NCBI GenBank assembly: GCA_934085825.1
Contig: CAKOHR010000001.1
Location: 64,379 to 128,378, forward strand
Length of the DNA: 64,000 nt
Source of the DNA: an uncultured Bacilli bacterium
GTDB taxonomy: Bacteria > Bacillota_I > Bacilli_A > RF39 > UBA660
Reading direction: 5' to 3'
Shown here: piece after piece, positions 1 to 64,000 of the stretch
Position numbering within the stretch: the first letter of the stretch is position 1
Layout of the letters: the number at the start of each line of letters is the position of its first letter
Translations under genes and position numbers: made by a program
Notes under the pieces: model-generated
The model's database searches: none
What the model was told of the DNA's origin: nothing
Seen by the model: the letters and a program-made list of their open reading frames with translations, nothing else

Positions 1-1163
1 CAAAAGTATGGGTTGCATCTGGTCATGTTGCTTCTTTTGCAGATCCATTAATTGATTGTAAGAAGTGTAAGGCAAGACACAGAGCTGATAAACTAATTGA
101 AGACTTTACTCATGGTGAAGTTACTGGTGATGGTTGGGATAATGAAAAATTAGAAAACTTCATTAAAGAAAACAATATTACATGTCCAGTATGTGGTAAA
201 AGCGATTTTACACCGATTAGAAAGTTTAACTTATTATTTGAAACATCTATTGGGGTAACTGATGATACAAAAAATACTGTTTATTTACGAGGAGAAACTG
301 CGCAAGGAATTTTTGTTAATTTTAAAAATATTGAAAGAAGTATGAGACTTAAAGTGCCATTTGGTATTTGTCAAACTGGTAAAGCTTTTAGAAATGAAAT
401 AACTCCGGGCAACTTTATTTTTAGAACTCGTGAATTTGAACAAATGGAACTAGAATTTTTCTGCAAGCCTAATACTGATTTAGAATGGTTTGGTTATTGG
501 AAGAATTATTGTATGGACTTTTTAAAAACTTTAGGTATAGATAGTGATAATCTTAGATTTAGAGATCATGAAAAAGAAGAACTATCTTTTTATAGTAAGG
601 CTACAACTGATATAGAATTTATGTTCCCAATGGGTTGGGGCGAACTTTGGGGTATTGCTGATAGAACTGATTATGATTTAACTGTTCATCAAAATGCGTC
701 AGGTGCAGATTTAAGATATATGGATCCCGAAACAAATGAAAAATATTTGCCATATGTTGTTGAGCCATCCGTTGGTCTTGATAGATTAATTTTGGCAGTC
801 TTAACAAATGGTTATACTAAAGAAATGGTTGAAGGTGAGGAAAGAATAGTTTTAAAAATTCATCCAGCTTTAGCTCCATATAAGGTAACTATTCTACCAC
901 TTATTAAAAAGGTTCATGCTGATAAGGCAAATGATATTTATGCAATGCTATGTAAATATTTTGATTGTCAATATGATGAATCTGGTTCAATTGGTAAAAG
1001 ATATAGAAGAAGTGATGCTATAGGTACGCCTTTTGCTATAACAATTGATAATGAAACAATAGAAAATAATACTGTAACAGTTAGAGATAGAGATACAATG
1101 GAACAAATTACTTTAAAAGTAGACGAATTAGTATCATTTATTAGTAAAAAGATTGAATTATAG
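1..1163 (+). CDS. glyQS: glycyl-tRNA synthetase (class II, GlyQS type), C-terminal portion; 5' end lies outside the window
   Basis: The reading frame is open from the window edge. Translation from nt 3 gives KVWVASGHVASFADPLIDCKKCKARHRADKL, continuous with the tracked ORF 342..1163. It carries class II aaRS / anticodon-binding-like motifs. Confidence 0.8.
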   Translation, partial: KVWVASGHVASFADPLIDCKKCKARHRADKLIEDFTHGEVTGDGWDNEKLENFIKENNITCPVCGKSDFTPIRKFNLLFETSIGVTDDTKNTVYLRGETAQGIFVNFKNIERSMRLKVPFGICQTGKAFRNEITPGNFIFRTREFEQMELEFFCKPNTDLEWFGYWKNYCMDFLKTLGIDSDNLRFRDHEKEELSFYSKATTDIEFMFPMGWGELWGIADRTDYDLTVHQNASGADLRYMDPETNEKYLPYVVEPSVGLDRLILAVLTNGYTKEMVEGEERIVLKIHPALAPYKVTILPLIKKVHADKANDIYAMLCKYFDCQYDESGSIGKRYRRSDAIGTPFAITIDNETIENNTVTVRDRDTMEQITLKVDELVSFISKKIEL

Positions 1164-1305
1164 TTTTAAAGTTAGAGAAAAACTCTAGCTTTAATCTTTT
1201 TATATAGCAATTTTATTAATTAGGAAAAAAAATATTGTGTAAAACTCTTGTAAAAATTTTAAAAGTTTGATAAAATGGGATAGTAGACTAGGGAGGAAAT
1301 CAATT

Positions 1306-1716
1306 ATGGGATTTAGCTTAAAAAATATTTTCAAAGATGATGATGATGCAGAAAATTTAAATGGTACTGAAGATGCGTACTATAATATTTCTGAAGAAGA
1401 TGCTGTTAAAGAAGCTGATAAAACTGGAAATAAAATGATTTTACTTGAACCTCGTGCGTACTCTGAATCACAACAAATTGCTGATCATTTAAAAAATAGA
1501 AACAGTGTTGTAGTTAATTTAAAAAGAGTTACATCTGATCAAGCTAAGAGAATTATTGATTTTTTGAGTGGTGTTATCTATGCAATTGGTGGATCAATGC
1601 AAAAAATAGGTGTTGGTATTTATTTAGTGGCACCGAAAAATGTTAATGTTCAAGGAAAAATTACGGATGATGCAGAAAAGCCAAGTAAAAGTACAGATGA
1701 AGAACTAGACTGGTAA
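1306..1716 (+). CDS. sepF: cell division protein SepF
   Basis: GGGAGG RBS at 1291-1296, then ATG at 1306. About 137 aa, an acidic N-terminal region followed by a conserved SepF-like core (EPRAYSESQQIADHLKNRNSVVVNLKRV...). Directly followed by divIVA, as in Firmicutes. Confidence 0.75.
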   Translation: MGFSLKNIFKDDDDAENLNGTEDAYYNISEEDAVKEADKTGNKMILLEPRAYSESQQIADHLKNRNSVVVNLKRVTSDQAKRIIDFLSGVIYAIGGSMQKIGVGIYLVAPKNVNVQGKITDDAEKPSKSTDEELDW

Positions 1717-1732
1717 TATAGGTGGTGGCCTT

Positions 1733-2161
1733 ATGGTAAATAAATTTAGTACAAGTATTCAAGGCTATAAAAAAGAAGAAGTTAATGATTTTGTTAAGGA
1801 AGTAACTGCAGAATATGAGAACATGTTACAAAAACTTAAAAACAGTTGTGAGATTATTGAGAATTTAAAAGGGGAACTTAAGCATTATAAAGATATTGAA
1901 GCAACTTTAAATCGAGCTATTCTTGTAGCGGAAGAATCAACTAGTAATATAAAAAAAGCAGCTTATGATGAATCTAAGGTGATTTTAGAAGATGCTAAAA
2001 GAAATGCGACAAAAGTTATAAATAATGCCCTTCAGAAAGCTGAAAGAATTGAATCTGAAGCTGAGAGTATGAGAAGAAAAGTTGCAGTTTATAAAAGAAG
2101 ATTTAGAACTTTAGTGGAAGATCAACTCGATGAAATAGAACAGTTTGATGATAGGTTATAA
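1733..2161 (+). CDS. divIVA: DivIVA-domain coiled-coil protein
   Basis: N-terminal DivIVA-like motif (FSTSIQGYKKEEVNDFV), then a coiled-coil. Follows sepF. Confidence 0.7.
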   Translation: MVNKFSTSIQGYKKEEVNDFVKEVTAEYENMLQKLKNSCEIIENLKGELKHYKDIEATLNRAILVAEESTSNIKKAAYDESKVILEDAKRNATKVINNALQKAERIESEAESMRRKVAVYKRRFRTLVEDQLDEIEQFDDRL

Positions 2162-2166
2162 AAAAA

Positions 2167-2195
2167 GCACTACTTTTTCTTAGTAGTGTTTTTTG
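2167..2195 (+). terminator. rho-independent terminator after divIVA
   Basis: Hairpin cactact / agtagtg at 2168-2188 followed by a T-run. Confidence 0.5.
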
Positions 2196-2499
2196 ATGCA
2201 GTTATAAACTCATTTATTTTTCTCATTATAACGTAGCTTCTAGTTATCAAAAATCCAATTCCGAAAATAATTAACATTCCTCCATATGCGTATTGTGCAT
2301 ATGAATTTTTTTTGGTATATGCTTCATATAGCATATAAATGCCAAATAAAATTAAAATAATACTATAAATTAAGATTCTTATAAATCTTTGTTTTAAGTT
2401 TTTTCCTAATTCTGTTTCATATAATTCTTTTTTTGCTTCTTTTTTTTCTTCCTTGGATAGTCTTTGATATTTATATTTTTTCATAATTTTAATCACCAT
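2170..2499 (-). CDS. hypothetical small K-rich membrane protein
   Basis: 109-aa ORF with two hydrophobic helices. Its 3' end overlaps the divIVA terminator hairpin, so it is uncertain. Confidence 0.3.
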   Translation of the reverse strand: MVIKIMKKYKYQRLSKEEKKEAKKELYETELGKNLKQRFIRILIYSIILILFGIYMLYEAYTKKNSYAQYAYGGMLIIFGIGFLITRSYVIMRKINEFITASKNTTKKK

Positions 2500-2574
2500 T
2501 AAAATTATAACATAAAATAAAAGACTAGTAAAATAAAAAGTTTTTTTGTATAATTATAAAGAGGATGTGATAGT

Positions 2575-3210
2575 GTGAAAAAATTAAAAATTATTTTTGG
2601 AATTTTGATAGCAATTGTTGGTGGCTTTTTTGCTGTTAAGTTTGTACTTAGGATTATGGAAGATAATAGGATAAAACAAATTAAAAATGGTTGGCATATT
2701 GAAGTTGTTAACGATTATATTAAAGTGAGAAAAGAACCTGATCGTAATAGTTCTGAACTTGGTGAAGTTGAAAAAGGTGGAGTTTATAAAGTTGATGATT
2801 ATGAAAATTTAAGTGGAAATTTTTGGTATCATGTAGAATATGAAAAAGGAAAATGGGGATGGGTTGCTAATCCAGTTGGAAAAGATTATCTTAATGATAC
2901 TAATAATGATGATGATATTAAGTCCCCAACAATTAAATTTTCTGAACAAGTATATTATGTAGATTCTATAGATGATATTACATATGATCATTTAGAAGTA
3001 ACTGATGATAAACCTGGTGTTACTGTGACTCATAAAGTTTATCATGAACTTGATGAATCTCAAAATAAAGATCAATATTGGATTTTATATATTGCTACAG
3101 ATGCTGTTGGAAAAGTAACTAAAAGAGTTCAAAAAATAGAATTTAATAAAAAGCCTGATGAATCTGAAGTTTTAGATTTTAGTTTATTGGCTGAAGATAG
3201 AAAAAATTAA
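2575..3210 (+). CDS. membrane-anchored protein with a bacterial SH3-like domain
   Basis: N-terminal TM helix. The GWHIEVVNDYIKVRKEPDRNSSELGEVEKGGVYKV...WYHVEYEKGKWGWVA pattern is typical of SH3b domains. Confidence 0.5.
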   Translation: MKKLKIIFGILIAIVGGFFAVKFVLRIMEDNRIKQIKNGWHIEVVNDYIKVRKEPDRNSSELGEVEKGGVYKVDDYENLSGNFWYHVEYEKGKWGWVANPVGKDYLNDTNNDDDIKSPTIKFSEQVYYVDSIDDITYDHLEVTDDKPGVTVTHKVYHELDESQNKDQYWILYIATDAVGKVTKRVQKIEFNKKPDESEVLDFSLLAEDRKN

Positions 3211-3267
3211 TTTATTAATCAATGGAAAACAAAAAAACTCTCAAAGTTGAGAGTATAGTACTAAATT

Positions 3268-3343
3268 TGGTGTCCCCTCAGGGATTCGAACCCTGGACCC
3301 ATTGATTAAGAGTCAATTGCTCTACCAACTGAGCTAAGGAGAC
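3268..3343 (-). tRNA. tRNA-Lys (anticodon CTT)
   Basis: The reverse complement folds as a cloverleaf: GTCTCCT acceptor, GCTCAGTTGGTAGAGC D-arm, anticodon stem ATTGA/TCAAT with loop CTCTTAA, GGTTCGAATCC T-arm, encoded CCA. Confidence 0.85.
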
Positions 3344-3530
3344 ATAAAAATTTTTTAGTACGAGTAAATTATATCAAAAAGTTATTCATAATGCAAGATG
3401 TTTCGAAAATAATTGTTAATTTCTTGTTATCGTTCAGTCAAGAGATAGATAAATTTCTTATATAAATTTTGAAGATAAAATGTTTTTTTTATTAATGATG
3501 TTAATAAAGATAAGAAAACTATTTCATAAA

Positions 3531-3559
3531 TTGCAATGAAGTAGTTTTTTTGTTATAAT
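3531..3559 (+). promoter_or_regulatory. sigma-A-like promoter upstream of ftsY
   Basis: TTGCAA (3531-3536), a 17-nt spacer, then TATAAT (3554-3559). A GGAGGG RBS precedes the ATG at 3580. Confidence 0.4.
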
Positions 3560-3579
3560 TTAAAAGGAGGGTAATTATT

Positions 3580-4566
3580 ATGGGATTTTTTGATAAATTA
3601 AAAAATATTATTAATAAAAAAGAAAAATTTGAAGAAAAAGATGAAAATGTAAAGAAGTATGATGCGGGATTAGAAAAATCTAGAAATGAATTTGTTTCTA
3701 AACTTAGTATGTTGGGGATTAAGTATACAAAGGTTAATGACGAATATTTTGATGAATTAGAAAATATTTTAATTATGGCAGATATTGGGGTTAACACTGT
3801 TATGGACTTTATGGATCGTCTTAGAAAAAGAGTAAAGTCTGAAAATATAACTGATACTAAATATTTAAATGAGGTCATAGTTGATGAACTTTTTATAATT
3901 TACGTTAATAACGAAAATATTACTGATAAAATCAAAATGGCTGATAGTGGACCAACAGTTATACTTATGGTTGGGGTAAATGGTGTTGGAAAAACCACAA
4001 CAATTGCTAAACTTGCTCATAAATATAAAAGTGATGGTAAAAAAGTTATGCTTGTTGCTGGTGATACTTTTAGAGCTGGAGCTGTTGAACAATTAAAAAT
4101 TTGGGCTGATCGAACTGATTCATTGTTTTATGGAAAAGAAAATACTGATCCAGCTGGAGTAATTTATGATGGACTTATTAAGGCAAAAGAAGAAAATGCT
4201 GATATTGTTTTGATTGATACAGCAGGTAGGCTTCATAATAAAGTTAATTTGATGAAAGAACTAGAAAAAATAAATAAGGTAATTGGCAAACTTATACCAA
4301 ACGCACCTCATGAAACACTACTTGTTATTGATGCTACGACTGGACAAAATGGAATAATGCAAGCAAAAGCTTTTAAAGAAATAACTGATATTACAGGTAT
4401 TGTTTTAACTAAACTTGATGGAACTGCTAAAGGTGGAATTGTACTTGCTATTAAGGAAGAAGTAAATATTCCTGTTAGGTTTGTTGGTCTTGGAGAAAAA
4501 ATGACTGATTTAATTCCATTTGATATAGAAAATTATATTTATGGACTTTTTAAGGATTTAATGTGA
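3580..4566 (+). CDS. ftsY: signal recognition particle receptor FtsY
   Basis: SRP GTPase NG domain: GVNGVGKTTT (G1), DTFRAGA, DTAGR, TKLDGTAKGG. Confidence 0.9.
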   Translation: MGFFDKLKNIINKKEKFEEKDENVKKYDAGLEKSRNEFVSKLSMLGIKYTKVNDEYFDELENILIMADIGVNTVMDFMDRLRKRVKSENITDTKYLNEVIVDELFIIYVNNENITDKIKMADSGPTVILMVGVNGVGKTTTIAKLAHKYKSDGKKVMLVAGDTFRAGAVEQLKIWADRTDSLFYGKENTDPAGVIYDGLIKAKEENADIVLIDTAGRLHNKVNLMKELEKINKVIGKLIPNAPHETLLVIDATTGQNGIMQAKAFKEITDITGIVLTKLDGTAKGGIVLAIKEEVNIPVRFVGLGEKMTDLIPFDIENYIYGLFKDLM

Positions 4567-4862
4567 TGGAAGATTTTGTATATTATGATCAATTATTTAA
4601 TATTTATGGTTCACTTTTAAATGAATCTAATAGAAAATATTATAGACTTTATTATGAAGAAAATTTTACTTTACAGGAGATTGCTGATTTAAAAAATGTA
4701 TCTAAAAGTTATGTGGGTAATATTATAAGTAAAACAAGCAAAAAGTTAAAAGAATACGAAAATGAATTGCATATTTTGAGAGATAGAAATGAGCTTATAA
4801 AAATTTTATCAATTAATGATATTCTTGAAATAAAAAGTATGATTAAAAATATGTTAAATTGA
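4563..4862 (+). CDS. ylxM: YlxM/UPF0122 family putative DNA-binding protein
   Basis: 99 aa, start overlaps the ftsY stop. Has the conserved YlxM-like helix-turn-helix (LTLQEIADLKNVSKSYV). Confidence 0.7.
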   Translation: MMEDFVYYDQLFNIYGSLLNESNRKYYRLYYEENFTLQEIADLKNVSKSYVGNIISKTSKKLKEYENELHILRDRNELIKILSINDILEIKSMIKNMLN

Positions 4863-5350
4863 TGGAAATAAAAAAATAAACGTGCTAAAATGAATATTAA
4901 TAGAGGTAGGGATTTATGAGAAGGTATATTTTAGTTAGTTTATTTTTTTTATTGCTTTATTGGTCAAGTTAATGCAAAAAGTTGATGCTGTTCACATCAT
5001 AATGGGGTTGTTGGTTGCAATCAATATGGTAGAACGGTTTGTAATGATGGTACTATAAGCCCTACGTGTATTTGTGAGCCTGAGATAATTGGTACTATAA
5101 AAGGCTGCATGGATATTTCTGCTAAAAATTACGATCAAAATGCAAATGTTTCAGAGGTTTGTTTATATCAATCTGTGAAAGAAAATGCTACTAATTCCCA
5201 GAAAAATGTAAATGAGGATAGTAATGATAATTTTATGTTTGGTTTTTAAACTTTAAGAGCAATTGTTGTAGGCGCAACATTGAAGAAAAAAAGACGTCGT
5301 ATATAGTTCTAATTATAATTATTTATCATAATAATTAATAAGGTGTTTAT

Positions 5351-6508
5351 ATGAAAAAAAATTTATTAATTATTGTGAGTTTTTTATTTTTAGTTGTTGG
5401 AGTTAAAGCAGAGGAAGATTTTGCTCCGAATGCAAAAAGTGCAATATTAATTGATAACTTATCAGGAAAAGTACTTTATGAAAAAAATGCTGATGAAAAA
5501 TTAGCTCCGGCATCAATGACTAAACTTGGAAGCCTGCTTTTAATAATGGAAGCTTTAGATGATGGTAGTTTAAAATTAGATGATAAAGTAACAATAAGTG
5601 AAGAAGCCGCCAATATGGGCGGTAGTCAAGTTTTTTTACAAGCTGGTGAAAGTTATACCGTTCATGATCTACTTAAAGGAATTGCTATTGCTAGTGGAAA
5701 CGATGCTGTTGTGGCTATGTCGGAAAAATTGGCTGGATCTCAATCAGCTTTTGTAGAAAAACTAAATAAAAGGCTTAAAGAAATTGGAGCTGTAAATACT
5801 AATTTTGTTAATGTTCATGGGCTTGATGCTGAAGGACATTATTCTACAGCTAGAGACATGTCTATTATTGCAAGAGAACTTTTAAAATATCCTAAAATTT
5901 TGGAATATACAAGTATCTATGAGGAATATTTGAAAAAAAATGATGGCTCAAGAATTTGGCTTGTTAATACAAATAAACTAGTGAGATTTTATGAAGGAGT
6001 AGATGGCCTTAAAACTGGTTTTACTAAAACTGCTGGATATTGTTTAACTGCTACTGCTAAAAAAGATAATTTTAGATTAGTTTCGGTTGTAATGGGTGAG
6101 GATACAACAGAGAATAGAAGTAGTGATACAGTTAAATTATTAAATTATGCTTTTAATACATATAAAATTAATATTATTAAAACTAAGGGCGAAGTTTTAG
6201 GAAAAGTTAGAGTAGAACGTGGTAAAAAAGATTTTGCTAATATTGTTTTGGCTGAGGATGCAACAGAACTTTTAAAAAACACCGATGTTGAAGTAAATTA
6301 TAAATTTAATCTATTGGTTGATAAAATAAAAGCTCCAGTTAAACCCGGTGATGTAGTTGGTTATGCTGAAATAGTTGATGATTCGGGAAATATTGTTGAT
6401 GAAGTAAATGTTACTGTAGAAAGTGAGATAAAAAAAGCTAATATTTTAGATTATATGTTAAAGAATTTGCAAGTATTGGGGGCAGGTAAAACATTATTAA
6501 AACAATAA
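5351..6508 (+). CDS. D-alanyl-D-alanine carboxypeptidase (serine-type, PBP5/DacA-like)
   Basis: Signal peptide, SMTK (SxxK) active-site motif, SGN motif, and a C-terminal PBP5-type domain. Confidence 0.85.
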   Translation: MKKNLLIIVSFLFLVVGVKAEEDFAPNAKSAILIDNLSGKVLYEKNADEKLAPASMTKLGSLLLIMEALDDGSLKLDDKVTISEEAANMGGSQVFLQAGESYTVHDLLKGIAIASGNDAVVAMSEKLAGSQSAFVEKLNKRLKEIGAVNTNFVNVHGLDAEGHYSTARDMSIIARELLKYPKILEYTSIYEEYLKKNDGSRIWLVNTNKLVRFYEGVDGLKTGFTKTAGYCLTATAKKDNFRLVSVVMGEDTTENRSSDTVKLLNYAFNTYKINIIKTKGEVLGKVRVERGKKDFANIVLAEDATELLKNTDVEVNYKFNLLVDKIKAPVKPGDVVGYAEIVDDSGNIVDEVNVTVESEIKKANILDYMLKNLQVLGAGKTLLKQ

Positions 6509-6533
6509 AAAAAAGCCTTTTGGGCTTTTTATA
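6509..6533. terminator. bidirectional terminator between convergent genes
   Basis: aaagcc tttt ggcttt hairpin flanked by A-run and T-run. Confidence 0.5.
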
Positions 6534-7947
6534 TTGTTTTTGATGTTAATTTTCTAGTTGAATCAATATCTATAAGTACGTTATCAGAATCTTTTTTTTC
6601 ACCTTCAATAATTTTATCTAATTTGGTGTTGCAGAAATATCTTAAACGATAAATTTCTTTTTCTTCATCTGTTTCAAATAATAAATTTAAAAGTAATTCA
6701 AGACGTTTTTCTTCATCTGGTTCGTTTCCTATCTTTTTAGCTAAAATGGTTTTAAAGTTATATTCATCATAAGTGTTTAGATCATGAGATATTTGTACTA
6801 GCTTGGCAAAAAGATTTATATTTGCTAATATTTCTTTAAATGATACTTCACCATTAGCCATTCTAAATTCTATAGTGTTCTTTTCTGGTTTATTAATGTT
6901 TTGAAGATTTAATCCACGATATCTTGATGAACTTATTTTTTTTATAGTTTCAATGTAATTTGAATAGGTACGACATTTTTCTAAATCACCATTTTCGATT
7001 GAATTTATAAGTTCTTTTTTTATTTTGCCAGCAAATTTGGCAAATTTTAATCTTTTTTGAGAATAAGCTTTGTCTGTTATATTATAGATAATATCTTCAC
7101 AATTAGCAAAAAGATATAATAATGTTGCATAATCTTCCTTGGTTTTAAGGTAATCTGCTCCGATATGAACGTGACAACCGCATGATTGATCTGCTGAAAA
7201 ATTCATCTTTTCTAGAGTTGCACATACGGCTTCAAGTGTAGTAAGGTCCTCTTTTGTGTAGTGGAGAATTGGTGATATAACTTCAAATCCTTTTTTTACA
7301 GAATTATCTTTTGTTATTTCAAATGTATCAAATAAACTAGGAATATTTATAAAACGTTTAATATCTGGATTAATGACTTCTAGTTCAATCCCGATAGTTA
7401 TTTCTGGAGATACCGTACTTGTAACCATATCATCGTTTTCATTTGTATAAAGATTTTTGTTGGCTTTATTGTTGGTGTTTAATAAATATTTTACATCTTT
7501 ATCTTGTATTTTGCTAATTAAATATTGCTCAATTTCACTTTCACTTCCGTAGCAATGGTATACATTTTTTATTAATTCCATTCTGTCTTCAAGCGTTTCA
7601 GCTTCTTCAAATGTTTTTAGTATTTGTTCTTTGTCTTGTGCTGCCACTATAAACATACTTTTTAAAGGAAAGTATGTAGGTTTCATTTTATCTAAAAATT
7701 CTAAAGCCACAACACGTAATGCTTCAGGTGTAAATAGTTTTTTTATTGTTTGTAAATCAAAACGATAATACATTAATGTGTATTTATTAAAAATTTTTTC
7801 TCTTAATTCAGAGTCTTTTATTGATAAAACAATTATTAAAAATTGATCTTGCTTAATTGTAGTATTCTTTTTTAAATATTCAATTAATGCTTCATCATCC
7901 TTACTTTCAAAGTATTTTTTTAATTGCATAATTAACATTTCATTCAT
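6529..7947 (-). CDS. hypothetical protein with a C-terminal glutamine-synthetase-like amidoligase-type domain (tentative)
   Basis: 472 aa. The C-terminal half carries IGIELEV, KKGFEVISPIL, GCHVHIG and TIEFRMANG, which I recognise as the strand motifs of the GCS2/Amidoligase_2-type carboxylate-amine ligase fold. The N-terminal ~180 aa are unique. Confidence 0.5.
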   Translation of the reverse strand: MNEMLIMQLKKYFESKDDEALIEYLKKNTTIKQDQFLIIVLSIKDSELREKIFNKYTLMYYRFDLQTIKKLFTPEALRVVALEFLDKMKPTYFPLKSMFIVAAQDKEQILKTFEEAETLEDRMELIKNVYHCYGSESEIEQYLISKIQDKDVKYLLNTNNKANKNLYTNENDDMVTSTVSPEITIGIELEVINPDIKRFINIPSLFDTFEITKDNSVKKGFEVISPILHYTKEDLTTLEAVCATLEKMNFSADQSCGCHVHIGADYLKTKEDYATLLYLFANCEDIIYNITDKAYSQKRLKFAKFAGKIKKELINSIENGDLEKCRTYSNYIETIKKISSSRYRGLNLQNINKPEKNTIEFRMANGEVSFKEILANINLFAKLVQISHDLNTYDEYNFKTILAKKIGNEPDEEKRLELLLNLLFETDEEKEIYRLRYFCNTKLDKIIEGEKKDSDNVLIDIDSTRKLTSKTI

Positions 7948-8029
7948 AACACAACCCCCAATTTAATATAATGTTATCACATTTTGTGGCTTTTGTCAAA
8001 TTGGCTATGCTATGAAAAAAATTGAAGAC

Positions 8030-8548
8030 TTAATATTTAAAGTCTTCAATTTCAGTTTTAGATTTATGTGGTTCATCAAATAACAAACCATCGTAATTTC
8101 TTTGTCTTAAAGCTTCATATAGCATAATTGCTACAGTGTTTGATAAATTAAGTGCTCTAACATTATCTGTCATTGGCATTCTCATGCATTTATCAATGTG
8201 GGGTTTTAATATCCCTTTAGGAATACCTGTTGATTCTTTTCCAAATACAAAAAATATATTTTCTTTAGTATTGCTATAATCAAAACTAGAGTGGGGCTTA
8301 TGACCATATCTTGTCAAAAAATAAAATGTGCCATCTGCGTTTTTGTCTAAAAAATCTTCCCAATTTTCATAAACATACCATTTTAATTTATCTATGTAAT
8401 TGACTCCACTTCTTTTAAGTGATGCATCATCTACTTTAAAACCTAATGGTTTAATTAAATGTAAAGTAGTATTTGTTGCTACACATGTTCTCATTATATT
8501 TCCAGTGTTTTGTGGGATTTCTGGTTCAAATAAAACAACATTTAACAT
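8030..8548 (-). CDS. trmL: tRNA (cytidine/uridine-2'-O)-methyltransferase TrmL (SpoU family)
   Basis: LFEPEIPQNTGNIMRTCVATNTTLHLIKPLGF matches the SPOUT-class TrmL/CspR N-terminus. About 170 aa. Confidence 0.85.
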   Translation of the reverse strand: MLNVVLFEPEIPQNTGNIMRTCVATNTTLHLIKPLGFKVDDASLKRSGVNYIDKLKWYVYENWEDFLDKNADGTFYFLTRYGHKPHSSFDYSNTKENIFFVFGKESTGIPKGILKPHIDKCMRMPMTDNVRALNLSNTVAIMLYEALRQRNYDGLLFDEPHKSKTEIEDFKY

Positions 8549-8560
8549 AATTTCACTTCC

Positions 8561-8584
8561 TTAAAAAAGGCCTTTATTGGCCTT
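8561..8584 (-). terminator. terminator after the 8574..9167 gene
   Basis: aaggcc tttatt ggcctt hairpin with a T-run on the minus strand. Confidence 0.45.
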
Positions 8585-9167
8585 GGTATTCATAAATATC
8601 TAATAGTTTTTGAAAATCACTTGCATTTATAATATTATTGTCGTCTCTATGTACTAAACTTTTAATTTTACCATCTTTGTAATAAAGTATTGTAGGAACT
8701 TTTGTAATTTTGTCTGTTTCAAAAGCATTATTTAGTCTAGTTAAGTAATTATCTTCATTTAAAATATCCTTAATATTTATGTAGTAGAATGAATCATTTA
8801 ATTTATACTTGTCAATAATTGTTTTTAATCCTGTTTCAAGATTATATGTGTCTTTGTTTCCTGTGTAAGTAATTAAAATAAAGTATTCAGTTGGTGATTC
8901 TTTAAGTATTTGACTTACTTCATCTAAATTTTTGATTTCTAGGCTAACAGTTCCTGTACTTACTAGATAGCTTGTATTATATTTTTCAGATGTATTCACT
9001 TTATTAACTCTGTAAATATAAAATATAACAAGTATTAGTAAAAGTAATATTCCAATAATTATTAGAAAATTTTTCGAAGTAAATATATTTTTAGTTTCCT
9101 TTACTTCTTTAATTTCTGTTTCAGTTTTTTTTACATTTTTTGTTTTTGTATTTGCCATATACACCAT
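8574..9167 (-). CDS. hypothetical membrane-anchored protein (single TM; thioredoxin-like C-terminal region possible)
   Basis: 197 aa. One strong TM helix, and codon usage consistent with its neighbours. Confidence 0.5.
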   Translation of the reverse strand: MVYMANTKTKNVKKTETEIKEVKETKNIFTSKNFLIIIGILLLLILVIFYIYRVNKVNTSEKYNTSYLVSTGTVSLEIKNLDEVSQILKESPTEYFILITYTGNKDTYNLETGLKTIIDKYKLNDSFYYINIKDILNEDNYLTRLNNAFETDKITKVPTILYYKDGKIKSLVHRDDNNIINASDFQKLLDIYEYQGQ

Positions 9168-9217
9168 ACCTTTCTTTTATAATATAACATATTATTTAAA
9201 TTTTTTAAATGCTTTTC

Positions 9218-11479
9218 TTATTCTTCGACATTATTTTTTTCTAATTTTACTAAAACTTCACGTGGTTTTGATCCATTTTGTGGTCCAACTATGCCTCTTG
9301 ATTCTAAAAGATCCATCATTCTGGCGGCTCTATTGTAACCAAATCTGAATCTTCTTTGAATTAATGATGCACTAATTTTTCCTGTTTGTATAGCAAATTC
9401 TACGACATCATTGTAAGCATCGTCATCTTCTCCACCAATAGCGGTGTTTCCAGATCCACTTGAAGTATTTTGACTAACATTTTCAAATGTTTGATCATAT
9501 TTTGCTGTTCCTTGATTTTTACAAAAATCAATTAATTTTTTTATTTCGTCATCGTTTATAAAACATCCTTGAATTCTTGTCGGAGCAGATTCTCCCATTG
9601 GAAAATATAACATATCACCTTTACCAAGTAATCTTTCAGCACCTCTTTGGTCAAGAATTGTACGAGAGTCAATTTGTGAAGCAACAGCAAAAGCAATACG
9701 TGATGGAATATTGTTTTTAATTAAACCAGTGATGACATCAGTTGATGGTCTTTGAGTTGCTACTATAAGATGGATACCAGCTGCACGTGCAAGTTGAGTA
9801 ATACGAGTAATTGAATCTTCAACTTCTTTAGATGCAACAAGCATTAAGTCTGCAAGTTCGTCTATAATTACTACAATATATGGCATTTTTGTTTGAGGGT
9901 TTTCTGGATTCTTTTTATTATATTTTTCAATCATTTCGTTATATCCGGTTATATTTTTTACTTCTTTATCACTAAATATTTGAAATCTGTTATCCATTTC
10001 CGTAACAACTCTTTGAAGTGTTAGACTTGCTTTTTTAGGATCACTTACAACAGGACAAAGTAGGTGAGGGATACCATTATAATTTGTAAGTTCGACTTTT
10101 TTAGGGTCAACTAATACTAATTTTACTTCAGTTGGTTTATAACGCATTAATATTGATGCGATAATACTATTAATACAAACAGATTTACCTGAACCAGTAG
10201 AACCTGCAACTAGTAAGTGAGGCATCTTTGTTAAATCAAATATTTTTGGTGTTCCCATAATATCTTTACCTAAAGCAGCACATATTTTAGCATCACTTTT
10301 TAGGTTTTGCGGACTTTCAAGAACTTCTCTTAGAGTAACACTAGAAATTGATGGATTTGGAATTTCTATACCTATTGTACTTTTACCCGGAATAGGGGCT
10401 TGGATAATTACGTCTTTTGCAGCTAGTGCTAAAGCTATTTCTTTGTCTATACTTAGTACTTTATTTACCTTTGTTGCTGGTGGAACAGTAAGTTCATATT
10501 CTGTAACTGCTGGTCCAATGTGTATTTCCACAACTTTGGCAGCAATACCAAAATCTCTTAAAACTCTTTCAAGTATTTCTTTGTTACTTTGGGTAAACGT
10601 TGTGCTATTAACTTTTTTAGATTTTGGTGGATCAAATACTTCACCAAATTTTGGTAATCTATAACTTTCATCACCTTCATTTGTTACTTCTTCTTGTTTA
10701 GGTAAAGATTTTTCAAGAGATTCTTGATGGTTTGGTTTGTTTTTTAATTCTTCCATACTTGTGATTATAATTTTTTCTTTTTCAAGTGGTTTAATTTCAG
10801 GCATTTCTTTTATTTCATTACTATCGCTGATAGGAATTGGTTCTTCATGATTTTTTTCAGGCATTTCTTTTTTCTTTCTTTTAAATAAACTGAATACTTT
10901 AGCAAAAACATTTGATAAATTAAAGTTAAATGTCAGTATCGATGCAAATATACCAAGTATTACTAATATCACTATTGTTCCTGTTTTTCCAAATAAACCA
11001 TATAAAGCAGCACTAAATATAGCTCCGATGAAACCACCACCAATAACTACAGTTGTAACTCCAGAGGTATTTAAAGCATTTGATGCATTTATTGAAGATA
11101 TTCTTTCCATAAAATTATTATATGTTTCTAAAATGATTTCTTTAGGACTTTGTGTTATATTTAAAAATTCAAAATGACTTGCCACTAATAATATAATGAA
11201 AAAAATGTATAGGCCTATTAATTTTTGATCACTAAATTTTGGCATTTTTCTTTTATAAAGCATGTAAATACCTAATGCAATTAAGGATATTAAGATTATT
11301 ATCCACCAAGTTCCTGCTAAAAATATGGAAAACATTTTTATTAAAGAACCGATAAGTCCAAAACCAAAGCCAATTATTCCTAATAAGATAAGGATAAGAC
11401 CTGTAAGTTCTATACTATAATTGCTGTTATTATTTTCTTTTGTTTTTTTCTTCTTTGCCATTTTTATCACCTTAATCAT
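9218..11479 (-). CDS. ftsK: DNA translocase FtsK/SpoIIIE
   Basis: N-terminal polytopic membrane domain, a P/E-rich linker, a motor domain with Walker A GSTGSGKS and Walker B VVIIDELADL, and a C-terminal gamma (winged helix) domain. Confidence 0.9.
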   Translation of the reverse strand: MIKVIKMAKKKKTKENNNSNYSIELTGLILILLGIIGFGFGLIGSLIKMFSIFLAGTWWIIILISLIALGIYMLYKRKMPKFSDQKLIGLYIFFIILLVASHFEFLNITQSPKEIILETYNNFMERISSINASNALNTSGVTTVVIGGGFIGAIFSAALYGLFGKTGTIVILVILGIFASILTFNFNLSNVFAKVFSLFKRKKKEMPEKNHEEPIPISDSNEIKEMPEIKPLEKEKIIITSMEELKNKPNHQESLEKSLPKQEEVTNEGDESYRLPKFGEVFDPPKSKKVNSTTFTQSNKEILERVLRDFGIAAKVVEIHIGPAVTEYELTVPPATKVNKVLSIDKEIALALAAKDVIIQAPIPGKSTIGIEIPNPSISSVTLREVLESPQNLKSDAKICAALGKDIMGTPKIFDLTKMPHLLVAGSTGSGKSVCINSIIASILMRYKPTEVKLVLVDPKKVELTNYNGIPHLLCPVVSDPKKASLTLQRVVTEMDNRFQIFSDKEVKNITGYNEMIEKYNKKNPENPQTKMPYIVVIIDELADLMLVASKEVEDSITRITQLARAAGIHLIVATQRPSTDVITGLIKNNIPSRIAFAVASQIDSRTILDQRGAERLLGKGDMLYFPMGESAPTRIQGCFINDDEIKKLIDFCKNQGTAKYDQTFENVSQNTSSGSGNTAIGGEDDDAYNDVVEFAIQTGKISASLIQRRFRFGYNRAARMMDLLESRGIVGPQNGSKPREVLVKLEKNNVEE

Positions 11480-11533
11480 TATACCCTAATTTACAAAAAT
11501 ATTCAAATTATTTTTTGAAAAATTAGCCATAAT

Positions 11534-11557
11534 AAAAAGCCATGATGGCCTTTAATA
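11534..11557 (-). terminator. weak terminator after cotJC
   Basis: gcca tga tggc hairpin with a flanking T-run on the minus strand. Confidence 0.35.
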
Positions 11558-12118
11558 TTATTTATATCCTTTTTCTTTGTAGTAGTTGTATAGTTCTTCA
11601 AATCGGTTGAAATGAATAATTTCTCTTTGACGTAAAAATAGAAGTGGTTCAATAACTTTGGGGTCTGTTGCTAAATCAATTAAATGTTCATAAGCAACTC
11701 TAGCTTTTTGTTCTGCAGCCATGTCTTCAACTAAATCAGCAAGGGGATTACCAGTTACTGCAAATGTTGATGCATCAAAAGCTACACCATCAGCACTCAT
11801 TGGGAATACACCTTTACCATGTTCAGTGTAGAAACTTTCAAGCCCAGCATCCTTAATTTCTTCAATTGTTGCGTTTTCAATAAGTTGTGAAACAATTGTG
11901 GCAACCATTTCTAAATGTCCAAGTTCTTCTGTGGCTATATCGTTTAAAAGGGCTCTTCCTTTTTCATCTGGCATTGTAAATTTTTGATGAAAATATCTAA
12001 GTGCTGCACCTAGTTCACCAGCATAACCTCCGACTTGGGTTATGATAAGTTTAGCCATTTTTAAATCTTTTTTTGTTACATTAATTGGATAAGATAAATG
12101 TTTTACATATTTAAACAT
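11558..12118 (-). CDS. cotJC: spore coat protein CotJC (manganese catalase family)
   Basis: YPINV..LAKLIITQVGGYAGELGAALRYFHQKFTMP and EELGHLEMV match the CotJC/Mn-catalase ferritin-like motifs. Adjacent to a CotJB homolog. Confidence 0.85.
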   Translation of the reverse strand: MFKYVKHLSYPINVTKKDLKMAKLIITQVGGYAGELGAALRYFHQKFTMPDEKGRALLNDIATEELGHLEMVATIVSQLIENATIEEIKDAGLESFYTEHGKGVFPMSADGVAFDASTFAVTGNPLADLVEDMAAEQKARVAYEHLIDLATDPKVIEPLLFLRQREIIHFNRFEELYNYYKEKGYK

Positions 12119-12545
12119 ATTTTGTACCTCCTACATTTTCCCATGGCCAAGGTTTATTAATCCAATCAAATTTACTTAAAGATTCATTATCCATGACTTC
12201 AAGTGGACCATAACATTTTACGTATTCCATTTCTTTTTCACATGATTTTTCAGTTAATTCTTTAAACCTTTTTAACATTTCGGTATTTTCTGGGTGCAAG
12301 TCTAAGTAAATATTTAAATCATTAATTGCAAATGATAGTGCCATAATTTCTAAAAGTAATTCTTCTTGTTTACTATTAGCTATGAGTTTTGCTGCTTTAT
12401 ATTCTTTATATGGAATATATTCCTCTTGAAACATGTTTCCTTTAGAAAATCCATCAGGCACAGTAGTAAGCATATTTGCTTTATCAAATTTTACTTCTTT
12501 TGGTATTGCAAATCCAAAGAAACCTAAATTATCATCAAATAACAT
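12111..12545 (-). CDS. cotJB: spore coat protein CotJB, with a ~55-aa N-terminal extension (possible CotJA-like fusion)
   Basis: The C-terminal ~90 aa carry CotJB hallmarks (LNIYLDLHPEN, CYGPL, PWPWEN). The start overlaps the cotJC stop. Confidence 0.7.
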   Translation of the reverse strand: MLFDDNLGFFGFAIPKEVKFDKANMLTTVPDGFSKGNMFQEEYIPYKEYKAAKLIANSKQEELLLEIMALSFAINDLNIYLDLHPENTEMLKRFKELTEKSCEKEMEYVKCYGPLEVMDNESLSKFDWINKPWPWENVGGTKYV

Positions 12546-12632
12546 TTTTTTCCTCCCTAATTTATAGTATGTTTTACTTATAATGTGTATTGGGTTAATT
12601 ACTTAGGGTATACTAAATTAAATTATAAGTAA

Positions 12633-12661
12633 TTGACTTTAATAAGTTTTTATTTTAAAAT
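12633..12661 (+). promoter_or_regulatory. strong sigma-A-like promoter of Gly-rich paralog 1
   Basis: TTGACT, a 17-nt spacer, then TAAAAT, ending ~25 nt upstream of the ATG at 12687. Confidence 0.45.
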
Positions 12662-12686
12662 TAGTAATAGGATAGGTTAGAGGTAT

Positions 12687-14648
12687 ATGGACAGAATACG
12701 TGAAAAAATAAAGAAAATCCTTAATAAGGACGTAACAAGTCTTTTAAATAAACATAAAATTCTACTGGTAAGCATAGCTATAGTAGTTATTTTGTCGTGC
12801 GTTGGATTAATAGTTTCGTACGCATTTTATCAAGTTGTAGATACGACCCCAGTGATCTTGAGTACGACACCACAGATAGCAGATTTAGAAGTCAGGATTA
12901 TGGCAGAAGAAAGAGATACTAGTGGTAATGGGCTTAATAGTTATGCTATTTATCCATATATACCAAAAGCTGGATATAAATATGATGCTGGTATGAGTTA
13001 TTGTACAAATGGAAGTACTATTAATTACGATGCAAGTACTTATGATGCCAGTATAAATGCTACCGGGCATGATGTTTGTTATTTATATTTTAAATCAACA
13101 GCAAGCTTAGATATAACTTTAGAAGTTTATGCGGAAAATGTAGATAGTGATGGGGTTGGTAACGGAGAATATACAAAATTAGAAACTACATCTTTGCCAT
13201 CAATTGGATATGAACTTAATAGTAGTAAATCTTATTGTGTGTATGCAAATGATGAAAGTACTCATGTAACTGATACTACAGTTTCTTATAATTCTGATAA
13301 ACAAAAATTTACAGTAAACGCTAGAAAAAAAGGTGCAATTTGTAGGGCTTATATGGATGCAATGGATGTAGATATTGCTCTTAAAATATTTGTTCAAGCT
13401 AAGAAGGGCTCATCAACATATTATGAAGTTGATAAAATACCTGTAACTAGTTTCTATGCACTGAATACTGACAAGTCGGCGTGTACAGGTACATCGACAA
13501 TGTCAATTAAAAATCAAAAAGTTGTGATAGCAGCAACAAATAGAACAAATTGTGTTGCTTATTTAGATGTTTCTTCAGGCCCCTTTATAGAAAGCATGAG
13601 AGTTACAAATTCAGGAACAAGTGCAACAATTACACTTGGAAATAGTAATTTAGGAACAACGCCATCAACATATTATTATTCAAATGATGGTGGAAAAAAC
13701 TATGCAACAAGTACAAGTAACACATATACATTTACAAGTCAAGCAAATCCAAGTTATGCATATAAAGCATATAGTGCAGATGCATCAGGAAATACATCAA
13801 GAGTATTCGAAACATCAACTTATGGATATTATGGATTAGTAGATTATTCAAACCAAATACAGACTAAGACAATTACAGAATCTGGTTATTACAAATTAGA
13901 AACTTGGGGAGCTCAAGGCGGTGGAGATACTAAGTATGTTGGTGGATATGGTGGATATTCGGTTGGATATATTTATTTAAATCCAAATTCAACATTATAT
14001 CTTGCTATAGGTGGAGCTGGTGGTTATTGTACTGGTTCAAGTTGTACTTCAGTAGGAGGGTATAATGGCGGAGGAAACTGTAAAGCATATACAGATTCAA
14101 CATCAACATGTGGAGCTGGTGGTGGAGCTACTCATATAGCGACAATTCCAGGAGTGCTGGCATCATTAGAAAATAATAAAGACAGTATTTTAATAGTTTC
14201 TGGCGCAGGTGGCGGAGGAAATTACTGTAATGACTGGAATTATGCTTCTGGTGGCATGGGCGGCGGATTTACTGGTGGATCTGCAATAGATTTAGGGGCT
14301 CCAGATTTTTCTGCTAATGGTGGTTTAGATACCAAAGGCGGTACACAAGATGGAGGTTGGAAGTTTGGTTTAGGTCGTGGAAGTGAAGGAGCTAACTTTG
14401 TTGGAGGCGGCGGTGGTTATTATGGCGGTAATTCAACATTTATAAATGGCTCTGGTGGTGGTTCTGGTTATATTGGCAATCCATTATTAACAAATAAATC
14501 GATGTATTGTTATAATTGTACAACTAGTAATTTAGAGACAACAAAGACAATTTCTACGACATGCCATAGTTCAAATGCTACTGAAAATTGTGCAAAAGAG
14601 GGTAATGGTTATGCTATTATTACCTATATTGGGAGTGATTTAAGTTAA
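12687..14648 (+). CDS. membrane-anchored glycine-rich surface/secreted protein, tandem paralog 1 of 2
   Basis: 653 aa. A cytoplasmic N-terminus, then a TM anchor ending in an SYAFYQV motif. Next comes a Cys-containing N-domain. The C-terminal half is a Gly-rich region (WGAQGGG, GGYGGY, GGGATHI, IVSGAGGGG, GGGGGYYGG, SGGGSGYIGNPLL), ending in the conserved tail CHSSNATENCAKEGNGYAIITYIG. Confidence 0.8.
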   Translation: MDRIREKIKKILNKDVTSLLNKHKILLVSIAIVVILSCVGLIVSYAFYQVVDTTPVILSTTPQIADLEVRIMAEERDTSGNGLNSYAIYPYIPKAGYKYDAGMSYCTNGSTINYDASTYDASINATGHDVCYLYFKSTASLDITLEVYAENVDSDGVGNGEYTKLETTSLPSIGYELNSSKSYCVYANDESTHVTDTTVSYNSDKQKFTVNARKKGAICRAYMDAMDVDIALKIFVQAKKGSSTYYEVDKIPVTSFYALNTDKSACTGTSTMSIKNQKVVIAATNRTNCVAYLDVSSGPFIESMRVTNSGTSATITLGNSNLGTTPSTYYYSNDGGKNYATSTSNTYTFTSQANPSYAYKAYSADASGNTSRVFETSTYGYYGLVDYSNQIQTKTITESGYYKLETWGAQGGGDTKYVGGYGGYSVGYIYLNPNSTLYLAIGGAGGYCTGSSCTSVGGYNGGGNCKAYTDSTSTCGAGGGATHIATIPGVLASLENNKDSILIVSGAGGGGNYCNDWNYASGGMGGGFTGGSAIDLGAPDFSANGGLDTKGGTQDGGWKFGLGRGSEGANFVGGGGGYYGGNSTFINGSGGGSGYIGNPLLTNKSMYCYNCTTSNLETTKTISTTCHSSNATENCAKEGNGYAIITYIGSDLS

Positions 14649-14649
14649 A

Positions 14650-14679
14650 AAATACATGAAGAAAATCATGTATTTTTTG
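14650..14679 (+). terminator. rho-independent terminator after paralog 1
   Basis: atacatga agaaaa tcatgtat hairpin plus TTTTTT. Confidence 0.5.
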
Positions 14680-14725
14680 GATTTTTCAATTGTGAAAAGT
14701 TATCCTATAAATGGAGTACGTTATA

Positions 14726-14754
14726 TTGACAAATGTAAGTTTTTATTTTAAAAT
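14726..14754 (+). promoter_or_regulatory. sigma-A-like promoter of Gly-rich paralog 2
   Basis: TTGACA, a 17-nt spacer, then TAAAAT. The leader (14733-14779) is identical to the paralog-1 leader. Confidence 0.45.
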
Positions 14755-14779
14755 TAGTAATAGGATAGGTTAGAGGTAT

Positions 14780-16726
14780 ATGGACAGAATACGTGAAAAA
14801 ATAAAGAAAATCCTTAATAAGGACGTAACAAGTCTTTTAAATAAACATAAAATTCTACTGGTAAGCATAGCTATAGTAGTTATTTTGTCGTGCGTTGGAT
14901 TAATAGTTTCGTACGCATTTTATCAAGTTGTAGATACGACCCCAGTGATCTTGAGTACGACACCACAGATAGCAGATTTAGAAGTCAGGATTATGGCAGA
15001 AGAAAGAGATACTAGTGGTAATGGGCTTAATAGTTATGCTATTTATCCATATATACCAAAAGCTGGATATAAATATGATGCTGGTATGAGTTATTGTACA
15101 AATGGAAGTACTATTAATTACGATGCAAGTACTTATGATGCCAGTATAAATGCTACCGGGCATGATGTTTGTTATTTATATTTTAAATCAACAGCAAGCT
15201 TAGATATAACTTTAGAAGTTTATGCGGAAAATGTAGATAGTGATGGGGTTGGTAACGGAGAATATACAAAATTAGAAACTACATCTTTGCCATCAATTGG
15301 ATATGAACTTAATAGTAGTAAATCTTATTGTGTGTATGCAAATGATGAAAGTACTCATGTAACTGATACTACAGTTTCTTATAATTCTGATAAACAAAAA
15401 TTTACAGTAAACGCTAGAAAAAAAGGTGCAATTTGTAGGGCTTATATGGATGCAATGGATGTAGATATTGCTCTTAAAATATTTGTTCAAGCTAAGAAGG
15501 GCTCATCAACATATTATGAAGTTGATAAAATACCTGTAACTAGTTTCTATGCACTGAATACTGACAAGTCGGCGTGTACAGGTACATCGACAATGTCAAT
15601 TAAAAATCAAAAAGTTGTGATAGCAGCAACAAATAGAACAAATTGTGTTGCTTATTTAGATGTTTCTTCAGGCCCCTTTATAGAAAGCATGAGAGTTACA
15701 AATTCAGGAACAAGTTCAACAATAACACTGGGAAATAGTAATTTAGGAACAACACCATCAACATATTATTATTCAAATGATGGTGGAAAAAACTATGTAA
15801 CAAGTACAAGTAACACATATACATTTACAAGTCAAGTAAATCCAAGTTACGCATATAAAGCATATAGCGCAGATGCATCAGGAAATACATCAAGAGTATT
15901 TGAAACATCAACATATGGATACTATGGATTAGTAGATTATTCAAATCAAATACAAACAAAAACAATTACTGAACCTGGATATTATAAATTAGAAACTTGG
16001 GGAGCTCAAGGTGGAGGATATGGTGAGTATATAGGTGGATATGGAGCATATGCAATAGGATATATCAGACTTGATGCTGGTCCAGTGTATATTAATGTTG
16101 GTGGAGCTGGTAAGAGTGGTGTACAAAGTTCAGAAGGAATTGTTACTTCTGGAGGGTACAATGGCGGTGGAGCCAACACATCAAACAGTTATGGTATTGG
16201 AGGTACTGGTGGTGGAGCAACTCATATATCATTACGTTCTGGGTTATTGCAAACATTAAGTGATTATTTAAATGAGTTGTTAATAGTCTCAGCCGGAGGT
16301 GGCGGAGGTTCACAAGAAATAGGCTATATAGGTTATTGTTATGGTGGATCTGGCGGCGGTATAACAGGAACAGTGGGCTCGTTAAATCCTAACAGAGGTG
16401 ATGGTGGTCCCGGACTTGCAAGTGCACCTACACAAAGCAGTGGTTATGCATTTGGAGCTGGTCAACCAGGCGTTGGTTGGCAAGGCGCAGGTGGTGGCGG
16501 TTATTATGGTGGCATAGCAGGATGCGGTGGATCTGGTGGTTCATCCTACATTGGCAATCCTCTTTTAGTTAATAAATCAATGTATTGTTATAATTGTACA
16601 ACCAGTAGTGCTGAAGCCACTAAAACTGTTTCAACAACATGTCATAGCTCAAATGCTACTGAAAATTGTGCAAAAGAAGGTAATGGTTATGCTATTATTA
16701 CCTATATTGGCGAAAGTTTGGATTAG
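14780..16726 (+). CDS. membrane-anchored glycine-rich surface/secreted protein, tandem paralog 2 of 2
   Basis: 648 aa. The first ~310 aa are essentially identical to paralog 1, and divergence grows after that. The Gly-rich half is strongly diverged, but the last ~50 aa are conserved. Confidence 0.8.
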   Translation: MDRIREKIKKILNKDVTSLLNKHKILLVSIAIVVILSCVGLIVSYAFYQVVDTTPVILSTTPQIADLEVRIMAEERDTSGNGLNSYAIYPYIPKAGYKYDAGMSYCTNGSTINYDASTYDASINATGHDVCYLYFKSTASLDITLEVYAENVDSDGVGNGEYTKLETTSLPSIGYELNSSKSYCVYANDESTHVTDTTVSYNSDKQKFTVNARKKGAICRAYMDAMDVDIALKIFVQAKKGSSTYYEVDKIPVTSFYALNTDKSACTGTSTMSIKNQKVVIAATNRTNCVAYLDVSSGPFIESMRVTNSGTSSTITLGNSNLGTTPSTYYYSNDGGKNYVTSTSNTYTFTSQVNPSYAYKAYSADASGNTSRVFETSTYGYYGLVDYSNQIQTKTITEPGYYKLETWGAQGGGYGEYIGGYGAYAIGYIRLDAGPVYINVGGAGKSGVQSSEGIVTSGGYNGGGANTSNSYGIGGTGGGATHISLRSGLLQTLSDYLNELLIVSAGGGGGSQEIGYIGYCYGGSGGGITGTVGSLNPNRGDGGPGLASAPTQSSGYAFGAGQPGVGWQGAGGGGYYGGIAGCGGSGGSSYIGNPLLVNKSMYCYNCTTSSAEATKTVSTTCHSSNATENCAKEGNGYAIITYIGESLD

Positions 16727-16728
16727 TT

Positions 16729-16995
16729 ATGAAATGTAACAGATGTGGTAGTCCGCTTCCAAATGACGGAATTGTTTGCAAATTTTGTGGAGCTTTAATG
16801 GATCAAAAACAAATAGCTTATCAAAATAAAATGAAAGATAAAAATAGTGAAAGAATTGTCCTTTTAAGTGAAAAATATGGACATAAAAACAATATAGAAT
16901 ATCGTGAAGTTAAAGAAAATAAACTTCTGGGATTAATAATTATTTCTATTGTACTTGTATTTTTAATAATTTTGACCATATTAATAAATATATGA
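16729..16995 (+). CDS. zinc-ribbon domain membrane protein
   Basis: CNRCGSPLPNDGIVCKFCG (CxxC-x11-CxxC) followed by a C-terminal TM helix. The start lies 3 nt after the paralog-2 stop. Confidence 0.55.
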   Translation: MKCNRCGSPLPNDGIVCKFCGALMDQKQIAYQNKMKDKNSERIVLLSEKYGHKNNIEYREVKENKLLGLIIISIVLVFLIILTILINI

Positions 16996-17007
16996 GGAAG
17001 TGGAAAT

Positions 17008-17520
17008 ATGTTATTACTTTGCTTAAAGATATTTTTTGCTAGAATTATTGATGTAACTTTAGGTACAGTGAGAACTGTACTAGTTGTAAGAGGCCGAAGA
17101 TTTACTCCGGCCTTTATTGCATTTTTTGAAGTACTTATTTGGTTTGTAATCGCAAGAGAAGCATTGACTACAGATGTAACATCTATTTTAATACCAATTT
17201 GTTATGCTGCTGGTTATGCAACTGGAACTTATATTGGCGGTTTTATTTCTAATAATTTTGTTGATGGATTAATTGGGGTTCAAGTAACTACTAAAACAGG
17301 TAAGTTACAAAAAATGCTTAATGATATTAGAAAAGAAGGATTTGGTGTTTCTGTAATTGAACTTAAAAATCCTCAGGATAATGAAGATAAAAGTATGCTT
17401 TTAATTCAATTAAACAAGTCAAAGTTAAAGGTTTTAACACACATTGTTAGAAGCCATGATCCAGATGCATTCGTGGTTATAAACGAAACTAAATATGCAC
17501 AAAACGGAGTTATTAAGTAA
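17008..17520 (+). CDS. UPF0316/DUF2179 family membrane protein
   Basis: The N-terminus (IIDVTLGTVRTVLVVRGRRFTPAFIAFFEVLIWFV) is typical of UPF0316 proteins of Firmicutes, followed by a C-terminal soluble domain. Confidence 0.7.
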   Translation: MLLLCLKIFFARIIDVTLGTVRTVLVVRGRRFTPAFIAFFEVLIWFVIAREALTTDVTSILIPICYAAGYATGTYIGGFISNNFVDGLIGVQVTTKTGKLQKMLNDIRKEGFGVSVIELKNPQDNEDKSMLLIQLNKSKLKVLTHIVRSHDPDAFVVINETKYAQNGVIK

Positions 17521-17639
17521 ATAAAAAAATGCTCATTTTTTTCTTGTATACTAGGAAAGTCATCCAAAATTTGCAAAATAAAATCTTGATATATGGCCGA
17601 ACATATGATATAATTTAATTGTCCAAGGGGGATTGATTA

Positions 17640-18782
17640 ATGAATACTTATAGAGCATATAAATTAAGAATTTATCCTACTGATTTACAAAGAGAATTAA
17701 TTGAAAAAACTTTTGGGTGTACTAGATATATTTATAATAATTTTCTTGCAGAAAGAAAAAATAAATATGAAGAAAGTAAAATAAAAGTGCATGTTTATGA
17801 ACAGCTAAAAGAACTAACAGATTTAAAAAGGGAAAAAGAATGGTTAAGAGAAATAGATTCATGTGCTTTGCAAGCATCAGTATATAATTTAGATGATGCA
17901 TTTCAAGGATTTTTTCATGGTAAGGGCTATCCAAAATTTATGGCAAAAGGTGTACATGAAAGTTTTAGAACTAATAATACATTAAGTACTTATAAAAATA
18001 AAAAGTATGAAACTATCAGAGTAGATTTTAATAAAAGAATAATAACTTTACCAAAATTAAAAGAAGTAAAGTTTCGAGGATATAGAACAACTAAGGAAAT
18101 CGTAGGAAAAATAAAATCAGCAACAATAAGCAAGGATGCTAACAAATATTTTGTAAGCATCTTAGTTGAAGTGCCATTTTTTAAATATTCAATAAATCCA
18201 ACATCAATCGTGGGATTAGATTTAGGAATTAAAGATTTTATAGTAACATCAAATGGAGAAAAATTAAAAAATGAAGTAAAGATCAATGAGAAGAGATTAA
18301 AAGGATTACAAAGATGGTTAGCTAGATGCAAACCAGGAAGTAAAAATAGATATAAAGTAAAATTAAAAATACAAAGATTATATTTAAAAATTAGGAATGC
18401 CAGAAAATATATGATATATAAACTTGCAAATAATATCTTAAAGGAAAATGACATTGTAGCTGTTGAAACACTAGCTGTTAAAAGCATGTATCAAGTCCAT
18501 AAAATAGCTAAACACTTAAAAAACATACCTATCAGTGAATTTATACGAGTCTTAAAATACAAAGCAGATTGGTTAGGTAAAAAAGTTATTAGTATAAATA
18601 AATATTATCCAAGTAGTCAATGTTGTAATAGATGTGATTATAAAAATGAAGAAGTAAAGGATTTAAGTGTAAGAAAATGGATATGTCCAAGATGTGGATT
18701 TGAACATGACAGAGATATAAATGCAAGTGAAAATATAATGTTTGAAGGATTGAAAATATATATGAAAGAGTGTATAATATAA
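17640..18782 (+). CDS. tnpB: TnpB (OrfB) RNA-guided endonuclease / IS605-family transposase accessory protein
   Basis: 380 aa. N-terminus MNTYRAYKLRIYPT...Q.ELIEKTFGCTRYIYN, a RuvC-like core (GLDLGIKDF), and a C-terminal zinc finger CCNRC...CPRCG. Confidence 0.85.
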   Translation: MNTYRAYKLRIYPTDLQRELIEKTFGCTRYIYNNFLAERKNKYEESKIKVHVYEQLKELTDLKREKEWLREIDSCALQASVYNLDDAFQGFFHGKGYPKFMAKGVHESFRTNNTLSTYKNKKYETIRVDFNKRIITLPKLKEVKFRGYRTTKEIVGKIKSATISKDANKYFVSILVEVPFFKYSINPTSIVGLDLGIKDFIVTSNGEKLKNEVKINEKRLKGLQRWLARCKPGSKNRYKVKLKIQRLYLKIRNARKYMIYKLANNILKENDIVAVETLAVKSMYQVHKIAKHLKNIPISEFIRVLKYKADWLGKKVISINKYYPSSQCCNRCDYKNEEVKDLSVRKWICPRCGFEHDRDINASENIMFEGLKIYMKECII

Positions 18783-18804
18783 ATAAGAACAAAATGAATA
18801 TAAG

Positions 18805-18916
18805 TAGGGTGGCGACCATCCGAAGTTGGTCTGCTTAAGAAACCTAAGGTTTCTGTGAAACAGAAAAGTGTTACCGTGAGGTAACACAGATACTTGAATT
18901 TCGTTAGAAATTTAAG
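18805..18916 (+). ncRNA. omega-RNA (reRNA) scaffold, 3' part, derived from the IS right end (probably begins inside the tnpB 3' end)
   Basis: The block lies immediately after the tnpB stop and ends at the element boundary. It contains the perfect hairpin gtgttacc gtga ggtaacac. A second stem shows compensatory substitutions relative to the copy at 34425-34536. Confidence 0.55.
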
Positions 18917-18970
18917 TTATGTTCTTTATAGTTGGAAGATATAGTATAATTTAAAGTAGAATGAAATGGG

Positions 18971-19909
18971 ATGATTAAATTGGCTAAGAAAAAACAAGTA
19001 GTTATTTCAGAGGAAGAATTAGTTCCTACAACTTTAGCTGTTGTAGAAGATAAAAAAAAGGCAAGTGTTTTTGGTGTAGTTTGGATATTTGTGATATTTA
19101 TTATATTTATTGCAGGTGTTATATTCTTACCAGATATTTCTGCTTTTATAAATAGTTATTTAAATCCTGATATAGTGGAACCAAGTACTTCAAATAACAC
19201 TACAAAAAAGGATGATGATACTAAAAATGAAGATAAAGTTAAGGAATATACTATTTCAGATGATTTAGTGATAAGTGAAGAAAGTTTTAAGATTAGTAAT
19301 TTTAGTATAGATAGTAATGGATTGATTAAATTTAAAATTACTAATTTAACTGCAGAAGTCTTAGAGTTAAAAGATTTACATTATTTTCTTAATCTTTATA
19401 ATGATAATAAGAAATTATTGCAAAGAATATATTTACAAGATATAGTTAATCCAAATTCTTCATTAGATGTAACATATGATCTTACTGATACTAATTCTAC
19501 GATAGTTTCATTGGTTAAAATTTCTGAAGCAGAGTATCCTTCTCATGTGGTAACTGTACCAGAAGAAGGTGTAGCGATGCTTACTTGTACAAAGGGTTAT
19601 GAAAAAATAGATTATGTATTAAATAGTAATAAAGCATATGTTACTAATTTAACTTATGAAGTTAATAGTGCTGATCCAAATTTTAATAGTTTGTATAGTA
19701 ATTATCAATTGTTACAAACAACTTATAACAATATTGAGGGAGTATCTTCTAATATAATACTTGAGAATGGATTATTAAGTTTTAGAACAATAATTAATTT
19801 ATCATCTGTAAAAAGTGAATCATTAAATTTAAAAACTTTATATCCATATGGAACTGATGCTAAAATTATTTATTTTGAAATGACAGCTAGTGGTTATACA
19901 TGTAATTAG
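18971..19909 (+). CDS. hypothetical membrane-anchored protein
   Basis: 312 aa. One N-terminal TM helix, then an extracytoplasmic N/S/T-rich domain. Directly upstream of scpA. Confidence 0.5.
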   Translation: MIKLAKKKQVVISEEELVPTTLAVVEDKKKASVFGVVWIFVIFIIFIAGVIFLPDISAFINSYLNPDIVEPSTSNNTTKKDDDTKNEDKVKEYTISDDLVISEESFKISNFSIDSNGLIKFKITNLTAEVLELKDLHYFLNLYNDNKKLLQRIYLQDIVNPNSSLDVTYDLTDTNSTIVSLVKISEAEYPSHVVTVPEEGVAMLTCTKGYEKIDYVLNSNKAYVTNLTYEVNSADPNFNSLYSNYQLLQTTYNNIEGVSSNIILENGLLSFRTIINLSSVKSESLNLKTLYPYGTDAKIIYFEMTASGYTCN

Positions 19910-19918
19910 GGAGGTTTT

Positions 19919-20641
19919 ATGAAACTTTGTATTAATGACTTTGAAGGCCCACTTGACCTTCTTCTTCATTTAGTTAAAACAGCTAAGATGGATATTTATG
20001 AAATAGATACTAAATATATAATAGATAAATATTTAGAATTTATAAAAAGTATTCCAAGTGATGATTTAGATAATGCTAGTGAATATTTAGTTATGGCTTC
20101 TGAATTAATACATTTAAAAAGTAGATTGTTACTTAATTTAAAAGATGATAATAATAATGATGAAGATGAATATTCAATTAATAGTGAAGAGGATTTAAAA
20201 AATAAATTACTTGAATATGAAAAGTATCAAAATTTGACTAGTGTTTTTAAAGAGTTAGAAGAAAAAAGAAGTGAAATTTATACTAAATTACCAGAAAACT
20301 TAAGTGAATATGTTGATAAAAAAGAAATTCTAGAAGGTAATATGGACGCTGAACTTTTAAAAGATGCATTAGTTGAACTTCAAAAAAGAATGAATTATCA
20401 AAAGCCAGTTAATACTAAGATTACTAGAAAAGAAATAAGTGTTGAAGATAGAAAAGAATATATTAGAAAATATTTAAGTAAAAGAAAAAATGTTAAATTT
20501 ACTGATCTTTTCGAAGAGTATACTAAAGATTTAATTGTGGCAACTTTTTTGTCAATTTTAGATATGTGTAAACAAAAAGAAATAACTTTAAAACAGGATA
20601 GTAATTTTGGAGAAATATATATAGAAAGAGTGAATTTATGA
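19919..20641 (+). CDS. scpA: segregation and condensation protein A
   Basis: N-terminus FEGPLDLLLHLVKTAKMDIYEIDTKYIIDKYLEFI is the kleisin ScpA signature. Confidence 0.85.
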   Translation: MKLCINDFEGPLDLLLHLVKTAKMDIYEIDTKYIIDKYLEFIKSIPSDDLDNASEYLVMASELIHLKSRLLLNLKDDNNNDEDEYSINSEEDLKNKLLEYEKYQNLTSVFKELEEKRSEIYTKLPENLSEYVDKKEILEGNMDAELLKDALVELQKRMNYQKPVNTKITRKEISVEDRKEYIRKYLSKRKNVKFTDLFEEYTKDLIVATFLSILDMCKQKEITLKQDSNFGEIYIERVNL

Positions 20642-21201
20642 ATAAAGAAGCAATTTTAGAAGGTCTTCTTTTTGTAGTTGGGGATGAAGGTATAACTTTA
20701 GATAATATTGCTGAAGTTTTAAATATAAAAAAAAATGAAGCACAAGAATTACTAAAAAAACTGCAAGAAGAATATAGTAAAGAGTCAAGAGGGATTAGAA
20801 TAAGTTATATTGGGGATGCTTTTAAACTAACTACTAAGGGAGAACATAAAGAATATTATCAAAAATTAATTACTACGAAGGGTACAAATACTTTATCAAG
20901 TGCAGCTTTAGAAACTTTAGCTATTATTGCATATAATCAACCTATAACTAGGGCAGAAGTAGATGAACTTAGAGGAATTGCAAGTATTAATATGATAAGA
21001 AAATTAATGGCTAAGGATTTAATTAAAATAAGTGGAAAAAGTAATTTACCTGGTAAACCTAATTTATATCGAACAACAAATGAATTTTTAGATTATTTTG
21101 GTCTAGCAACTATTAGTGATTTACCAGATTTGCCTATTAGTGATTCTAAGGAAGAAACTGAAGAAGAATTGTTTACATCAATTTATAAAGAAGAAAAATA
21201 A
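20638..21201 (+). CDS. scpB: segregation and condensation protein B
   Basis: Overlaps the scpA stop. Has ScpB-like winged-helix repeats (EAILEGLLFVVGDEGITLDNIAEVLNI; AALETLAIIAYNQPITRAEVDELRG). Confidence 0.85.
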   Translation: MNKEAILEGLLFVVGDEGITLDNIAEVLNIKKNEAQELLKKLQEEYSKESRGIRISYIGDAFKLTTKGEHKEYYQKLITTKGTNTLSSAALETLAIIAYNQPITRAEVDELRGIASINMIRKLMAKDLIKISGKSNLPGKPNLYRTTNEFLDYFGLATISDLPDLPISDSKEETEEELFTSIYKEEK

Positions 21202-21237
21202 CATATTTTTATAGATATAGTTCATATTATTAAATAG

Positions 21238-21771
21238 GTGATTTTAATGACTATGAAGAAAATAAAGGTAATAAATGTTATTTTTCTTTTTTTGTTATCT
21301 TTTTTATGGCACTTTATGTATGATTTAATACCTTGTAATTTTATTGCTTTGTTTTTTCCTGTTAATGAAAGTATTTGGGAACATATGAAAATAATTTATT
21401 ATTGTTTGTTACTTTCTTCGGTACTTGAATTTATTTTATGTCATAAATTTAAAATTAAAATATCAAATTTTTATATAAGTACAATGGTTAAATCTTTAAT
21501 GGGGGTAATTTTTTATCTTATAGTTTTTGTACCAATTTATAAATTAATTGGAGAGTCTATGTTTGTATCAATAGGTTTGATGCTTCTTATTTATATTTTA
21601 ATGGAGTTTATTAGTTATAGAATTTTGCAAAGTGAAGAGTTAAATATTAATATATTACCAGTAATAATTATTGGCCTTGGCATAATCTTATTTATTATTC
21701 TTACTTTCTATCCTTTACATAACTTTTTATTTTTTGATAATGTAAAATTTGGTTATGGAATTTTAAAATAA
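21238..21771 (+). CDS. hypothetical polytopic membrane protein
   Basis: 177 aa with about five hydrophobic helices. Confidence 0.45.
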   Translation: MILMTMKKIKVINVIFLFLLSFLWHFMYDLIPCNFIALFFPVNESIWEHMKIIYYCLLLSSVLEFILCHKFKIKISNFYISTMVKSLMGVIFYLIVFVPIYKLIGESMFVSIGLMLLIYILMEFISYRILQSEELNINILPVIIIGLGIILFIILTFYPLHNFLFFDNVKFGYGILK

Positions 21772-21794
21772 CCACATCAATTTAGATGTGGTTA

Positions 21795-22001
21795 TTACTT
21801 TTCAATGGAAACTTTAGAATCATTTTTATCATTTCCTTTTTCTATATTTTCAAGTGCATATTCACATGCTTGAATAACAAATCTAGAAAATGTTATATTA
21901 GTGTTCGATAATTCTTTTTCAATTTTATTAATTAATGGTAGAGGAAATCTTATTGTTTTATTTTCTGTTTCTCTTTTTTCTTCATTTAATCTAAATGCCA
22001 T
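21795..22001 (-). CDS. small hypothetical protein (possible ribbon-helix-helix-type DNA-binding protein)
   Basis: 68 aa from the ATG preceded by a GGAGG RBS. The tracked ORF extends further 5' but lacks an RBS there. Confidence 0.4.
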   Translation of the reverse strand: MAFRLNEEKRETENKTIRFPLPLINKIEKELSNTNITFSRFVIQACEYALENIEKGNDKNDSKVSIEK

Positions 22002-22174
22002 TTTTAGTACCTCCACCAATATCGTAATACAATTTACACTCAAAGTATGCATTGCAAAAAGCCTTGCAAATCATTCCTTTTTGTAGTAAAATTAAAAAAG
22101 TAAGATAGATTATTCGTGGTATGACAAATTTTTTACATGTATTTTGGTAAGATAAATAAAAGGGATGGTAGTGT

Positions 22175-23353
22175 ATGAAAAAACATAAGAAATTATTTGT
22201 AACTTTAGGTGTTATTTTAGCTATAATAATTAGTTTCATATTTGGTTCAAAAAACGATGATGTTTATAAGGAGGATACTAAAACTAAAATTGTAAAAAGA
22301 AAAAATACATTATCAATGATGTTAGAAACTGAAGCTGGTTCAGGAAACTATGAAATGACAACACAAAGTGGGTGGCCAACGGATGGATATACTTTTAATT
22401 CAACATTATCAAAATGTGAAAATGGTGGTGAAGTTTATTGGGACGATTCAAGTAAGAAAGTGTTTATGAGTGCCAATATGTCTGATAAATGCTATGTGTA
22501 TTTTGACAAAACTCCAACTAGTTTAGCAGATTATGTAAAATCATTGTATACAGGAACACAAGGGGAAAATAATATTTATTATCATAATGGTACAATTGTA
22601 AGTAAGAATGAATTTACAGATGATAATAATACAACATATCCTGTTGGTACAATATTGGATGCAAATGATGGAAGTTATAGATATGCTGGAGCAAAGGAGG
22701 CAGTAAATAATTATGTCTGCTTGGACTCAAATGAAAATACATGTTCAAAGGCGAACCTTTTTAGAATAATTGGAGTATTTGATAATAAAGTAAAACTAAT
22801 CAAAGCAAAACCGATAGGTAGTATGGCATGGAACAGCGATGAGCTTAATGGTTGGGAAACGTCAAGCTTATATACATATTTAAATGGTGAATATTTAACA
22901 AGTTTAGGTGATCTAGCGAATAAAATAGATACAGCAACATGGGAAACTATTGGAAATACTGTAGAAAAAATATATGGTGTAGTACCAGCGATAACATATC
23001 AAAATGAAGTAGTAAATTCAGCAATAACAGATTATACATTTAATGCTAAAATTGGTCTAATATATTTATCGGATTTTGGATTTGCGGCAAGTTCAAGTGC
23101 ATGGTCAACAACATTAAATAATTATGAAAATTCGTCAATAACATCAGTAAATTGGATTGGTTCTAAAGAATGGACTATTACCCGTGTAGTAGAGGATGTT
23201 ACTTATGATTCTGCGTTCCTTACAGTTTACGGTGGCTTTGTGGGTGAACCGGTTAATTCTGACAATTATGTAAGTCCTTCTTTCTACCTTTCATCTTCAG
23301 TAACCTATGTATCGGGGAGTGGCAGCGCCAGCGACCCGATGGTAATAAACTGA
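22175..23353 (+). CDS. membrane-anchored secreted protein. Its N-domain is related to the Gly-rich paralogs, and its C-terminal domain is shared with 49832..51778
   Basis: TM anchor. SKCENGG...CYVYFDKTP resembles SYCTNGS...CYLYFKST of 12687/14780. The C-terminal region (NLFRIIGVFDNKVKLIK, KIGLIYLSDFGFAA, EWTITR, SPSFYLSSSVTYVSGSG..DP) is paralogous to the C-terminus of 49832..51778. Confidence 0.7.
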   Translation: MKKHKKLFVTLGVILAIIISFIFGSKNDDVYKEDTKTKIVKRKNTLSMMLETEAGSGNYEMTTQSGWPTDGYTFNSTLSKCENGGEVYWDDSSKKVFMSANMSDKCYVYFDKTPTSLADYVKSLYTGTQGENNIYYHNGTIVSKNEFTDDNNTTYPVGTILDANDGSYRYAGAKEAVNNYVCLDSNENTCSKANLFRIIGVFDNKVKLIKAKPIGSMAWNSDELNGWETSSLYTYLNGEYLTSLGDLANKIDTATWETIGNTVEKIYGVVPAITYQNEVVNSAITDYTFNAKIGLIYLSDFGFAASSSAWSTTLNNYENSSITSVNWIGSKEWTITRVVEDVTYDSAFLTVYGGFVGEPVNSDNYVSPSFYLSSSVTYVSGSGSASDPMVIN

Positions 23354-23535
23354 TCTACGGACAGTTTTAAAAAACATCGGTGAAACCTAACAACAAAGAG
23401 GTAAAAAGTTTGACCAGTACTCGACGATTTACCTTTTTTAAATAATGTTCAGAACAATAAAAAATATGAGTTTGATAATGACTTTTTAATTATTATGTGT
23501 TAAAATAAGTTTAATTTTTAAAGAGGAATTATGAA

Positions 23536-23970
23536 ATGAAAAAATTAATTAAATATTTTGTTTTATTTGTTTTATTATTTATACCTGGTATTGCTTTTGC
23601 TCAAGAATTAGAAATAGTTTCAGTTGATGTATGTAGCAGTGATAGTGGAGTTCTTAAAGTTTTTCAAGTTATTGGATATGTAATTTATATCATTAAAATT
23701 TTAGTGCCAATTATAATTATTTTATTAGGTATGATTGAATTTGGAAAGGCTACGATTACAAAAGATGAAAAAGCAATTTTCTTGGCTGCTAATAGCTTAA
23801 TGAATAAAGTAATTATTGGGGTACTAGTATTTATGGTACCTACATTATTAAATGCTTTACTTAATTTAGTAGATGGAGCACTTGAGACTAAAAATGCGTA
23901 TAAGACATGTACTGTTTGTGCTTTAACACCATTTAGTGATGAATGTAAGCCTAAAGGTTTAATGGATTAA
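23536..23970 (+). CDS. small secreted/membrane protein with a C-terminal Cys cluster
   Basis: Signal peptide (FIPGIAFAQE), two hydrophobic helices, and a CTVCALTPFSDEC tail. Confidence 0.45.
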   Translation: MKKLIKYFVLFVLLFIPGIAFAQELEIVSVDVCSSDSGVLKVFQVIGYVIYIIKILVPIIIILLGMIEFGKATITKDEKAIFLAANSLMNKVIIGVLVFMVPTLLNALLNLVDGALETKNAYKTCTVCALTPFSDECKPKGLMD

Positions 23971-24048
23971 AATGGATTAAATAGTCCATTTTTTCTTTTA
24001 TTATATCTTATTAAATGTTATAATGATTGTATACATGTGGAGGCTTAA

Positions 24049-26132
24049 ATGAATATGTTAGAAGGATTAAATAAAGAACAAAAAGAGGCAGTTTTACATA
24101 CAGACGGGCCTTGCTTGGTGCTTGCTGGTGCAGGTTCAGGAAAAACAAAAGTTTTAACAACTAGAATAGCAAATATGATAAATGATGGTATATATTCAGG
24201 AAATATTTTAGCTATAACATTTACAAATAAAGCTGCTAAAGAAATGCGAGATAGAATAAGTAATATGGTGGAAAATAATTATGCTTTTGTTGGAACATTT
24301 CATTCTTTTGGACTTAGGGTTATTAGAGAAAATACAGAAAAATTAGGCTTAACAAGTAATTTTACTATAATTGATAGTGATGATGTTTCAAGTGTCATAA
24401 AAAAAATAATGAAAGAACTTGATATAAGTACTAAAGAATATAGTGTAAGTTATATAAGAAATAAAATTAGTTTTATTAAAAATGAAATGCTTAGTGATAG
24501 TGAAGTTGATAAATATTTAAATAGTCCACCAGAAAAAGTAGCAATTAGGGTATATCATGAATATGAAAAAGTATTAAAGAGAAATAATGCTGTAGATTTT
24601 GATGATTTATTAAAAAGACCTGTTGAATTATTTATGCAAAATGATGATATATTAGATAAATATCAAGAAAAATATAGATATATTTTAATAGATGAATATC
24701 AAGATACAAATGAGGTACAATATAAGTTAGTTAAGTTACTTGCTAGTAAATATCGTAATTTATTTGTAGTGGGTGATGTTAATCAAAGTATATATGGATT
24801 TAGATGGTCAAATTATAAAAATATACTTAATTTTGAAAAGGATTATCCTGATAGTAAAAGTATTACTTTAAATCAAAATTATCGAAGTACAAATAATATT
24901 TTGAATGCTGCCAATAGTGTTATAAAAAATAATGTTGAAAGAAAAGAAGTAAATTTATATAGTACTTTTGGTGATGGTGTTAAAATTAAATATTTTAGAG
25001 GTAATGATGAGAAAGATGAAGTAAAACTTGTCATTGATGAAATGAAGAAATTACTTAATGAAGGATATGATTATAATGACTTTGCCATACTTTATAGAAC
25101 TAATGCTCAATCAAGAAATGTTGAAGATGCTATATTAAAAGTTAATTGGCCTTATAGAGTTGTTGGTAGTTATTATTTCTACAAAAGAAAAGAAATTAAA
25201 GATTTACTTTGTTATTTAAGACTTATTTCTAATCATCAAGATGATGTTTCTTTAGAAAGAGTTATAAATGTACCTAAAAGAGGCATTGGGGATACATCAA
25301 TTAATAATTTGAGAAGTATAGCACGTGAAAATAATGAATGTATGTTTAAGTGTTTATCTAAGCCTAAGGAAGTTGAATTTAAAAAATTGATTTTAGAGCT
25401 TACCGAAGATGCTAAAGATTTAGATTTAACTGAATTAATTGATGTGGTGCTTGAAAAATCTGGATTAAAAGATGAACTTGAAAAGGAACATACTTTGGAA
25501 GCTGATATTAGACTTGAAAACTTAATGGAATTTAAAAGTATTACAGAAAACTATCAAAAAGAAACTGGTACAGTAAATCTTGAAGACTTTCTTGAAGATA
25601 TTAGTATTGTAGCTGATCAATCAGAACATGAAACTTTAGATAATGCCGTTACACTTATGACAATGCATGCTGCTAAAGGACTTGAATTTAAAGTGGTATT
25701 CTTAATTGGTATGGAAGAAGGTATAATGCCACATTCAATGAGTTTAAATGAAGATGGTGAACTTGAAGAAGAAAGAAGACTTTGTTATGTTGGTATAACT
25801 AGAGCTAAAGAAAGACTTTATATTACCAATGCTAAAAGAAGAATGCTATTTGGTAATACCAATATGAACCCGCCATCAAGATTTATCGCGGAAATAGATA
25901 ATAATTTAATAGAAAAAGAAGAAAGTAAAACAGAAAATAAAGCATTTAATAAAACAAACTTTTATGAGGGAGATAGAATTGATTACAAACATGGAGAAAT
26001 TGTTATGCATGCATCATTTGGCAAAGGTGTTGTTATAGATAATGATGAAAGATTTGTAACAGTTGCCTTTGATAAAAGGTTTGGTATAAAGAAATTTTTA
26101 AATAATTATCAAGGTTTAAGGAGGATTGGAAA

Positions 26133-26136
<4 letters not shown>
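24049..26136 (+). CDS. pcrA: ATP-dependent DNA helicase PcrA (UvrD family)
   Basis: GAGSGKT Walker A, DEYQDTN, TMHAAKGLEF and VGITRAKE helicase motifs. Followed by ligA, as in Firmicutes. Confidence 0.9.
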
Positions 26137-29016
<2,880 letters not shown>

Positions 29017-29053
29017 ATAGATAGTATAATTATATTACTTGAAGAGGTGAAAA

Positions 29054-29542
29054 ATGAAAAAATTGAAAGAATTATGGGGGAAAAATAAAGTACTTATAGT
29101 ACTTGGAATAATATTGGTTATTTGTTTAGTAGCTATTATTATTGTAACTTTTTCTTTCTTTTTAGGAGGAAATAAAGGTGTTTATGGTGATCGTCTTAAA
29201 GACATTGATAAACATCCCGTTACAGAAACTTTAAAAAGTGAATATGTAACAGCTTTGGAAGCTGAAAATAGTGTTACAAGTGTAAGTATGGATATTAAAG
29301 GTAAAATAATTTATATAATTATTAATTTTGCATCTGATACTGCTTTAAATGATGCTGAAGCTTTAGCAGCATTAAGTTTAGATAAACTAGGTGAAGATAT
29401 TTTATCTTTTTATGATATTAATTTTACATTGAAATGTGAAAAAAGTGAAAATAGTGAAGGATTTACAATTCTTGGAGCTAAAAATGTGGCCGGTTCTGGT
29501 TTAGTTTGGAATAATAATACCCCACTAGAAAGTGAAGAATAA
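29054..29542 (+). CDS. hypothetical membrane-anchored protein
   Basis: 162 aa with an N-terminal TM helix. Confidence 0.45.
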   Translation: MKKLKELWGKNKVLIVLGIILVICLVAIIIVTFSFFLGGNKGVYGDRLKDIDKHPVTETLKSEYVTALEAENSVTSVSMDIKGKIIYIIINFASDTALNDAEALAALSLDKLGEDILSFYDINFTLKCEKSENSEGFTILGAKNVAGSGLVWNNNTPLESEE

Positions 29543-31554
29543 TGAAAAAGAAAAGAAGTATAATTATCGTAATTGTTAGTATTTTAGTAGTTGTTGGAGT
29601 AGCAATTCTTTTATACAACTTGTTAAATGATAAAAATAAATTAACTGTTGCAGAACGAAATTGGGTTAATGAAAGTATAGGTACTATTCAAAATATTAAT
29701 ATTGTTAATAATGTTAATGTCTTTGGAAAAGATGGAAGTGGACTATTTTATGATTTTTTGGATGACTTTGAAAAAGAATATGAATTAACTATAAATCCAA
29801 TTACTTTTAATACTGGTAATGTTCCAAGTGGAATTACTTTTAATGAAAAAACAAGTGTGGATGATAATGATATTATTTTTTATAGTGATCATTATGTTTT
29901 AGTGAGTAAAACAGATGATATTATATCAAGTGAAGAAAATTTAAATGGTAAAACAATTGGAATTTTGACTTCCGATCTTAGTTATGTTTCAAAATACATT
30001 AAGAAAGCTACGAATGTAACATTTAAACAATTTGATACTAGAGATGAACTTCTTAAAGATATGGAAGGTTCAGAAAATTATATGCTTGTTTCTTTAATGG
30101 ATTATTTAGATGTAATACTTAGTAAGGATTATAAAGTTGTATACCATTTTAGTGATATAAAGAAATATTTTACATTGAGTACTACAGATGATATCTTATC
30201 AAGTGTATTAATTAAGCATTATAATAAATGGATAAGCAAATTTGATGATATATATAATCAAAATTTATTTAAAACATTTACTCAAAATATGCAAATTAGT
30301 GATACAGAGGTTGATAGCATGCAAAGTGTTATCTATAATTACGGCTTTGTAAATGCATCTCCTTATGAAGTTATTACTGGTGGTAAGTATGGTGGTATAG
30401 TAGCGGTTTATTTAAGTAAATTTAGTAAATTTGCTGATGTTGAATTTAATTTTAATAAATATAAGAATTTTTATAAGTTTGATAAAGCTAAGAAGAATAA
30501 TGAAATAGATTTATATTTTAATTATTATAATTTTGCTGATGATTTTTATCAAACTAGTGGTCTTAATATTGAATATGTAATAGCTTTGCCAAAAAGTGAT
30601 AATACTGTTATTAAATCTATTAATTCCCTGATTGGAAAGACTGTATATGTTCAAGAGAATAGTAAGTTATATGATTATGTAAATGCAATTGAGGGTATTA
30701 ATGTTAAAACATTTAGTACTACTAAAGAATTATTTAAATTAAATAAAAAAGATGTTAATATAATAATTGATAAAAATACTTTTGATTATTATAGTGATAA
30801 TAAATTAAATAATTATAATGTAAGATATACGGATTATATTTTAAATAATTATACATTTAAAGTTAGAACAAATAGTGCATTATATAAATTATTAAATAAA
30901 TATATTAATATATCTGATGATAATGAAATGGTTATTGAAGGACTTTTAAATCATCAAGAAACGGTTAAAAGCGGTGGTATGATAACCAAAATTGCGGAAT
31001 ATATTCTTTATGTTGTTATAATAGTTACAATTATTATTCTTGTAGTGTTTAAGAAAAGTAAAAAAATAACTATTGCTAGAAAAATTAAAAAAGATGATAA
31101 AATGAAATTTATTGATCAATTAACTAGTTTAAAAAATAGAAATTTCTTAAATGAAAATATTGAAACTTGGAATAATAATACTATATATCCTCAGACAATT
31201 ATGGTAGTGGATTTAAATAAGATACAAGAAATAAATGATTTGTATGGCTATAATGAAGGCGATAGACAAATTAAATCTTTAGCTAATGTTTTAATTAAAA
31301 CTCAACTTGACAATAGTGAAGTTATGCGTACTGATGGCAATGAATTTGTTATTTATTTTGTTGGATATAGTCAAAAACAAATTAGTAATTATATATTTAA
31401 ATTAAATAGAGAAATAAAAAAACTACCTTATGATTTTGGAGCAGAAATTGGTTATAGTATGATTCTTGATGATATTAAAACTATTGAAGATGCCTTAAAT
31501 GAAGCTGTAGAAGATATGAAAAAAAATAAGGATAGTAACAATGAAGAAGCTTAA
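29542..31554 (+). CDS. membrane protein with extracytoplasmic sensor region and a degenerate C-terminal GGDEF domain
   Basis: N-terminal TM, a ~450-aa periplasmic-like region, a second TM, then a GGDEF-fold region (LTSLKNRNF, VVDLNKIQEINDLYGYNEGD) in which the signature reads RTDGNEF instead of RxGGDEF. Confidence 0.6.
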   Translation: MKKKRSIIIVIVSILVVVGVAILLYNLLNDKNKLTVAERNWVNESIGTIQNINIVNNVNVFGKDGSGLFYDFLDDFEKEYELTINPITFNTGNVPSGITFNEKTSVDDNDIIFYSDHYVLVSKTDDIISSEENLNGKTIGILTSDLSYVSKYIKKATNVTFKQFDTRDELLKDMEGSENYMLVSLMDYLDVILSKDYKVVYHFSDIKKYFTLSTTDDILSSVLIKHYNKWISKFDDIYNQNLFKTFTQNMQISDTEVDSMQSVIYNYGFVNASPYEVITGGKYGGIVAVYLSKFSKFADVEFNFNKYKNFYKFDKAKKNNEIDLYFNYYNFADDFYQTSGLNIEYVIALPKSDNTVIKSINSLIGKTVYVQENSKLYDYVNAIEGINVKTFSTTKELFKLNKKDVNIIIDKNTFDYYSDNKLNNYNVRYTDYILNNYTFKVRTNSALYKLLNKYINISDDNEMVIEGLLNHQETVKSGGMITKIAEYILYVVIIVTIIILVVFKKSKKITIARKIKKDDKMKFIDQLTSLKNRNFLNENIETWNNNTIYPQTIMVVDLNKIQEINDLYGYNEGDRQIKSLANVLIKTQLDNSEVMRTDGNEFVIYFVGYSQKQISNYIFKLNREIKKLPYDFGAEIGYSMILDDIKTIEDALNEAVEDMKKNKDSNNEEA

Positions 31555-32395
31555 ATGTGAACTGGCGGAGTTTTTTCAAAACTTCAAAAAAGTTTTATTT
31601 AAACCAGAGATGGCAATTTTGCCAGGTCAACTTGCTTACTTCTTTGTTCTAGCAATTGTACCCACAATAACTTTGATAAGCTATGAAGCAACACTTCTTA
31701 ATTTATCAACTGATGTGATATATGATTTTATTGGTTCAGCTTTTTCTGAAGATATTGCTAGTATGCTTTTAGCATCTCCAAATCAATCTGAAAAAGGTAT
31801 AGGATTTTTTCTAGTTGTAATTGTTGGGTATTTCATTGCGTCAAATGGACCTGCTTCAATAATTATTACTTCAAATACGATTTATGGAGAAAAACAGGAC
31901 GGATTTTTTAGAAGAAGATTAAAAGCTTTAATTATGACCTTTGTCTTAGTTTTACTTTTCATATTTATGTTAATAGTACCAGTTTTTGGTACTAAAATAA
32001 TTGAATTGTTTAAATTTGTGGATTTAAAAAGTGGAGTAGCAGAAAATATATCTATGATCATAAGTATTATGCAGGGACCAGTTACATGGCTCATAATGTA
32101 TTTCTTTATTAAGATTCTTTATACTATGGCTCCGAATAAAAAAGTTAGAAGTAAAAATGTTGGTTATGGGGCTTTATTTACAACATTTTCATGGGTAATT
32201 ATCACATATATTTATTCATATTATATAAATAATTTAGCTCACTATTCTACATTTTATGGAGGACTAGCTAATATTGTAATTTTAATGTTTTGGTTCTATC
32301 TTCTTGCATATGCCTTTACAATAGGAATGGCTCTTAATTATCGTAAAGAAGAGATAGAATTAGAAAAAACTGGAACTATAAATTCCATTAAATAG
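31541..32395 (+). CDS. YihY/BrkB family membrane protein
   Basis: QLAYFFVLAIVPTITLI, typical of the YihY/RNase BN-like family, with six TM helices. Confidence 0.7.
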   Translation: MKKLKCELAEFFQNFKKVLFKPEMAILPGQLAYFFVLAIVPTITLISYEATLLNLSTDVIYDFIGSAFSEDIASMLLASPNQSEKGIGFFLVVIVGYFIASNGPASIIITSNTIYGEKQDGFFRRRLKALIMTFVLVLLFIFMLIVPVFGTKIIELFKFVDLKSGVAENISMIISIMQGPVTWLIMYFFIKILYTMAPNKKVRSKNVGYGALFTTFSWVIITYIYSYYINNLAHYSTFYGGLANIVILMFWFYLLAYAFTIGMALNYRKEEIELEKTGTINSIK

Positions 32396-32654
32396 AGAAT
32401 AATAAAGTTATGTACTACGGGTATTACTTATGTACATGATTCCTTTCTTCGATATAACTCTAGTATTAATTTACCTAAAATATATTGAAGAGTAATATTC
32501 AAATAAGACTTGCTTAGTGTGAGTCTTGTTTTTAGTTAAATATTAAAAATAGTGTTATAACAATTGTTCTTTTAACAAAATAATTGTAAAATTTTTTAAA
32601 ATATATTTACATTTTAGTAATATTTTGATAATATTTAATATATAGAATAAAGAG

Positions 32655-33494
32655 GTGCAATTAATTATGAAAGATTTCATTTATGAATTATATCAAAATG
32701 ATAATTTTACTTTGTGGTTAACGATAGCTTTAGTAGTATTAATTATTCTTTTTGTGATAGTATATTTCTTTGGTAAAAAGGATGAAAAGTTAGAAGAAAC
32801 GAGAAGACTTCAAAAAATAGAATTGGATGCTTTTAAAAAAGAAGAGGAAAACTCTAAAAAAATTGAAGTTAAAGAAGAACCTAAGATTGAAGAAAAAGAA
32901 GAAATACGACCTATTGAAGTGGTAAATGAAGAAGTAAATGTTACAGAATTTAAACCAAGTATTGAAGATACTGAAGAAGAAATTGAACTTCCTAAAGTAA
33001 ATGTTGAGTCTAGAGCTAGTAAACCTTTATTTAGTGATCATGAGGAAGAAGAAAGTCCAATTAGTATTAATGAATTACCTGAAATAAAAATCGATGAAAA
33101 AGATGAACAAATTGAGAGTGGTTTATCTAATTTAGAAGCAATTAAAAACGAATTTAATAATATTGATATTCCTGAAATTAAGGAAGAAATTGTACCAGAA
33201 CAAAAACCAGTATTTAAATCTAGTCCTCAAATATTTAGTTCAGTTTTTGTTAATAAAAAGGATGAAAATATAAGTAATAATAATACAGAAGAAGTTGTTA
33301 CAAAGATAGAAGAAAAAGAAGAAAAATCTGAACCTCTTATTAAAACTTTTATAATTGAAGATGATGATGATGAAATGGATTTACCAACATTAAAAAAAGA
33401 TGAAGAATCTGTTAAACCATTAGTATCTGATGAAAATGATAAAAAATCAAGTCTTTTGGATGATGTGAATGGGGAAATATATGAATTAAAATAG
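32655..33494 (+). CDS. hypothetical membrane-anchored, highly acidic E/K-rich protein
   Basis: N-terminal TM helix, then a low-complexity E/K/D-rich region. Confidence 0.45.
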   Translation: MQLIMKDFIYELYQNDNFTLWLTIALVVLIILFVIVYFFGKKDEKLEETRRLQKIELDAFKKEEENSKKIEVKEEPKIEEKEEIRPIEVVNEEVNVTEFKPSIEDTEEEIELPKVNVESRASKPLFSDHEEEESPISINELPEIKIDEKDEQIESGLSNLEAIKNEFNNIDIPEIKEEIVPEQKPVFKSSPQIFSSVFVNKKDENISNNNTEEVVTKIEEKEEKSEPLIKTFIIEDDDDEMDLPTLKKDEESVKPLVSDENDKKSSLLDDVNGEIYELK

Positions 33495-33516
33495 AGCTTA
33501 GCTCTATTTTTCCTTT
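33491..33516 (+). terminator. rho-independent terminator
   Basis: atagagc tta gctctat hairpin plus a T-run. Confidence 0.5.
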
Positions 33517-33611
33517 TTTATATACTAAGATAGTTATCCTAATTCTACAAAAACAAATCTTGATATATGGCCGAACATATGGTATAATTCGATTATCATG
33601 GAGGCATTATA

Positions 33612-34449
33612 ATGACTATATATAAAGCATATAAATTTAGAATTTATCCAAATAGAGAGTAAAAGGTAATGATAGATAAAACTTTGGATGTACGAGGTTT
33701 GTTTTCAATAAATTCTTAGTAGAAAGAAAAAAATATGAAGAAAACAAAATTAAATTAAGTGCTTATGATGAGTTAAAAGAACTAATTGATTTTAAAAAAA
33801 GTGGCTTAAAGAAGTAGATTCATGTGATCTTCAAAAATGTGTATTTAACTTAGATGATGCATTTAAGAATTTTTTTTCGTGAAAATTGATATCCAAAATA
33901 TAGAAGCAAAGGAGAACATGAAAGTTATACAACAAATAACACATTAAATGAATATAAAAATGTTAAATATGAAAGTATAAGAATAGATTTAAAAAAATAA
34001 AGTAATAACATTACCAAGACTAAAAAAAGTAAAGTTTCGAGATATAGAAAACCAAAGTAGTAATAGGAAAAATAAAGTCAGCAACAATTAGTAAAGATGC
34101 TAGCAAGTATTTTGTAAGCATCCTTGTTGAAGAGCCGTTTACTAAACCAACTATAAATCCAACATCAATCTTGGGATTAGATTTAGGCATCAAAGATTTT
34201 ATAATTACTTCATATGGAGAAAAACTAAAAAATGAGGTAAAAGTAAATGAATATTATCCAAGTAGCGAGGTTTGCAATAGATGTGAATATAAAAATGAAG
34301 AAGTAAATGATTTAAGTGTAAGAAAATGGATATGTCCAAGATGTGGAATGGATCATGATAGAGATATAAATGTAAGTGAAAATATAATGTATAATATAAA
34401 TAGGAACGAAATAGCTAAAAATATTAGGGTGGCGACTATCCGAAGTTGA
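33612..34449 (+). pseudogene. tnpB pseudogene (multiple frameshifts, internal deletion)
   Basis: Segments homologous to TnpB lie in three frames. The zinc-finger fragment CNRCEY...CPRCG is retained in ORF 34171..34449. Confidence 0.6.
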
Positions 34450-34536
34450 TCTGCTTGAGAAACTTTGGTTTTCAGCGAAACAGAAAAGTGTTACCGTGAG
34501 GTAACACTGCTACTTGAATTTTGTTAGAAATTTAAG
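34425..34536 (+). ncRNA. omega-RNA-like right-end scaffold of the decayed element
   Basis: About 85% identical to 18805-18916. The gtgttaccgtgaggtaacac hairpin is retained, and there are compensatory changes in the gaaacc/ggtttc stem. Confidence 0.45.
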
Positions 34537-34596
34537 CTTTGTTGTGGTTGCTTTCAAAATAAAATTAGTTTAAAATAAATATTGTGAGAGGTAATT

Positions 34597-34812
34597 ATGA
34601 ATGAAGATATAAAAAAATATGGTATTATGTTGATAATAAATGTAATTTTGTTAATAGTGGAATTGATTTTTAAAATTAAGGGTGTGTTTGGACTTGTACT
34701 TTGTATATTAAGTATTTATTTTATTATTGCTTTATCGATTAGAATACTAAGGTTAACAAATTTATTTAATGAAGAAATAATGGAGAAAATAGATATATTA
34801 TTCTTTCTATGA
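34597..34812 (+). CDS. small hydrophobic membrane protein, first gene of the radical-SAM operon
   Basis: 71 aa with two TM helices. Its stop overlaps the start of the radical-SAM gene (ATGA). Confidence 0.45.
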   Translation: MNEDIKKYGIMLIINVILLIVELIFKIKGVFGLVLCILSIYFIIALSIRILRLTNLFNEEIMEKIDILFFL

Positions 34813-35606
34813 AGTATAAAAAAGTATATATAGAAATAACTAATAATTGTAACCTTAATTGTAGCTTTTGTATTCATAATAAACGTAAAGGTAAATTTAT
34901 GACAATGAATGAATTTAAAATAATTTTGAATAAAATGAAAGGCTATACTAAATATTTATATTTTCATGTTTTAGGAGAACCTCTATTGCATCCTTGTATA
35001 AATGAACTTATTGATGAAGCAAGTAAAGATTTTTATGTGAATATTACAACTAATGGGTATTTAATAAAAAATATAAAAAATAATAAAAATATAAGACAAA
35101 TAAATATATCTCTTCATAGTAGTCTAAATAATAAGGAAAAGTATTTAGAAAGTATTTTTGAAGTAGTTGATAATTTAAAAAAATATACTTATATAAATTA
35201 TAGACTTTGGACTAATAAAAGTGATGAAATAATTAATATTTTAGAAAAAAAGTATAATGTAAAAATTAAAGATTCTAGAAAATTAGAAGAAAATGTTTTT
35301 ATAGATTTTGATAAAGAATTTATTTGGCCTGATTTAAATAACAATATTTGTAAAACATATGGTAGGTGTTATGCTTTGAGGGATCATATAGGAATTTTAG
35401 TTGATGGTACTGTTATTCCTTGTTGTTTGGATGGAAATGGAAAAATTAATTTAGGGAATATATTTGAGGATGATTTAGAAAAAATAATAAATAGTGATAG
35501 ATGTAAATGTATGATAAATGGATTTAAAGAAAGAAAACTTGTAGAACCATTATGTAAACATTGTGGTTTTATAGATAAATTAAGTAAAGATGGAGGTAAA
35601 ATATGA
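34809..35606 (+). CDS. radical SAM protein with C-terminal SPASM/twitch-like Cys-rich domain
   Basis: ITNNCNLNCSFC (Cx3Cx2C) at residues 14-21. The C-terminus has 8 Cys (CKTYGRC, PCC, CKC, CKHCG). Confidence 0.8.
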   Translation: MKYKKVYIEITNNCNLNCSFCIHNKRKGKFMTMNEFKIILNKMKGYTKYLYFHVLGEPLLHPCINELIDEASKDFYVNITTNGYLIKNIKNNKNIRQINISLHSSLNNKEKYLESIFEVVDNLKKYTYINYRLWTNKSDEIINILEKKYNVKIKDSRKLEENVFIDFDKEFIWPDLNNNICKTYGRCYALRDHIGILVDGTVIPCCLDGNGKINLGNIFEDDLEKIINSDRCKCMINGFKERKLVEPLCKHCGFIDKLSKDGGKI

Positions 35607-36712
35607 AAAAATTTGCATGTAAAAACGAAAATGCTATATATTTTGAGACAATTGAAAGTGATTTTAGAACACCTTTTTTTAGAGACATTGATAAGATACT
35701 ATATTCTTTAGCTTTTCAAAGATATATGGATAAAACTCAAGTATTTTCTTTTAAAGAAAATGACCATTTAACAAAAAGAATGATACATGTTTTGTATGTT
35801 AGTAAAATTGCTAGAACAATAGGTAGGAGCTTAGGCTTAAACGAAGATTTAATTGAAGCTGGGGCACTTGGACATGATCTTGGACATACACCATTTGGAC
35901 ATGTTGGAGAAGCAATTTTAAATGAAATAAGTTTAAATGCTGGATGTGGATATTTTAATCATAATGTTCATAGTGTAAGACTTTTAATGAATATTGAAAA
36001 TTATGGAAATGGTAAAAATATAACATTACAGACGCTTGATGCAATCCTTTGTCATAATGGTGAAATAGTAGAAGGTATTTATAAGCCGTGTTCAAAGACT
36101 AAAGATAAGTTTTTAGAAGAATATAAAAATACTTATACAGATAAGGATGCATGTAAAAAGCTTTCTCCGATGACTTTGGAAGGGTGTGTTGTTAGAATTA
36201 GTGATTTAATTGCTTATCTTGGTAGAGATATAGATGATGCAATAAGAATGAATCTTTTAAAATGGGATGATATACCTGAAAATATTACAAAAGTTTTAGG
36301 GAAAAATAATAGTGAAATAGTAAATACAATTATAAATGATATTATAAAAAATAGTGAAGGTAAAAATTACATTAAGTTAAGTGAGGATGTTTATAAAGCT
36401 ATATGTGATTTAAAAGATTTTAATTATAAAAATATTTATTATAAAGCATATACTGATGAAGAGAGAAAGCTTTTGAAGAAGATGATTTTTACTTTATATA
36501 ATACTTATTTGGAGGATTTGGAAAACAATAATTATGAAAGTAATATTATTAAGTCATATTTAAGTAATATGAGTGATGAATATAAAAAAAATAGTAATGC
36601 AAGAATTGCTATTGATTATATTGCTGGAATGACTGATGATTATACTTTAAAAGAATATAATAAAATTTTAAAAATTAAACATAATAGTATTGAGGTGCAA
36701 AATGAAATATAA
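35603..36712 (+). CDS. HD-domain phosphohydrolase (dGTP triphosphohydrolase-like)
   Basis: HVLYVSKIARTIGRSLGL...GALGHDLGHTPFGH (H..HD motif). Overlapping start/stop with its neighbours. Confidence 0.75.
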   Translation: MKKFACKNENAIYFETIESDFRTPFFRDIDKILYSLAFQRYMDKTQVFSFKENDHLTKRMIHVLYVSKIARTIGRSLGLNEDLIEAGALGHDLGHTPFGHVGEAILNEISLNAGCGYFNHNVHSVRLLMNIENYGNGKNITLQTLDAILCHNGEIVEGIYKPCSKTKDKFLEEYKNTYTDKDACKKLSPMTLEGCVVRISDLIAYLGRDIDDAIRMNLLKWDDIPENITKVLGKNNSEIVNTIINDIIKNSEGKNYIKLSEDVYKAICDLKDFNYKNIYYKAYTDEERKLLKKMIFTLYNTYLEDLENNNYESNIIKSYLSNMSDEYKKNSNARIAIDYIAGMTDDYTLKEYNKILKIKHNSIEVQNEI

Positions 36713-37967
36713 AACTTATAATTGTAATTCATTTAATGTTTATACAATTAAAACGGATAAATTTAAAACTAGTCATGTGGAAGTGATTTTTAGAAATATT
36801 GCAAATAAGGAAGATATAGGAGATTATTCTTTTTTAGCAGATATGTTGAGTGAATCAAGTAAAAAATATCCACGTAAAAAAGATTTAATTACAAAGTTTG
36901 AAGAACTTTATAAAATAGTTGTTTTTGCAACAACAGTTAGAGTTGGAAATACTTTAGATTTTCATGTGTCTTTGGATTTTATTAATCCTGAATATATAAA
37001 TGATAAAAATTATATAGAAGAAGTAATTAAAACATTATTTGATATCATAGAAAATCCGAATGTAACTAATGATGAATTTGATTTGAAAACATTTAATATT
37101 GTTAAAGAGAGAATAAAAAGAGAAATAAATAGTTTAAAAGAAAACCCTATGAAACAAAGTATTAAAGAGGCTTTTAAAACTATGAATACTGATACTGCTA
37201 CATCATATGAACTTTTGGGAACACTAGAAAGCTTAGAGAAAATAACTCCTTCTAGTTTATATAAAACTTATAAAAGCTTGAGAAAAAACTTTAAAGTAGA
37301 TATATTTTTAATTGGTAATTTAGAGATGGATGATACTGTTTCATTAATAAAGAAAAATTTTAAAAATAGATATATTGTTGAAGATAAATTTGATTTAATG
37401 GTTGATAATAAAGATGTTAAAAAACCTATTGTAAGAAGTATGCCATCTGATAATGTTCAAGCTAATTTAGTTATGATTTTTAATTTGAAAAATTTTACAG
37501 ATCTTGAAAAAAATATAACTTTTAATATTTTTAATTATTTGTATGGTAGTGGTGGTCTTACATCAAAGTTATATCAAAGTATTAGAGAAAAAAATAGTTT
37601 ATGTTATGCTATAAGTAGTATGTATTTAAAATATGATAAATTATTACTTGTTCATATTTCTTTGGAACAAGCTAATGTTAAAAAAGCTGTTAATTTAGTA
37701 AAAAAAGAATTAAAAAATATGCAAAATGGAGATTTTTCTTTAGAAGAATTAAATGATGCTATTAATAATATGGTAATTTCTTTAGATATGGCTGGAGATA
37801 ATACTGTATCTATTATTAATAATTATGTATTTCATATTTTTGATAATTTACCTATGCCTGATGAAAGAATTGAAATGTTTAAAAATGTAAAAAAAGAAGA
37901 TGTTATAAACGTTGCTAAGAAAGTAAAACTAAATACAATATTTACCCTAGAAGGGAGAAGTAATTAA
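36702..37967 (+). CDS. M16-family peptidase-like protein (non-catalytic subunit, no HxxEH)
   Basis: GAGGTG RBS then ATG at 36702. M16 fold-like length and position, lacking the zinc motif. Paired with the active M16 downstream (YmfF/YmfH-like or PqqF/AlbE-F-like pair). Confidence 0.7.
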   Translation: MKYKTYNCNSFNVYTIKTDKFKTSHVEVIFRNIANKEDIGDYSFLADMLSESSKKYPRKKDLITKFEELYKIVVFATTVRVGNTLDFHVSLDFINPEYINDKNYIEEVIKTLFDIIENPNVTNDEFDLKTFNIVKERIKREINSLKENPMKQSIKEAFKTMNTDTATSYELLGTLESLEKITPSSLYKTYKSLRKNFKVDIFLIGNLEMDDTVSLIKKNFKNRYIVEDKFDLMVDNKDVKKPIVRSMPSDNVQANLVMIFNLKNFTDLEKNITFNIFNYLYGSGGLTSKLYQSIREKNSLCYAISSMYLKYDKLLLVHISLEQANVKKAVNLVKKELKNMQNGDFSLEELNDAINNMVISLDMAGDNTVSIINNYVFHIFDNLPMPDERIEMFKNVKKEDVINVAKKVKLNTIFTLEGRSN

Positions 37968-39253
37968 TGGAAGAATTAAAGTTAAAGGGCTTAAATGAAG
38001 TTATATATGTTTATGAAACTAAATGTGGGCTTAAAATATATATGTGGGTTAATGAAAAAATAAGTAGTATGTATGCTTCTTTATCCGTTAGATATGGTTC
38101 AGTTCATACAAAGTTTAAAATAGGAAAGAAAACATATGAAGTACCAAATGGACTTGCTCATTTTCTTGAACATGTTAAATTTAATGTTGATGAAGAAACT
38201 ACAGCACATGATAAATTTTATAAAATAGGGGGAGATTCAAATGCTTTTACAACATTTGATTATACATCATATTTAGTCTTTGCTACTAAAAATAAGAAAG
38301 AAAATTTAGAAGAATTACTTGATTTTGTATATAATCCTTATTTTACTAAGAAAAATATTGCTAAAGAAAAAGGAATTATAGTGGAAGAAGCTAATATGGG
38401 TATTGATGATCCTTATAGTATTATATTTTTTCATACATTAAAAAATACTTTACAAAAATCTAAATTTAGGAATACAATTACTGGTACACCAGAAGATGTA
38501 GAAAGTATAACACTTGAAGATGTTAAACTTGCTTATGATGCATTTTATCATCCTAAAAATATGTTTTTGACTATTACAGGTAATTTTAATCCATATGAAA
38601 TGGCTAGTATTGTAGAAGAAAATTTAGCTAAAAAAGACTTTAAAGAGTATTTAAATCCTGTAGTAATTAAAGAAAACGAACCAAGGAAAGTTACTAAGAA
38701 GTATACTGAAGAAAAACTTAATTTAACTTATCCTCAAGTAAAATTTACTTTAAAAATGGATATGAATAATTTTAAAAATTATAGTAGATTGGAACTTAAA
38801 ATGTTAACTAATTTATTATTTAATATTAACTTTGGTGTTACTTCTGATTTTAAGGATGAATTAATGCAAAAAGGTATTATTCAAAGTCTGTTTGTTACAA
38901 ATGATATTTATGATGATAATTTTGTTATAACTATTACATCTACAACTAATTTTAAAGAAGAATTAATAAAGAGAGTAAAGGATAAATTAAATAATTTAAG
39001 TGTTAATGAAATAGATTTTAAAAGAAAAAAGAATGCTGCCATAGCAACACTTATCCTTGACTTTGAAGATTTAGAAAATGTAAGTTTTAGATTACAAGAC
39101 GATGTTTTAAATAATGGGGGAATTATTACTAATTTAAAAGAAATTCTTGAAGAAAAAGATGTTTCAGATTTAGAAAATTTAATTAAATTGATTGATACTG
39201 AAAATATGTCAATTAATGTATTTTTACCAAAAGAAAACCAAAAGGAAAAATAA
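37967..39253 (+). CDS. M16-family zinc peptidase (HxxEH)
   Basis: GLAHFLEHVKFN carries the inverted zinc-binding HxxEH motif of pitrilysin-family peptidases. Confidence 0.8.
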   Translation: MEELKLKGLNEVIYVYETKCGLKIYMWVNEKISSMYASLSVRYGSVHTKFKIGKKTYEVPNGLAHFLEHVKFNVDEETTAHDKFYKIGGDSNAFTTFDYTSYLVFATKNKKENLEELLDFVYNPYFTKKNIAKEKGIIVEEANMGIDDPYSIIFFHTLKNTLQKSKFRNTITGTPEDVESITLEDVKLAYDAFYHPKNMFLTITGNFNPYEMASIVEENLAKKDFKEYLNPVVIKENEPRKVTKKYTEEKLNLTYPQVKFTLKMDMNNFKNYSRLELKMLTNLLFNINFGVTSDFKDELMQKGIIQSLFVTNDIYDDNFVITITSTTNFKEELIKRVKDKLNNLSVNEIDFKRKKNAAIATLILDFEDLENVSFRLQDDVLNNGGIITNLKEILEEKDVSDLENLIKLIDTENMSINVFLPKENQKEK

Positions 39254-39272
39254 CCTTTTGGTTTTTAACATA

Positions 39273-39875
39273 CTATCTGTTGTAGAATTCAACGATAAGT
39301 TGTTCATTAATTTCTGGATTAAGTTCGCTTCTTTCAGGAAGTCTAACAAATTTACCAGTTAATTTCTTTTCATCCATTTCTAGAAAAGCTGGAACAGTTC
39401 TCTTTTGTTCAATTGCATCAAGGATAGCTGGATGATTCATAGAGTTTTCTTTAACAGAAATTATATCACCAACTTTAGTAGTGTATGAAGGAATATCAAC
39501 CTTTTTACCATTTACTAAAATATGTCCATGATTAACAATTTGACGAGCACTTCTTCTAGTTCTAGCCATACCTAGACGATAAACCATGTTATCAAGTCTA
39601 GATTCAAGAAGGATTAGTAAGTTTTCCCCAGCAATACCATGCATCTTTGAAGCTTTGTCAAATACTTTGTGGAATTGTTTTTCATTAAGTCCATAAAGAA
39701 TTCTAACTTTTTGTTTTTCTTGCATTTGGATACCATATTCACTTAACTTACGACGACGATCTTGTCCATGTTGTCCTGGTGCATAAGGTCTTTTAGCTAA
39801 ATCTTTGCCATTTTCTAATGTAGAAAAACCAAGTCTTCTAGATTTTTTATAAGCTGGTCCCGTATATCTTGCCAT
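39273..39875 (-). CDS. rpsD: 30S ribosomal protein S4
   Basis: [18 protein letters not shown]...GQHGQ is the canonical S4 N-terminus. The start was chosen at MARYTGP (the tracked ORF extends 5 codons further). Confidence 0.9.
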
Positions 39876-40440
39876 AAAATCTCCTTTCATTTTATTTGCA
39901 AAATATTTATTCTGTTATATCCATTAAATAGGGAGTTTGAATAATTTCTTCAAGGCAGTAAAGAATACTTTATTCCATTAAGGTTCAAACACATTATTTA
40001 TAGGTACAACTCTGCCTAAATAACTTGCAAGTGTATTATATAATAATTCTATGTGTATGTCAAACTATTTTTGAGATTAAATTATGTAATTTATTGACAA
40101 TTTAAAAAAATAACTTACAACTAATGTGTAATTATATTTTGAAAACCTGGCCCATTCCGTAATTTTTGGATAGGGTACGGACTTTCATTTTCTTTTAAAA
40201 ACTTTTATAAGTTTATATTTTTTTATTATCATTATTTTATTTAACCATTTTCTATGAAGGTCAGAATAAACTTTAATAACTTGATTAATAATATTTTTGG
40301 TATTTAATTTGTTTTTTCGTAATATCAAGTATAATAAAAAATTAACTTATTAAATAAGGCATTTTTACCAGTTTTTCCTTGACATTTGCTCCATTTTGTA
40401 TTATTATCTATTGGTATTTACAGAAAAAGGGTGAAGTTTT

Positions 40441-42243
40441 ATGGATAAAATAATTAATATTGCTGTAGTAGCACACGTAGATGCTGGTAAATCAACTTTA
40501 GTAGATGGATTACTTAGACAAAGTGGTGTTTTTAGAGCAAATGAAGAATTAGTAGATTGTGTAATGGATAGCGGAGATATTGAAAAAGAAAGAGGTATTA
40601 CAATTACTGCCAAAAACTGTGCTATCAAATATAAAGATTATAAGATTAACATCGTGGATACTCCAGGTCATGCTGATTTTTCGAGTGAAATTGAAAGAGT
40701 TATTAAAACTGTTGATACAGTTATTTTACTTGTGGATTCTGCGGAAGGACCCATGCCTCAAACAAGATTTGTTTTAAAGGAAGCATTACAAAACAATTTA
40801 AAACCAATTCTATTTATTAATAAAATAGATAAAAAAGATCAAAGAGCTGAAGAAGTTGTTGATATGACATTTAATTTATTCATGGAACTTGGTGCAACAG
40901 ATGAACAACTTGATTTTCCAATTCTTTATGGTAGTGCTAGAAGTGGTTATGCAATTTATAATATGGGGGATGAAGGTAAAGATTTAACTCCATTATTTGA
41001 AACAATAGTAAATAATACTAAACCATTTGAGGGAAATGAAAATGATTCTCTTCAATTGCAAGTGTGTCAACTTGATTATGATGATTATATCGGTAGACTT
41101 GGTATTGGTAGAATTAATAAGGGAAAAATAAAATCAGGTGAAACTGTATCACTTGCAACAAATGAAGGAAAAGTTGAATCATTCAGAGTTACTAAATTGT
41201 TTGTAAATGAAGGAATTAAAAGAGTAGAAGTGCCTGTTGCATATTACGGTGATATAGTAACAGTTGCTGGTTGTGCTGATGTATCAATTGGTGATACAAT
41301 TTGTCAAAAAGATGTAATTAATCCACTTCCTAAAATTGTTATTGAAGAACCAACATTGTCTATGAATTTTTTAGTTAATAATTCTCCATTTGCTGGTCAA
41401 AGTGGTAAATTTTTAACAAGTAGACATTTAAAAGATAGACTTGAAAAAGAATTAGAAACTAATGTAGGTTTAAAAGTTGAACAACTTGAGGGTGCTGATG
41501 GTTTTAAAGTTAGTGGTCGTGGTGAACTTCATTTATCAATTTTACTTGAAAATATGAGAAGAGAAGGTTATGAATTATCTGTTTCTAAACCTGAAGTTAT
41601 TTTTAAAGAAATAGATGGCAAAAAGTGCGAACCATATGAAAAAGTTATAGTAAATGTACCAAATGAATATTCAGGAACTGTAATTAATTCATTGAATGAA
41701 AGAAAAGGTATTATGCAAAGCGTTACTCCAGGTGAAGTTGGATATACAAAAGTTGAATATTTAGTGCCTACCAGAGGATTAATTGGTTATCGTGGTTCAT
41801 TTATTACTGAAACAAAAGGTGAAGGTATCATGGTTCGTTCATTTGATTCATATGGACCTTATGCTGGACCTATTTCAGGACGTAAAAATGGTGTTCTTGT
41901 GTCTATGGTTAATGGTACAACATTTGGTTATTCTCTTTATAACTTAAGCAGTAGAGGAACAATGATTGTAGATCCATCTACTGATGTATATATTGGTATG
42001 ATTATTGGACTTGCTAATAAAGAAGGGGATTTAGATGTAAATCCATGTAAAAATAAGGAACTTACAAATACTAGAAGTGCTCATGCTGATGATGCTATAG
42101 TGTTAAATAAGGCTAAGAAATTTACATTGGAAGAAGCTTTAGAGTTTATTGAAGATGATGAGTATATTGAAGTTACACCAACAGAAATAAGGCTTAGAAA
42201 AAAATATTTAGATTCAAAAGAAAGATATAGAAGATCAAGATAA
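40441..42243 (+). CDS. typA: translational GTPase TypA/BipA
   Basis: AHVDAGKST, DTPGHADF and NKIDK G-motifs. About 600 aa, EF-G-like domain order. Confidence 0.9.
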   Translation: MDKIINIAVVAHVDAGKSTLVDGLLRQSGVFRANEELVDCVMDSGDIEKERGITITAKNCAIKYKDYKINIVDTPGHADFSSEIERVIKTVDTVILLVDSAEGPMPQTRFVLKEALQNNLKPILFINKIDKKDQRAEEVVDMTFNLFMELGATDEQLDFPILYGSARSGYAIYNMGDEGKDLTPLFETIVNNTKPFEGNENDSLQLQVCQLDYDDYIGRLGIGRINKGKIKSGETVSLATNEGKVESFRVTKLFVNEGIKRVEVPVAYYGDIVTVAGCADVSIGDTICQKDVINPLPKIVIEEPTLSMNFLVNNSPFAGQSGKFLTSRHLKDRLEKELETNVGLKVEQLEGADGFKVSGRGELHLSILLENMRREGYELSVSKPEVIFKEIDGKKCEPYEKVIVNVPNEYSGTVINSLNERKGIMQSVTPGEVGYTKVEYLVPTRGLIGYRGSFITETKGEGIMVRSFDSYGPYAGPISGRKNGVLVSMVNGTTFGYSLYNLSSRGTMIVDPSTDVYIGMIIGLANKEGDLDVNPCKNKELTNTRSAHADDAIVLNKAKKFTLEEALEFIEDDEYIEVTPTEIRLRKKYLDSKERYRRSR

Positions 42244-42269
42244 GACTTTAAAAGGTCTTATTTTTTTTG
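42241..42269 (+). terminator. rho-independent terminator after typA
   Basis: taagac tttaaaag gtctta hairpin plus T8. Confidence 0.5.
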
Positions 42270-42352
42270 AAAAAAATGGGGCGTTAGTAATTTGTTAAAT
42301 TTGGACTAGCTCATAAGATATAGTAAGAAGTAACCTTAAAGGAGGTGATATC

Positions 42353-42622
42353 TTGACTATATCATTATCAGTGGTCATAATGCTTGTAGCATATATTTTC
42401 GGAGCCATTACTAAAATATTTATAGAAAAACTACCTAATAATTTTATACCTATTCAAAATGTTGTAATAGGAGTAATTAGTGGTGTTATCTGTTACTTTT
42501 TAAAACTTGATGATAATTTACTTAACTCCATTTTAGTAGGACTTATGTCTACGATGAGTGCAGGCGGAATAGCAGATCTCATAGAAGTGAAAAAAACACA
42601 AGATAATGAAACTAAAGGTTAA
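42353..42622 (+). CDS. small hypothetical membrane protein
   Basis: 89 aa with two hydrophobic helices. Confidence 0.4.
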   Translation: MTISLSVVIMLVAYIFGAITKIFIEKLPNNFIPIQNVVIGVISGVICYFLKLDDNLLNSILVGLMSTMSAGGIADLIEVKKTQDNETKG

Positions 42623-42743
42623 ATGATTTTTCTATAAGCAAATGACAATTGTATGACTAATGTTTTTAATATCAATTTGTAGTTTGAAATTATTATAATT
42701 TTATGATAATATAAGTCTATATGAATGAAAAATTCATATAATA

Positions 42744-42861
42744 AAAAAAGAAACATTTGATTTTCATAGGTCAATGCTTACTTTTTTATGTAGATGATGT
42801 TTACTTGAACATTTATAATGACAAGTAAACATTTTTTTAATGAAGCAAAAATCAAATGTTT
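42744..42861. repeat. nested-palindrome repeat element, copy 1 (outer 15-20 bp inverted arms enclosing a terminator-like hairpin)
   Basis: The outer arm aaaaaagaaacatttgatttt (42744-42764) is the reverse complement of aaaatcaaatgtttc (42847-42861). The inner hairpin is gtttacttg (42799-42807) / caagtaaac (42822-42830), followed by TTTTTTT. The same architecture recurs at 51984-52172. Confidence 0.5.
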
Positions 42862-42942
42862 CAATATTTTTTGTAACAAAAATGTGACTATAAGTAAAAG
42901 AAAATATACTTTTATAAAATATAACTTTTTTATGCAAATGAT

Positions 42943-42980
42943 GTTTACTTGAACGTTTAAAGTTTAGGTAAACTTTTTTT
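42943..42980 (+). terminator. second gtttac...gtaaac hairpin plus T-run in the ATPase leader (attenuator-like)
   Basis: gtttac (42943-42948) ... gtaaac (42968-42973) followed by TTTTTTT, about 50 nt upstream of the ATPase start codon. Confidence 0.4.
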
Positions 42981-43030
42981 GTTCTACTTACGATAGCTTG
43001 TACATATTATTATTCTGGGAGGAAAGGCAC

Positions 43031-45613
43031 ATGGGATTAAATGAAAAAGAAGTAATTGAATCTAGAAAAAAATATGGTACAAATGAAATAACAAAACAAA
43101 AACAAAATACTTTTCTGCATTTATTACTAGAGTCACTCGGAGACCCAATTATTAAAATATTACTAATAGCTTTAGCAATTAAAGTTGTGGTATTATTCCG
43201 TGACTTTGATTGGTATGAAACAATAGGTATTTTGATAGCAATATTTTTAGCATCATTTATCTCAAGTATAAGTGAATATGGTTCTGAAAAAGCATTTTCT
43301 AGGCTTCAAGAAGAACAGTTGAAAACTACTGCCAAAGTAAAAAGAAATGGTAAAATATTAGAAATACCATCAGCTGAAATTGTAGTTGGGGATGTTGTTA
43401 TACTAAATAGTGGTGATAAAATACCTGCAGATGGTTATTTGATTAGGGGGACTTTAAGTGTTGATGAGTCAGCTTTAAATGGGGAAACTAAAGAAGCTAA
43501 AAAGGTCAGTAAAAACGGAGATGTTGTAGCAGATAATAATAGAGTTTTTCGTGGTTCAGTAGTTTATAATGGTGAAGCAGAAATGCAAGTTAGATTTATA
43601 GGTGATAAAACAATTTTAGGTAAGATTTCTCAAGAACTTCAAGAAGTTGTGCCTGAAAGTCCTCTCAAAATAAAGCTTAGAGGTTTAGCAAAAACAATTA
43701 GTAGAATTGGTTATATAGGTGCTATTTTAGCCTCGGTTTCCTATCTGTTCTCTAGTATCGTTCTTGAAAATAATTTTGACTTAGATTTGATTATTGCCAC
43801 AATTACTAATTTTCCAGTTATGTTTAATCATTTACTTTATGCTTTAACTTTATCAGTTACTATTATTGTAGTTGCAGTTCCTGAAGGTCTTCCCATGATG
43901 ATTACTTTGGTTTTATCAAGTAATATGAAAAAAATGCTTAAAGATAATGTGCTTGTTAGAAAATTGGTAGGAATAGAAACTTCCGGAAGTTTGAATGTTT
44001 TACTTACTGATAAAACTGGAACTTTAACTAAGGGAATTTTAAAAGTAACAGAATTTGTAACTCCAGATTTAAAGATATATAAATCTAATATGGAAATAAA
44101 AAAAAGTGTTAATTATGAAATATTATATTCTTCATTTTTTTATAATAATGCTAGTATGATTAGTGAAAATGGTGTAATTGGTGGTAATTCAACGGATAGG
44201 GCATTACTTAATTTTGTGGGTAAAAATAGTGAAATTAGTAAAAAAATAATAAGTAAAGTTCCTTTTGATAGTGCTATTAAATATAGTAGTGTAACTTTAA
44301 GTGATGGAACAATTCTTGTAAAAGGTGCTAAAGAAGTACTACTTTCTAAATGTAAAACTTATTTAAATAGTTTTGGCAAAGAAGTGATGCTTTTAAATAA
44401 AAAAAAGTTAGAGAATAAAATAGATAGTTATACAAAAACATCGGGAAGAGTTTTGATATTTGCCTATGGTAAATCTATGGATAATTTATGTTTACTTGGT
44501 TTTGTTAATATTAAAGATGAGTTACGGGATGAAGCTAAAGAAGGAATTAGACTTATTAAAAGTGCAGGTATAAAACCTATTATGATTACGGGGGATGCAG
44601 TAGATACAGCAGAATCTATTGCACGTGAGGTTGGTCTTATTGATATAAAAAGTAATCTTGTATTATCAAGTAGTGATTTAGAAAAATTAAGTGATGATGA
44701 AATAAAGAGTAAATTATCTAGTATAGCTGTTATAGCTAGAGCTCTTCCTCAAGATAAGAGTCGAATGGTTAGTATTATAGAAAGTATGGATTTAGTGGTT
44801 GGTATGACTGGTGATGGTGTAAATGATGCTCCAGCTTTAAAGAAAGCAAATGTTGGCTTTGCTATGGGAAGTGGAACTGAAGTAGCTAAAGAAGCTGCAG
44901 ATATTGTTATACTAGATAATAATATTCTATCAATTAGCAAGGCAATCTTGTATGGAAGAACTATCTTTAAAAGTATTAGAAAGTTTATAATTTATCAATT
45001 AACAGTTAATATGTGTGCACTCGTTTTATCAATAATTGGTTCTTTTATTGGGGTATCAACTCCGATTACAATTGTGCAAATGCTATGGCTTAATATGATT
45101 ATGGATACTTTTGCAGGGGTTGCATTTTCATTTGAAGCACCACTTGTTGAATATATGGAGGAACCCCCTAAGAAAAAAGATACACCAATTATGAATAAAT
45201 ACATGTATAGTGAAATAATATGGACAGGTATATACTCAGCATTTTTATGTATATTATTTTTAAAACTACCAATCTTTAAAACATTAATTAGAACTGGAGA
45301 AAATTCAAAATATTTAATGACAGCATATTTTGCAATGTTTATATTCATGGGAATATTTAATGCCTTTAATGCTCGAACAGTTAGAATAAATACTTTTGCT
45401 AATTTATCTAAAAATAAAGTTTTTATTGGCATATTTGGTTTTATATTTATAGCCCAGGTTTGGATTATTTATAATGGTGGAGATATTTTTAGAACTTATG
45501 GACTTAGGATAAATGAACTTATTTTAGTACTTTTACTTGCTTTAACAGTATTTCCAGTTGATTGGCTTCGTAAATATATTTTGAAAAAACGTGGTATTGC
45601 CATTAAAATTTAA
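43031..45613 (+). CDS. cation-transporting P-type ATPase (Ca2+-ATPase-like, P2 type)
   Basis: GGAGG RBS then ATG at 43031. DKTGTLT phosphorylation motif, TGDAVDTA, GDGVNDAPALKKA, and 10 TM helices. Confidence 0.85.
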   Translation: MGLNEKEVIESRKKYGTNEITKQKQNTFLHLLLESLGDPIIKILLIALAIKVVVLFRDFDWYETIGILIAIFLASFISSISEYGSEKAFSRLQEEQLKTTAKVKRNGKILEIPSAEIVVGDVVILNSGDKIPADGYLIRGTLSVDESALNGETKEAKKVSKNGDVVADNNRVFRGSVVYNGEAEMQVRFIGDKTILGKISQELQEVVPESPLKIKLRGLAKTISRIGYIGAILASVSYLFSSIVLENNFDLDLIIATITNFPVMFNHLLYALTLSVTIIVVAVPEGLPMMITLVLSSNMKKMLKDNVLVRKLVGIETSGSLNVLLTDKTGTLTKGILKVTEFVTPDLKIYKSNMEIKKSVNYEILYSSFFYNNASMISENGVIGGNSTDRALLNFVGKNSEISKKIISKVPFDSAIKYSSVTLSDGTILVKGAKEVLLSKCKTYLNSFGKEVMLLNKKKLENKIDSYTKTSGRVLIFAYGKSMDNLCLLGFVNIKDELRDEAKEGIRLIKSAGIKPIMITGDAVDTAESIAREVGLIDIKSNLVLSSSDLEKLSDDEIKSKLSSIAVIARALPQDKSRMVSIIESMDLVVGMTGDGVNDAPALKKANVGFAMGSGTEVAKEAADIVILDNNILSISKAILYGRTIFKSIRKFIIYQLTVNMCALVLSIIGSFIGVSTPITIVQMLWLNMIMDTFAGVAFSFEAPLVEYMEEPPKKKDTPIMNKYMYSEIIWTGIYSAFLCILFLKLPIFKTLIRTGENSKYLMTAYFAMFIFMGIFNAFNARTVRINTFANLSKNKVFIGIFGFIFIAQVWIIYNGGDIFRTYGLRINELILVLLLALTVFPVDWLRKYILKKRGIAIKI

Positions 45614-45662
45614 TTGCAAGTGTTATTACAGTTTGATATAATGAATGTAAGGAAGTGATCGT

Positions 45663-46112
45663 ATGGCAAAGTATTGTGAAAAATGTGGAAACAAAATAAA
45701 TGAAGAAGCTAAATATTGTGATGGATGTGGGGCTCAAGTAAGTTTTAATGATGAATATCCAAGTCATCCTAGATTTATTAAAAGAGATATTGTAATCGCT
45801 GTTATTTTATCTTTTTTGACTTGTGGTATTTATGGGGTTTATTGGTTTATAACCATGACAGATGATTCAAATACTTTAGCAGATAATAAGTCTGCTAGTG
45901 GGGGAATAGCATTTCTTTACTGTTTAGTTACATGTGGAATATATTTCTTTTATTGGAGTTATATGATGGGTAAAAAAATGTATGAAGCTGGAAGAAAATA
46001 TGGTAAATCCATTGATGATAATAGTATTTTATATTTGTTATTATCAGTATTTGGTTTAAGTTTAGTTAATTATTGTTTAATTCAAAATGATTTAAATAAA
46101 TTTGCGGATTAA
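45663..46112 (+). CDS. zinc-ribbon plus DUF4870-like membrane protein
   Basis: N-terminal CEKCG...CDGCG zinc ribbon, then two TM helices. Confidence 0.5.
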   Translation: MAKYCEKCGNKINEEAKYCDGCGAQVSFNDEYPSHPRFIKRDIVIAVILSFLTCGIYGVYWFITMTDDSNTLADNKSASGGIAFLYCLVTCGIYFFYWSYMMGKKMYEAGRKYGKSIDDNSILYLLLSVFGLSLVNYCLIQNDLNKFAD

Positions 46113-46474
46113 TGAAAAAGATAGTAGTATCAATATTAATATTAGTATTATTTATTTGTTATTTTTACATTTCTAAATATACGGGATTTGCTATTCCGTG
46201 TATTTTTCATGAGTTAACAGGATTTTATTGCCCAGGATGTGGGATAACAAGAATGTTTTTTTCAATATTAAAATGTGATTTTTATCAGGCTTTTAGGTAT
46301 AATCCTTTAGTATTTCTTTTATTAATATGTTTTATTGTTTATAAATTAATTAATTTAAAATTTAAAATAAAATTACCAAAATATACATCATATGTTTTAC
46401 TTGTAATTGTAATACTTTATGGTATATTAAGAAATATAGATGCTTTTGGATTTCTAAAACCTACGGTTGTATAA
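46112..46474 (+). CDS. DUF2752-like membrane protein
   Basis: CPGCGITR motif between TM helices. The start overlaps the upstream stop. Confidence 0.5.
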   Translation: MKKIVVSILILVLFICYFYISKYTGFAIPCIFHELTGFYCPGCGITRMFFSILKCDFYQAFRYNPLVFLLLICFIVYKLINLKFKIKLPKYTSYVLLVIVILYGILRNIDAFGFLKPTVV

Positions 46475-46538
46475 CAATATACAACTTGTTAGTAAATATT
46501 TGCTCAATTAGTTTTATAAAATATGGAGGTAAACAAAA

Positions 46539-47771
46539 ATGAAAAAGAAAAAAATATTAACTATAACTACTATAATTGTTATAGTATTACTTGGTATAAC
46601 ATTATTTATATTTTTAGAAAAAAAGGATATTAAAGAAAAAGAATCTAGCAATATTCAAACTAAAGAAGAAAAAATAAACATTAAAGAAAATGTTGAAGTA
46701 GAAATTAATAGTGAAGTTTTAAATATTAAAGATTTTTTTAAAAACAGTAATTTTTCCGATGAAGAAATAAATTATTTTGAAAATGATAAGAAAATTAAAT
46801 TTGATACCAAATATAATAAAATAGGAAGTTTTAAAGTAGTAATAAAAATAAATGATAAAAATTATGAAACAACTTTAAACGTAGTAGATAAATTAGCACC
46901 AACATTAAAATTAAAAGAATTAACAATTACACTAGGTGATAAATTTGAAATAAATTCTTTTGTAGAATCTTGCACTGATAATAGCGAAGAAGATTGCATT
47001 TTATCATATAAAGAAAATAAAAAATACACAAAAGTGGGAACTTATGACGTAACTATCATTGCTAAAGATAAGAGTGACAATGTAGTAGAAGAGACAACAA
47101 AATTAATTGTCAAAAATAAAAAAACTACAAATGAAACTCAAACAAATAATAATAATAATAATAATAATAATAAAGTGAAGTTTGTCAAAGAAGAAACTGA
47201 ATCAGTAAAAGAAACAAAAGAATTAAAATATGGTACAATATTAAATTCATGGCACGTTAAAACATACAAGTTGTATAGCGATGGATCTAAAAAGACAGTT
47301 AATGAATATACACATTATGAAGTTGATGGTACTAATTTTAATGCCAAAACAAGTGATATGTTACCTGAAGCGATAGAAAACATGAATATTTATAAAAATA
47401 TTGTTAATGATATTGTAAAATATACTAATGAGTTTAGAACTGAAGCTGGTAAAGAGCCATTAACACTTGATGAAACATTAACAAAAGCAGCTATGGTAAG
47501 AGCAATAGAAATGGCTTACTCAGATAAATTTTCTCACGAAAGACCTGATGGAAATATGTGCTATTATATAATGCGTGATTTTGGCCAAGATATTTATGGT
47601 GTAGGTGAAAATATAGCAAGTAGACAACGTAGTGCCAAAGAAGTTTCATATGCATGGAAAGGTTCTCAAGGCCATTATGAAAATATGATTTCTTCTTCAT
47701 TTACCAGAATAGGTGTTGGTGTAATTAATTTTTATGGTACATATTATTGGGTTCAATTATTTCAGTATTAG
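46539..47771 (+). CDS. secreted CAP (SCP/PR-1-like, YkwD-type) domain protein with poly-Asn tract
   Basis: Signal anchor. C-terminal CAP signature (FSHERPDG, HYENMISSSFTRIGVGV, YYWVQLF). N9 run encoded by (AAT)9. Confidence 0.7.
   Translation: MKKKKILTITTIIVIVLLGITLFIFLEKKDIKEKESSNIQTKEEKINIKENVEVEINSEVLNIKDFFKNSNFSDEEINYFENDKKIKFDTKYNKIGSFKVVIKINDKNYETTLNVVDKLAPTLKLKELTITLGDKFEINSFVESCTDNSEEDCILSYKENKKYTKVGTYDVTIIAKDKSDNVVEETTKLIVKNKKTTNETQTNNNNNNNNNKVKFVKEETESVKETKELKYGTILNSWHVKTYKLYSDGSKKTVNEYTHYEVDGTNFNAKTSDMLPEAIENMNIYKNIVNDIVKYTNEFRTEAGKEPLTLDETLTKAAMVRAIEMAYSDKFSHERPDGNMCYYIMRDFGQDIYGVGENIASRQRSAKEVSYAWKGSQGHYENMISSSFTRIGVGVINFYGTYYWVQLFQY
47145..47171. repeat. (AAT)9 trinucleotide microsatellite inside the CAP-domain gene
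   Basis: Nine perfect AAT units encoding Asn9. Confidence 0.9.
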
Positions 47772-47779
47772 GAGGTAAC

Positions 47780-48385
47780 ATGCAAAAAATAGATGTAGAA
47801 AATTTAAATAGAAAAAAGACTTATGAATGGTTTAAAACTTTTAGAAATTCAACCTACGGAATTAATTTAAATATAGATGTAACTAATTTAGTTAAGCTTT
47901 CGAAAGAAACTCATACTTTATTTTTCATTAATTTTTTGTTTATTTTAGTAAAATCTCTGAATAGTGTTGATGAAATGAAAATGAGATTTTTAAATAATGA
48001 AGCAGTTATATATGATGTTTGTAATCCTGGTATAACAGTTTTAACTAAAAATAATACTTTTGAAAATGTTAGATTTGACTATACTGATAATTATAAAGAG
48101 TTTTATAAAATTGCTAGAGAGAAAATTGATAAAGCTAAAAATGAAGATGCTTTAACAAATGATTCATATAATTTAACTGATAAATGGAATGAATATTATA
48201 TTACTAGTTTACCTTGGATTAGCTTTACTGGAGTAACACATCCTATTCCAGATGATATACATTCTCAAGTAGTACCAAGAATATGTTTTGGAAAGTATTT
48301 TTTAGATAGTGATAAGTATTTGGTACCATTTAATATAACAGTAAGTCATATATTTGTGGTGGATATCATATTTCAAAACTTTTAA
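47780..48385 (+). CDS. chloramphenicol-acetyltransferase (CAT)-family protein
   Basis: AGGAGG RBS then ATG at 47780. CAT-like N-terminus (KIDVENLNRKKTYEWFKTF) and a C-terminal SH..VVD region at the position of the catalytic His. Confidence 0.55.
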   Translation: MQKIDVENLNRKKTYEWFKTFRNSTYGINLNIDVTNLVKLSKETHTLFFINFLFILVKSLNSVDEMKMRFLNNEAVIYDVCNPGITVLTKNNTFENVRFDYTDNYKEFYKIAREKIDKAKNEDALTNDSYNLTDKWNEYYITSLPWISFTGVTHPIPDDIHSQVVPRICFGKYFLDSDKYLVPFNITVSHIFVVDIIFQNF

Positions 48386-48439
48386 ATGAAATGAATATCA
48401 ATTTAGAAAATGCCAAAGAATTATTAAAGGAGAATATAA

Positions 48440-49075
48440 ATGAAGAAAAATAGAATTTTAATAATAGTTTTGTTAGTAATCTTAGTAATATCCCTAGTAG
48501 GTATATTTTTATATAAAAAGTATAAAAGCGAAAATATAAAAGATATGTCTAAACTATGGTACATATATGAATTAAATGTTGATGAAATTAAAAATAATAT
48601 TGCAAAAACAATTGATTACAAAGAAAATACTGTATGTGGTAATATTAAAGACATTAAAATAAAGGATGAAAGTTATGAACTAGCATTAAATGAGTTAGCA
48701 TGTTATATAAATTTATATTATTATAATTTAACTGAGTATAATGAAAATTATCACAATTATATAATTAGTTATAAGGATAAAACTAAAATTAGTAAGAAAG
48801 ATATTTTAATTCTAAAAGATAATTTAAAAAAAGATACTTCCTTTTATAATAATTTAAAAAATATATTATTATATAAATTTGAAGAAAATGATAAAAAAGA
48901 TATGTTATTTAAAGAAATAAATAAATATTTGAGTGATTTTAATCCAGAGTATTATGATAATAAAAACTTAACTTATAAAGAAATATTTAACTTTAAATTA
49001 AGCGAAATATCATATGTTGCTCATTTATCAAATCTGGTAAATGAAGAAGTTCTAAACATAAAACTAGGCAAATAA
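48440..49075 (+). CDS. hypothetical membrane-anchored protein
   Basis: 211 aa with an N-terminal TM helix. Confidence 0.4.
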   Translation: MKKNRILIIVLLVILVISLVGIFLYKKYKSENIKDMSKLWYIYELNVDEIKNNIAKTIDYKENTVCGNIKDIKIKDESYELALNELACYINLYYYNLTEYNENYHNYIISYKDKTKISKKDILILKDNLKKDTSFYNNLKNILLYKFEENDKKDMLFKEINKYLSDFNPEYYDNKNLTYKEIFNFKLSEISYVAHLSNLVNEEVLNIKLGK

Positions 49076-49146
49076 AATACTAAAAGTTCTTGTCAAGGTA
49101 ATTTTAAATTGGTATTATATTATTATTGTTTTAAGGATGTTTTATT

Positions 49147-49467
49147 ATGGAATTATTTTGTATTAAACCATATGAATTAAGTTATTGTAATGGTTTTTCT
49201 TATTATACTGATGGAAGATATATTAATGTTAGTCCACATGTAAATAAAAAAGAAAAAGATTTTCTATTTTTTAAAAAAGAAGAAAAGTTACTTCATTGGT
49301 TTTATTTAAATGATGGTATACCAATTCCTAAAGTATATCGTGTAAAATATTGGGAGTCTTTCAAAGGTTTAAATGATGCAATTGAAATAACTATATTACA
49401 AACACAACACATGAAATTTATACTTTATGGAATAAAGCGTACAATCTTGAGTATGATTTTGATTTGA
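49147..49467 (+). CDS. hypothetical protein
   Basis: 106-aa ORF with no recognisable motifs. Confidence 0.3.
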   Translation: MELFCIKPYELSYCNGFSYYTDGRYINVSPHVNKKEKDFLFFKKEEKLLHWFYLNDGIPIPKVYRVKYWESFKGLNDAIEITILQTQHMKFILYGIKRTILSMILI

Positions 49468-49742
49468 GTGAAAAATATCAAAAAGATATTTAGAAAGAAA
49501 GTCCGATTAGTTTTTTAAATCTTTTACCATATTTTAAAGAATTTAAAAGAAGGGGTATCATATTTAAAAATGATGCATTAAATAATGAAATTACTTTGGA
49601 AAGTAATGAGGATATTTTTGATGCAGTTTGTGATATTGAATTTGAATCACAAATGATAAGAGATAAGGAAGTAATATTAAATAGAATAAATCCAAAGTAT
49701 AAAATAATTAGTTGGTTCTAAAATAATTGCGTTAAGCAGTCG

Positions 49743-49760
49743 TTTTTTTTTTTTTTTTTT
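49743..49760. repeat. T18 homopolymer tract about 70 nt upstream of the 49832 start
   Basis: 18 consecutive T on the plus strand. Confidence 0.9.
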
Positions 49761-49831
49761 GATGTAAACTTAGTATATAATATGATAAAACACGTGTGTG
49801 ATGTTGTCATGATAAGGAGAATAGGGATATT

Positions 49832-51778
49832 ATGAATAGTAGTAACAGAAAAAATATGATATTAAGTGGAGTAGCAATTACTCTTTTAGTTGCCTTAATT
49901 ATTGGAGCAACTTATGCCTATTTTGCAGCACAAACAGGTAACCCAGCATCAGCAGACATCAGAATAAATGCAAATACGGTTGATACATTAACATTTGCAA
50001 GTGGTGATCCAATATCCTTTAGTATTAATCAAGAAAATTTTGCTGAGGGTACTGGTAATCAAACAGGAAGTACATATGCAAGTGCAATACTTACGGCAAA
50101 TAATAAAACAAACACTGCGACAGAACATTATTATTTATATTTAAATATAGAAAATAATACATTTAATTATTCAATTAATAGTGACACTCCCGAAATAATA
50201 ATGACAATAACGGATAATGTTGGAAATGAAGTAACAGACTTAGTTGGGCTTACATATGTAACAGCAACTGGTGCTGATGGAAACCAAGTAAAAGGATATG
50301 ATATAACAAATAAAAATGGTTTATTTATATTATTTAGAGATAGAGAAATTACAACGACATCAACTAAAGAAGAAAGATGGAATGTAAAAGTAACATTTAT
50401 AAATTATAATGAGAATCAAGCAGCAAATGCTGGAAAAAGTATGAGTGCAAAATTAATAATTAGAAAAAATGAATTTAATTATAATATTTCTAAGGCGTGT
50501 AGTAATGGCGAAAAATTATCTGATTGCATAATTTCACTTAGTGAAAAAGATATAGCAGGTGCTACAAAAGTATATCACCATGATGCAAATCTTGCATATG
50601 GAGCCGGAGATAATTCATATAGGTTTGCTGGAGGAGGACATTCAGATTATTATGTATGTAAATATGATGGTAATGATGTGATGAATACAAATGGGGAAAA
50701 AACTCTACCTGAAGTAGATTGTTCAAATATTTACAAGGTGACATATGGAGCTGAGATTCAGTATGCAGATAATTCATATAGTACAGTTTTTATAAATAAG
50801 AAAACAGTAAATTGGGATAGTACAAATAGTAAATGTGTTACTTCATCAGGTGATGATGTTAAATCATATGAAAGTGGTACAGTAACACAAGATGCGTGTA
50901 CCGGAACAGCCTATTATGTGACAATTTACGGTGGATACTGGTTAGGAATAGAAGAGGTAGGCGCTGGAGAAGAAGTATTAGTCGGATATGCCGAAAGTGA
51001 AGTTAATAATTTTGTGTGTTTTGGTTCTAATGAAGCATTATGTCCAACAGATAACTTATACAGAATAATTGGAGTAATAGATGGCAAAGTAAAATTAATA
51101 AAATATGATTATGCAACTAGTAGCTTACTTGGAACAGATGGAGAATATGCCAAATATGGAGGAGAATATAGCAAATATTATAAAGGAAATTTAACAACAA
51201 TGGATTGGTATTACTGGAATAATGATAGTAACACTTGGAGTACTAGTTTACTAAATAAGACAAATTTAAACACAAATTTTATTAATAATATGGAAAATGA
51301 ATGGATAAAAAAAATCGCTACAACAATATGGAAGGTTGGTGGAAATTCATATCAAAAAATAAAATTAGCAATTCCAACAATAGCATATCAAAATGAAATT
51401 GTAAGCCCAGATCCAACAAGTACATCAACAACAGGAGAAACAGTATACACAGCCAAAATAGGATTGATGTACGCATCAGATTATGGATTTGCAGCAGGTC
51501 CGAGTGCATGGACAACAACTTTATGGGATTATGGTGAAAATGATGAATCTGGAAAATTGATAAGATATGAAAATTGGATGTTTATGGGATATAGAGAATG
51601 GACCATAACTCGTCGAAATGATAAGTATAGTGTGGCTTTGGTGGAACGTGATGGTAAATTTAATGACACGGGGTATGGAAATAGCTGTGCGGTTCGTCCT
51701 GTTTTCTTTTTAGAAAGTTCGGTTGCATACGCTAGTGGTGATGGAACTTTAGAAAATCCAATTCGCCTCGGGGATTAA
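49832..51778 (+). CDS. secreted protein with a TasA/camelysin-type (SipW-cognate) signal peptide; its C-terminal domain is shared with 22175..23353
   Basis: N-terminus MILSGVAITLLVALIIGATYAYFAAQTG matches the GxTxAYF class of SipW-processed signal peptides. C-terminal motifs (NLYRIIGVIDGKVKLIK, KIGLMYASDYGFAA, EWTITR, AVRPVFFLESSVAYASGDG..NP) are paralogous to 22175..23353. Confidence 0.75.
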   Translation: MNSSNRKNMILSGVAITLLVALIIGATYAYFAAQTGNPASADIRINANTVDTLTFASGDPISFSINQENFAEGTGNQTGSTYASAILTANNKTNTATEHYYLYLNIENNTFNYSINSDTPEIIMTITDNVGNEVTDLVGLTYVTATGADGNQVKGYDITNKNGLFILFRDREITTTSTKEERWNVKVTFINYNENQAANAGKSMSAKLIIRKNEFNYNISKACSNGEKLSDCIISLSEKDIAGATKVYHHDANLAYGAGDNSYRFAGGGHSDYYVCKYDGNDVMNTNGEKTLPEVDCSNIYKVTYGAEIQYADNSYSTVFINKKTVNWDSTNSKCVTSSGDDVKSYESGTVTQDACTGTAYYVTIYGGYWLGIEEVGAGEEVLVGYAESEVNNFVCFGSNEALCPTDNLYRIIGVIDGKVKLIKYDYATSSLLGTDGEYAKYGGEYSKYYKGNLTTMDWYYWNNDSNTWSTSLLNKTNLNTNFINNMENEWIKKIATTIWKVGGNSYQKIKLAIPTIAYQNEIVSPDPTSTSTTGETVYTAKIGLMYASDYGFAAGPSAWTTTLWDYGENDESGKLIRYENWMFMGYREWTITRRNDKYSVALVERDGKFNDTGYGNSCAVRPVFFLESSVAYASGDGTLENPIRLGD

Positions 51779-51837
51779 TGAAAAAATTAGATAAATAATT
51801 GCAAAAGATATTAAAAATGTAGGAAAATAACAAAAAA

Positions 51838-51861
51838 CACTTGTCAAAAGTGCTTTTTTTT
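51838..51861 (+). terminator. rho-independent terminator after 49832..51778
   Basis: cactt gtcaa aagtg hairpin plus T8. Confidence 0.5.
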
Positions 51862-51880
51862 GGTATTATTTAGTAGTCAT

Positions 51881-51957
51881 GGCGAGATAGCTCAGCTGGC
51901 TAGAGCATCCGGTTCATACCCGGCAGGTCGAGAGTTCGAATCTCCCTCTCGCTACCA
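51881..51957 (+). tRNA. tRNA-Met (anticodon CAT; could alternatively be the lysidine-modified tRNA-Ile2)
   Basis: GGCGAGATAGCTCAGCTGGCTAGAGC ... anticodon loop TTCATAC ... GGTCGAGAGTTCGAATCTCCC, with encoded CCA. Confidence 0.85.
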
Positions 51958-51983
51958 ATTTGAAATAAATATTTTTTTATATA

Positions 51984-52172
51984 AAAAAGAAACATTTGAT
52001 TTGGTCGTCCGATGTCATCTTTTACTGCTAATGATGTTTACTTGAATATTTATTATAACAAGTAAACATTTTTTTAATATTCCAAAAATTTTACTTATTA
52101 GACTCACCTCCATAAATAATTATTTAATGGGAAGTAATATAATTACTATTGGTAATAAAAATCAAATGTTTC
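51984..52172. repeat. nested-palindrome repeat element, copy 2 (expanded spacer)
   Basis: 5' arm aaaaaagaaacatttgattt (51984-52003). Inner hairpin gtttacttg (52036-52044) / caagtaaac (52059-52067) plus a T-run. 3' arm aaaatcaaatgtttc (52157-52172). Confidence 0.45.
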
Positions 52173-52235
52173 GAAAAATATTTTAACAAATAAATTGTAT
52201 TTAGTAAAGAAAAATTTACTATGTGGTAAATAAAA

Positions 52236-53853
52236 TTGTAAGTTCCCGTTTAAGTTAAAATGGGAATTAAGTCTTTAACAAAAGAAAATGAACATGATAT
52301 AATATGACTATTACCTTGGGGATAAGGCAACGCTGAGGAGCGACCTGAGCACTTGGTAATGCTATGCAAAAAGAAGCAAATCTTATATTCAAATGAGATG
52401 CTTCTCTTTTTTTGTTTCTTTTTTGCTAGCAATAATGCGTTAAACCTCGGGGTTTGGGGCAGAGCCCCATTTGCAATTTCATCTTATTTTTTGTAAAATA
52501 TACACTTGTGGTTTGTTTGTCAATCAGGGAGGAAAAAATATAATGACAACAAATTATGTTCATTTAAATAAAGAACAAAGAAGCACTATTGAATATTTAA
52601 TTAGTCAAGGTCATAATTTTACATACATAGCAAATGCAATTAAAGTGGATAGAACCACAATATCTAAAGAGATTAAAAGAAACAGATATGTTAAAAATAG
52701 TCCGTTTTCTGAATATAGTAAAACAGGCATTGAAAGAGCATCTAAATCTTGTGCAATTTTATCTAAACCACCATATTGTTGTAACAATTGTAAAAATAAA
52801 AGTTTTTGCACTAAAGCACATTTATATTATAATGCATCCAAGGCACAAAAACACTATGAACAACAGTTAGTTGAAACAAGACAAGGGTTAGATATTACTA
52901 AAGAGGAAATAGATGAAATAAATGAAATAAATAGAATAATTATTCCTTTAGTAAAGAATAAAAAGCAAAGTATTAATCAAGTATTTGCTAATCATTCTGA
53001 TATTTTAAATATGTCAAAGCCAACATTTTATAAAAACGTTGATTTACAAGTAATTATGCTTACTAATCTGGATTTGCCAAAGAAAGTAAAGTATAAAAAA
53101 AGAAAAGAAAACAATAACAAACAATAAAAAAAGCACTTGCTTTATCAATTGGAAGAACGTTTGAAGATTATGTTATAAAAATTGAAAAAGAAAAAAATTT
53201 AAATATATGGCAACTAGACACAGTTATTGAAAAAAATTCTGATAGCAAAGTATTAATGACTTTCTTATTTGTTAAAACCAACTATATGGTTATTAGATTA
53301 CTAGATAAAAAATGCATTGAATGTGTAGATAAGGAGTTTGACAAAATTAGAAACTCTTTTGGAAGCGATGGATACAAAAAATATGTTGAAGCAATTTTAA
53401 CTGATAATGGTACAGAGTTTTTTGATCCGATTCATTTAGAAAATGATTTAGACACTGGGGAAAAATTAACTTCACTTTATTATTGTCACCCGAATTCGCC
53501 GGAAGAAAAATCTGAAATAGAATGTAATCATAAATATATAAGATATTTTCTACCAAAATCATCTAGTTTTGAAACATTAACAAAAGAACAGGTCAAAGAA
53601 ATCGAAGACAACATCAACAATGTACCTAGAGAAATATTAGGAGATAAGTCTCCATATGAACTTACAAAGAAAATGTATCCAGAGTTAACTGAAATATTAG
53701 ATGCAAATTATATTGAGCCTGATGAAGTCACTTTAAATCCAGATGATATTTTCAAAAAAGATATCAAAACAAAAGAAGAAGATTAATTTCTCCTTCTTAG
53801 TTGGCAAACAAGCCACATTCAACAAAACATATAACATGTACGGGAACTTAGTT
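52236..53853 (+). mobile_element. IS30-family insertion sequence (boundaries approximate) inserted next to tRNA-Met
   Basis: Terminal inverted repeat core TAAGTTCCCGT at 52239-52249, with its reverse complement ACGGGAACTTA at 53840-53850. Encodes an IS30-type transposase. Confidence 0.55.
52543..53786 (+). pseudogene. IS30-family transposase interrupted by a frameshift in an A7 run (parts 52543..53127 and ~53118..53786)
   Basis: The N-terminal part MTTNYVHLNKEQRSTIEYLISQGHNFTYIANAIKVDRTTISKEIKRN is the IS30 HTH. After a frame change at 53126-53132, the DDE region (IWQLDTV ... LTDNGTEF) continues in another frame. Confidence 0.6.
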
Positions 53854-54105
53854 GTGAAAAGACAAAATTACGTACACTTTTTCACGTGTCATAAATTCCT
53901 TTACAGGTATTATTTTAACATATTTTTTTAAAATTGCTAGTATTTTTTATCAAAAAATGCTGATATTTTCTGAATTTTTATGGTTCTTTATAAAAAGTGG
54001 GAACTTTCAACTTAATTTTTCCAAAATTTACTATGCGCAACTAAAAGTTGATAGAGATTAGTTATTATATATTATAAAATTAGCTAAAGAAAAGGAGGTC
54101 TTCAT

Positions 54106-55020
54106 ATGAATTTCGGAGACAATTTAAAAAAATTAAGAACAAGTATAGGGATGTCACAAGAAAAACTAGCGGAAAAAGTTAATGTTTCAAGACAATCCGT
54201 AAGTAAATGGGAAACTGGTGATGCATATCCAGAAATGAATAATTTATTAGAACTATGTAAAATATTTCATTGTAAAATTAATGATTTAGTTAATGATAGT
54301 ATACTTGATGTAAATAATTTAGATGATGAAGTAAAAAGTAAGGTAATAAGTTTAAAAAAAGAAGAAAGTAAGAAAATGAAAATATTAAGTAAAATAATAT
54401 CTACATTTTCTAAAATAGGAAGAATTTTATGTTATGTTTCTATACCATTTGTTATACTTGCTATAATTATTATCCCATTTTTAGTAAGTGAATTAGAAGT
54501 TAAAAATAATGAAATTAGTATAAGCTCATCTGATAGTAAAATATCTATTTTGGATAAAGGTGATAAACTAGTGCTTAAAGCTGGTAATATAACTCTTGGT
54601 GAAACATCTAAAGATGTAGCTCAAACTAAAATAATTGATGTTTTAGAAAATAATAGTAAAGTTCTAGTTATAACTTATGTAGAAATAGGTTTTATTGTTT
54701 TAATTGTAACACTAGTTTTAATATCAATTATTCTAAAATGTTTAGAAACAATATTTAGAAATATAAATAAAGGTGATAATCCATTTACTTTAGAAAGTGT
54801 TCATCTTATTAAGAAAATGGCATACATGATGATTACAATAATTGTTATATCTAATCTCGGAGGTATGATATTTGAGATTTTACTTAACTCTGATTTAGAC
54901 ATGGAAATTGAAATTTTTGATTTAGTACAAATTTTATTCTTATTTAGTTTATCTTATATTTTTGAATATGGAAGGTTGTTAAGCATAGATAGAAATGCTA
55001 AGATATATGGAGATTTATAA
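54106..55020 (+). CDS. XRE-family helix-turn-helix regulator fused to a membrane domain
   Basis: LKKLRTSIGMSQEKLAEKVNVSRQSVSKWETG is an HTH_XRE. The C-terminal half has four TM helices. Confidence 0.65.
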   Translation: MNFGDNLKKLRTSIGMSQEKLAEKVNVSRQSVSKWETGDAYPEMNNLLELCKIFHCKINDLVNDSILDVNNLDDEVKSKVISLKKEESKKMKILSKIISTFSKIGRILCYVSIPFVILAIIIIPFLVSELEVKNNEISISSSDSKISILDKGDKLVLKAGNITLGETSKDVAQTKIIDVLENNSKVLVITYVEIGFIVLIVTLVLISIILKCLETIFRNINKGDNPFTLESVHLIKKMAYMMITIIVISNLGGMIFEILLNSDLDMEIEIFDLVQILFLFSLSYIFEYGRLLSIDRNAKIYGDL

Positions 55021-55271
55021 TGAATAAAGAAAAATTTATTGAAGAGTTATCTAATAAAACAAAACTTACAAAAGAAGAATCTTTAAAGGTGAATAATATA
55101 CTTGAAAATAATTTCTTTATAAGTAAAAAATATAAAGATAAAATAATAAGTGAAATAGTTATAAATTTAAATGTTAGTATTGATGAAGCCACTAGAATAT
55201 ATAATGAAGCAAAAGATATAATTGGAAGTGAAATAAAAAATAAATTAAAACATCCATTTAAAAAGAGATAG
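55020..55271 (+). CDS. small hypothetical protein co-transcribed with the XRE regulator
   Basis: 83 aa. Its start overlaps the upstream stop. Confidence 0.4.
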   Translation: MNKEKFIEELSNKTKLTKEESLKVNNILENNFFISKKYKDKIISEIVINLNVSIDEATRIYNEAKDIIGSEIKNKLKHPFKKR

Positions 55272-55293
55272 ATTTAAAAACTATCTCAATTTT

Positions 55294-57093
55294 TTATTCA
55301 ACAGTAACAGATTTAGCTAGGTTTCTAGGTTTATCTATATCACAACCATTACTTTTGGCAACTTCATATGCTAATAATTGAAGTGGAATTATGGTAAGAA
55401 TAGATTCTAAAATTGGATGAAGTTTTTTAATAACAATTATTTCATCATAAAAGTTTTCTTTTGGAATGTTATTTGTAACAAGTATTACATATGCTCCTCG
55501 TGCTTTAACTTCTTTAATGTTACTGATAGTTTTTTCGTTTAATTCTTCATCTGTTGAAATTGCAATTACTGGAGTATCTTTTTCTATCAATGAAATAGTT
55601 CCATGTTTTAATTCACCAGCTTGATAAGCTACACTATTAATATAAGATATTTCTTTTAATTTTAAAGAGGCTTCCATACAAAGCGCATAATCAATACCTC
55701 TACCTATGAAAAATATTTCTTTTTTATTAAATATTTGTTTTGCCACTTGTATGTACATTTCATTTTTAATTGTGTCTTTAATATATGTAGGCATTTTTGT
55801 AATTTCATCTTTTATTTTTACAAATTCCTTTTCGTTTATTAATTTATTATTATATCCTAGATAAATTGTTAGTAAACTAAATATGGCTAGTTGAGCTAAA
55901 TATGCTTTTGTTGTTGCTACCGCTATTTCAAATCCTGCTTTTATATAAATAGTATGATCGGCTTCGCGGGCAATGGATGAACCAATTACATTTACAATTG
56001 CCATAGTCGTAATACCATCTTCTTTAGCTTTTCTAAGAGCTGCAAGAGTATCTGCAGTTTCACCAGATTGGGAAACTAGTATGACTAGTGTGTCCTTGTC
56101 ATAAAAGCATTTTTTATATCGGTATTCGCTTGCTACTTCAACATTTACAGGAATATTTGCATAATTTTCAATTAGATATTTACCAACAACACCCGTATGA
56201 TATGCAGATCCACAAGCTACAATATCTATTTTTTTGAAATTTTTTATAAAACCAAAGTTTTTTTCTAAAGAGTTTATTGTACCATCAAAGTAATAATTAA
56301 TTGTATCATTAAATACTTTATCTTGTTCATTTATTTCTTTTAACATAAAATGTTCGAATCCAGCTTTTGTGGCAGCATCCATTGTGCCTTCAAAAGCTTT
56401 AATTTCTTTTTTTGCTTCATTTAAATCTTTGTCATATACTGTAATTTTGTTTTTATCAAGTTTTACTATGTCATATTCATCAAGTAGCATATATTTATTT
56501 GTAAAAGCAAGTATTGCTGGAACATCAGATGCTACATAGTATCCATCTTCACCTATGGCAGCGATCAATGGACTAGCACATCTTGTTGCATATAATTTGT
56601 CATCACCATCTACTAAAACTGCAAAAGCGTATGAGCCTCTAATTAATTTACTAGCTTCATGTAAAGTTTCTATCATATTTTGTTTTTCTTTGTATAAACT
56701 ATCGAGTAGGGCAGCTGCTACTTCGGTGTCTGTTTCACTTTTAAATTCGTAGCCTTTTTTTATTAGTTTGTCTTTTATTTCTATATAATTTTCAATAATT
56801 CCATTGTGTACTAAAGTAATGACTCCTGATTTATGAGGATGAGCATTAATTTTATTTGCTTCTCCATGGGTTGCCCATCTTGTATGACCAATTCCTAAAT
56901 TGGAATTGGCGTCCATATTAACAACGTCTTTTAAATTTTTTATTTTCCCTTTTTCTTTTATAATTTGTACTGTATTATTTTCTACGTAAGCAATACCAGC
57001 AGAATCGTACCCCCTGTATTCTAGAGCTTCTAAAGCTCCAATAAGTCTTGGAACACATTTTTTAGTTCCGTTATATCCAATAATTCCACACAT
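55294..57093 (-). CDS. glmS: glutamine--fructose-6-phosphate aminotransferase GlmS
   Basis: N-terminal MCGIIGY (Ntn Cys) and two SIS domains. 599 aa. Confidence 0.9.
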   Translation of the reverse strand: MCGIIGYNGTKKCVPRLIGALEALEYRGYDSAGIAYVENNTVQIIKEKGKIKNLKDVVNMDANSNLGIGHTRWATHGEANKINAHPHKSGVITLVHNGIIENYIEIKDKLIKKGYEFKSETDTEVAAALLDSLYKEKQNMIETLHEASKLIRGSYAFAVLVDGDDKLYATRCASPLIAAIGEDGYYVASDVPAILAFTNKYMLLDEYDIVKLDKNKITVYDKDLNEAKKEIKAFEGTMDAATKAGFEHFMLKEINEQDKVFNDTINYYFDGTINSLEKNFGFIKNFKKIDIVACGSAYHTGVVGKYLIENYANIPVNVEVASEYRYKKCFYDKDTLVILVSQSGETADTLAALRKAKEDGITTMAIVNVIGSSIAREADHTIYIKAGFEIAVATTKAYLAQLAIFSLLTIYLGYNNKLINEKEFVKIKDEITKMPTYIKDTIKNEMYIQVAKQIFNKKEIFFIGRGIDYALCMEASLKLKEISYINSVAYQAGELKHGTISLIEKDTPVIAISTDEELNEKTISNIKEVKARGAYVILVTNNIPKENFYDEIIVIKKLHPILESILTIIPLQLLAYEVAKSNGCDIDKPRNLAKSVTVE

Positions 57094-57099
57094 TTAAAA

Positions 57100-57248
57100 A
57101 ATCCTTTCTTTAATGTATGTGATATATTTTTTATTACAATGTTGATTTTGCTTTTTGTAATATATCTGACGATTATACAAACCGTGATGCATCCGCCGAA
57201 TGTTCGATAAACATCATCCTCGTTAACCTCAGGGGTCTGGCGCTAACA
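57100..57248 (-). ncRNA. glmS ribozyme (GlcN6P-dependent self-cleaving riboswitch) in the glmS leader
   Basis: The reverse complement reads ...TAGCGCCAGACCCCTGAGG...ACGAGGATGATGTTTATCGAACATTCGGCGGATGC..., matching the conserved glmS ribozyme core (AGCGCCAGA at the cleavage site; ACGAGGA..CGAA..TTCGGCGGATGC). Confidence 0.75.
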
Positions 57249-57441
57249 AATAATTTTACCTCCATCAATTATTTTGTTTTCATTTTCATTATAATATATG
57301 CAAAATAAAAAGTCAAAAAGTTTTATATTAATGTTTACAGCTAATTATAGATGGTAATTAATTAAAAAGAAATATTTTGAAGTTTTAGCAGGCTCTAGAC
57401 ACGTAACTTCATTTATTGTATAATTGATGTGGTGACGCAAA

Positions 57442-57993
57442 ATGGTTAAAGTTGAAGGTACTTTAGAAAAGAAAAATTCAAATAAGAAAAATACAAATTA
57501 TAGTAAGGAAGAATTAACAAGGACCTTAATTATGGGACTCGTTGGTTTAATTTTGGTTCTTATGCCAGAAGAGTTAAATAAAATTTTAGGTATTTTAGTC
57601 GGTGTGGTGTTATTGGTTATGGGACTTATTAATATTTATAATTATATTCAAAGCAAAGTTGGCTTTACGTCAAGTTTAGTAAGTGGAATTCTTTACACTC
57701 TTCTTGGTATTATTATTTTAATTTCTCCGGGATCTGTTGTAAGAAGTATTGCGATAGGTATTGGGATAGTTCTTGCAATAACTGGTTTATCTAAAGTAAA
57801 GATGTCTTTTACATTGAAAAGTATTAATACAAATTGGATAGGGACTTTAATAATTGGAATTATAATAACAATTTTAGGAATGATTTTAATATTTAATCCA
57901 TTTTCTGGCGACGCTATAACTAAATTTGCTGGTGCTTTTCTAGTAGTGGTTGCTATATTTGATTTAATTGATAATTATATTTTGCAAAAATAA
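57442..57993 (+). CDS. DUF308/HdeD-like membrane protein
   Basis: 183 aa with six TM helices and a repeated G(I/L)xxIxxG pattern. Confidence 0.5.
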   Translation: MVKVEGTLEKKNSNKKNTNYSKEELTRTLIMGLVGLILVLMPEELNKILGILVGVVLLVMGLINIYNYIQSKVGFTSSLVSGILYTLLGIIILISPGSVVRSIAIGIGIVLAITGLSKVKMSFTLKSINTNWIGTLIIGIIITILGMILIFNPFSGDAITKFAGAFLVVVAIFDLIDNYILQK

Positions 57994-58063
57994 CTGAAAA
58001 GTTATTTTTTTAAACTTTAAAAAATTAGTAATGTGTGATAAACTTATTATAGTGGTGAAGCGT

Positions 58064-59782
58064 ATGGATAGAATAACCTTTATATTAATAGCAGGTTTAG
58101 TATGGATAGTAACTATTATTTTGGTAATAGTTGTTTTGACGTTGATAAATAATAAAGAAAAGAAAAAATTGAAATTAGAAATAGAAAAGTTAGAAAAAGA
58201 AAAAAATATGGTTATTTCTGCTAGTATGTTATCAGAACTTAATAAAGTTGAAGCTCTAGTAAATAACGATGAAATGAGAGAAAAACTTGATGATTGGAAA
58301 AAGAGATTTAACGATATTAAAGATAAAGAAATGCCTAAGATTACTGAAACAATAAATGATATAGAAGAGTTATTTGAAGAAAAGAATTTTAAAGAGTTAA
58401 AGGGTTTAGTTTTAAAAGCAGATTTTGATTTAAATACTCTTAAAACTAAAGCATCTTTTTTACTTGATGAAATAAAAGATGTTACTTTAAGTGAAGAGAG
58501 AAATAGAGAAACAATTACTAAGTTAAAAGCTGAATATCGGGAAGTTCTTGGGACTTATAAAGAATTTGAGGATGAGTATGAAATTGTTAAGGTACCGTTA
58601 GAACTTCAATTTGAAAATGTTGATAAACTTTTTGCAGCTTTTGAAAGTTCAATGGAAGCAAATGCATATACGGAAGTTGGTAAAATTGTTAAAGCTATCG
58701 CGGATGTTATAAGTAATTTGAAAGTAATTATTGATGAAGCAAGACCTATCGTTATGCTTGGTAAAAATTTGATACCTAAAAAAGAGGATGATATTAAAAA
58801 TACTTTTGATAAAATGACTAGAGAAGGGTATAACCTTGAATATCTAAATATTGATGCTAATATTGAAGAAGCTAATAAAAAAATACAAGATATATTTCAA
58901 AGACTTAATGTGTTAAATGTTGAAGATTCACTTTTTGAACTTAAAACCATGCATGATTATTTTGACTCATTATATAGTGATTTTGATAAGGAAAGATATA
59001 GTAAGAAGATTTATGAGGATTATAGTAGAAGCATACTACTTAAAGCTACGAAATTAGAAAAAGTAAATAATGAAATTTATAAAAAAATTAGTGACATAAA
59101 GTATAGCTATGATTTATCTGATGATGAGGTAGCTGTTATTGCTGAAATAAAACAAGAAATTATGGAAATTAGAGCTAGTTATGATAAAGTTGTTGATACT
59201 GCAAGAAGTAGAATTTTAGCATATTCTAAGCTTGCAAGAGAAATGGAAATTATAAATTCTAAATTAATAAAGACTGAGGAAAAACTAAATGGAGCTTTAA
59301 AAACATTAGGTAGCTTAAAAGAAGATGAATTAAGGGCTCGTGAACAACTTGATGAAATAAAGAAAATTTTGTTTCAAACTAAGGAAAGAATTCGTTCGTA
59401 TAAACTGCCATGTGTTCCTAAAAATTATTATGTAGAACTGGCTGAAGCTATGGAAGCAATTAACGTACTTGTTCGTGAACTTGATAAAAGACCAATTTCT
59501 ATTAAAGTTCTTAACCTTCGTGTTGATACTGCGAGAGATTTGGTACTTAAAGTATACAATACTGTTAATGAAACTGTAAAAACTGCTAAGATGGCAGAAA
59601 CTGCAATTGTATATGGAAATAGATATCGTGTGGTAAATAAAGAAGTAGACTTTGGACTTGCAAAGGCAGAAGCTGCATTTGTTAAAGGTAATTTTAAAAA
59701 TAGTTTGGAAAATGCCATTAATGCCATAAATATTGTGGAACCTGGTATTCATAAAAAACTACTTGAAGAATCACAAAGTTAA
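58064..59782 (+). CDS. ezrA: septation ring formation regulator EzrA
   Basis: Single N-terminal TM helix followed by a ~540-aa coiled-coil. Lies upstream of the cysteine desulfurase and thiI, the conserved ezrA context. The start was chosen at MDRITF. Confidence 0.75.
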   Translation: MDRITFILIAGLVWIVTIILVIVVLTLINNKEKKKLKLEIEKLEKEKNMVISASMLSELNKVEALVNNDEMREKLDDWKKRFNDIKDKEMPKITETINDIEELFEEKNFKELKGLVLKADFDLNTLKTKASFLLDEIKDVTLSEERNRETITKLKAEYREVLGTYKEFEDEYEIVKVPLELQFENVDKLFAAFESSMEANAYTEVGKIVKAIADVISNLKVIIDEARPIVMLGKNLIPKKEDDIKNTFDKMTREGYNLEYLNIDANIEEANKKIQDIFQRLNVLNVEDSLFELKTMHDYFDSLYSDFDKERYSKKIYEDYSRSILLKATKLEKVNNEIYKKISDIKYSYDLSDDEVAVIAEIKQEIMEIRASYDKVVDTARSRILAYSKLAREMEIINSKLIKTEEKLNGALKTLGSLKEDELRAREQLDEIKKILFQTKERIRSYKLPCVPKNYYVELAEAMEAINVLVRELDKRPISIKVLNLRVDTARDLVLKVYNTVNETVKTAKMAETAIVYGNRYRVVNKEVDFGLAKAEAAFVKGNFKNSLENAINAINIVEPGIHKKLLEESQS

Positions 59783-59793
59783 GGAGGAAAATA

Positions 59794-60921
59794 ATGATAT
59801 ATTTAGATTATAGTGCTACAACACCTGTTGATATTAGTGTTTTTGATACCCTTTCAAATGTTACTAAAAATTTTGCTGGAAATGCTAATTCTATTCATAG
59901 TTTAGGACAAAAATCTAGTGCGTTACTAGAAAGTGCTACGAAACAAATTGCTGATATATTTGGAGTAAATGCTAGTGAAATAGTTTATACAAGTGGAGCA
60001 ACAGAAGCAAATAATATGGCTTTAATTGGAGCAGCCCTTGCTAATCATAAAAAAGGGAAACATATTATTGTTTCAAAACTAGAACATCCATCGATATATG
60101 CTATATGTGATTATTTGAAAACAATGGGATTTGAAATAAGTTACGTTAATAATGATAAAGAAGGTTTAATTGATTTTGATGATTTAAAAGAAAAGGTTAG
60201 AGAAGATACAATTTTGGTTAGTATTTGTGCTGTTAATTCTGAAATTGGAGTAAGACAACCATTAAAGATGATTAGACAAATAATAAAGAAAGAAAACATG
60301 GGAACAATTTTTCATTCTGATATGACACAAGCTATTGGTAAAGTTAGTGTTAATATGCATGATGTTGACCTTGCTAGCATGTCTGGACATAAAATATTTG
60401 GGCCTAAAGGAATTGGTTTTCTATATAAAAGTAGTATGGTTAAAATAACACCACTTATATATGGAAGTGGTAAAAGTAATGATTTAAAACCAGGAACACC
60501 ACCACTTCCTTTAATTGCAGCTTTATCAAAAGCTATTAGACTTGCAAATGATGGTTTAGAGAAAAAAGAAAGATTTGTAAGTTTACTTAATGATAAAATA
60601 ACTTCTAGTTTAAGTAAATATCCAAATATTATTATAAATAAAACTAAATATAGTATTCCTCAGATATTAAATATTAGCCTTATGGATGTTATGCCGGAAG
60701 TTATGGTGCATGCTTTAGATAAACATGAAATATATGTAAGTACTAATACAGCTTGTTCCAGCGGAGATATATCTAATAGTGTTATAGCTATTTATAATGA
60801 TGTAAATAGAGCAAAACATACTTTAAGAATTAGTTTATCTTATGTAACAACAACTGAGGAAGTAAATAGATTTTTGGAAATATTTAAAGAAGAATACGAA
60901 AACTTAAGTAATTTAAAATGA
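59794..60921 (+). CDS. cysteine desulfurase (class V aminotransferase, NifS/IscS/NifZ-like)
   Basis: PLP-lysine region SMSGHKIFGPKGIGFLY and a catalytic-Cys loop (TNTACSSG). Confidence 0.85.
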   Translation: MIYLDYSATTPVDISVFDTLSNVTKNFAGNANSIHSLGQKSSALLESATKQIADIFGVNASEIVYTSGATEANNMALIGAALANHKKGKHIIVSKLEHPSIYAICDYLKTMGFEISYVNNDKEGLIDFDDLKEKVREDTILVSICAVNSEIGVRQPLKMIRQIIKKENMGTIFHSDMTQAIGKVSVNMHDVDLASMSGHKIFGPKGIGFLYKSSMVKITPLIYGSGKSNDLKPGTPPLPLIAALSKAIRLANDGLEKKERFVSLLNDKITSSLSKYPNIIINKTKYSIPQILNISLMDVMPEVMVHALDKHEIYVSTNTACSSGDISNSVIAIYNDVNRAKHTLRISLSYVTTTEEVNRFLEIFKEEYENLSNLK

Positions 60922-60922
60922 G

Positions 60923-60949
60923 CTATTCAAAAAAGAATAGTCTTTTTTA
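60923..60949 (+). terminator. rho-independent terminator
   Basis: ctattc aaaaaa gaatag hairpin plus a T-run. Confidence 0.5.
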
Positions 60950-60987
60950 ATGTTTTGTGTTAAAATACGTAAGGAAAGAGGTGTGCT

Positions 60988-62172
60988 ATGAAAAAACTAA
61001 TTATTATAAAGTATGGTGAACTAAGCACTAAAAAAGATAATAAAAACTTTTTTATAAGTAAACTAAAAAATAATATTGAAGTTACTTTAAAAGATATTAA
61101 CCATAATACTTATTATGATTTTGGTAGAATGTTTATTGAAACTGATGATTTTGATGAAGTAATAAAACATTTAGAAAATGTCTTTGGAATACAAGAGCTT
61201 TTAGTGGGTTATACATCAAATAATTTAGAAATAGATGATATTAAAAATGATGTTTTAAATTTAGTAAGTAGTAAAAAATTTAAAACGTTTAAGGTTGTGA
61301 CTAAAAGAAGTAATAAAAGTTATCCCATAAATTCAATGGAAATAAGCAAAATAGTAGGTGGACATTTACTAAAAAATATTAGTGATATAAAAGTTGATGT
61401 TCATAATCCTGAGCTTACAGTAAATATTGAAATAAGAAATGAAGAAGTACTTTTTTATTTTGAAGGTATTAAAGGATTAGGTGGCTATCCAGTTGGAACA
61501 CTTGGTAAAGGATTACTTATGCTAAGTGGTGGAATAGATTCACCAGTTGCGGGTTTCCTTGCTATCAAACGTGGTGTTAAACTCGAAGCAATTTATTTTG
61601 AAAGTCCACCTCATACCAGTGATGCTGCGAAAGATAAAGTTTTAAAGCTTGCTAGAGTTTTAGCTAAATATAATACGGAAGTAAAGGTACATGTAATTAA
61701 CTTTACAGAAATACAAGAAACTATACTTAAGAATATACCTCATGAATATTTAATTACTATAATGAGAAGAATGATGTATAGAATAAGTGCTATTATTGCA
61801 AATGAAAATAAATGTAATATTTTGGTAAATGGTGAATCAATTGGTCAAGTTGCAAGTCAAACTTTAACTAGCATGAGAGCTATAAATGAAGTAGTTAAGA
61901 TGCCAGTTATAAGACCAGTTGCATGTTTTGATAAACTAGAAATAATTGATATTTCAAAGAAAATTGGTACATATGATATATCAACACTTCCTTTTGAAGA
62001 TTGTTGTACAGTATTTGTACCTAAACATCCAGTTATAAATCCGAGTCCAGCACTATGTGAAGAGTATGAAGCATTGATACCATATAAAGAATTAATTTAT
62101 AAAGCAATAAAAGGACATACTACGATAAAAGTTGGTATAAAAGAAGAAAATAAATTTAGCGATTTGTTATAA
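60988..62172 (+). CDS. thiI: tRNA 4-thiouridine synthase ThiI
   Basis: THUMP region, then a PP-loop SGGIDSP. Confidence 0.85.
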   Translation: MKKLIIIKYGELSTKKDNKNFFISKLKNNIEVTLKDINHNTYYDFGRMFIETDDFDEVIKHLENVFGIQELLVGYTSNNLEIDDIKNDVLNLVSSKKFKTFKVVTKRSNKSYPINSMEISKIVGGHLLKNISDIKVDVHNPELTVNIEIRNEEVLFYFEGIKGLGGYPVGTLGKGLLMLSGGIDSPVAGFLAIKRGVKLEAIYFESPPHTSDAAKDKVLKLARVLAKYNTEVKVHVINFTEIQETILKNIPHEYLITIMRRMMYRISAIIANENKCNILVNGESIGQVASQTLTSMRAINEVVKMPVIRPVACFDKLEIIDISKKIGTYDISTLPFEDCCTVFVPKHPVINPSPALCEEYEALIPYKELIYKAIKGHTTIKVGIKEENKFSDLL

Positions 62173-62202
62173 TTTTAAAAAAAATAAACATAATATTATT
62201 AG

Positions 62203-62412
62203 GTGATATTTATGTTTAAGATGAGTGATTACTACTATAAAGGTTATGATATTGAAAGTAAAAGTAGATTAGAAAAAATTAGAATGGAATATTCTAATCC
62301 TTATGGATATAATTTAGAAAGTAATCAAAGAAGAGTAGTGGATATAGATTCAAATGTAACTCATACTAATCAGAATATGGTTAAAAATAGGGAATATAAA
62401 GCAGAAAAATAG
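62203..62412 (+). CDS. small hypothetical protein
   Basis: 69-aa ORF followed by a plausible terminator. No recognisable motif. Confidence 0.3.
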   Translation: MIFMFKMSDYYYKGYDIESKSRLEKIRMEYSNPYGYNLESNQRRVVDIDSNVTHTNQNMVKNREYKAEK

Positions 62413-62794
62413 GCAAAGATATTGAAAGATATTTTTGCTTTTTTAGTGGATTTTAAAATTGTACTATATATATGAAGCAAAGTATTAATTTGTGGCTAAA
62501 TGTATGTTAAAATTTAACTATAAAAAAACAAGGAAAGAATTATTTTATAACTTAATAAAAGAAGATATGTAGTTGTGGAAAAGAAATTAAAATTTTCTAA
62601 AAATTTTTTCACTAAGGTTAGACCACATGCAATAAAAGAAGATAAGATAGATAATATTTCTTTTAAATGGCCTAAAAGTGTTATGGCTGGCAATGAAAAA
62701 GCAATATTATATTCAGTTAAATATAAAAATAAAGGAAAAATGTTGGATAATATATATAATTAATTTTGTAATATTTTTTTATATTTTTAACATT

Positions 62795-62875
62795 ATTCCT
62801 TTGAAAAAAACTCTCACTATAGTGAATATTCCTTTGAAAAAATCCTTTGATACAGAAAATATTCCTTTGAAAAAA
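62795..62875. repeat. three direct repeats (atattcctttgaaaaaa, 33-bp period) with an embedded 12-bp palindrome, upstream of the AAA ATPase gene
   Basis: The repeats start at 62795, 62828 and 62861. The palindrome TCACTATAGTGA lies between repeats 1 and 2. Confidence 0.6.
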
Positions 62876-62948
62876 TCTTTTTTGACAAAAAAAACGTGGA
62901 CATTTTACCTGAAAAATGCTATTATATTGTTGAGGATGGTGATTGTCT

Positions 62949-64000
62949 GTGTTAAAAAGAAAAGTTGTTAGTGAACTTATAGATTGGAAAAATAATCATA
63001 AAAATAAGTGTTTATTAGTAATTGGTGCTAGGCAAATAGGAAAAACTTTTATAATTAGGGAATTCGCAAAAGAAAATTATGATTCTTTTTACGAAATAAA
63101 TTTTCTTGAAAATGAAAAACAAAAAGAAATATTTAAAGATGATTTAAGTGTGGATAACATTATAAAAGAAATTTCATTAAGAATACCAACCTTTAAAGTT
63201 GCTGATGGAAAAACATTGCTGTTTTTAGACGAAATTCAAGAGTGTCCTCAGGCAATTACAGCCTTAAAATTTTTAGCTCAAGATAAAAGATTTGACTGTA
63301 TTGCTTCAGGTTCTATGTTAGGTATGGCTTATAAGAGAACATCTTCTTTCCCAGTGGGATACATAGATAGAATATATATGAACTCGCTTGATTTTGAAGA
63401 ATTTTTATGGGCAAAAGGTGTAACTGATGAAACAATTAATTATATTAAAGAATTTTATGATAATAAAAAACAAGTTAATATGTTTGCTCATAATGGAATG
63501 CACGAATTATTTAGAGAGTATATCGTACTCGGAGGCATGCCTGAAGTTATAAATGAATTTTTATCATCTAATAATTTTAACGTAGCTTTAAACATTCAAA
63601 AAGAAATATTGGATGGATATAGGGATGATATTATAAAATATGCCCCAGCAGATGAAAAAGTAAAAATAAGGGCTTGTTTTGATAGCATACCAGTTCAACT
63701 TGCTAAAGATAATAAAAAGTTTAAATATAATTTGGTACAAAAAAAGGCGGATAAAAGCAAATTATTTAATTCTTTAGAGTGGCTATATGATGCAGGGATA
63801 ATTAATTTCTGTTATAATTTAAGAAATCCTGAAGCTCCGTTGGAAGGAAATAAAATAATTGATTCTTTTAAAGTATATATGAAAGATACTGGACTTTTAA
63901 TGGCTATGATGGATGAAGGTTCGCAACTAGAAATTATAAATGGAAATTTGGGTATATACAAGGGAGCAATTTACGAAAATATTATTGCAGATGTTTTTAC
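62949..64000 (+). CDS. AAA+ ATPase of the DUF4143 (AAA_14) family, 3' end outside the window
   Basis: GTG start. LVIGARQIGKTF Walker A, LFLDEIQ Walker B. The frame stays open to the window end. Not in the supplied ORF track. Confidence 0.65.
   Translation, partial: MLKRKVVSELIDWKNNHKNKCLLVIGARQIGKTFIIREFAKENYDSFYEINFLENEKQKEIFKDDLSVDNIIKEISLRIPTFKVADGKTLLFLDEIQECPQAITALKFLAQDKRFDCIASGSMLGMAYKRTSSFPVGYIDRIYMNSLDFEEFLWAKGVTDETINYIKEFYDNKKQVNMFAHNGMHELFREYIVLGGMPEVINEFLSSNNFNVALNIQKEILDGYRDDIIKYAPADEKVKIRACFDSIPVQLAKDNKKFKYNLVQKKADKSKLFNSLEWLYDAGIINFCYNLRNPEAPLEGNKIIDSFKVYMKDTGLLMAMMDEGSQLEIINGNLGIYKGAIYENIIADVF

Follow-up and report, generated by a model that had tools for sequence, protein, structure and literature searches.

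The locus

The gene lies on the reverse strand at positions 6529..7947 of the window, by which the whole 64-kb stretch of DNA analysed is meant. ORF calling and translation give a complete reading frame with an ATG start and 472 codons followed by a stop. The 472-aa product matches the Pfam family Amidoligase_2 (PF12224, E 8.1e-20) and is called the ligase below. An identical protein occurs in NCBI, ENA and Logan assemblies, in which it carries no name. No second copy was found in the 64-kb window. The ten flanking genes encode ProS-like, SepF, DivIVA, SH3, FtsY, DacA, SpoU, DUF6568, FtsK and CotJC proteins.

An intergenic gap of 82 bp separates the ligase gene from the SpoU-family gene upstream, which is TrmL-like according to the JGI name of two homologues. 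The upstream sequence and its alignment reveal a promoter-like site at 7971..7999 (reverse strand), made up of TTGACA, a 17-nt spacer and the extended -10 element TGaTAACAT. It is followed by a ribosome-binding site, GGGGG, at 7955..7959 (reverse strand), 7 nt before the ATG. In four genomes, those of the window and of three syntenic relatives, TTGACA is invariant and the extended -10 element is conserved, whereas the remaining sequence of the gap is divergent. A hairpin (GAAGACTT/AAGTCTTC) with a T-run was recognised by eye at the end of the SpoU/TrmL gene (8014..8047, reverse strand), where the scanning tool made no call. The hairpin resembles a terminator, one that would part the transcription units of SpoU and the ligase. 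At the other end, a bidirectional terminator-like hairpin (6510..6530), called on both strands, is common to the ligase gene and the convergent dacA. From its flanking signals, the ligase gene looks monocistronic and driven by sigma-A, and its promoter does not look sporulation-specific when set against the consensus of sporulation promoters.

Neither a signal peptide nor a transmembrane segment was found in the ligase. DacA, by contrast, carries a typical signal peptide. The ligase is a cytoplasmic protein and DacA is exported.

Family assignment and active-site motifs

The match to PF12224 scores 72.2 bits against a gathering cut-off of 22. It aligns aa 213-383 with profile positions 72-244 of 245 and leaves the first 71 profile positions unaligned; the alignment to the PHROG 7631 'amidoligase' profile begins at aa 183. 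The protein has no match in NCBIfam. Two further Pfam matches, to 'Fin' (E 0.0015) and to Evr1_Alr, fall under their own cut-offs and were disregarded. Searches of the PDB by sequence, with the single protein or with a profile of 89 sequences, gave no match to the core. Their sole weak hit, a designed HEAT-like alphaRep, comes from the N-terminal repeats of the clade.

Conservation was followed in two alignments, one of 14 sequences of the family and a wider one of 89 sequences reaching down to about 23% identity. The first motif, G186-I-E188-L-E190 (7378..7392, all motif positions being on the reverse strand), has the GxExE form of a metal/ATP-site strand; G186, E188 and E190 are invariant in the family and conserved in at least 90% of the 89 homologues. 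In the second, E222-V-I-S225-P (7270..7284), E222 and S225 are invariant in the family, and in the wider alignment S225 stays invariant and E222 is conserved at 90% or more. In the third, H259-V-H261 (7165..7173, inside GCHVHIG), H261 is invariant in both alignments and H259 reaches at least 90% in the wider one. The fourth, E360-F-R362 (6862..6870, inside KNTIEFRMANGE), is invariant at all three positions in the family, as are E360 and R362 in the 89 sequences, where R299 and N365 are invariant as well. The acidic, histidine and arginine motifs of the Amidoligase_2 type (GxExE, E..S, HxH and ExR) are thus all present.

These results confirm that the ligase belongs to Amidoligase_2 and that its core has a glutamine-synthetase-like fold. 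The preliminary description had proposed as much from four motifs, and all of them are in the protein (ITIGIELEV, aa 183-191; EVISP, 222-226; GCHVHIG, 257-263; IEFRMANG, 359-366). The significant PF12224 match and the conservation of HVH and EFR in the family alignments show that the motifs are not coincidental. The further label of 'YbdK/GCS2 type' does not hold. PF04107 gives no match even at E<=1, a profile of the clade aligns to E. coli YbdK with an hhalign probability of 2%, and what the proteins have in common is the fold alone. The non-significant alignment still pairs TIGIELE with TLGIELE and TIEFR with TVEVR.

Domain architecture

The structure model divides the protein into an N-terminal domain (aa 1-170), the core (aa 184-389) and a C-terminal region (aa 390-472). 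The N-terminal domain (7438..7947, reverse strand) is all-alpha, with 12 helices in an alpha-solenoid-like arrangement, and is family-specific. The catalytic core with the glutamine-synthetase fold occupies 6781..7398 (reverse strand). The C-terminal region (6532..6780, reverse strand) consists of helices (aa 398-448) and a beta-hairpin (strands at aa 457-471). It extends past the end of the Pfam match at aa 383, and its residues Y433, R436 and N440 are each conserved in at least 90% of the wider clade. A local profile search found this region in 45 of 120 listed homologues.

The N-terminus had been described as unique to this protein, with a length of 180 aa. It is family-specific, yet it is common to about 14 clusters. 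Full-length relatives fall into 13 further clusters of 456-501 aa, with 42-58% identity over 92-100% of the query, besides one cluster that is 99% identical. Inspection of four sister clusters found 11 to 337 sequences per cluster, and all the members read are without a name. Among 1.84 billion representative proteins, the N-terminus was found nowhere outside these roughly 14 clusters and a sister clade, P0016-P0023. The N-termini of that clade are longer (about 216-276 aa) and contain an additional inserted block; they are remotely homologous to the N-domain of the ligase (hhalign 95.8%, E 7e-9). The listed full-length homologues follow one plan, with a core of about 214 aa between an N-extension of 117-497 aa and a C-extension of 60-134 aa. 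N-terminal extensions are the rule in this low-GC Firmicutes clade; the module is variable, and the ligase family has a form of its own. Internal repeats are undetectable in the N-domain (probability <=1.3%), and it is therefore not classed as a member of the HEAT or TPR family.

The locus in related genomes

Every one of the five family subclades keeps the block CotJB-CotJC-FtsK-DUF6568(PedC-like)-SpoU-ligase, whereas the side between the ligase and dacA is variable. At locus L005, four extra genes (flavodoxin, aldo-keto reductase, MerR and LCM) place dacA four genes from the ligase. Two further loci, L100 and L101, keep the whole block without the ligase. Their SpoU-DacA gap is 27 bp long with one hairpin in between, and the junction holds neither the ligase nor a remnant of it. 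The SpoU proteins of both are 85% identical to that of the window.

Judged by its neighbours, L100 is at least as near to the window as L005, which carries the ligase: identity to the window proteins is 92% against 89% for FtsY, 80% against 74% for DacA and 95% against 88% for CotJC. Because L100 and L101 keep the block without it, the ligase is an accessory gene, polymorphic for presence and absence at the variable trmL(SpoU)/dacA junction in this human-gut Bacilli lineage. Since dacA holds its position in a close relative that lacks the ligase, the adjacency of the two genes is possibly incidental, and a functional tie between them is not established.

Evolutionary rate

The ligases at the syntenic loci L001, L007 and L005 are 57%, 54% and 46% identical to the window protein. 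The corresponding values, in the same order, are 93%, 93% and 89% for FtsY, 89%, 89% and 74% for DacA, 92%, 94% and 88% for SpoU, 90%, 90% and 83% for FtsK, and 96%, 98% and 88% for CotJC. By the Nei-Gojobori method the ligase has a dN of 0.24-0.47 and a dN/dS of 0.25-0.41, against 0.01-0.19 and 0.02-0.21 for these five neighbours. No other gene of the block evolves nearly as fast as the ligase, which changes 5-10 times as fast as its housekeeping neighbours at non-synonymous sites. The N- and C-terminal regions are its most divergent parts: in the comparison with L005, dN/dS is 0.53 in the N-region and 0.61 in the C-region, and 0.26 in the core.

The ligase is under purifying selection and its catalytic residues are fixed, so the gene is functional. 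An elevated dN/dS that stays below 1 can reflect either relaxed constraint or diversifying selection, with dS near saturation in most pairs. In the closest pair, L001 and L007, the dS of the ligase is 0.97, about twice the 0.27-0.54 of the neighbours, which could be due to old alleles or to allelic replacement, although the near-saturation of dS leaves this difference with little weight. Fast change around a fixed active site suggests that the target, or the selective agent itself, is fast-changing.

Gene neighbours in the wider clade

A metagenome scan gave 495 confirmed relatives, of which 76 loci were kept. Together with the earlier loci they make 94 loci, which form 34 subclades at >=70% identity. 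The neighbours within three genes on either side were clustered, and representatives were annotated.

Genes for peptidases occur next to the ligase in varied arrangements. The ligase of the window family adjoins DacA. At L032, VanY and then DacA lie immediately upstream of the ligase on the same strand, with a 48-bp gap. VanY is divergent from the ligase at L008 and L042 and convergent with it at L082 and L083. A Peptidase_S66 gene (LD-carboxypeptidase) lies 25 bp upstream at L011, and a Peptidase_S51 gene is divergent from the ligase at L064. At L036 and L050 a gene for an NlpC/P60-like protein, a weak match (E 2e-4, under the gathering score), follows tandem ligases. With one locus taken per subclade, peptidases account for 10 of 113 ORFs within two genes of the ligase and for 4 of 186 further off (Fisher p 0.0096), in a post hoc comparison whose peptidase profiles were derived from these same neighbours and whose subclades are non-independent, three of the peptidase contexts sharing the gene for an unannotated protein, C7. 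All four distant peptidase ORFs are the window family's own dacA. No such peptidase neighbour was found at L013, L014, L016, L017, L031, L034 or L065. The recurrence of peptidases for non-ribosomal peptide bonds beside sister ligases is a suggestive hint, a lead and not a finding.

Other neighbours recur as well. In sister clades, tandem pairs of ligases are accompanied by C7 (about 555 aa), which was ruled out as a degenerate ligase paralogue (hhalign 0.6%). Two unannotated families of small proteins, A (about 145-160 aa) and B (about 130-140 aa), lie beside 5 and 7 distant subclades, respectively. Both are absent from the window (best tblastn E 0.38).

Mobile elements and defence systems

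Relatives on phages reach at most 31% identity, and those on plasmids, among the matches listed, 25-27%, in both cases over the core only. Core-level relatives are present in 95 Clostridium plasmid records, and the listed ones from C. perfringens are annotated 'amidoligase family protein'. The phage and Clostridium plasmid relatives sit in accessory or early regions. One plasmid relative adjoins dcm and a DUF4417 gene, and gp81 of phage FP_Taranis lies near HTH regulators. The close family is absent from the 2.9 million viral contigs of IMG/VR, in which the best match has 27% identity over the core only. The flanking gene calls showed no integrase, repeats or other mark of a mobile element, and the GC content of the ligase gene (25.9%) is close to that of the window (27.2%). 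Mobile-element or prophage cargo was judged by close mobile relatives and by marks at the locus, and neither was found.

PADLOC-DB 2.0 has no family that matches the ligase or three of its relatives. For the partner proteins, it returned a match to RTasHEPN of 10 residues (E 0.005), which is meaningless. PHROGs likewise gave no significant match for the ligase, its relatives or the partner families.

Proposed function

The protein is probably an active, cytoplasmic, ATP-dependent carboxylate-amine ligase of the Amidoligase_2 family, with family-specific helical domains that pick out a protein or peptide-like target. Its gene is accessory, evolves fast and is transcribed on its own. By analogy with characterised enzymes of the glutamine-synthetase fold, ATP and Mg2+ would serve to phosphorylate a carboxylate of the substrate, and attack of an amine on the resulting acyl-phosphate would then give an amide or isopeptide bond. 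The fold, together with the conserved acidic, histidine and arginine residues, is the basis on which ligase chemistry is inferred here. It is not certain in which direction the reaction runs, because the enzymes of this fold include one hydrolase, Dop. The two helical regions would choose the target, which would be a protein or peptide-like molecule and not a simple metabolite; the alpha-solenoid domain is only circumstantial evidence for such a macromolecular substrate. The target may itself change fast, as would a peptide structure of the cell envelope or a partner in a conflict.

Of the more specific readings, the one that survives best, though it is rather unlikely as it stands, places the ligase in the peptide chemistry of the cell wall. 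In the cytoplasm, its substrate would be a peptidoglycan precursor or a muropeptide from recycling. A free carboxylate of the stem peptide would be amidated or joined to an amino acid or amine, and the chemistry of the cell surface would change as a result. The ligase would then work in the same pathway as the trimming peptidases DacA, VanY, LdcA and NlpC/P60. The varied arrangements in which members of the clade adjoin DacA, VanY, S66, NlpC/P60-like and S51 genes speak for this, as does the enrichment of peptidases within two genes, with the reservation that it is post hoc and drawn from non-independent subclades. A phage amidoligase has also been predicted to modify cell-wall receptors, a prediction that is credited to Iyer et al. 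2009 in a passage of PMC11318856. However, DacA stays where the ligase is missing and lies four genes off at L005, the signal peptide of DacA has no counterpart on the ligase, and seven named subclades are without a peptidase neighbour. Dispensability and fast change would also be unexpected of housekeeping enzymes of wall-precursor synthesis. A spore component, which the preliminary description had named beside the cell wall as a possible substrate, is argued against by the sigma-A-like promoter, which does not look like one of the sporulation type.

It is unlikely, and a little more so, that the ligase is part of a conflict system in which the variable helical domain serves for recognition of a foreign or competing protein, and either that protein or a host target is covalently modified by the ligase. 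The gene would provide defence or exclusion on its own and would have become chromosomal, and the invader would be a phage, a plasmid or a product of a rival cell. This would agree with the accessory presence of the gene at a variable junction, with its being the fastest of its block and most divergent in the regions of the recognition type, and with the variable-length N-modules and tandem paralogue pairs of the sister clades. The core-level relatives on phages and in Clostridium plasmid records, and the recurrent unannotated partners in the sister clades (C7 and families A and B), point the same way. Against it stand the negative PADLOC result for the ligase, the three relatives and the partner families, the lack of a significant PHROG match for the partners, and the absence of the close family from viral contigs, phage records and plasmid records. 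Nor does the gene show a GC anomaly, marks of a mobile element in its flanks or a partner gene in the window.

A role in wall-peptide chemistry and one in conflict are mutually compatible, and either would fit the dispensability of the ligase and the rate at which it evolves. A speculative form that spans the two, of a single-gene ligase that is transcribed on its own, diversifies fast, aims its lineage-specific helical domains at an envelope peptide precursor or an invader protein and covalently caps a carboxylate there, is likewise unlikely in that exact form.

A metabolic ligase and a Dop-like hydrolase are both less likely than these two. It is improbable that the protein is a small-molecule ligase, similar to YbdK/GCS2 or to gamma-glutamyl-amine synthetases, that makes a gamma-glutamyl or similar amide out of free metabolites: neither PF04107 nor Gln-synt_C gives a match at E<=1, the 2% alignment to YbdK tells against it, there are no metabolic operon partners, and a metabolic enzyme would not typically be dispensable, change fast or have large, variable helical domains. 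The reverse reaction, in which the fold with a bound nucleotide would hydrolyse an amide or isopeptide bond as in Dop, is very improbable, there being no Pfam match to the Pup_ligase family, no Pup-like or proteasome genes noticed nearby, and a similarity to Dop that is no better than that to true ligases.

Significance

The Amidoligase_2 family is large, with members spread widely over phages, plasmids and the chromosomes of Firmicutes, and neither a biochemically characterised member of PF12224 nor an experimentally defined substrate for any member was found in the searchable literature. To this known enzyme family the ligase adds a variant that is new in its architecture and its genomic context. 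Its locus is a natural experiment, in which a series of alleles of a monocistronic, dispensable gene and relatives with an empty site are set in a conserved housekeeping block, and invariant catalytic residues are combined in one gene with fast-diverging putative recognition domains.

If the target proved to be a peptide of the peptidoglycan type or a conflict partner, it would be the first function for the Amidoligase_2 family, and it would explain why the ligases recur beside D,D- and L,D-carboxypeptidases. Should envelope precursors or invader proteins really be capped, gut Firmicutes would have a hitherto undescribed means of varying their surface chemistry, or of resisting phages and antimicrobials, and the repeated pairing of sister ligases with such carboxypeptidases would mirror it. 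With a mundane target, the gene would merely be another annotated hypothetical protein.

Comparison with known systems

Among enzymes of the same fold, glutamine synthetases of types I and III are 8-12% identical to the ligase and have an N-terminal beta-grasp domain, which the ligase does not. YbdK (E. coli b0581; the Salmonella homologue is PDB 1tt4) has no helical N-domain, unlike the ligase. PafA and Dop have no sequence-family match to it, and their extra domains are unrelated. No Pup-like or proteasome genes were noticed among its neighbours.

The Amidoligase_2 proteins of phages and plasmids, such as gp81 of FP_Taranis, ORF23 of LUZ24-like phages and WP_061416169.1, have the same core, fold and GxExE, HxH and ExR motifs as the ligase. 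FP_Taranis is a Faecalibacterium phage, and WP_061416169.1 comes from a C. perfringens plasmid. The alignment with the ligase is restricted to the core, at 25-31% identity; the ligase adds the 170-aa all-alpha N-domain and the C-region of about 85 aa. It is also chromosomal and monocistronic, and does not have the partners described for them. In the Pfam description of the family, the neighbouring partner is a GATase-like thiol peptidase or an Aig2/gamma-glutamyl cyclotransferase. Among the ten flanking genes of the ligase no GATase or Aig2/cyclotransferase gene was found, and the same is true of L001-L007; the earlier observation that the gene stands alone is borne out in this sense. The missing partners are a feature of context and no sequence criterion, and leave membership of PF12224 unaffected. 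In LUZ24-like phages the amidoligase is listed with COOH-NH2_lig, GATase and ATP-grasp genes (PMC3890496), and in Clostridium prophages with a gamma-glutamyl cyclotransferase (PMC11318856).

The sister clade P0016-P0023 (510-576 aa; L008, L032, L036 and L050) has tandem pairs and C7, VanY and NlpC/P60-like neighbours. The window has nothing of this kind, the adjacency to DacA being an unrelated one, and the block inserted in the N-domain of the sister clade sets that domain apart from the one in the ligase. The members of this clade are 36-40% identical to the ligase over 75-81% of its length, occur in low-GC hosts, and have an N-terminal helical module and a C-region that are both homologous to those of the ligase.

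The variable SpoU junction and other features of the window

The DUF6568/PedC-like gene between ftsK and the SpoU (TrmL) gene (window 8574-9167, minus strand; E 1e-58) is kept in all relatives, and its product evolves moderately fast, with 64-84% identity. In three loci from more distant relatives, L097 (6547-7122), L098 and L099, in which SpoU is 78% identical, a second DUF6568/PedC-like paralogue lies convergent with SpoU, in the place that the ligase and dacA take in the window. This replacement underlines that the SpoU junction is a variable spot.

The strongly conserved CotJB and CotJC genes are adjoined by two tandem paralogues of about 650 aa (window 12687-14648 and 14780-16726, both on the plus strand), the orthologues of which contain the Pfam glycine-rich domain ALK_LTK_GRD. 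These proteins diverge fast (58-72% amino acid identity) and their copy number varies by genome: one copy is present in the syntenic ligase-carrying locus L001, and two each in the similar locus L005 and in the window.

The RNA features of the window with Rfam matches above the gathering score are a glmS ribozyme (57111-57255, minus strand), two tRNAs (3271-3343, minus strand, and 51881-51954, plus strand) and, within a helicase gene, the Clostridioides difficile sRNA RF03531 (25738-25836, plus strand).

Neighbours of the ligase in other clades

The ligases of the sister clade occur as tandem paralogue pairs accompanied by one or two copies of the protein C7, which is about 555 aa long and unannotated (L036, 1861-8887; L050, 3670-8919; L008, 8001-13064). 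The only match of C7 in the precomputed annotation is a faint one to PF18736 (pEK499_p136), and a relationship of C7 to the ligase was ruled out (hhalign, 0.6%). Downstream of the pair, L036 and L050 each carry genes of the NlpC/P60-like, DUF6512 and ASCH types. In another sister-clade locus, L032, a 160-aa protein with an exosporium-type BclA C-terminal/C1q-like domain is encoded two genes downstream of the ligase (8409-8891).

Each of the tandem ligase genes of L067 (5398-8949) is broken into two ORFs (336 and 260 aa; 365 and 206 aa), due to either pseudogenisation or an assembly error. In L068 the ligase and dacA are broken up in much the same way, a pattern that suggests sequencing errors in that locus.

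Distant ligase subclades, defined at 70% identity or more, are directly adjoined on the same strand by two unannotated families of small proteins: family A (about 145-160 aa, five subclades) and family B (about 130-140 aa, seven subclades). Examples of family A/B loci are L011:8617-9516, L014:8017-8448, L016:8024-8416, L017:2139-2992, L085:6019-6504 and L088:7395-7817. Neither family matched Pfam or PADLOC, or had a significant match in PHROG, and both are missing from the window. These small proteins may be partners or substrates of the distant ligases that they adjoin.

Follow-up and report, generated by a model that had tools for sequence, protein, structure and literature searches.

In ALK/LTK receptors, human ALK included, the module that contains the glycine-rich domain (GRD) is the ligand-binding part. 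The gp38 adhesin of Salmonella phage S16 and the T-even phages (PDB 6F45) is a polyglycine-II sandwich in which glycine-rich motifs occur together with hypervariable segments. Mosaic surface-protein loci under concerted evolution and allelic replacement include those of pneumococcal PspA/PspC, streptococcal M-like proteins and the type IV pilin allele classes. The TNF-like plus Gly-rich head of phage Pam3 gp24, which resembles ALK (7LIR), has been proposed to recognize the host receptor (PMC9608196), and lattices of the polyglycine-II kind form rigid structural elements (PMC13243192).

The original prediction had placed two adjacent glycine-rich genes in the window (the whole 64-kb stretch of DNA analysed), and both ORFs were confirmed (Table 1). 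The comparison of the two paralogs also bore out a virtually identical first ~930 nt of coding sequence with gradual divergence behind it. Identity was 100% until CDS nt 937 (codon 313), the position of the first mismatch, a figure that consensus collapse in metagenome assemblies could slightly inflate. In 30-codon windows, nucleotide identity was 0.96–0.94 at codons 301–390, 0.83 at codons 391–420 and 0.45–0.62 in the Gly-rich core (codons 421–600), and went back up to 0.76–0.86 at codons 601–653. The Gly-rich halves had been thought to share almost no local likeness, but the cores align throughout, with 46% amino acid identity over codons 401–595 (30–62% in 30-codon windows) and conserved Gly-motif islands. 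Nor is the 3′ end the near-identical recombination block that had been proposed. This segment, which codes for the C-terminal strands of the GRD and a CxxC...C...C segment and is kept across diverse GRD proteins, showed a dS of 0.79 and a dN/dS of 0.15 between the paralogs, the former implying conservation at the protein level without recent conversion. Its conservation is due to purifying selection, the segment being a structural element common to the whole GRD family.

Table 1. Positions of the features of the tandem GRD locus in the window
Feature	Position	Strand	Basis or description
Promoter-like site, paralog 1	12633..12661	+	TTGACT-17-TAAAAT, consensus scan 10/12 matches
Paralog 1 CDS	12687..14648	+	653 aa, stalk + GRD type A
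Basic cytoplasmic tail (aa 1–23) + signal-anchor helix (aa 24–47)	12687..12827	+	Sequence, model
Three homologous Cys-pair beta-sandwich repeats D1–D3 (aa 62–298)	12870..13580	+	hhalign, model
FN3-like domain D4 (aa 297–386)	13575..13844	+	
GRD head of paralog 1, type A	13842..14645	+	TNF-like sandwich + polyglycine lattice
Terminator-like hairpin(s) with U-run, 3′ of paralog 1	14645..14700	+	RNA fold
Promoter-like site, paralog 2	14726..14754	+	TTGACA-17-TAAAAT, consensus scan 11/12 matches
Paralog 2 CDS	14780..16726	+	648 aa, same stalk + GRD type B
Exact direct repeat	12643-13622 = 14736-15715	+	980 nt, ungapped, 100%, −10 box through codon 312
Wider direct repeat	12643-13972 vs 14736-16065	+	97.5%, 33 mismatches
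GRD-core cassette unlike in conspecific strain L058	16040..16570	+	Window-L058 alignment; slot 2
Conserved 3′ block	16534-16710 (copy 1: 14456-14632)	+	177 nt, 84% nt identity
Zn-ribbon, C-terminally anchored membrane protein	16729..16995	+	88 aa; weak Zn-ribbon Pfam matches
DUF5698/DUF2179 membrane protein, downstream neighbour	17008..17520	+	Pfam; syntenic in 20/21 loci

The exact repeat begins within the promoter spacer, and both paralogs therefore share one and the same −10 box, leader and RBS. Of the earlier claim of separate promoters with identical leaders, the leaders and a promoter-like site for each gene were recovered; the −35 hexamers, which lie outside the exact-identity block, differ at one base. 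The hairpin at 14645–14680 behind paralog 1 has a folding energy of −17.3 kcal/mol (z −5.5), and 0 of 200 shuffles were equally stable; it was missed by the consensus terminator scan because its stem is AT-rich. Both genes thus carry a promoter-like site, and a terminator-like hairpin comes after paralog 1.

The cytoplasmic tail has a net charge of about +5, as read from the sequence, and the predicted structure shows a helix at aa 24–47 and a low-confidence linker at 43–65. Because the basic tail is followed by this helix, the protein is predicted to be membrane-anchored in type II topology (N-in, C-out), with an extracytoplasmic C-terminal part. Among 72 homologues, K14, D15, K22, Y45, A46, F47, Y48, Q49 and V50 are invariant or nearly so, and the YAFYQV motif at the end of the anchor helix is nearly invariant. 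The NCBIfam search for a TasA-like AYF signal at this motif gave no match, and no signal peptidase gene was present in the window or in the related loci retrieved; if YAFYQV served for SipW-type cleavage, the protein would not stay anchored in the membrane but would be released or polymerized. The repeats D1–D3, related to one another by hhalign with probabilities of 99% (D1–D2), 95% (D2–D3) and 77% (D1–D3), had no match in Pfam and were modelled as all-beta with a block-mean pLDDT of about 64–91.

The polyglycine-II character predicted for the Gly-rich part was confirmed, and the view that it belongs to no characterised family had to be abandoned. PF12810, a Pfam family with structures solved in ALK/LTK and phage tail fibres, was matched over its full length by paralog 1 (aa 397–648, E 3.1e-33, 116 bits) and paralog 2 (aa 396–643, E 3.6e-27, 96 bits), the score cutoff being 24.5 bits. 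The GRD profile matched the C. elegans ALK GRD (7lir, E 1.3e-7), and the AF2 model (mean pLDDT 81.6; most GRD blocks >90) matched ALK/LTK in Foldseek with E 7.5e-9 and probability 1.0. The head is of the ALK/LTK type, a glycine-rich domain that combines a TNF-like part with polyglycine-II. Its invariant positions are almost all glycines, and the segments between the motifs are variable. Other Bacilli MAGs carry the GRD fused to type IV prepilin-like N-termini and have it in tandem arrays of secreted proteins.

We consider it probable that the locus encodes tandem anchored stalk proteins with ALK-type GRD binding heads, the stalks being converted and the head types exchanged. By analogy with the characterised relatives, the head would most likely be displayed at the surface for binding, with a specificity that can be exchanged. 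Behind the basic tail and signal-anchor helix come four beta-sandwich domains that form the stalk, with the GRD head at the C-terminus, and this head may serve as a binding or adhesion module that the stalk keeps away from the membrane. It is unlikely that the protein is instead a structural envelope or spacer element (S-layer-like or a wall-spanning scaffold) whose head has no specific ligand and whose types reflect escape from phages or antibodies. Such a role would suit a core, conserved locus that is single in each related genome, promoter-like sites near consensus and the rigidity of polyglycine-II lattices; however, the module is assigned a binding role in all characterised contexts (ALK/LTK, Pam3 gp24), the pilin-like N-termini in other MAGs fit a tip adhesin, and the strong purifying selection within types described below argues for type-specific function.

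The N-halves of the paralogs are 100% identical within a genome (dS 0.000) in each of three genomes, with dS = 0.000 over codons 1–310 of the window paralogs, whereas between genomes they are 82% and 69% identical (18–31% different; dS about 1.0). A dS of 0 within and about 1 between genomes implies concerted evolution, in agreement with the recombination or gene-conversion mosaic originally predicted. The N-halves of the two L019 paralogs are just 55% identical, implying that concerted evolution is lineage-specific. The same within-genome pattern could also result from a recent duplication followed by cassette import.

GRD type A is 85–99% identical across three stalk lineages, type B also occurs in L057a (78%), P0009 (94%) and P0023 (90%), and close relatives of types B and C are carried on other stalks. 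One 98%-identical stalk carries four head types, the GRD cores of the 72 homologues form at least 26 clusters (clustered at ≥70%), and the identities of N-half and GRD are uncorrelated (Spearman 0.08, 2556 pairs). The alignment of the window with L058 showed 99.0% identity over 3304–16065, collapsed at about 16040–16570 and restarted at 96% from 16490/16571; the different GRD cassette in slot 2 of this conspecific strain upholds the cassette reading. Diversifying selection, the other part of that prediction, was not supported in its point-mutational form, since dN/dS was 0.08–0.14 within a GRD type (lineages separated by dS 0.4–1.1) and, with dS saturated, 0.33–0.63 between types. The heads thus fall into discrete types, each of them old and conserved under purifying selection, and do not form a hypervariable region.

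A mosaic with conserved ends and a divergent middle, a cassette that differs from strain to strain and variable segments between near-all-glycine invariant GRD positions are also what programmed antigenic variation would produce, through hypervariable exposed loops diversified by positive selection or by silent copies that donate cassettes through conversion (compare pilE/pilS or vlsE). This is quite improbable here: dN/dS is <1 everywhere, down to the low values within types, the types are discrete and common to several lineages, a promoter-like site and an RBS precede each copy, no extra GRD copies or silent cassettes are present within the window, and a search for invertible or slippage elements found none. 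Under the preferred explanation, of anchored stalks with exchangeable binding heads, gene conversion keeps the 5′ 980 nt (−10 box, leader, anchor and most of the stalk) identical, and homologous recombination exchanges head types, uncoupled from stalk lineage, by way of the conserved stalk sequence to one side of the head and the conserved C-terminal block or genes downstream to the other. A two-copy genome would display two head types on identical stalks, and type diversity may be maintained by a frequency-dependent pressure, be it from phage, from host IgA or from alternative ligands.

ftsK-cotJ on one side and a Zn-ribbon/DUF2179 pair on the other flank the locus at a fixed site, and synteny holds in 21/21 loci of related genomes; in the one locus where the DUF5698/DUF2179 gene was not counted, the L015 contig ends short of it. 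The copy count suggested earlier gave one copy at 17 of the 21 loci and two at four (window, L058, L057 and L019), with variable head types. A protein 99% identical to paralog 1 (P0001) is present in a Hadza gut metagenome; the host lineage is one of uncultured gut Bacilli with low GC (27%).

GRD-type heads are present in phage tail proteins and in PHROGs 1589, 7388 and 5811; IMG/VR contigs encode fusions of the GRD with a minor-tail (phrog_538) module and a tail-protein (phrog_7064) module, and 96 BFVD matches include a virion structural protein and a putative short tail fibre. A tblastn search of 50,697 deposited phage genomes, with a single head as query, gave no match. A phage origin of the locus, as a domesticated tail-fibre module or a prophage remnant that serves for example as a phage-receptor decoy, in superinfection exclusion or in tailocin-like recognition, is very doubtful, as its neighbours are housekeeping genes (ftsK, cotJ, scpA/B) syntenic in 21 genomes and include no phage genes, the proteins have a membrane anchor and a non-phage stalk, the sole PHROG matches are GRD families of unknown function, and a TnpB insertion downstream is the only nearby mobile element. 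Phage GRD proteins have no such stalk, and a transfer of function from phage receptor-binding proteins would be by analogy.

The Zn-ribbon gene, whose product matches the TcaA N-terminus (E 1.4e-4), starts 2 nt past the stop of paralog 2, lies 0–100 nt behind the last GRD gene in 21/21 loci and is apparently co-transcribed with it. This small ORF, together with tandem copies that have a conserved N-terminal and a variable C-terminal part, recalls a polymorphic toxin of contact-dependent competition with a C-terminal effector and a membrane immunity protein, a very remote prospect given that every C-terminus has the same GRD fold with no resemblance to toxin domains, that paralog 1 has no small ORF downstream, and that the Zn-ribbon protein tracks lineage and not head type, being 100% identical between the window and L058 despite different adjacent GRD types. 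Least credible is an assembly artefact, with mis-assembled repeats or a chimera of strains behind the duplication or the perfect 5′ identity: the related sequences were assembled from metagenomes, and short reads cope poorly with ~1 kb repeats, but the same tandem layout in the independent assemblies L058 and L057 shows that the duplication in the window is not of this kind, each junction is unique (terminator and promoter in the intergenic stretch, distinct 3′ ends), L058a and L058b are one residue apart in the N-half and so not simply collapsed, and the L019 copies are clearly different.

The head module is held in common with the TG supradomain of ALK/LTK (TNF-like plus glycine-rich; PF12810; PDB 7LRZ, 7NX1, 7LIR). 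Unlike these receptors, the bacterial protein has no kinase, EGF-like, MAM or LDLa domain, its predicted topology is reversed, with the anchor N-terminal and the GRD C-terminal, no ALKAL-like gene is evident, and the heads are polymorphic in discrete types. TNF-like plus glycine-rich heads also occur in Pam3 gp24 (PDB 7YPX, from a myocyanophage) and in the ‘tail wing brush’ Bxb1 gp33 (9D93), whereas the genes described here lie in a housekeeping chromosomal locus, encode a membrane anchor and four-domain stalk in place of a baseplate-docking helix, and have no apparent fibre chaperone gene. With gp38 the locus has in common a rigid polyglycine-II scaffold with variable specificity segments and specificity exchanged by recombination. 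No sequence or fold match to gp38 was recovered; gp38 has no TNF-like sandwich, and the variation here is in whole discrete head types, not loops. As at the PspA/PspC, M-like protein and pilin loci, a conserved anchor or stalk carries a distal part in discrete divergent families, recombination breaks at the domain border, and conversion homogenises the tandem paralogs. The folds are unrelated, however, the organisms here are uncultured commensals, and it is a folded GRD, under strong within-type purifying selection, that varies.

The original prediction described two adjacent genes, each with its own promoter and an identical leader, and this description was borne out in the AT-rich window (27% GC), where both genes lie on the plus strand. 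Both promoter-like sites are near consensus, and the leader and ribosome-binding site are the same in the two genes. The pairwise comparison (ungapped, offset 2093 nt) showed an exact repeat of 980 nt, 12643–13622 = 14736–15715, that starts in the promoter spacer and ends at nucleotide 936 of the coding sequence, followed by graded decay and a partial recovery at the 3′ end. Beyond the exact repeat there are 33 mismatches up to 13972, giving 97.5% identity over 1330 nt. Per 30 codons, the identity of the pair was 0.83 at codons 391–420, 0.45–0.62 at codons 421–600, and 0.76–0.86 at the end. Of the conserved ends that had been predicted, the 5′ end is indeed identical, but the 177-nt block at the 3′ end, with 84% identity, is conserved rather than near-identical. 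Likewise, the middle had been said to have almost no shared local sequence, but the centres can still be aligned, with 30–62% amino acid identity per 30-codon window and 46% over codons 401–595. With these two refinements, the observation on the gene pair is real and its description correct. Direct RNA folding revealed a stable hairpin with a U-run 3′ of paralog 1 (−17.3 kcal/mol, z −5.5); the consensus terminator scan recovered none, because the hairpin stem is AT-rich. Neither inverted repeats nor phase-variation or slippage elements were found near the promoters, and no extra or silent copy was present elsewhere within the 64-kb window, making two copies in total.

Coordinates of the gene pair and neighbouring features in the window
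Feature	Coordinates	Strand	Description
Promoter-like site, paralog 1	12633–12661	+	Near consensus
Paralog 1	12687–14648	+	ORF, 653 aa
Promoter-like site, paralog 2	14726–14754	+	Near consensus
Paralog 2	14780–16726	+	ORF, 648 aa; head-to-tail with paralog 1
Zn-ribbon protein	16729–16995		88 aa, C-terminal membrane helix; also in related loci L001–L019 and L057–L059
TnpB / IS605-OrfB-type ORF	17640–18782		Intact; between the DUF2179 gene and ORF 18971–19909
Second TnpB copy	~33514–34251		~78% identical to the intact copy; degraded by stops and frameshifts

No characterised protein family had been recognised for the genes, but the C-terminal head is in both paralogs a complete glycine-rich domain (GRD) of the ALK/LTK type (PF12810). 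In the profile search of the glycine-rich halves, the Pfam model scored 116.2 and 96.3 bits for paralogs 1 and 2, respectively (gathering cutoff 24.5; E 3.1e-33 and 3.6e-27), and the matches covered profile positions 5–243 and 4–243 of 243. The AlphaFold2 model, made from 72 homologues, had a mean pLDDT of 81.6, with most GRD blocks above 90, and showed the TNF-like beta-sandwich interleaved with a glycine-rich lattice that is seen in solved ALK/LTK structures; the top 21 Foldseek matches in the PDB were ALK/LTK TG/GRD structures (E 7.5e-9 to 3e-6). A profile of 23 diverse bacterial GRDs also matched the Caenorhabditis elegans ALK homologue SCD-2 (7lir; E 1.3e-7); a profile was required, as phmmer with paralog 1 as a single sequence gave no match in the PDB. 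The glycine motifs may form polyglycine-II helices in a hexagonal lattice; DSSP assigned these stretches of the model to 'other', at high pLDDT. The full-length domain match and the confident predicted fold rule out a collagen-like or low-complexity explanation of this half, in keeping with the original prediction that it is not collagen-like. The GRD is C-terminal and the only Pfam domain found, and the cytoplasmic part comprises 23 aa. Nearly every invariant GRD position in the 72 homologues is a glycine, with variable segments between the motifs. More than 1,379 database proteins match the query; among the 120 matches listed, all are unnamed and carry PF12810 as sole annotation. The head belongs to an established domain family, set in a bacterial architecture that is uncharacterised. 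A four-cysteine segment (MYCYNC...TTC...NC) in the C-terminal strands of the GRD (14495–14645 and 16573–16723; aa ~604–653) is kept in many GRD proteins and may hold two disulfides or bind a metal. Heads of the type found in paralog 1 have several extra cysteines.

In ALK/LTK, the titles of the solved complexes present the TNF-like and GRD module as the ligand-binding part. Domains of gp24 of phage Pam3 have been likened by its authors to C. elegans ALK (2.6 Å over 125 C-alpha atoms), and its conserved glycine stem ends in a hypervariable distal tip, the proposed binding site for the host receptor (PMC9608196). Two IMG/VR contigs encode GRDs that lack a signal peptide and are joined to phage modules: a minor-tail module (phrog_538) in L076 and a tail-protein module (phrog_7064) in L060. 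BFVD gave 96 structural matches, among them a virion structural protein and one annotated as a putative short tail fibre. The only PHROG matches of the paralogs themselves were GRD families of unknown function, and tblastn of the paralog 1-type head against 50,697 deposited phage genomes gave no match; the phage links come from PHROG profiles, IMG/VR and structure searches only. In other gut Bacilli metagenome-assembled genomes (MAGs), the GRD follows type IV prepilin-like N-termini (GFTLVELL...; L020, L030, L050, L055 and L023) or TasA-like ...YAxF... signals. Given how repeatedly the GRD sits at the far tip of a display scaffold or on a phage tail, it would by analogy most simply be a recognition or adhesion head; a purely structural role in the envelope is unlikely in our view. 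Such MAGs also encode short secreted GRD paralogs in tandem arrays of three to six genes (L027, with up to six, L022, L034 and L048) and giant proteins, reaching 3,997 aa, in which the GRD is repeated three to six times (L042, L047 and L039). Low-GC, Bacilli-like GRD genes on contigs assigned to MAGs of Phocaeicola vulgatus, Muribaculaceae or Saccharibacteria (L018, L033, L034, L035, L043, L044 and L049) probably reflect mis-binning or mobile or phage DNA.

The N-half (the stalk) gave no Pfam, NCBIfam or PHROG match in the family search. It consists of a basic 23-aa tail, a hydrophobic helix (24–47), a low-confidence linker and three beta repeats of ~75–90 aa, each with a conserved Cys pair; the repeats are homologous (hhalign probabilities 99%, 95% and 77%) and represent a new domain without a Pfam model. 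The charge distribution predicts an N-in, C-out topology, which would place the head outside the cytoplasm. Stalk matches were confined to 163 clusters among 1.84 billion representatives (E up to 1e-3), and the GRD was present in seven of 10 clusters scanned from among the best matches; the stalk is lineage-restricted. In the 72 homologues, both the cytoplasmic motif KKILNKDVTxxLNKxKI and SYAFYQV at the outer end of the helix are nearly invariant, and they may serve as a processing site or targeting signal. Conservation of these two motifs within aa 1–50 (12687–12827) is far above the needs of a plain signal anchor. YAFYQV resembles SipW-type (TasA/camelysin) signals, which end in a ...(T/S)(F/Y/W)A(Y/A)F... 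motif; if cleavage takes place there, the protein would not stay anchored but would be released or polymerised. No signal peptidase or prepilin motif was found in the window, nor an SxSMxP peptidase motif in the window or the fetched related loci. Other GRD proteins contain motifs akin to SYAFYQV, as does ORF 49832–51778, whose N-terminus is TasA/camelysin-like (...GATYAYFAAQTG). This ORF and ORF 22175–23353 are predicted surface proteins that have in common a C-terminal domain of ~220 aa (BLASTP E 3e-38) without Pfam, NCBIfam or PHROG match, and ORF 22175 has one Cys-pair repeat like those of the GRD stalk (E 1e-8), which suggests a toolkit of stalk and head domains shared within this genome. 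The NCBIfam scan of both paralogs and these two ORFs returned nothing useful.

Three syntenic contigs served for comparison with the window: L058, from the same species (99.0% nucleotide identity over 3304–16065), L057 (~85%) and the one-copy L059 (~78%). Within each of three genomes, codons 1–310 of the paralogs were 100% identical (dS 0.000), but between genomes they were 82% and 69% identical (dS ~1.0–1.2). The stalk tracks the genome, a pattern characteristic of paralogs that evolve in concert through gene conversion, and the graded decay over codons 311–420 (dS 0.05–0.27) looks like heterogeneous tract ends. In another two-copy locus, L019, the N-halves are only 55% identical, and homogenisation is therefore lineage-specific. 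The head, by comparison of the same genes, does not track the genome. All three stalk lineages carry type A heads (paralog 1, L058a, L057b and L059), which are 85–99% identical; type B heads (paralog 2 and L057a) are 78% identical, and L058b carries a third type, C; identity between types is 46–62%. The gene order is A–B in the window and B–A in L057. When the window is aligned with L058, identity breaks down only over ~16040–16570, corresponding to codons 421–597 of paralog 2, and then returns to 96%. Across the 72 homologues, stalk and head identity were uncorrelated (Spearman 0.08), heads formed 26 clusters at ≥70% identity, and one 98%-identical stalk carried four head types; heads closely related to types B and C sit on stalks just 74–85% identical. 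The zero stalk dS within genomes, the uncoupling of heads from genomes and the differing cassette in L058 support the predicted mosaic from recombination or gene conversion. Mis-assembly is an unlikely source of the pair: three assemblies show it independently, its junctions are unique, and L058a and L058b differ by one residue.

Estimates of dN/dS along the gene did not uphold the diversifying selection proposed for the glycine-rich domain: values were 0.08–0.14 within a type (dS 0.4–1.07) and 0.33–0.63 between types, where dS is saturated. The C-terminal block, which is kept across GRD proteins with unrelated N-termini, gave 0.15 at dS 0.79, indicating maintenance by purifying selection rather than recent conversion. 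Together, the type, swap and dN/dS data point to heads as discrete, old, individually constrained modules reshuffled by recombination, not diversified by positively selected point mutations. Programmed antigenic variation or positive selection on the exposed domain is disfavoured by these low values and by head types that are discrete and common to several lineages. Moreover, pilE/pilS and vlsE systems combine one expression site with promoterless silent cassettes, whereas here both copies within 64 kb have a promoter-like site and ribosome-binding site and the window contains no silent cassette.

The same architecture occurs in species-representative genomes of uncultured gut Bacilli / 'Tenericutes' MAGs (e.g. 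Hadza MAGs, UMGS686, CAG:460 and CAG:609), which we take to belong to the RF39 group. In all 21 loci, the stalk–GRD gene or genes lie downstream of ftsK and cotJC/cotJB, and the gene for the Zn-ribbon membrane protein follows the last GRD gene by 0–100 nt and precedes that for a DUF5698/DUF2179 protein. Seventeen loci have one copy and four (the window, L058, L057 and L019) have two; different heads occur between near-identical strains. The cotJB–cotJC pair (Mn-catalase-like; 11558–12545), directly upstream of the GRD locus, is inverted relative to the window in L002, L003, L012, L013, L016, L019 and L059. The Zn-ribbon protein has a weak NCBIfam match to the TcaA N-terminus (E 1.4e-4), and one may speculate from its translational adjacency to the GRD gene that it acts as a partner, e.g. 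with the conserved cytoplasmic tail. As an immunity gene it was ruled out, since it does not co-vary with head type: it tracks lineage and is identical beside different heads (window and L058). A toxin–immunity system is therefore excluded as far as testable; polymorphic systems of this kind pair varied C-terminal toxin folds with cognate, co-varying immunity genes, whereas here all heads are GRDs of one fold and no partner ORF follows paralog 1. An origin as a prophage remnant is contradicted by the housekeeping neighbourhood, which is syntenic in 21 genomes and has no phage genes at the locus. The only mobile element noted nearby is the downstream TnpB-type ORF (HTH_OrfB_IS605, OrfB_IS605 and Cas12f1-like TNB domains), present in L058 and absent at that position in L057, L001, L004 and L005.

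The glycine-rich domain of ALK/LTK is familiar from human oncology; its structure was solved only in 2021. No published study of cellular bacterial GRD proteins was found in the searchable literature, and the domain's many bacterial relatives are uncharacterised in the literature searched. One fixed locus with an identical stalk and discrete, conserved, exchangeable heads amounts to a natural experiment, in which the head-swap variants (types A, B and C) offer a route to what sets specificity; the heads are also usable as strain-typing markers. The gut harbours this lineage in abundance, but as uncultured cells, which makes the paralogs candidate colonisation or phage-interaction determinants. 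The finding connects a polymorphic surface locus of these gut bacteria with the ligand-binding domain of ALK and with the receptor-binding proteins of phages, and suggests that the TNF-like and polyglycine-II module is a general-purpose recognition device common to animals, phages and bacteria. Taken in all its parts, a more far-reaching reading is a long shot: the locus would serve reduced-genome gut Bacilli for recognition at the strain level, as the cellular equivalent of the receptor-binding proteins of phages, and interchangeable ALK-type heads, perhaps cut at YAFYQV and built into fibres, would set the attachment partner (a host glycan or a bacterium on which these auxotrophic cells depend); the head pool, traded between bacteria and their phages, would be the prokaryotic reservoir that gave rise to the metazoan ALK/LTK ligand-binding domain.

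Compared with known systems, the paralogs lack the intracellular kinase of ALK/LTK receptor tyrosine kinases and the membrane-proximal EGF-like domain that follows the GRD in them. With phage tail-fibre proteins of the Pam3 gp24 type they share the TNF-like and GRD head, but neither the tail or baseplate attachment module nor the phage context. Fibres of that type are trimers assembled with a dedicated chaperone; no chaperone-like gene was recognised next to the paralogs. The logic of a scaffold bearing specificity segments, as in Pam3 gp24 and S16 gp38, is matched in the GRD by invariant glycines with variable segments.

Follow-up and report, generated by a model that had tools for sequence, protein, structure and literature searches.

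Genetic organization of the locus

The 64-kb window, the whole stretch of DNA analysed here, carries on its forward strand an element of 1378 bp (17547-18924) which contains a single ORF, tnpB, and, based on copy comparison and an empty site, has no target-site duplication. It is located between a gene encoding a DUF2179 protein and a gene encoding a 312-aa protein, the latter followed by scpA/scpB. The features of the element and its surroundings, all on the + strand, are the following (evidence in brackets):

17542..17546, +, TAM TCTTG in the left flank (empty site; family consensus TTTTR)
17547..18924, +, whole element (end of the similarity between copies; empty-site comparison agrees)
17547..17639, +, left end, 93 nt (alignment of 24 left ends)
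17586..17614, +, putative tnpB promoter of the sigma-70 type: TTGATA, 17 nt, TATAAT, TG upstream of the -10 (consensus match)
17640..18782, +, tnpB, 380 aa (ORF, Pfam/NCBIfam matches and full-length ISDra2 alignment)
18750..18778, +, promoter-like site TTGAAA, 17 nt, TATAAT, in the last tnpB codons (11/12 consensus matches)
18783..18924, +, right end, predicted omega-RNA scaffold region (fold, covariance model, ISDra2 layout)
18807-18821, +, SL-A, GGGUGG-CGA-CCAUCC (right-end structure, as for the next six lines)
18822-18824, +, GAA linker
18830-18833 with 18861-18864, +, stem 2, UCUG/CAGA
18838-18844 with 18848-18854, +, stem 3a, AGAAACC/GGUUUCU
18868-18887, +, perfect GNRA hairpin, GTGTTACC-GTGA-GGTAACAC
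18892-18917, +, stem 4, ACUUGAAUUUC-GUUA-GAAAUUUAAGU
ending at 18924, +, scaffold tail UUAUGUUC
18834..18839, +, allele variant CUUAAG at the stem 2/stem 3a junction (family comparison)
18920..18924, +, end motif TGTTC (invariant in ~28 copies)
18925..18944, +, predicted guide, 16-20 nt of flank, TTTATAGTTGGAAGAT(ATAG) (first flank base after the conserved end)
33521..34544, +, second copy of the same family, decayed (sequence comparison; covariance model R1)

The tnpB product matches the Pfam families HTH_OrfB_IS605, OrfB_IS605 and Cas12f1-like_TNB (PF12323, PF01385 and PF07282) and the NCBIfam model guided_TnpB (294.6 bits against a cutoff of 100). It shows the TnpB domain set of an N-terminal HTH/WED-REC region, a split RuvC with a D-E-D triad, and a zinc finger. 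The protein aligns over its full length with the TnpB of ISDra2 (PDB 8exa/8h1j; residues 5-371 with 5-373, E = 1.9e-67), the RuvC residues D194/E276/D359 falling on D191/E278/D361 and all four cysteines of the zinc finger (C329/C332...C349/C352) being matched. The preliminary description of an intact TnpB-only member of the IS605 family was thus accurate, also as regards the missing TnpA: tblastn with two Y1 TnpA proteins (E <= 10) found none in the 64-kb window, and tblastn with the same two proteins found none next to the copies of the close family. The nearest annotated relatives on plasmids and phages are from Clostridium and at most 44% identical.

The putative tnpB promoter agrees with the consensus at 11 of 12 positions, is kept in 24 copies and probably drives tnpB, which is provided with a ribosome-binding site (AAGGGGG, 17625-17631). 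Compared with 17 other copies, tnpB shows dN/dS ratios of 0.09-0.29 at dS values of 0.28-0.47 and is, judged by these ratios, under purifying selection. This selection makes the RNA-guided nuclease activity that had been called likely a plausible prediction, tempered by the variant RNA junction, the absence of TnpA and the absence of a left-end hairpin (see below).

Regarding its classification, the element is inserted 3' of a short specific motif (TTTTR/TCTTG), as is typical for the IS200/IS605 family, whereas of the hairpins expected at both ends of such elements only the right one is present. TnpB scores 376.9 bits with the IS200_TnpB model versus 142.8 bits with IS607_TnpB, and the transposase of the relatives that have one is a Y1 TnpA, which also counts against IS607. 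It is not of the TldR type, the RuvC triad and the zinc finger being intact without loss or truncation. An IStron is not indicated either: no group I intron was matched in Rfam (gathering threshold, and E <= 10), and the left end comprises only 93 nt.

Boundaries, target site and predicted guide

Similarity between independent copies breaks off exactly at 17547 and 18924, as determined from ~25-28 independent insertions and three empty sites. The left end begins with TATACTAGG, and the conserved right end, ...AAG TTATGTTC, reaches 18924 in all ~28 independent copies; a single T at the junction of element and flank is ambiguous, and was assigned from other copies, in which the base after GTTC is not conserved. 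The left flanks of ~25 independent copies finish with TTTTA, TTTTG or TCTTG, and the TAM of the window copy represents the 3' end of the T-tract of the upstream terminator.

Look-ups of the exact upstream and downstream flanking proteins returned occupied loci only, the element being present in every public contig that carries them, and the same held for variant P0093, which corresponds to one locus in 18 contigs. The empty site was reached only via a 90%-identical homologue of a flanking protein. This site (L124/L125) reads ...TTTTTTCTTG/TTTATACC..., the slash marking the insertion point: TCTTG/TTTATACC... when empty (L124), and TCTTG/element/TTTATAGT... when occupied. TAM and guide flank together therefore restore the empty site, and two further empty sites, TTTTG/TGGATTT (L004) and TATTA/TTTATATCC (window 11556-11569), agree. 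We also considered a left end consisting of the T-run plus CTTG, since four close copies share T7-CTTG, and rejected it, as TTTTTTCTTG is already found in the empty site L124.

These boundaries shift several positions proposed before. The left end had been put at ~17574, 27 nt inside the element, and a TAM read to the left of that point has no meaning; the empty site puts TCTTG at 17542-17546. The right end had been put at 18916, which is 8 nt short. Because the conserved right end extends 8 nt further, the guide previously given as 'ttatgttctttatagt' is displaced by 8 nt and includes 8 nt of scaffold, while the flank proper opens with TTTATAGTTGG at 18925. By analogy with the ISDra2 mechanism, the flank from 18925 on would be used as guide. 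It overlaps the spacer of the promoter of the next gene, and has no matches elsewhere in the window beyond chance.

The two ends of the element are unrelated to each other. The possibility that the conserved block at the right end is simply part of a terminal inverted repeat, raised earlier as an objection to an omega-RNA, does not hold: the ends are not inverted repeats of one another, and the left end lacks structure.

The right end as a predicted omega-RNA scaffold

The distance from the stop codon to the right end is 142 nt, of which the first 24 nt form an A-rich leader, followed by a structured core of 111 nt (18807-18917). The block is conserved and structured, as had been recognized, although, contrary to the earlier description, the leader separates it from the stop codon; the GNRA hairpin and the stem GAAACC/GGTTTC (18839-18844/18848-18853) were found as described. 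Region 18783-18924 folds as RNA with -44.1 kcal/mol (z = -5.4; none of 200 shuffles as good), and conservation ends where the structure and its 8-nt tail end.

A covariance model, R1, built from the close family alone recovers the right ends behind TnpB proteins that are 36-45% identical (E 1e-9 to 1e-3), and also matches the right end of an ISDra2-like Deinococcus element in the correct place (E = 0.0015). Compensatory two-sided changes occur in 36 of 36 pairs, with none of 500 shuffles reaching the observed score, and 94.8% of the cells are paired versus ~40% with the partners slid, counts that rest on a model-fitted alignment and are biased towards the structure. In distant relatives the GNRA and U-rich tetraloops are kept while the sequences of the stems change completely. 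A pairing of GACCA with UGGUC instead of GGGUGG with CCAUCC was discarded, as the distant relatives covary for the latter. For the same pairs of copies, divergence of the right end is 0.016-0.095 compared with a dS of 0.28-0.47, the right end evolving 4-15 times slower than synonymous sites. No Rfam family matches it (gathering thresholds, and E <= 10). The earlier proposal that the right end encodes an omega-RNA scaffold, a predicted RNA, is supported by the homology of TnpB with its intact triad, by the covariation of the right end and by its part-by-part correspondence with the ISDra2 RNA.

The promoter-like site in the last tnpB codons is kept in most copies as TTGAAA/TTAAAA with TATAAT/TTTAAT. 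It is a candidate promoter for the omega-RNA, to be read with the coding constraint and AT-richness that confound this position. At the stem 2/stem 3a junction the window allele has CUUAAG, while UGGAG is both the family consensus and the allele of another strain at the same locus; the GG of this junction is kept in ISDra2 and in most distant relatives, with L067 (UAA) and L108 (UGA) also deviating. The variant junction could weaken the omega-RNA of the window allele.

The end motif TGTTC corresponds to the GGUUCA tail of the ISDra2 omega-RNA, which takes part in a pseudoknot through scaffold positions -6 to -2; the right ends of distant relatives finish with GAGGUUCA(A/C). Since the tail and the GAA candidates do not vary, covariation fixes no pseudoknot partner for the GUUC tail. 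Of the candidates considered, the GAACA behind the stop codon is missing from L056 and L013, and neither the 5'-hairpin loop nor the GAA linker shows variation that would confirm it.

Left end, insertion sites and other copies

The left end comprises the terminal motif TATACTAGGAAAGTCATCC (17547-17565), which is conserved between copies, an A/T-rich stretch, the putative tnpB promoter and the ribosome-binding site. It forms no stable subterminal hairpin (DNA fold -3.4 kcal/mol, z = +1.85); a 5-bp stem in the promoter spacer was rejected as such, having one compensatory change, several wobbles and four breaks. The right end does have a subterminal hairpin, stem 4, located 8 nt from the end (DNA z = -4.9). 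By eye, the promoter-proximal half of the left end resembles the left ends of TnpA-bearing relatives, for instance L113. Because the left end lacks the hairpin found in these relatives, the present-day mobility of the element appears doubtful. The hairpin is missing though the family has clearly transposed.

The family occupies at least 25 sites, nearly always directly after a host terminator hairpin and its T-tract: a strong hairpin is present at 84% of the insertion sites versus 20% of intergenic TTTTR sites. Copies at the ends of terminator T-tracts are far commoner than the TAM alone predicts.

The second copy in the window, which had been mentioned before and is now located, is decayed: its tnpB contains stops, frameshifts and a deletion of ~305 bp. 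It keeps the right-end structure (R1, 120 bits at 34421-34544), with the end motif mutated to TGTTG. Deletion derivatives were found in relatives (L010, L016, L015 and L059), L016 being an element of 389 bp composed of a left end and a right end. A tnpA gene adjoins tnpB in 14 metagenome or MAG loci of distant relatives (e.g. L013 and L100), and also in the ISDra2-like locus L131 on a Deinococcus plasmid.

Comparison with known systems

The comparison with ISDra2 relied on a Deinococcus element of 82% identity and on an RNA sequence taken from a paper supplement, the latter machine-read and with letters apparently dropped. The two TnpB proteins align end to end and agree in their catalytic and zinc-binding residues. 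The predicted RNA follows ISDra2 in the order of its parts: the 5' hairpin and a linker come first, then stem 2, which closes with 5 bp, the GG junction and stem 3a; stem 4, whose tetraloop at -20 to -17 is U-rich, precedes a tail that contains GUUC and borders on the guide. In both elements the TAM is T-rich and located 5' of the left end. The proteins are ~40% identical, and the TnpB of the window lacks the C-terminal tail (380 versus 408 aa). Further differences are the absence of tnpA and of the left-end hairpin, the TAM (TTGAT in ISDra2, TCTTG/TTTTR here), an extra GNRA hairpin between stems 2 and 4, a short stem 3a in place of the long stem 3a/3b, a stem 4 loop of GUUA instead of UUUA, and a scaffold whose entire length follows the stop codon and which ends in GUUC, 2 nt earlier than the GUUCAA of ISDra2-type relatives. 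With only 3 nt in the loop of the 5' hairpin, the GAA linker may have taken over as pseudoknot partner here.

With IS1341-type elements, and with the non-autonomous ISGst elements of Geobacillus stearothermophilus (Meers et al., PMC10055086; PMC9956272), the window element shares a tnpB gene alone between conserved left and right ends, many copies, protein-less mini derivatives, clade-specific TAM and end motifs, and a mobilization presumed to occur in trans. Some 75% of tnpB genes lack a neighbouring tnpA, and hairpins at both ends are reported for most IS1341 elements, in contrast to the hairpin-less left end found here. The full IS605-type relatives from metagenomes (L013, from a Bacteroidales MAG, L100, L105, L108 and L113) have the same right-end RNA architecture, including the GNRA hairpin; their right ends are found by the model of the window family, and the promoter-proximal part of their left ends is similar by eye. 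They differ in having a Y1 TnpA immediately in front of tnpB and, at the left end, a strong hairpin similar to their own stem 4; their tails end in GAGGUUCA(A/C), and the TnpB identity is 36-45%.

Predicted mode of action and alternative interpretations

We consider it probable (roughly 85%) that the element at 17547-18924 belongs to the IS200/IS605 family as a non-autonomous, tnpB-only (IS1341-type) member, that it has a TnpB of the ISDra2 clade and an omega-RNA scaffold as its right end, and that it acts in homing and retention. A transcript through the right end into the flank would start from the tnpB promoter or from the promoter-like site in the last tnpB codons. TnpB would bind the scaffold, with the 16-20 flank nucleotides from 18925 serving as guide, and the complex would cut copies of the locus without the element, which present TCTTG followed by TTTATAGTTGG..., upon which recombination with the occupied sister copy would put the element back, as in the model of homing and retention by Meers et al. 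(PMC10055086). Cutting would spare the occupied locus, since the guide match is preceded there by ...ATGTTC and not by the TAM. For new insertions, a Y1 TnpA would have to act in trans.

The insertion sequence, TnpB-only and intact, is an ordinary one, and its host is an uncultured gut bacterium. Such tnpB-only IS200/IS605 elements with omega-RNA right ends carry some of the commonest prokaryotic genes, and the RNA-guided mechanism is already established for ISDra2 and the Geobacillus elements. As a representative of a well-known kind it matters little in itself; it is useful for its exact ends, TAM and guide start, and for the RNA model of a family of compact TnpB proteins (380 aa) found in uncultured Bacilli of the human gut. 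With a T-rich, Cas12-like TAM and a scaffold wholly outside the ORF, it would be easy to include in a screen for miniature editors.

Several other readings were weighed against homing and retention. TnpB and its omega-RNA might have ceased to transpose and be kept for a host function or for retention at a fixed locus, as suggested by the presence of a copy in all contigs with the exact flanking proteins, the occurrence of variant P0093 at one locus in 18 contigs, purifying selection that persists without any TnpA, the loss of the left-end hairpin, and a guide that lies over the promoter region of the next gene. Such domestication is unlikely: catalytic triad and zinc finger are intact, unlike those of the known nuclease-dead, TnpB-derived regulators, and the ~25-28 different insertion sites with precise ends indicate that the family did transpose with a hairpin-less left end. 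Moreover, no TAM adjoins the guide match at the occupied locus, so binding of the complex to its own surroundings is not expected, and homing retention already explains the purifying selection. That the element is an inert relic, whose ORF and right end look intact since the insertion is young and from which no protein or RNA is made or used, is quite improbable. Its missing TnpA, the decayed sister copy in the same window, the deletion derivatives among relatives and the variant RNA junction would all suit a relic, but the constraint on tnpB (dN/dS 0.09-0.29 over a dS of 0.28-0.47) and on the right end (0.016-0.095 in the same pairs) would not, nor would the fact that the two top-scoring promoter-like sites of the region precede the tnpB start codon and the scaffold, respectively.

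The right-end block could also act only at the DNA level, as a TnpA-binding hairpin plus transcription terminators, and be no guide-RNA scaffold at all. Stem 4 lies as far from the end (8 nt) as IS200/IS605 right-end hairpins do and is stable as DNA (z = -4.9), and the GNRA hairpin, read on the minus strand with the T-run behind it, scores like a terminator. TnpA, however, needs one hairpin, whereas five helices over ~110 nt covary here, including the long-range closing stem; the GNRA and U-rich tetraloops persist on wholly changed stems, and the layout matches that of an RNA solved in complex with TnpB. A DNA-level function in place of the RNA is therefore very improbable, and both roles are compatible: in known elements stem 4 serves the two of them.

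As to how elements of this family reach new sites, it is unlikely that mobilization is non-canonical, with either the TAM-adjacent host terminator hairpin serving, at the left end or the target, as a structural partner, or a trans-acting enzyme recognizing TATACTAGGAAAGTCATCC. If true, this would represent an IS200/IS605-type targeting mode akin to the way in which class C group II introns home to terminators. The missing left-end hairpin and the bias towards terminator T-tracts are perhaps worth the attention of specialists.

Element boundaries, TAM and predicted guide

For the tnpB-only element, copy A, related loci (L-numbers) were collected from genomes and metagenomes; they provided independent flanks, about 25 on the left and 28 on the right. 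Right-end conservation runs 8 nt beyond 18916, the boundary drawn in the preliminary description, in every copy (...GAAATTTAAG TTNTGTTC^, the caret marking a junction) and then stops abruptly, which places the right end at 18924. At the left, a terminal motif within window 17547-17585, TATACTAGGAAAGTCATCC, is nearly invariant and common to all copies, with a T-run just before it. Membership of this T-run in the element was settled by the empty site L124/L125 (flanking gene 90% identical, same synteny, no tnpB), which reads ...TTTTTTCTTG^TTTATACCTAGAAATTATAGTATAAT..., compared with ...TTTTTTTCTTG^TATACTAGG...TTATGTTC^TTTATAGTTGGAAGATATAGTATAAT... in the occupied window. Two further empty sites, L004 (TTTTG^TGGATTT, matching the L059 insertion) and window 11556-11569 (TATTA^TTTATATCC, matching the L058/L012 insertion), agree with these ends. 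Copy A thus spans 17547-18924, a length of 1378 bp, and its target is not duplicated. The left end had been put at ~17574, 27 nt off, with a TAM to be looked for beside it; from the empty-site comparison the TAM is read as TCTTG at 17542-17546 (family consensus TTTTR). The predicted guide would begin at 18925, the guide proposed previously, ttatgttctttatagt, being shifted by 8 nt.

TnpB protein

17640-18782, plus strand: tnpB ORF, 380 aa (ORF call and domain matches)

The 380-aa TnpB with a zinc finger, as originally described, is borne out by the ORF, by matches to three Pfam TnpB domains (HTH_OrfB_IS605, OrfB_IS605 and Cas12f1-like_TNB) and by the NCBI models, with 294.6 bits for the RNA-guided TnpB model guided_TnpB (cutoff 100) and 376.9 bits for IS200_TnpB versus 142.8 bits for IS607_TnpB. 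Alignment with TnpB of the Deinococcus radiodurans element ISDra2 (solved structures 8exa/8h1j) covers residues 5 to 371 (E = 1.9e-67) and equates the catalytic residues D194, E276 and D359 with ISDra2 D191, E278 and D361; the zinc finger is complete, with its four cysteines C329, C332, C349 and C352. MAGs of uncultured human-gut Bacilli, Tenericutes and Erysipelotrichaceae are the only source of the family among the loci collected; on plasmids and phages, no annotated relative exceeds 44% identity.

Predicted right-end RNA structure

18839-18853: gaaacc/ggtttc hairpin
18868-18887: perfect hairpin of the preliminary description, the GNRA hairpin

Both hairpins named earlier are present at these positions, and the RNA fold of 18783-18924 has an energy of -44.1 kcal/mol (z = -5.4). 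The covariance model R1, built from the close family alone, matches immediately 3' of tnpB in relatives with a TnpB of only 36-45% identity (E 4.5e-9 to about 1e-3). In an alignment fitted to R1, which leans towards the proposed structure, 94.8% of cells are paired versus 34-48% with slid partners, two-sided changes occur in 36/36 pairs, and the observed score is reached by 0/500 shuffles. The raw sequences display replacement of whole stems, from GAAACC/GGUUUC to GGGAC/GUCCC, from CCUGU/ACAGG to CUCGU/GCGAG or CCUAU/GUAGG among relatives, and, for the GNRA hairpin, from GUGUUACC-GUGA-GGUAACAC to GAUGCAAC-AGAA-GUUGCAUC in L056, with UAGUA-GUGA-UACUA as its counterpart in L013.

The layout was compared with the published ISDra2 architecture (PMC10097598), the ISDra2 RNA in its supplement and the 82%-identical Deinococcus element L130; R1 correctly locates the right end of the Deinococcus element (E = 0.0015). 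The parts follow in identical order: a 5' hairpin, a linker, a closing stem 2 of 5 bp (CUCAU/GUGAG in ISDra2, UCUGU/ACAGA in the window), a GG junction, stem 3a (AGAAACC/GGUUUCU in the window, enclosing gaaacc/ggtttc), stem 4, whose U-rich tetraloop occupies -20 to -17, and a GUUC-containing tail immediately 5' of the guide. The window RNA differs in its extra GNRA hairpin between stems 2 and 4, which is absent from ISDra2 and present in some relatives (L013, L071, L100, L103 and L108), and its scaffold end falls 2 nt short of that in ISDra2-type relatives. ISDra2 and the majority of relatives keep the GG at the stem 2/stem 3a junction, from which L067 and L108, seemingly intact, deviate. Copy A carries CUUAAG (18834-18839) at its junction, versus UGGAG in the family consensus and in L017, the allele of another strain at this locus, from which it differs at 20 positions in 1378 bp, three of them within 4 nt at this junction.

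Taken with the fold and the matches in distant relatives, this ISDra2-like order favours the right end as a putative omega-RNA scaffold, as initially suggested. The two element ends are mutually unrelated, which contradicts the competing possibility that the block merely belongs to a terminal inverted repeat. A tnpB-only element with an omega-RNA right end is of a textbook kind, and about 75% of tnpB genes are reported to lack a nearby tnpA. On the minus strand, window 18868-18897 (GNRA hairpin, then TTTTCTGTTT) scores as an intrinsic terminator, which could block antisense transcription entering the element.

Transposase and left end

Searches by tblastn (E ≤ 10) with two Y1 TnpA queries found no Y1 TnpA across the 64-kb window, nor beside any close-family copy. 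A tnpA lies directly upstream of tnpB in 14 distant-relative metagenome or MAG loci (e.g. L013, L100, L113), and likewise in the ISDra2-like Deinococcus plasmid locus L131. These tnpA-bearing relatives possess a strong left-end hairpin similar to their own stem 4. The left end of the window family has no such TnpA-type hairpin (DNA fold -3.4 kcal/mol, z = +1.85), the only defining IS200/IS605 feature looked for and not found; hairpins at both ends are reported for "most" IS1341 elements (PMC9956272). By eye, the promoter-proximal half of the window left end (ATTTGCAAAA...CTTGATA...ACATATGATATAAT) resembles the L113 left end, and loss of the part bearing the hairpin seems to predate the spread of the family. 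The GAAAGTCATC core of the left-terminal motif also occurs in L056 (TnpB 69% identical). The promoter spacer holds a 5-bp stem, which was considered as a left-end hairpin and is poorly supported.

The tnpA-bearing relatives have their hairpin at the place corresponding to the window left-terminal motif. One such hairpin, CTCGTGACTTCAGTCATGAG, is identical in L013:2441-2460 (a Bacteroidales MAG) and L131 (Deinococcus sp. QL22 plasmid), which is striking for an L013 TnpB ~45% identical to that of the window, itself ~40% identical to ISDra2 TnpB.

Proposed mechanism and maintenance

With its parts, their order, conservation, ends and TAM directly observed, copy A would function by analogy with ISDra2 and Geobacillus elements (PMC8612924, PMC10097598, PMC10055086). 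Transcription of tnpB would start from the promoter-like TTGATA-17-TATAAT (17586-17614). The scaffold and flank would be transcribed as the 3' part of the tnpB mRNA, or from TTGAAA-17-TATAAT at 18750-18778; this near-consensus promoter-like site, in the last tnpB codons just upstream of the scaffold and largely conserved in the family, could give the predicted omega-RNA its own transcript. TnpB would bind the scaffold, with 16-20 nt from 18925 as guide, and cleave the vacated site (TCTTG, then TTTATAGTTGG...), forcing repair from an occupied copy, while the occupied site would be spared because ATGTTC stands in place of the TAM. Movement to new sites would need TnpA in trans.

Against 17 other copies, tnpB shows dN/dS of 0.09-0.29 (dS up to 0.47); over those pairs the 124-nt scaffold diverges by 0.016-0.095 and the left end by 0.08-0.25. 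Copy A occupies its site in all public contigs encoding the exact flanking proteins, and a second variant is likewise bound to one locus in 18 contigs. Copy A is absent from the empty-site lineage, whose host genes differ by dS 0.5-1.1, and its insertion is therefore younger than that split.

Insertion sites and terminators

17505-17546 in the window, L002:2865-2908 and L062:1062-1106: intrinsic-terminator-like hairpin and T-tract directly before the insertion

Of 25 left flanks, representing about 23 independent loci, 84% have a hairpin of ≤ -6 kcal/mol within the 45 nt preceding the insertion; in the window, such hairpins precede 13% of all TTTTR sites and 20% of the intergenic ones (p about 1e-9). 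The terminator T-tract supplies the TAM at its 3' end, and in the left flanks of about 25 copies terminator and tnpB always point in the same direction. The excess of hairpin-flanked insertions may reflect selection against insertions elsewhere; a mechanistic preference for terminator sites is a possible cause as well. The insertion of copy A split the -35 box of a downstream 312-aa gene, changing TTGTTT-17-TATAAT (L124:3066-3110) to TTCTTT-17-TATAAT (window 18917-18960), the GTTC end of the element partly mimicking the displaced CTTG. Its expression may now rely on transcription that continues out of the element into this gene.

Other copies, derivatives and window features

33521-34544, plus strand: second copy, a pseudogene disrupted by stops and frameshifts and lacking 305 bp internally
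L016:2909-3289: 389-bp protein-less mini element with left and right ends, PATE-like
L010:2990-3999: deletion between two 11-bp repeats ATCCAAAATTT
L012:2495-5512: partial duplication, with a 380-nt Mn-catalase gene fragment between two right ends

The other copy noted in the preliminary description is thus decayed; it retains the RNA structure of the right end (R1 score 120 bits), shares the junction variant CUGCUU[A/G]AG with copy A, and has its end motif mutated to TGTTG. L020 combines the copy A left flank with a different right flank, hence a different predicted guide, and this mix suggests recombination between copies.

3271-3343, minus strand, and 51881-51954, plus strand: two tRNAs (Rfam gathering thresholds)
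12687-14648 and 14780-16726: neighbouring paralogues encoding ~650-aa proteins, glycine-rich ALK_LTK_GRD (PF12810)
25738-25836, plus strand: C. difficile sRNA family n00280 (RF03531) match inside a gene (73.8 bits, gathering threshold)
57111-57255, minus strand: glmS ribozyme (78 bits, Rfam gathering threshold)

The ALK_LTK_GRD paralogues adjoin cotJB and Mn-catalase (cotJC-like) genes, a neighbourhood indicative of a spore-forming Firmicute with 27% G+C.

Follow-up and report, generated by a model that had tools for sequence, protein, structure and literature searches.

Modular proteins in the window

The window, i.e. the whole 64-kb stretch of DNA that was analyzed, comes from an uncultured Bacilli bacterium of the human gut. 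It contains four genes with related modules, the features of which are collected in Table 1. The gene of principal interest encodes p22175, a 392-amino acid surface protein. It lies between ScpA/ScpB/DUF6512 and PcrA/LigA, and this synteny is conserved across several strains. A small divergent ORF located upstream (21795–22052) gave no Pfam match at E ≤ 0.1; it may be ribbon–helix–helix-like.

p22175 was modeled using AF2, with pLDDT = 77 and pTM = 0.74. The N-terminal hydrophobic helix is predicted to act as a membrane anchor, or else to be a signal that is not cleaved. Behind it come a linker predicted to be disordered (residues 24–42, pLDDT < 50) and the N-domain, with strands at residues 46–51, 59–62, 72–81, 86–90, 95–99 and 106–112. 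The domain is bracketed by the invariant C81 and C106, and its invariant residues also include W67, P68, G71, Y72, Y107, Y109 and F110.

Table 1. Coordinates of p22175, its paralogs and their component modules within the window
Feature	Position (nt)	Strand	Description
p22175, 392 aa	22175..23353	+	ORF; TM anchor, linker, N-domain, DUF6273-like head, in that order
p22175 N-terminal hydrophobic helix, residues 5–23	22187..22243	+	AF2 helix; MKKHKKLFVTLGVILAIIISFIFG
p22175 N-domain, residues 44–114, ~70 aa	22304..22516	+	six-strand beta module; sequence comparison and AF2
p22175 C-module, residues 115–392	22517..23350	+	predicted divergent DUF6273, C-type-lectin-like head; paralogous to p49832 residues 225–648
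p22175 hypervariable region, codons 338–364	23186..23266	+	between EWTITR and YVSPSF; allele comparison
GC-rich hairpin	23311..23340	+	ATCGGGGAGTGGCAGCGCCAGCGACCCGAT; inside codons SGSGSASDP; candidate DGR target-recognition hairpin
p49832, 648 aa	49832..51778	+	paralog; hydrophobic N-terminus (...GATYAYFAAQ), beta-sandwich (~residues 61–211), C-module
p49832 C-module, residues 225–648	50504..51775	+	Cys-rich insertion at ~residues 277–385
Gly-rich paralog 1 (p12687), 653 aa	12687..14648	+	TM helix, three N-domains, FN3-like stretch, ALK_LTK_GRD (residues 397–648)
p12687 tandem N-domains	12876..13574	+	
Gly-rich paralog 2 (p14780), 648 aa	14780..16726	+	architecture as paralog 1

The N-domain is carried by proteins with different heads

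A first-pass annotation of this DNA had pointed to a resemblance between the N-domain of p22175 and that of the two Gly-rich paralogs. The likeness is real. Residues 1–115 of p22175 match residues 20–140 of p12687 with 25% identity (E = 3e-8), and the N-domain alone gives 34.8% identity over 46 residues with E = 6.5e-11. What had been overlooked is that the Gly-rich proteins have three N-domains in tandem (residues 64–138, 139–225 and 226–296), each of ~70 amino acids and with the motif Cys...C.Y[FLM]. Gene 14780 is a tandem duplicate of 12687, identical in its 5′ part and diverged in the GRD core. Both match PF12810 (ALK_LTK_GRD, cut-off 24.5 bits), with 116.2 bits (E = 3.1e-33) for 12687 and 96.3 bits (E = 3.6e-27) for 14780, and the matches span positions 4–243 of the 243 in the profile.

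We built an N-domain profile from the four copies in the window and searched 1.84 billion cluster representatives with it. This gave 1264 representatives at E ≤ 1e-3 and 496 at E ≤ 1e-10. The proteins in the public data have between one and six copies, and the first nearly always starts at around residue 45, past the TM helix and linker. Of the 150 best representatives, 101 are at least 260 amino acids in length; PF12810 is found in nine of these and DUF6273 in eight, a few have fn3, PKD or Flg_new, and most are without a Pfam family. In the precomputed Pfam lists of p22175 homologues there was no domain besides DUF6273.

The anchor and stalk are thus reused with different heads, these being DUF6273 in p22175, and a triple stalk with FN3-like and ALK/LTK glycine-rich parts in 12687 and 14780. 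A DUF6273 head of the p22175 type is also found behind a different leader and a beta-sandwich in 49832. The idea of modular construction and domain shuffling therefore stands, and extends across a large family in which the N-domain is joined to different C-terminal modules (a C-module HMM matches 40 of the 150 best N-domain representatives). The suggestion that they are lineage-specific finds no support for the modules: the C-domain is probably a divergent DUF6273 and the Gly-rich region is ALK_LTK_GRD (E = 3e-33), both of which are widespread; the N-domain alone is without a Pfam model. As a matter of annotation, a ~70-amino acid stalk domain with ~1260 cluster representatives has no family model.

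The C-module is probably a divergent DUF6273 domain

The C-terminal parts of p22175 and p49832 are clearly paralogous. BLASTP aligned residues 173–391 of p22175 with residues 387–646 of p49832, with 38% identity over 263 columns and E = 3e-38. Composition-based statistics were applied, and the similarity is not compositional. The motifs on which the relationship had been proposed (NL[FY]RIIGV.D.KVKLIK, KIGL.Y.SD[FY]GFAA..SAW.TTL, EWTITR and [RS]P.F[FY]L.SSV.Y.SG.G...P) are all present in both translations. Profile–profile comparison of the two ortholog sets gave a probability of 100% and E = 1.9e-87, with residues 115–392 of p22175 matching residues 225–648 of p49832. Because this widens the shared span, the module is ~275 amino acids in length and not ~220 as was thought when the homology was recognized. 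The p49832 version has a Cys-rich insertion of ~110 amino acids and a second insertion of ~25 amino acids. Searching the 64-kb window for further copies using tblastn returned the same pair of C-modules and no other copy. A weak tblastn match at 63438–63713 sits in an AAA-ATPase/DUF4143-like ORF and is due to chance. The closest homologue of p49832 (P0122) is 62% identical over the aligned region, and has a different context to that of 49832, following the ribosomal protein/rpoA operon.

Comparison of sequences indicates that the C-module belongs, as a divergent member, to the Pfam family DUF6273 (PF19789), and that it is C-type-lectin-like. The family model gives p22175 a score of 10.8 bits (E = 0.44), below the cut-off of 23.5. 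Yet 38 of 43 full-length orthologs that are 51–92% identical match DUF6273 at E ≤ 0.01, the best with E = 1.7e-9, and many p22175 homologues have a precomputed PF19789 annotation. The membership of p22175 therefore follows from transitive homology, and proteins of this type are probably DUF6273 proteins missed by the Pfam model. The predicted fold is C-type-lectin-like and enlarged, and in this it resembles the solved DUF6273 domain of IgAse (see below). A search of the PDB sequences with the family profile gave nothing at E ≤ 1.

There are >7000 homologues of p22175, and full-length orthologs have ~50% identity. The family occurs mainly in uncultured gut Bacilli whose genomes are small and AT-rich. 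Its full architecture is found at 271 confirmed loci, with as many as eight per genome among the 80 that were kept. We know of no cultured representatives of these small-genome gut Bacilli (public labels 'uncultured Tenericutes', CAG:460 and CAG:609).

A hypervariable patch in the C-module

The most informative feature of the C-module, overlooked in the first-pass annotation, is a hypervariable patch of the diversity-generating retroelement (DGR) type. Comparison of p22175 with a 92% identical allele (locus L004) revealed 50 nucleotide differences, of which 30 (60%) fall within 81 nt and 20 in the other 1098 nt. Within this region 18 of the 27 codons are changed, one of them synonymously, and the flanks are identical. 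In the AF2 model the region corresponds to a beta-hairpin (strands 346–351 and 354–359) with its flanking loops. The variability is localized at the putative ligand-binding end of a lectin-type fold, as in a DGR target, and the hairpin patch is presumably the ligand-contacting surface. The DUF6273 domain is an established target of DGRs, with a C-terminal variable region that forms a beta-hairpin (PMC11792537, PMC10743442).

A manual count on the allele alignment found A in at least one allele at 23 of 29 variable columns. The variable region of a third allele class is longer by a 12-nt insertion; many states are shared at variable positions between the classes, and third codon positions are variable. 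The variation departs from the classic AAY-codon pattern.

DGR targeting in related genomes

Two family members in related genomes, L047 and L056, are proven DGR targets. In L047 the variable repeat (4965–5065) differs from a template repeat (5383–5483) at 17 positions, and all 17 are template adenines; in L056, which has the same template, this is true of 16 out of 16 mismatches. Adjoining them are a MutS-like gene, an unannotated small ORF and a reverse transcriptase. In L047 the ORF at 5764–6144 matches MutS_I, and that at 6456–7550 matches RVT_1 (E = 5e-18) and contains the motifs IGNMTSQ and YMDD. This cassette has the MSL + avd DGR architecture known from earlier work (PMC5758913). Searching 86 loci for templates across loci gave clean pairs in L047 and L056 alone, with template-like fragments that are not clean in L017 and L058. 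The differences between the L017 segment and the variable regions of L009, L018 and L070 lie at its adenines in 10/10, 4/4 and 7/8 cases respectively.

The variable region of p22175 coincides with the variable-repeat interval of L047 and L056 (ISR...VRP), and its edges correspond to those of L047. The 3′ edge is GTA AGT CCT in p22175 vs the GC-rich GTG AGG CCG in the proven targets, and the GC content of the region is 0.40 vs 0.53–0.57.

We looked for the corresponding components around p22175. A template repeat was sought in the 64-kb window by repeat search, short-word blastn and an N-masked pattern with three mismatches, and none was found. A template for p22175 would be expected to match GCGTTCNTTACNNTTTNNNGTGGCNTNNNGGGTGNACNGGTTNNNNNTNNCNATTATGTAAGTCC over ~100 nt. 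Nor was a reverse transcriptase detected there, either by Pfam on the unassigned ORFs or by the motif pair IGxxxSQ...YxDD on both strands. Four other allele contigs have the same synteny as the window, with no DGR or template repeat nearby, leaving p22175 without a cognate template repeat and DGR reverse transcriptase in the window and allele contigs. None of the 120 best homologues of the L047 reverse transcriptase was linked to the contig of the window. Scans of JGI metagenomes and IMG/VR gave no template repeat or extra alleles; the species was found in ENA, NCBI and Logan data alone. Since there is no template or reverse transcriptase within 64 kb, p22175 is most likely a remote target of a DGR, and less likely a relic. 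Non-phage DGRs with remote targets >100 kb away exist (PMC5758913).

A GC-rich hairpin downstream of the variable region

A GC-rich inverted repeat follows the variable region of p22175, as in DGR targets, where GC-rich hairpins downstream of the variable repeats are required for homing (PMC3240598). It lies 44 nt past the last variable codon and has a 3-nt loop. The predicted stability is −17.3 kcal/mol (RNA parameters), and this was equalled by none of 5000 synonymous recodings at the codon usage of the window. The hairpin is made of rare codons. The signal is weak when DNA parameters are used and the comparison is with dinucleotide shuffles (z = −1.39). Including the segment 23291–23365, ~14 stretches of the window, at ~10 separate spots, reach GC ≥ 55% over 45 nt.

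Among 54 family members, a strong hairpin is present at the 3′ end of 14, including the proven targets L047 and L056. There are four sequence types encoding one peptide, and they pair in two registers offset by 1 nt; synonymous-recoding controls were therefore used instead of a covariation count. The last 66 nt of p22175 are 85–92% identical to type-A paralogs of other genomes, the highest value being for L018, compared with 58–66% for the whole gene.

DISCUSSION

Taking these properties together, it is probable that p22175 is a cell-surface binding protein with a patch written by a remote DGR, and not a component of a fibre or matrix. The N-terminal hydrophobic helix would keep the protein in the membrane, and the flexible linker of ~20 amino acids and one disulfide-bracketed beta 'stalk' would hold up the head of ~275 amino acids. 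The hairpin and loops of residues 338–364 would form its hypervariable surface and presumably make contact with the ligand, which could be a glycan or mucus of the host, IgA, a phage or another microbe. We infer that the patch of p22175 itself is written by a DGR, which would occur by mutagenic retrohoming, with both the template repeat and the reverse transcriptase located outside the window and the hairpin at 23311–23340 as the target-recognition element.

The variation could alternatively have arisen without a DGR, by mutation under diversifying selection and/or gene conversion between paralogs, leaving the hairpin and tail as relics or with another role, such as in mRNA stability or as a recombination signal. 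Neither a template repeat nor a reverse transcriptase was detected in the window or nearby on the allele contigs, which is consistent with this. So are the indel between allele classes, the states common to the L004 and L087 alleles, the third-position variation and the decay of the GC-rich 3′ edge (VSP in place of VRP). Moreover, in a close relative (L032) the entire lectin-like part at the syntenic locus has been replaced or has diverged, while the flanking proteins are 85–97% identical, so that non-DGR turnover also acts at this locus. Yet the concentration of 30 substitutions in 81 nt compared with 20 in 1098 nt, with sharp edges that coincide with the DGR variable-repeat edges of the paralogs, argues against such a process, as does the enrichment of adenine in the variable columns. 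The hairpin is perfectly kept by rare codons and the tail is 92% identical to that of L018, while decay would be expected of a relic. We consider an origin without a DGR to be less likely. DGR writing of the p22175 patch may even be part of a network in which one DGR serves many targets. p22175 would then be actively diversified by machinery on another contig or at a distance of >40 kb, and the hairpin in SGSGSxSDP would be an address label for hypermutable paralogs, from which those lacking it (such as 49832) would be exempt. We advance this extension tentatively. If it is correct, a hairpin within the coding region would decide which members of a surface family are hypermutable.

Two other interpretations concern the general nature of the proteins. 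The four genes had been suggested possibly to encode secreted subunits of a TasA-like fibre or extracellular matrix, built of shuffled modules. The leader of p49832 (GATYAYFAAQ) resembles the SipW-dependent signals of TasA and CalY, and p12687 has ...SYAFYQV, but these are resemblances only. Neither Pfam nor NCBIfam gave a match to TasA/camelysin (Peptidase_M73) or a SipW-type signal model, and the 64-kb window contains no SipW-like SxSMxP motif. The TM helix of p22175 is a plain one, and its lectin-fold head has relatives that are receptor-binding or DGR-diversified proteins; the N-terminal membrane helix is shared by the Gly-rich proteins, and the heads have binding-type folds. A fibre or matrix role is thus very improbable. 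Identification of p49832 as TasA is rejected, there being no model match, no TasA fold match and no SipW-like motif in the window. The frequency of DUF6273 in the receptor-binding proteins of gut phages and in phage DGR targets (PMC10743442, PMC11792537), with BFVD matches to E ~ 1e-10, might suggest that the genes are prophage-derived receptor-binding proteins of the tail fibre or tentaclin type. This is scarcely credible given the conserved ScpA/ScpB/DUF6512 and PcrA/LigA surroundings of p22175, in which no phage structural genes were seen, its N-terminal TM helix and the dispersal of the family in up to eight copies per genome.

The analysis identifies a large family of surface proteins in which different heads are borne on a shared anchor and stalk, and in which the putative binding site, of the lectin type, is hypermutable. 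These are concrete candidates for adhesins or receptors by which small-genome gut Bacilli might attach to a host or partner. It is also a family in which remote diversification of several targets by a DGR, in a cell and not in a phage, can be put to the test.

Comparison with known systems

[quoted passage not shown] There the domain is accessory; it precedes the metallopeptidase, is dispensable for cleavage of IgA and has no assigned function (PMC12237041). The window proteins are small and anchored, have no peptidase, and carry the domain as a head at the C-terminus.

TvpA of Treponema denticola (PDB 2Y3C) and Mtd of Bordetella phage are cellular and phage DGR variable proteins with a C-type-lectin fold, where the likeness is one of distant fold alone. 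Their subfamily is FGE-sulfatase-like compared with DUF6273 in p22175, and p22175 differs from the lipoprotein TvpA in having a TM helix and stalk domain. The C-terminal domain of Legionella pneumophila Lcl (PDB 8Q4E; DUF1566-type) is much smaller at 131 residues, with 8% identity. Unlike the head of p22175 it is borne on a collagen-like stalk and is not hypervariable.

The DUF6273 targets of phage DGRs include the tentaclins of nd4/nd12 phages and the targets of the Faecalibacterium prophages Lelie, CP11, Roos and Pioen. They belong to the Pfam family in which p22175 is probably also a member, their variable region is a surface beta-hairpin at the C-terminal end of DUF6273 (PMC10743442, PMC11792537), and there are structural matches in BFVD. 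They are virion or tail proteins adjoining their own DGR, whereas p22175 is chromosomal, with housekeeping synteny, a TM anchor, an unclassified stalk and no DGR within 64 kb. The GC-rich hairpin of p22175 also differs in loop size and distance from the phage consensus, where the loops are 4-nt GRNA and lie 4–34 bp from the variable repeat (PMC3240598). The resemblance to the SipW-dependent proteins TasA and CalY is confined to the p49832 leader. Lastly, the ALK/LTK glycine-rich domain, matched over its full length by the C-terminal 250 amino acids of 12687 and 14780, belongs to these sister genes and not to p22175, and is there carried on an anchor and stalk of the p22175 type.

Modules shared by four putative surface proteins

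The open reading frame 22175-23353 (+) encodes a protein of 392 aa, p22175. The first-pass annotation proposed that its C-terminal part is paralogous to that of the protein encoded by 49832-51778 (p49832), and this holds with E = 3e-38 and 38% identity over 263 columns, using composition-based statistics. The motifs it quoted are all found in both translations, and profile-profile comparison (43 and 42 orthologs respectively) gives a probability of 100% and E = 1.9e-87. The C-module so defined equates residues 115-392 of p22175 with 225-648 of p49832. A helix-plus-'YYH...DNSYRYAG...NYVC' part is also common to the two, split in p49832 by a Cys-rich insertion of ~110 aa.

The N-terminal part of p22175 was likewise found to resemble the Gly-rich paralogs of 12687-14648 and 14780-16726, as proposed (E = 3e-8). 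The N-domain alone (~70 aa, Cys...Cys-x-Y-[FLM]) matches a Gly-rich protein with E = 6.5e-11, and each Gly-rich protein has three in tandem. Searching the window by tblastn with each of the four proteins revealed no relationships beyond p22175 with p49832 and p22175 with the Gly-rich pair; a weak match near 63.4 kb is an unrelated ATPase ORF and not a module copy. As judged from these alignments, the module observation is confirmed and slightly enlarged.

The Gly-rich module is Pfam ALK_LTK_GRD (GRD; E = 3e-33 and 4e-27 in the pair). p22175 itself matches Pfam DUF6273 below threshold (E = 0.44), and 38 of its 43 orthologs match that family (best E = 1.7e-9). An AlphaFold2 model (pLDDT 77, pTM 0.74) divides p22175 into the segments listed in the table, and a Foldseek search against viral models matched phage DUF6273 proteins and receptor-binding proteins. 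The IgAse domain that carries the DUF6273 annotation is described as an enlarged C-type-lectin-like domain whose function is unknown and which is not needed for IgA cleavage (PMC12237041, PMC12402451); in the solved domain D78, H90 and C126 hold a structural zinc (PMC12237041). Within residues 137-190 of p22175 (22583-22744), H137, D165 and C182 are invariant in the 43 orthologs, and C190 nearly so.

Features of p22175, its surroundings and a related DGR
Feature	Position	Strand	Remarks
TM helix	p22175 residues 5-23		AlphaFold2 model
Disordered linker	p22175 residues 24-42		AlphaFold2 model
Six-strand beta domain	p22175 residues 46-112		AlphaFold2 model
Mixed alpha/beta head	p22175 residues 117-392		AlphaFold2 model
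IS605-type OrfB/TnpB gene	17640-18782		repeat unit 17540-18923; Pfam families listed for L004 ortholog
Small ORF	21795-22052	-	62-85 aa by start chosen; divergent from p22175
144-aa protein	23536-23970		follows p22175 directly in every strain
Repeated non-coding region	42719-42996 and 51958-52220		~200-300 nt
L047 DGR cassette	5383-7550 of CALVIU010000003.1		template repeat, 126-aa ORF, 120-aa ORF, 364-aa reverse transcriptase, in order

A common stalk carrying different heads

The precomputed Pfam lists of p22175 homologs contain no domain except DUF6273. A profile built from the four window copies of the N-domain retrieved 1264 cluster representatives at E <= 1e-3. Each protein has between one and six copies, of which the first nearly always begins at about residue 45. 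Our HMM of the C-module matched 40 of the best 150. Among the 101 of these 150 that have at least 260 aa, GRD is present in nine and DUF6273 in eight; a few have fn3, PKD or Flg_new, and most others lack a Pfam match. Since the N-domain is joined to varied heads behind a membrane anchor, it behaves as a general stalk, and the domain shuffling proposed earlier is supported.

p22175 combines a predicted membrane helix, a linker, a disulfide-bracketed stalk and a lectin-fold head with a hypervariable hairpin, the anatomy of a putative surface receptor or adhesin. The suggestion of fibre- or matrix-forming proteins found no support: models of TasA and the SipW signal gave no match, nor did the TasA fold, and a SipW-like motif was not found in the window. 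The modularity stands; the interpretation as lineage-specific matrix proteins is not supported.

Homologs of p22175 number more than 7000. Orthologs of full length have 370-390 aa and are ~50% identical, and some family members carry two tandem heads. With one genome per species, the number of confirmed loci was 271, of which the best 80 belong to ~25 genomes (up to eight loci per genome) labeled uncultured Bacilli, uncultured Tenericutes, Firmicutes CAG:460, Clostridium CAG:609 and Candidatus Onthocola. The window (27% GC) is from a human-gut organism whose strain contigs come from gut metagenomes, Hadza and Nepalese ones among them. A PBP5-type carboxypeptidase is present, which makes a cell wall probable.

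A hypervariable hairpin in the p22175 head

Over its 1179 nt the p22175 gene differs from a 92% identical allele (L004) at 50 nt, and 30 of these differences fall within 81 nt (codons 338-364, nt 23186-23266). In this patch 18 of 27 codons are changed, only one of them synonymously. Its flanks, EWTITR before it and the stretch from YVSPSF to the stop after it, are identical. In a third allele class the patch takes a different form again, with a 12-nt insertion. All strains share the gene order ScpA-ScpB-DUF6512-small ORF-target-144-aa protein-PcrA-LigA. The AlphaFold2 model places the patch in a beta-hairpin (346-351, 354-359) plus flanking loops. It is similar to the hairpin of phage DUF6273 proteins, where the variable region of a diversity-generating retroelement (DGR) lies at the C-terminal end of the domain (PMC11792537, PMC10743442).

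DGRs act on members of the p22175 family. Self-comparison of the fetched loci gave two textbook cases, L047 (CALVIU010000003.1) and L056 (CALVKN010000001.1, a different genome). The L047 gene shares the architecture of p22175 and, along the full length, 40% identity with it. Its variable repeat (4965-5065) pairs with 5383-5483, ~250 nt beyond the stop, and all 17 mismatches lie at adenines of the downstream copy. In L056 the mismatches are at adenines in 16 of 16 cases; the two species have an identical template and different variable repeats. The L047 126-aa ORF matches MutS domain I, and the reverse transcriptase matches RVT_1 (E = 5e-18) with IGNMTSQ and YMDD motifs. The 120-aa ORF had no match in a Pfam search and is taken as Avd-like from its position only. 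This cassette, complete and located downstream of a family member, corresponds to the MSL + avd type on record (PMC5758913). L017 has a template-like segment past the gene whose differences from the variable regions of L009, L018 and L070 fall almost exclusively at the adenines of the segment (10 of 10, 4 of 4 and 7 of 8); for L017 itself it makes no clean template. In many paralogs the GC content of the variable regions far exceeds that of the genome; it reaches 0.62, and is at least 0.40 in 26 of 38, in loci of 0.23-0.30.

Is the p22175 patch written by a DGR?

Neither a template repeat nor a reverse transcriptase was found within the 64-kb window. Pattern scans of JGI and IMG/VR were empty, as neither collection contains the species. 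Non-phage DGRs are on record whose targets lie over 100 kb away from the reverse transcriptase (PMC5758913), so a DGR is compatible with the lack of these parts. By manual count in the allele alignment, 23 of 29 variable columns have adenine in at least one allele, where about half would be expected without adenine bias; this enrichment is a mild signal.

The 3' end of the gene provides a further feature. Its last 75 nt are one of ~14 window stretches (~10 separate spots) with GC of at least 55% over 45 nt. SGSGSASDP is written with rare codons (TCG GGG AGT GGC AGC GCC AGC GAC CCG) that fold into the hairpin ATCGGGGAGTGGCAGCGCCAGCGACCCGAT at -17.3 kcal/mol, a stability equaled in none of 5000 synonymous recodings with window codon usage (mean -6.4, sd 2.5). 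With DNA parameters and dinucleotide shuffles the hairpin alone is unremarkable (z = -1.39), so the argument rests on the codon-level control. A strong hairpin occurs at the same place in 14 of 54 family 3' ends, as four sequence types in which different, mutually complementary codons spell out the same peptide; the proven DGR targets L047 and L056 have one of these types. The remaining 40, p49832 among them, lack it. Over its last 66 nt p22175 shares 85-92% identity with type-A paralogs in other genomes, compared with 58-66% overall nucleotide identity. DGR homing requires GC-rich hairpins downstream of variable repeats, with variable stem sequence; published phage examples have 4-nt GRNA loops 4-34 bp away (PMC3240598). 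That of p22175 differs in having a 3-nt loop 44 nt from the last variable codon.

We consider it rather probable that the variation in p22175 is DGR-written, currently or very recently. Diversification of the patch independently of a DGR seems less likely. Several features fit a DGR less well: the 12-nt indel between alleles, states common to different alleles at variable positions, third-codon-position variation, and an AT-rich 3' edge (VSP, not VRP).

Surrounding genes and mobile elements

A locus in a close relative (L032, 'uncultured Tenericutes' UMGS1410, URWD01000003.1, 4001-5224) is syntenic with window 21238-26136. Its flanking proteins are 85% (DUF6512), 95% (small ORF) and 97% (PcrA) identical, and its surface protein is only 41% identical to p22175, with a similar N-half and a largely different lectin-like half. 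Turnover of surface proteins has a hot spot at this locus. The 144-aa protein begins with a signal-like N-terminus, contains two hydrophobic helices and ends in a Cys-rich tail; family searches gave no assignment. It is 65% identical in this relative, evolving faster than the housekeeping flanks, and may be a partner of p22175. Homologs of the small ORF (58-59% identical) occupy the same divergent position before family genes in L084 and L062, in whose fetched flanks DUF6512 and PcrA were not found. Candidatus Onthocola has an HTH_3 gene at this position; the small ORF, with no match in Pfam, may be a dedicated regulator.

The Gly-rich genes are a mosaic tandem pair. Their first 935 nt are identical; residues 1-400 are ~99%, the GRD core (aa 400-600) 36-58% and the last 50 aa 90% identical. 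The pattern suggests that the GRD core is exchanged in a cassette-like manner, or diversified, between homogenized flanks. The close relative L004 has one GRD gene only within the fetched part of the locus.

Among 5.8 billion clustered proteins, none falls between 62% and 100% identity to p49832; its 90% cluster contains the identical sequence only (12 contigs), and the closest homolog has a different genomic context. The gene has a CAT-like acetyltransferase on one side and tRNA-Met with IS30 remnants on the other, and is therefore probably strain-specific accessory DNA. The OrfB/TnpB gene and upstream region have a second copy at 33514-34543 (75-90% identical), apparently decayed since it has no ORF of at least 150 aa. 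Within the repeated non-coding region a 70-nt element has the inverted repeat GTTTACTTG...CAAGTAAAC. One copy of the region is upstream of a P-type ATPase gene (42998-45613), and the other directly follows tRNA-Met (51881-51957), ahead of an IS30-type transposase (52471-53786). The repeat may be an IS end or a regulatory element common to both sites. The IS30 match is limited to the second ORF (53256-53786); 52471-53127 had no family match and is taken to be the N-terminal part.

Comparison with known variable proteins

p22175 probably belongs with the C-type-lectin-fold (DUF6273) variable proteins of DGRs. Compared with those known it is unusual in that no DGR is nearby, in that it is encoded on the chromosome and has a TM anchor with an unclassified stalk domain, and in being a member of a large paralog family.
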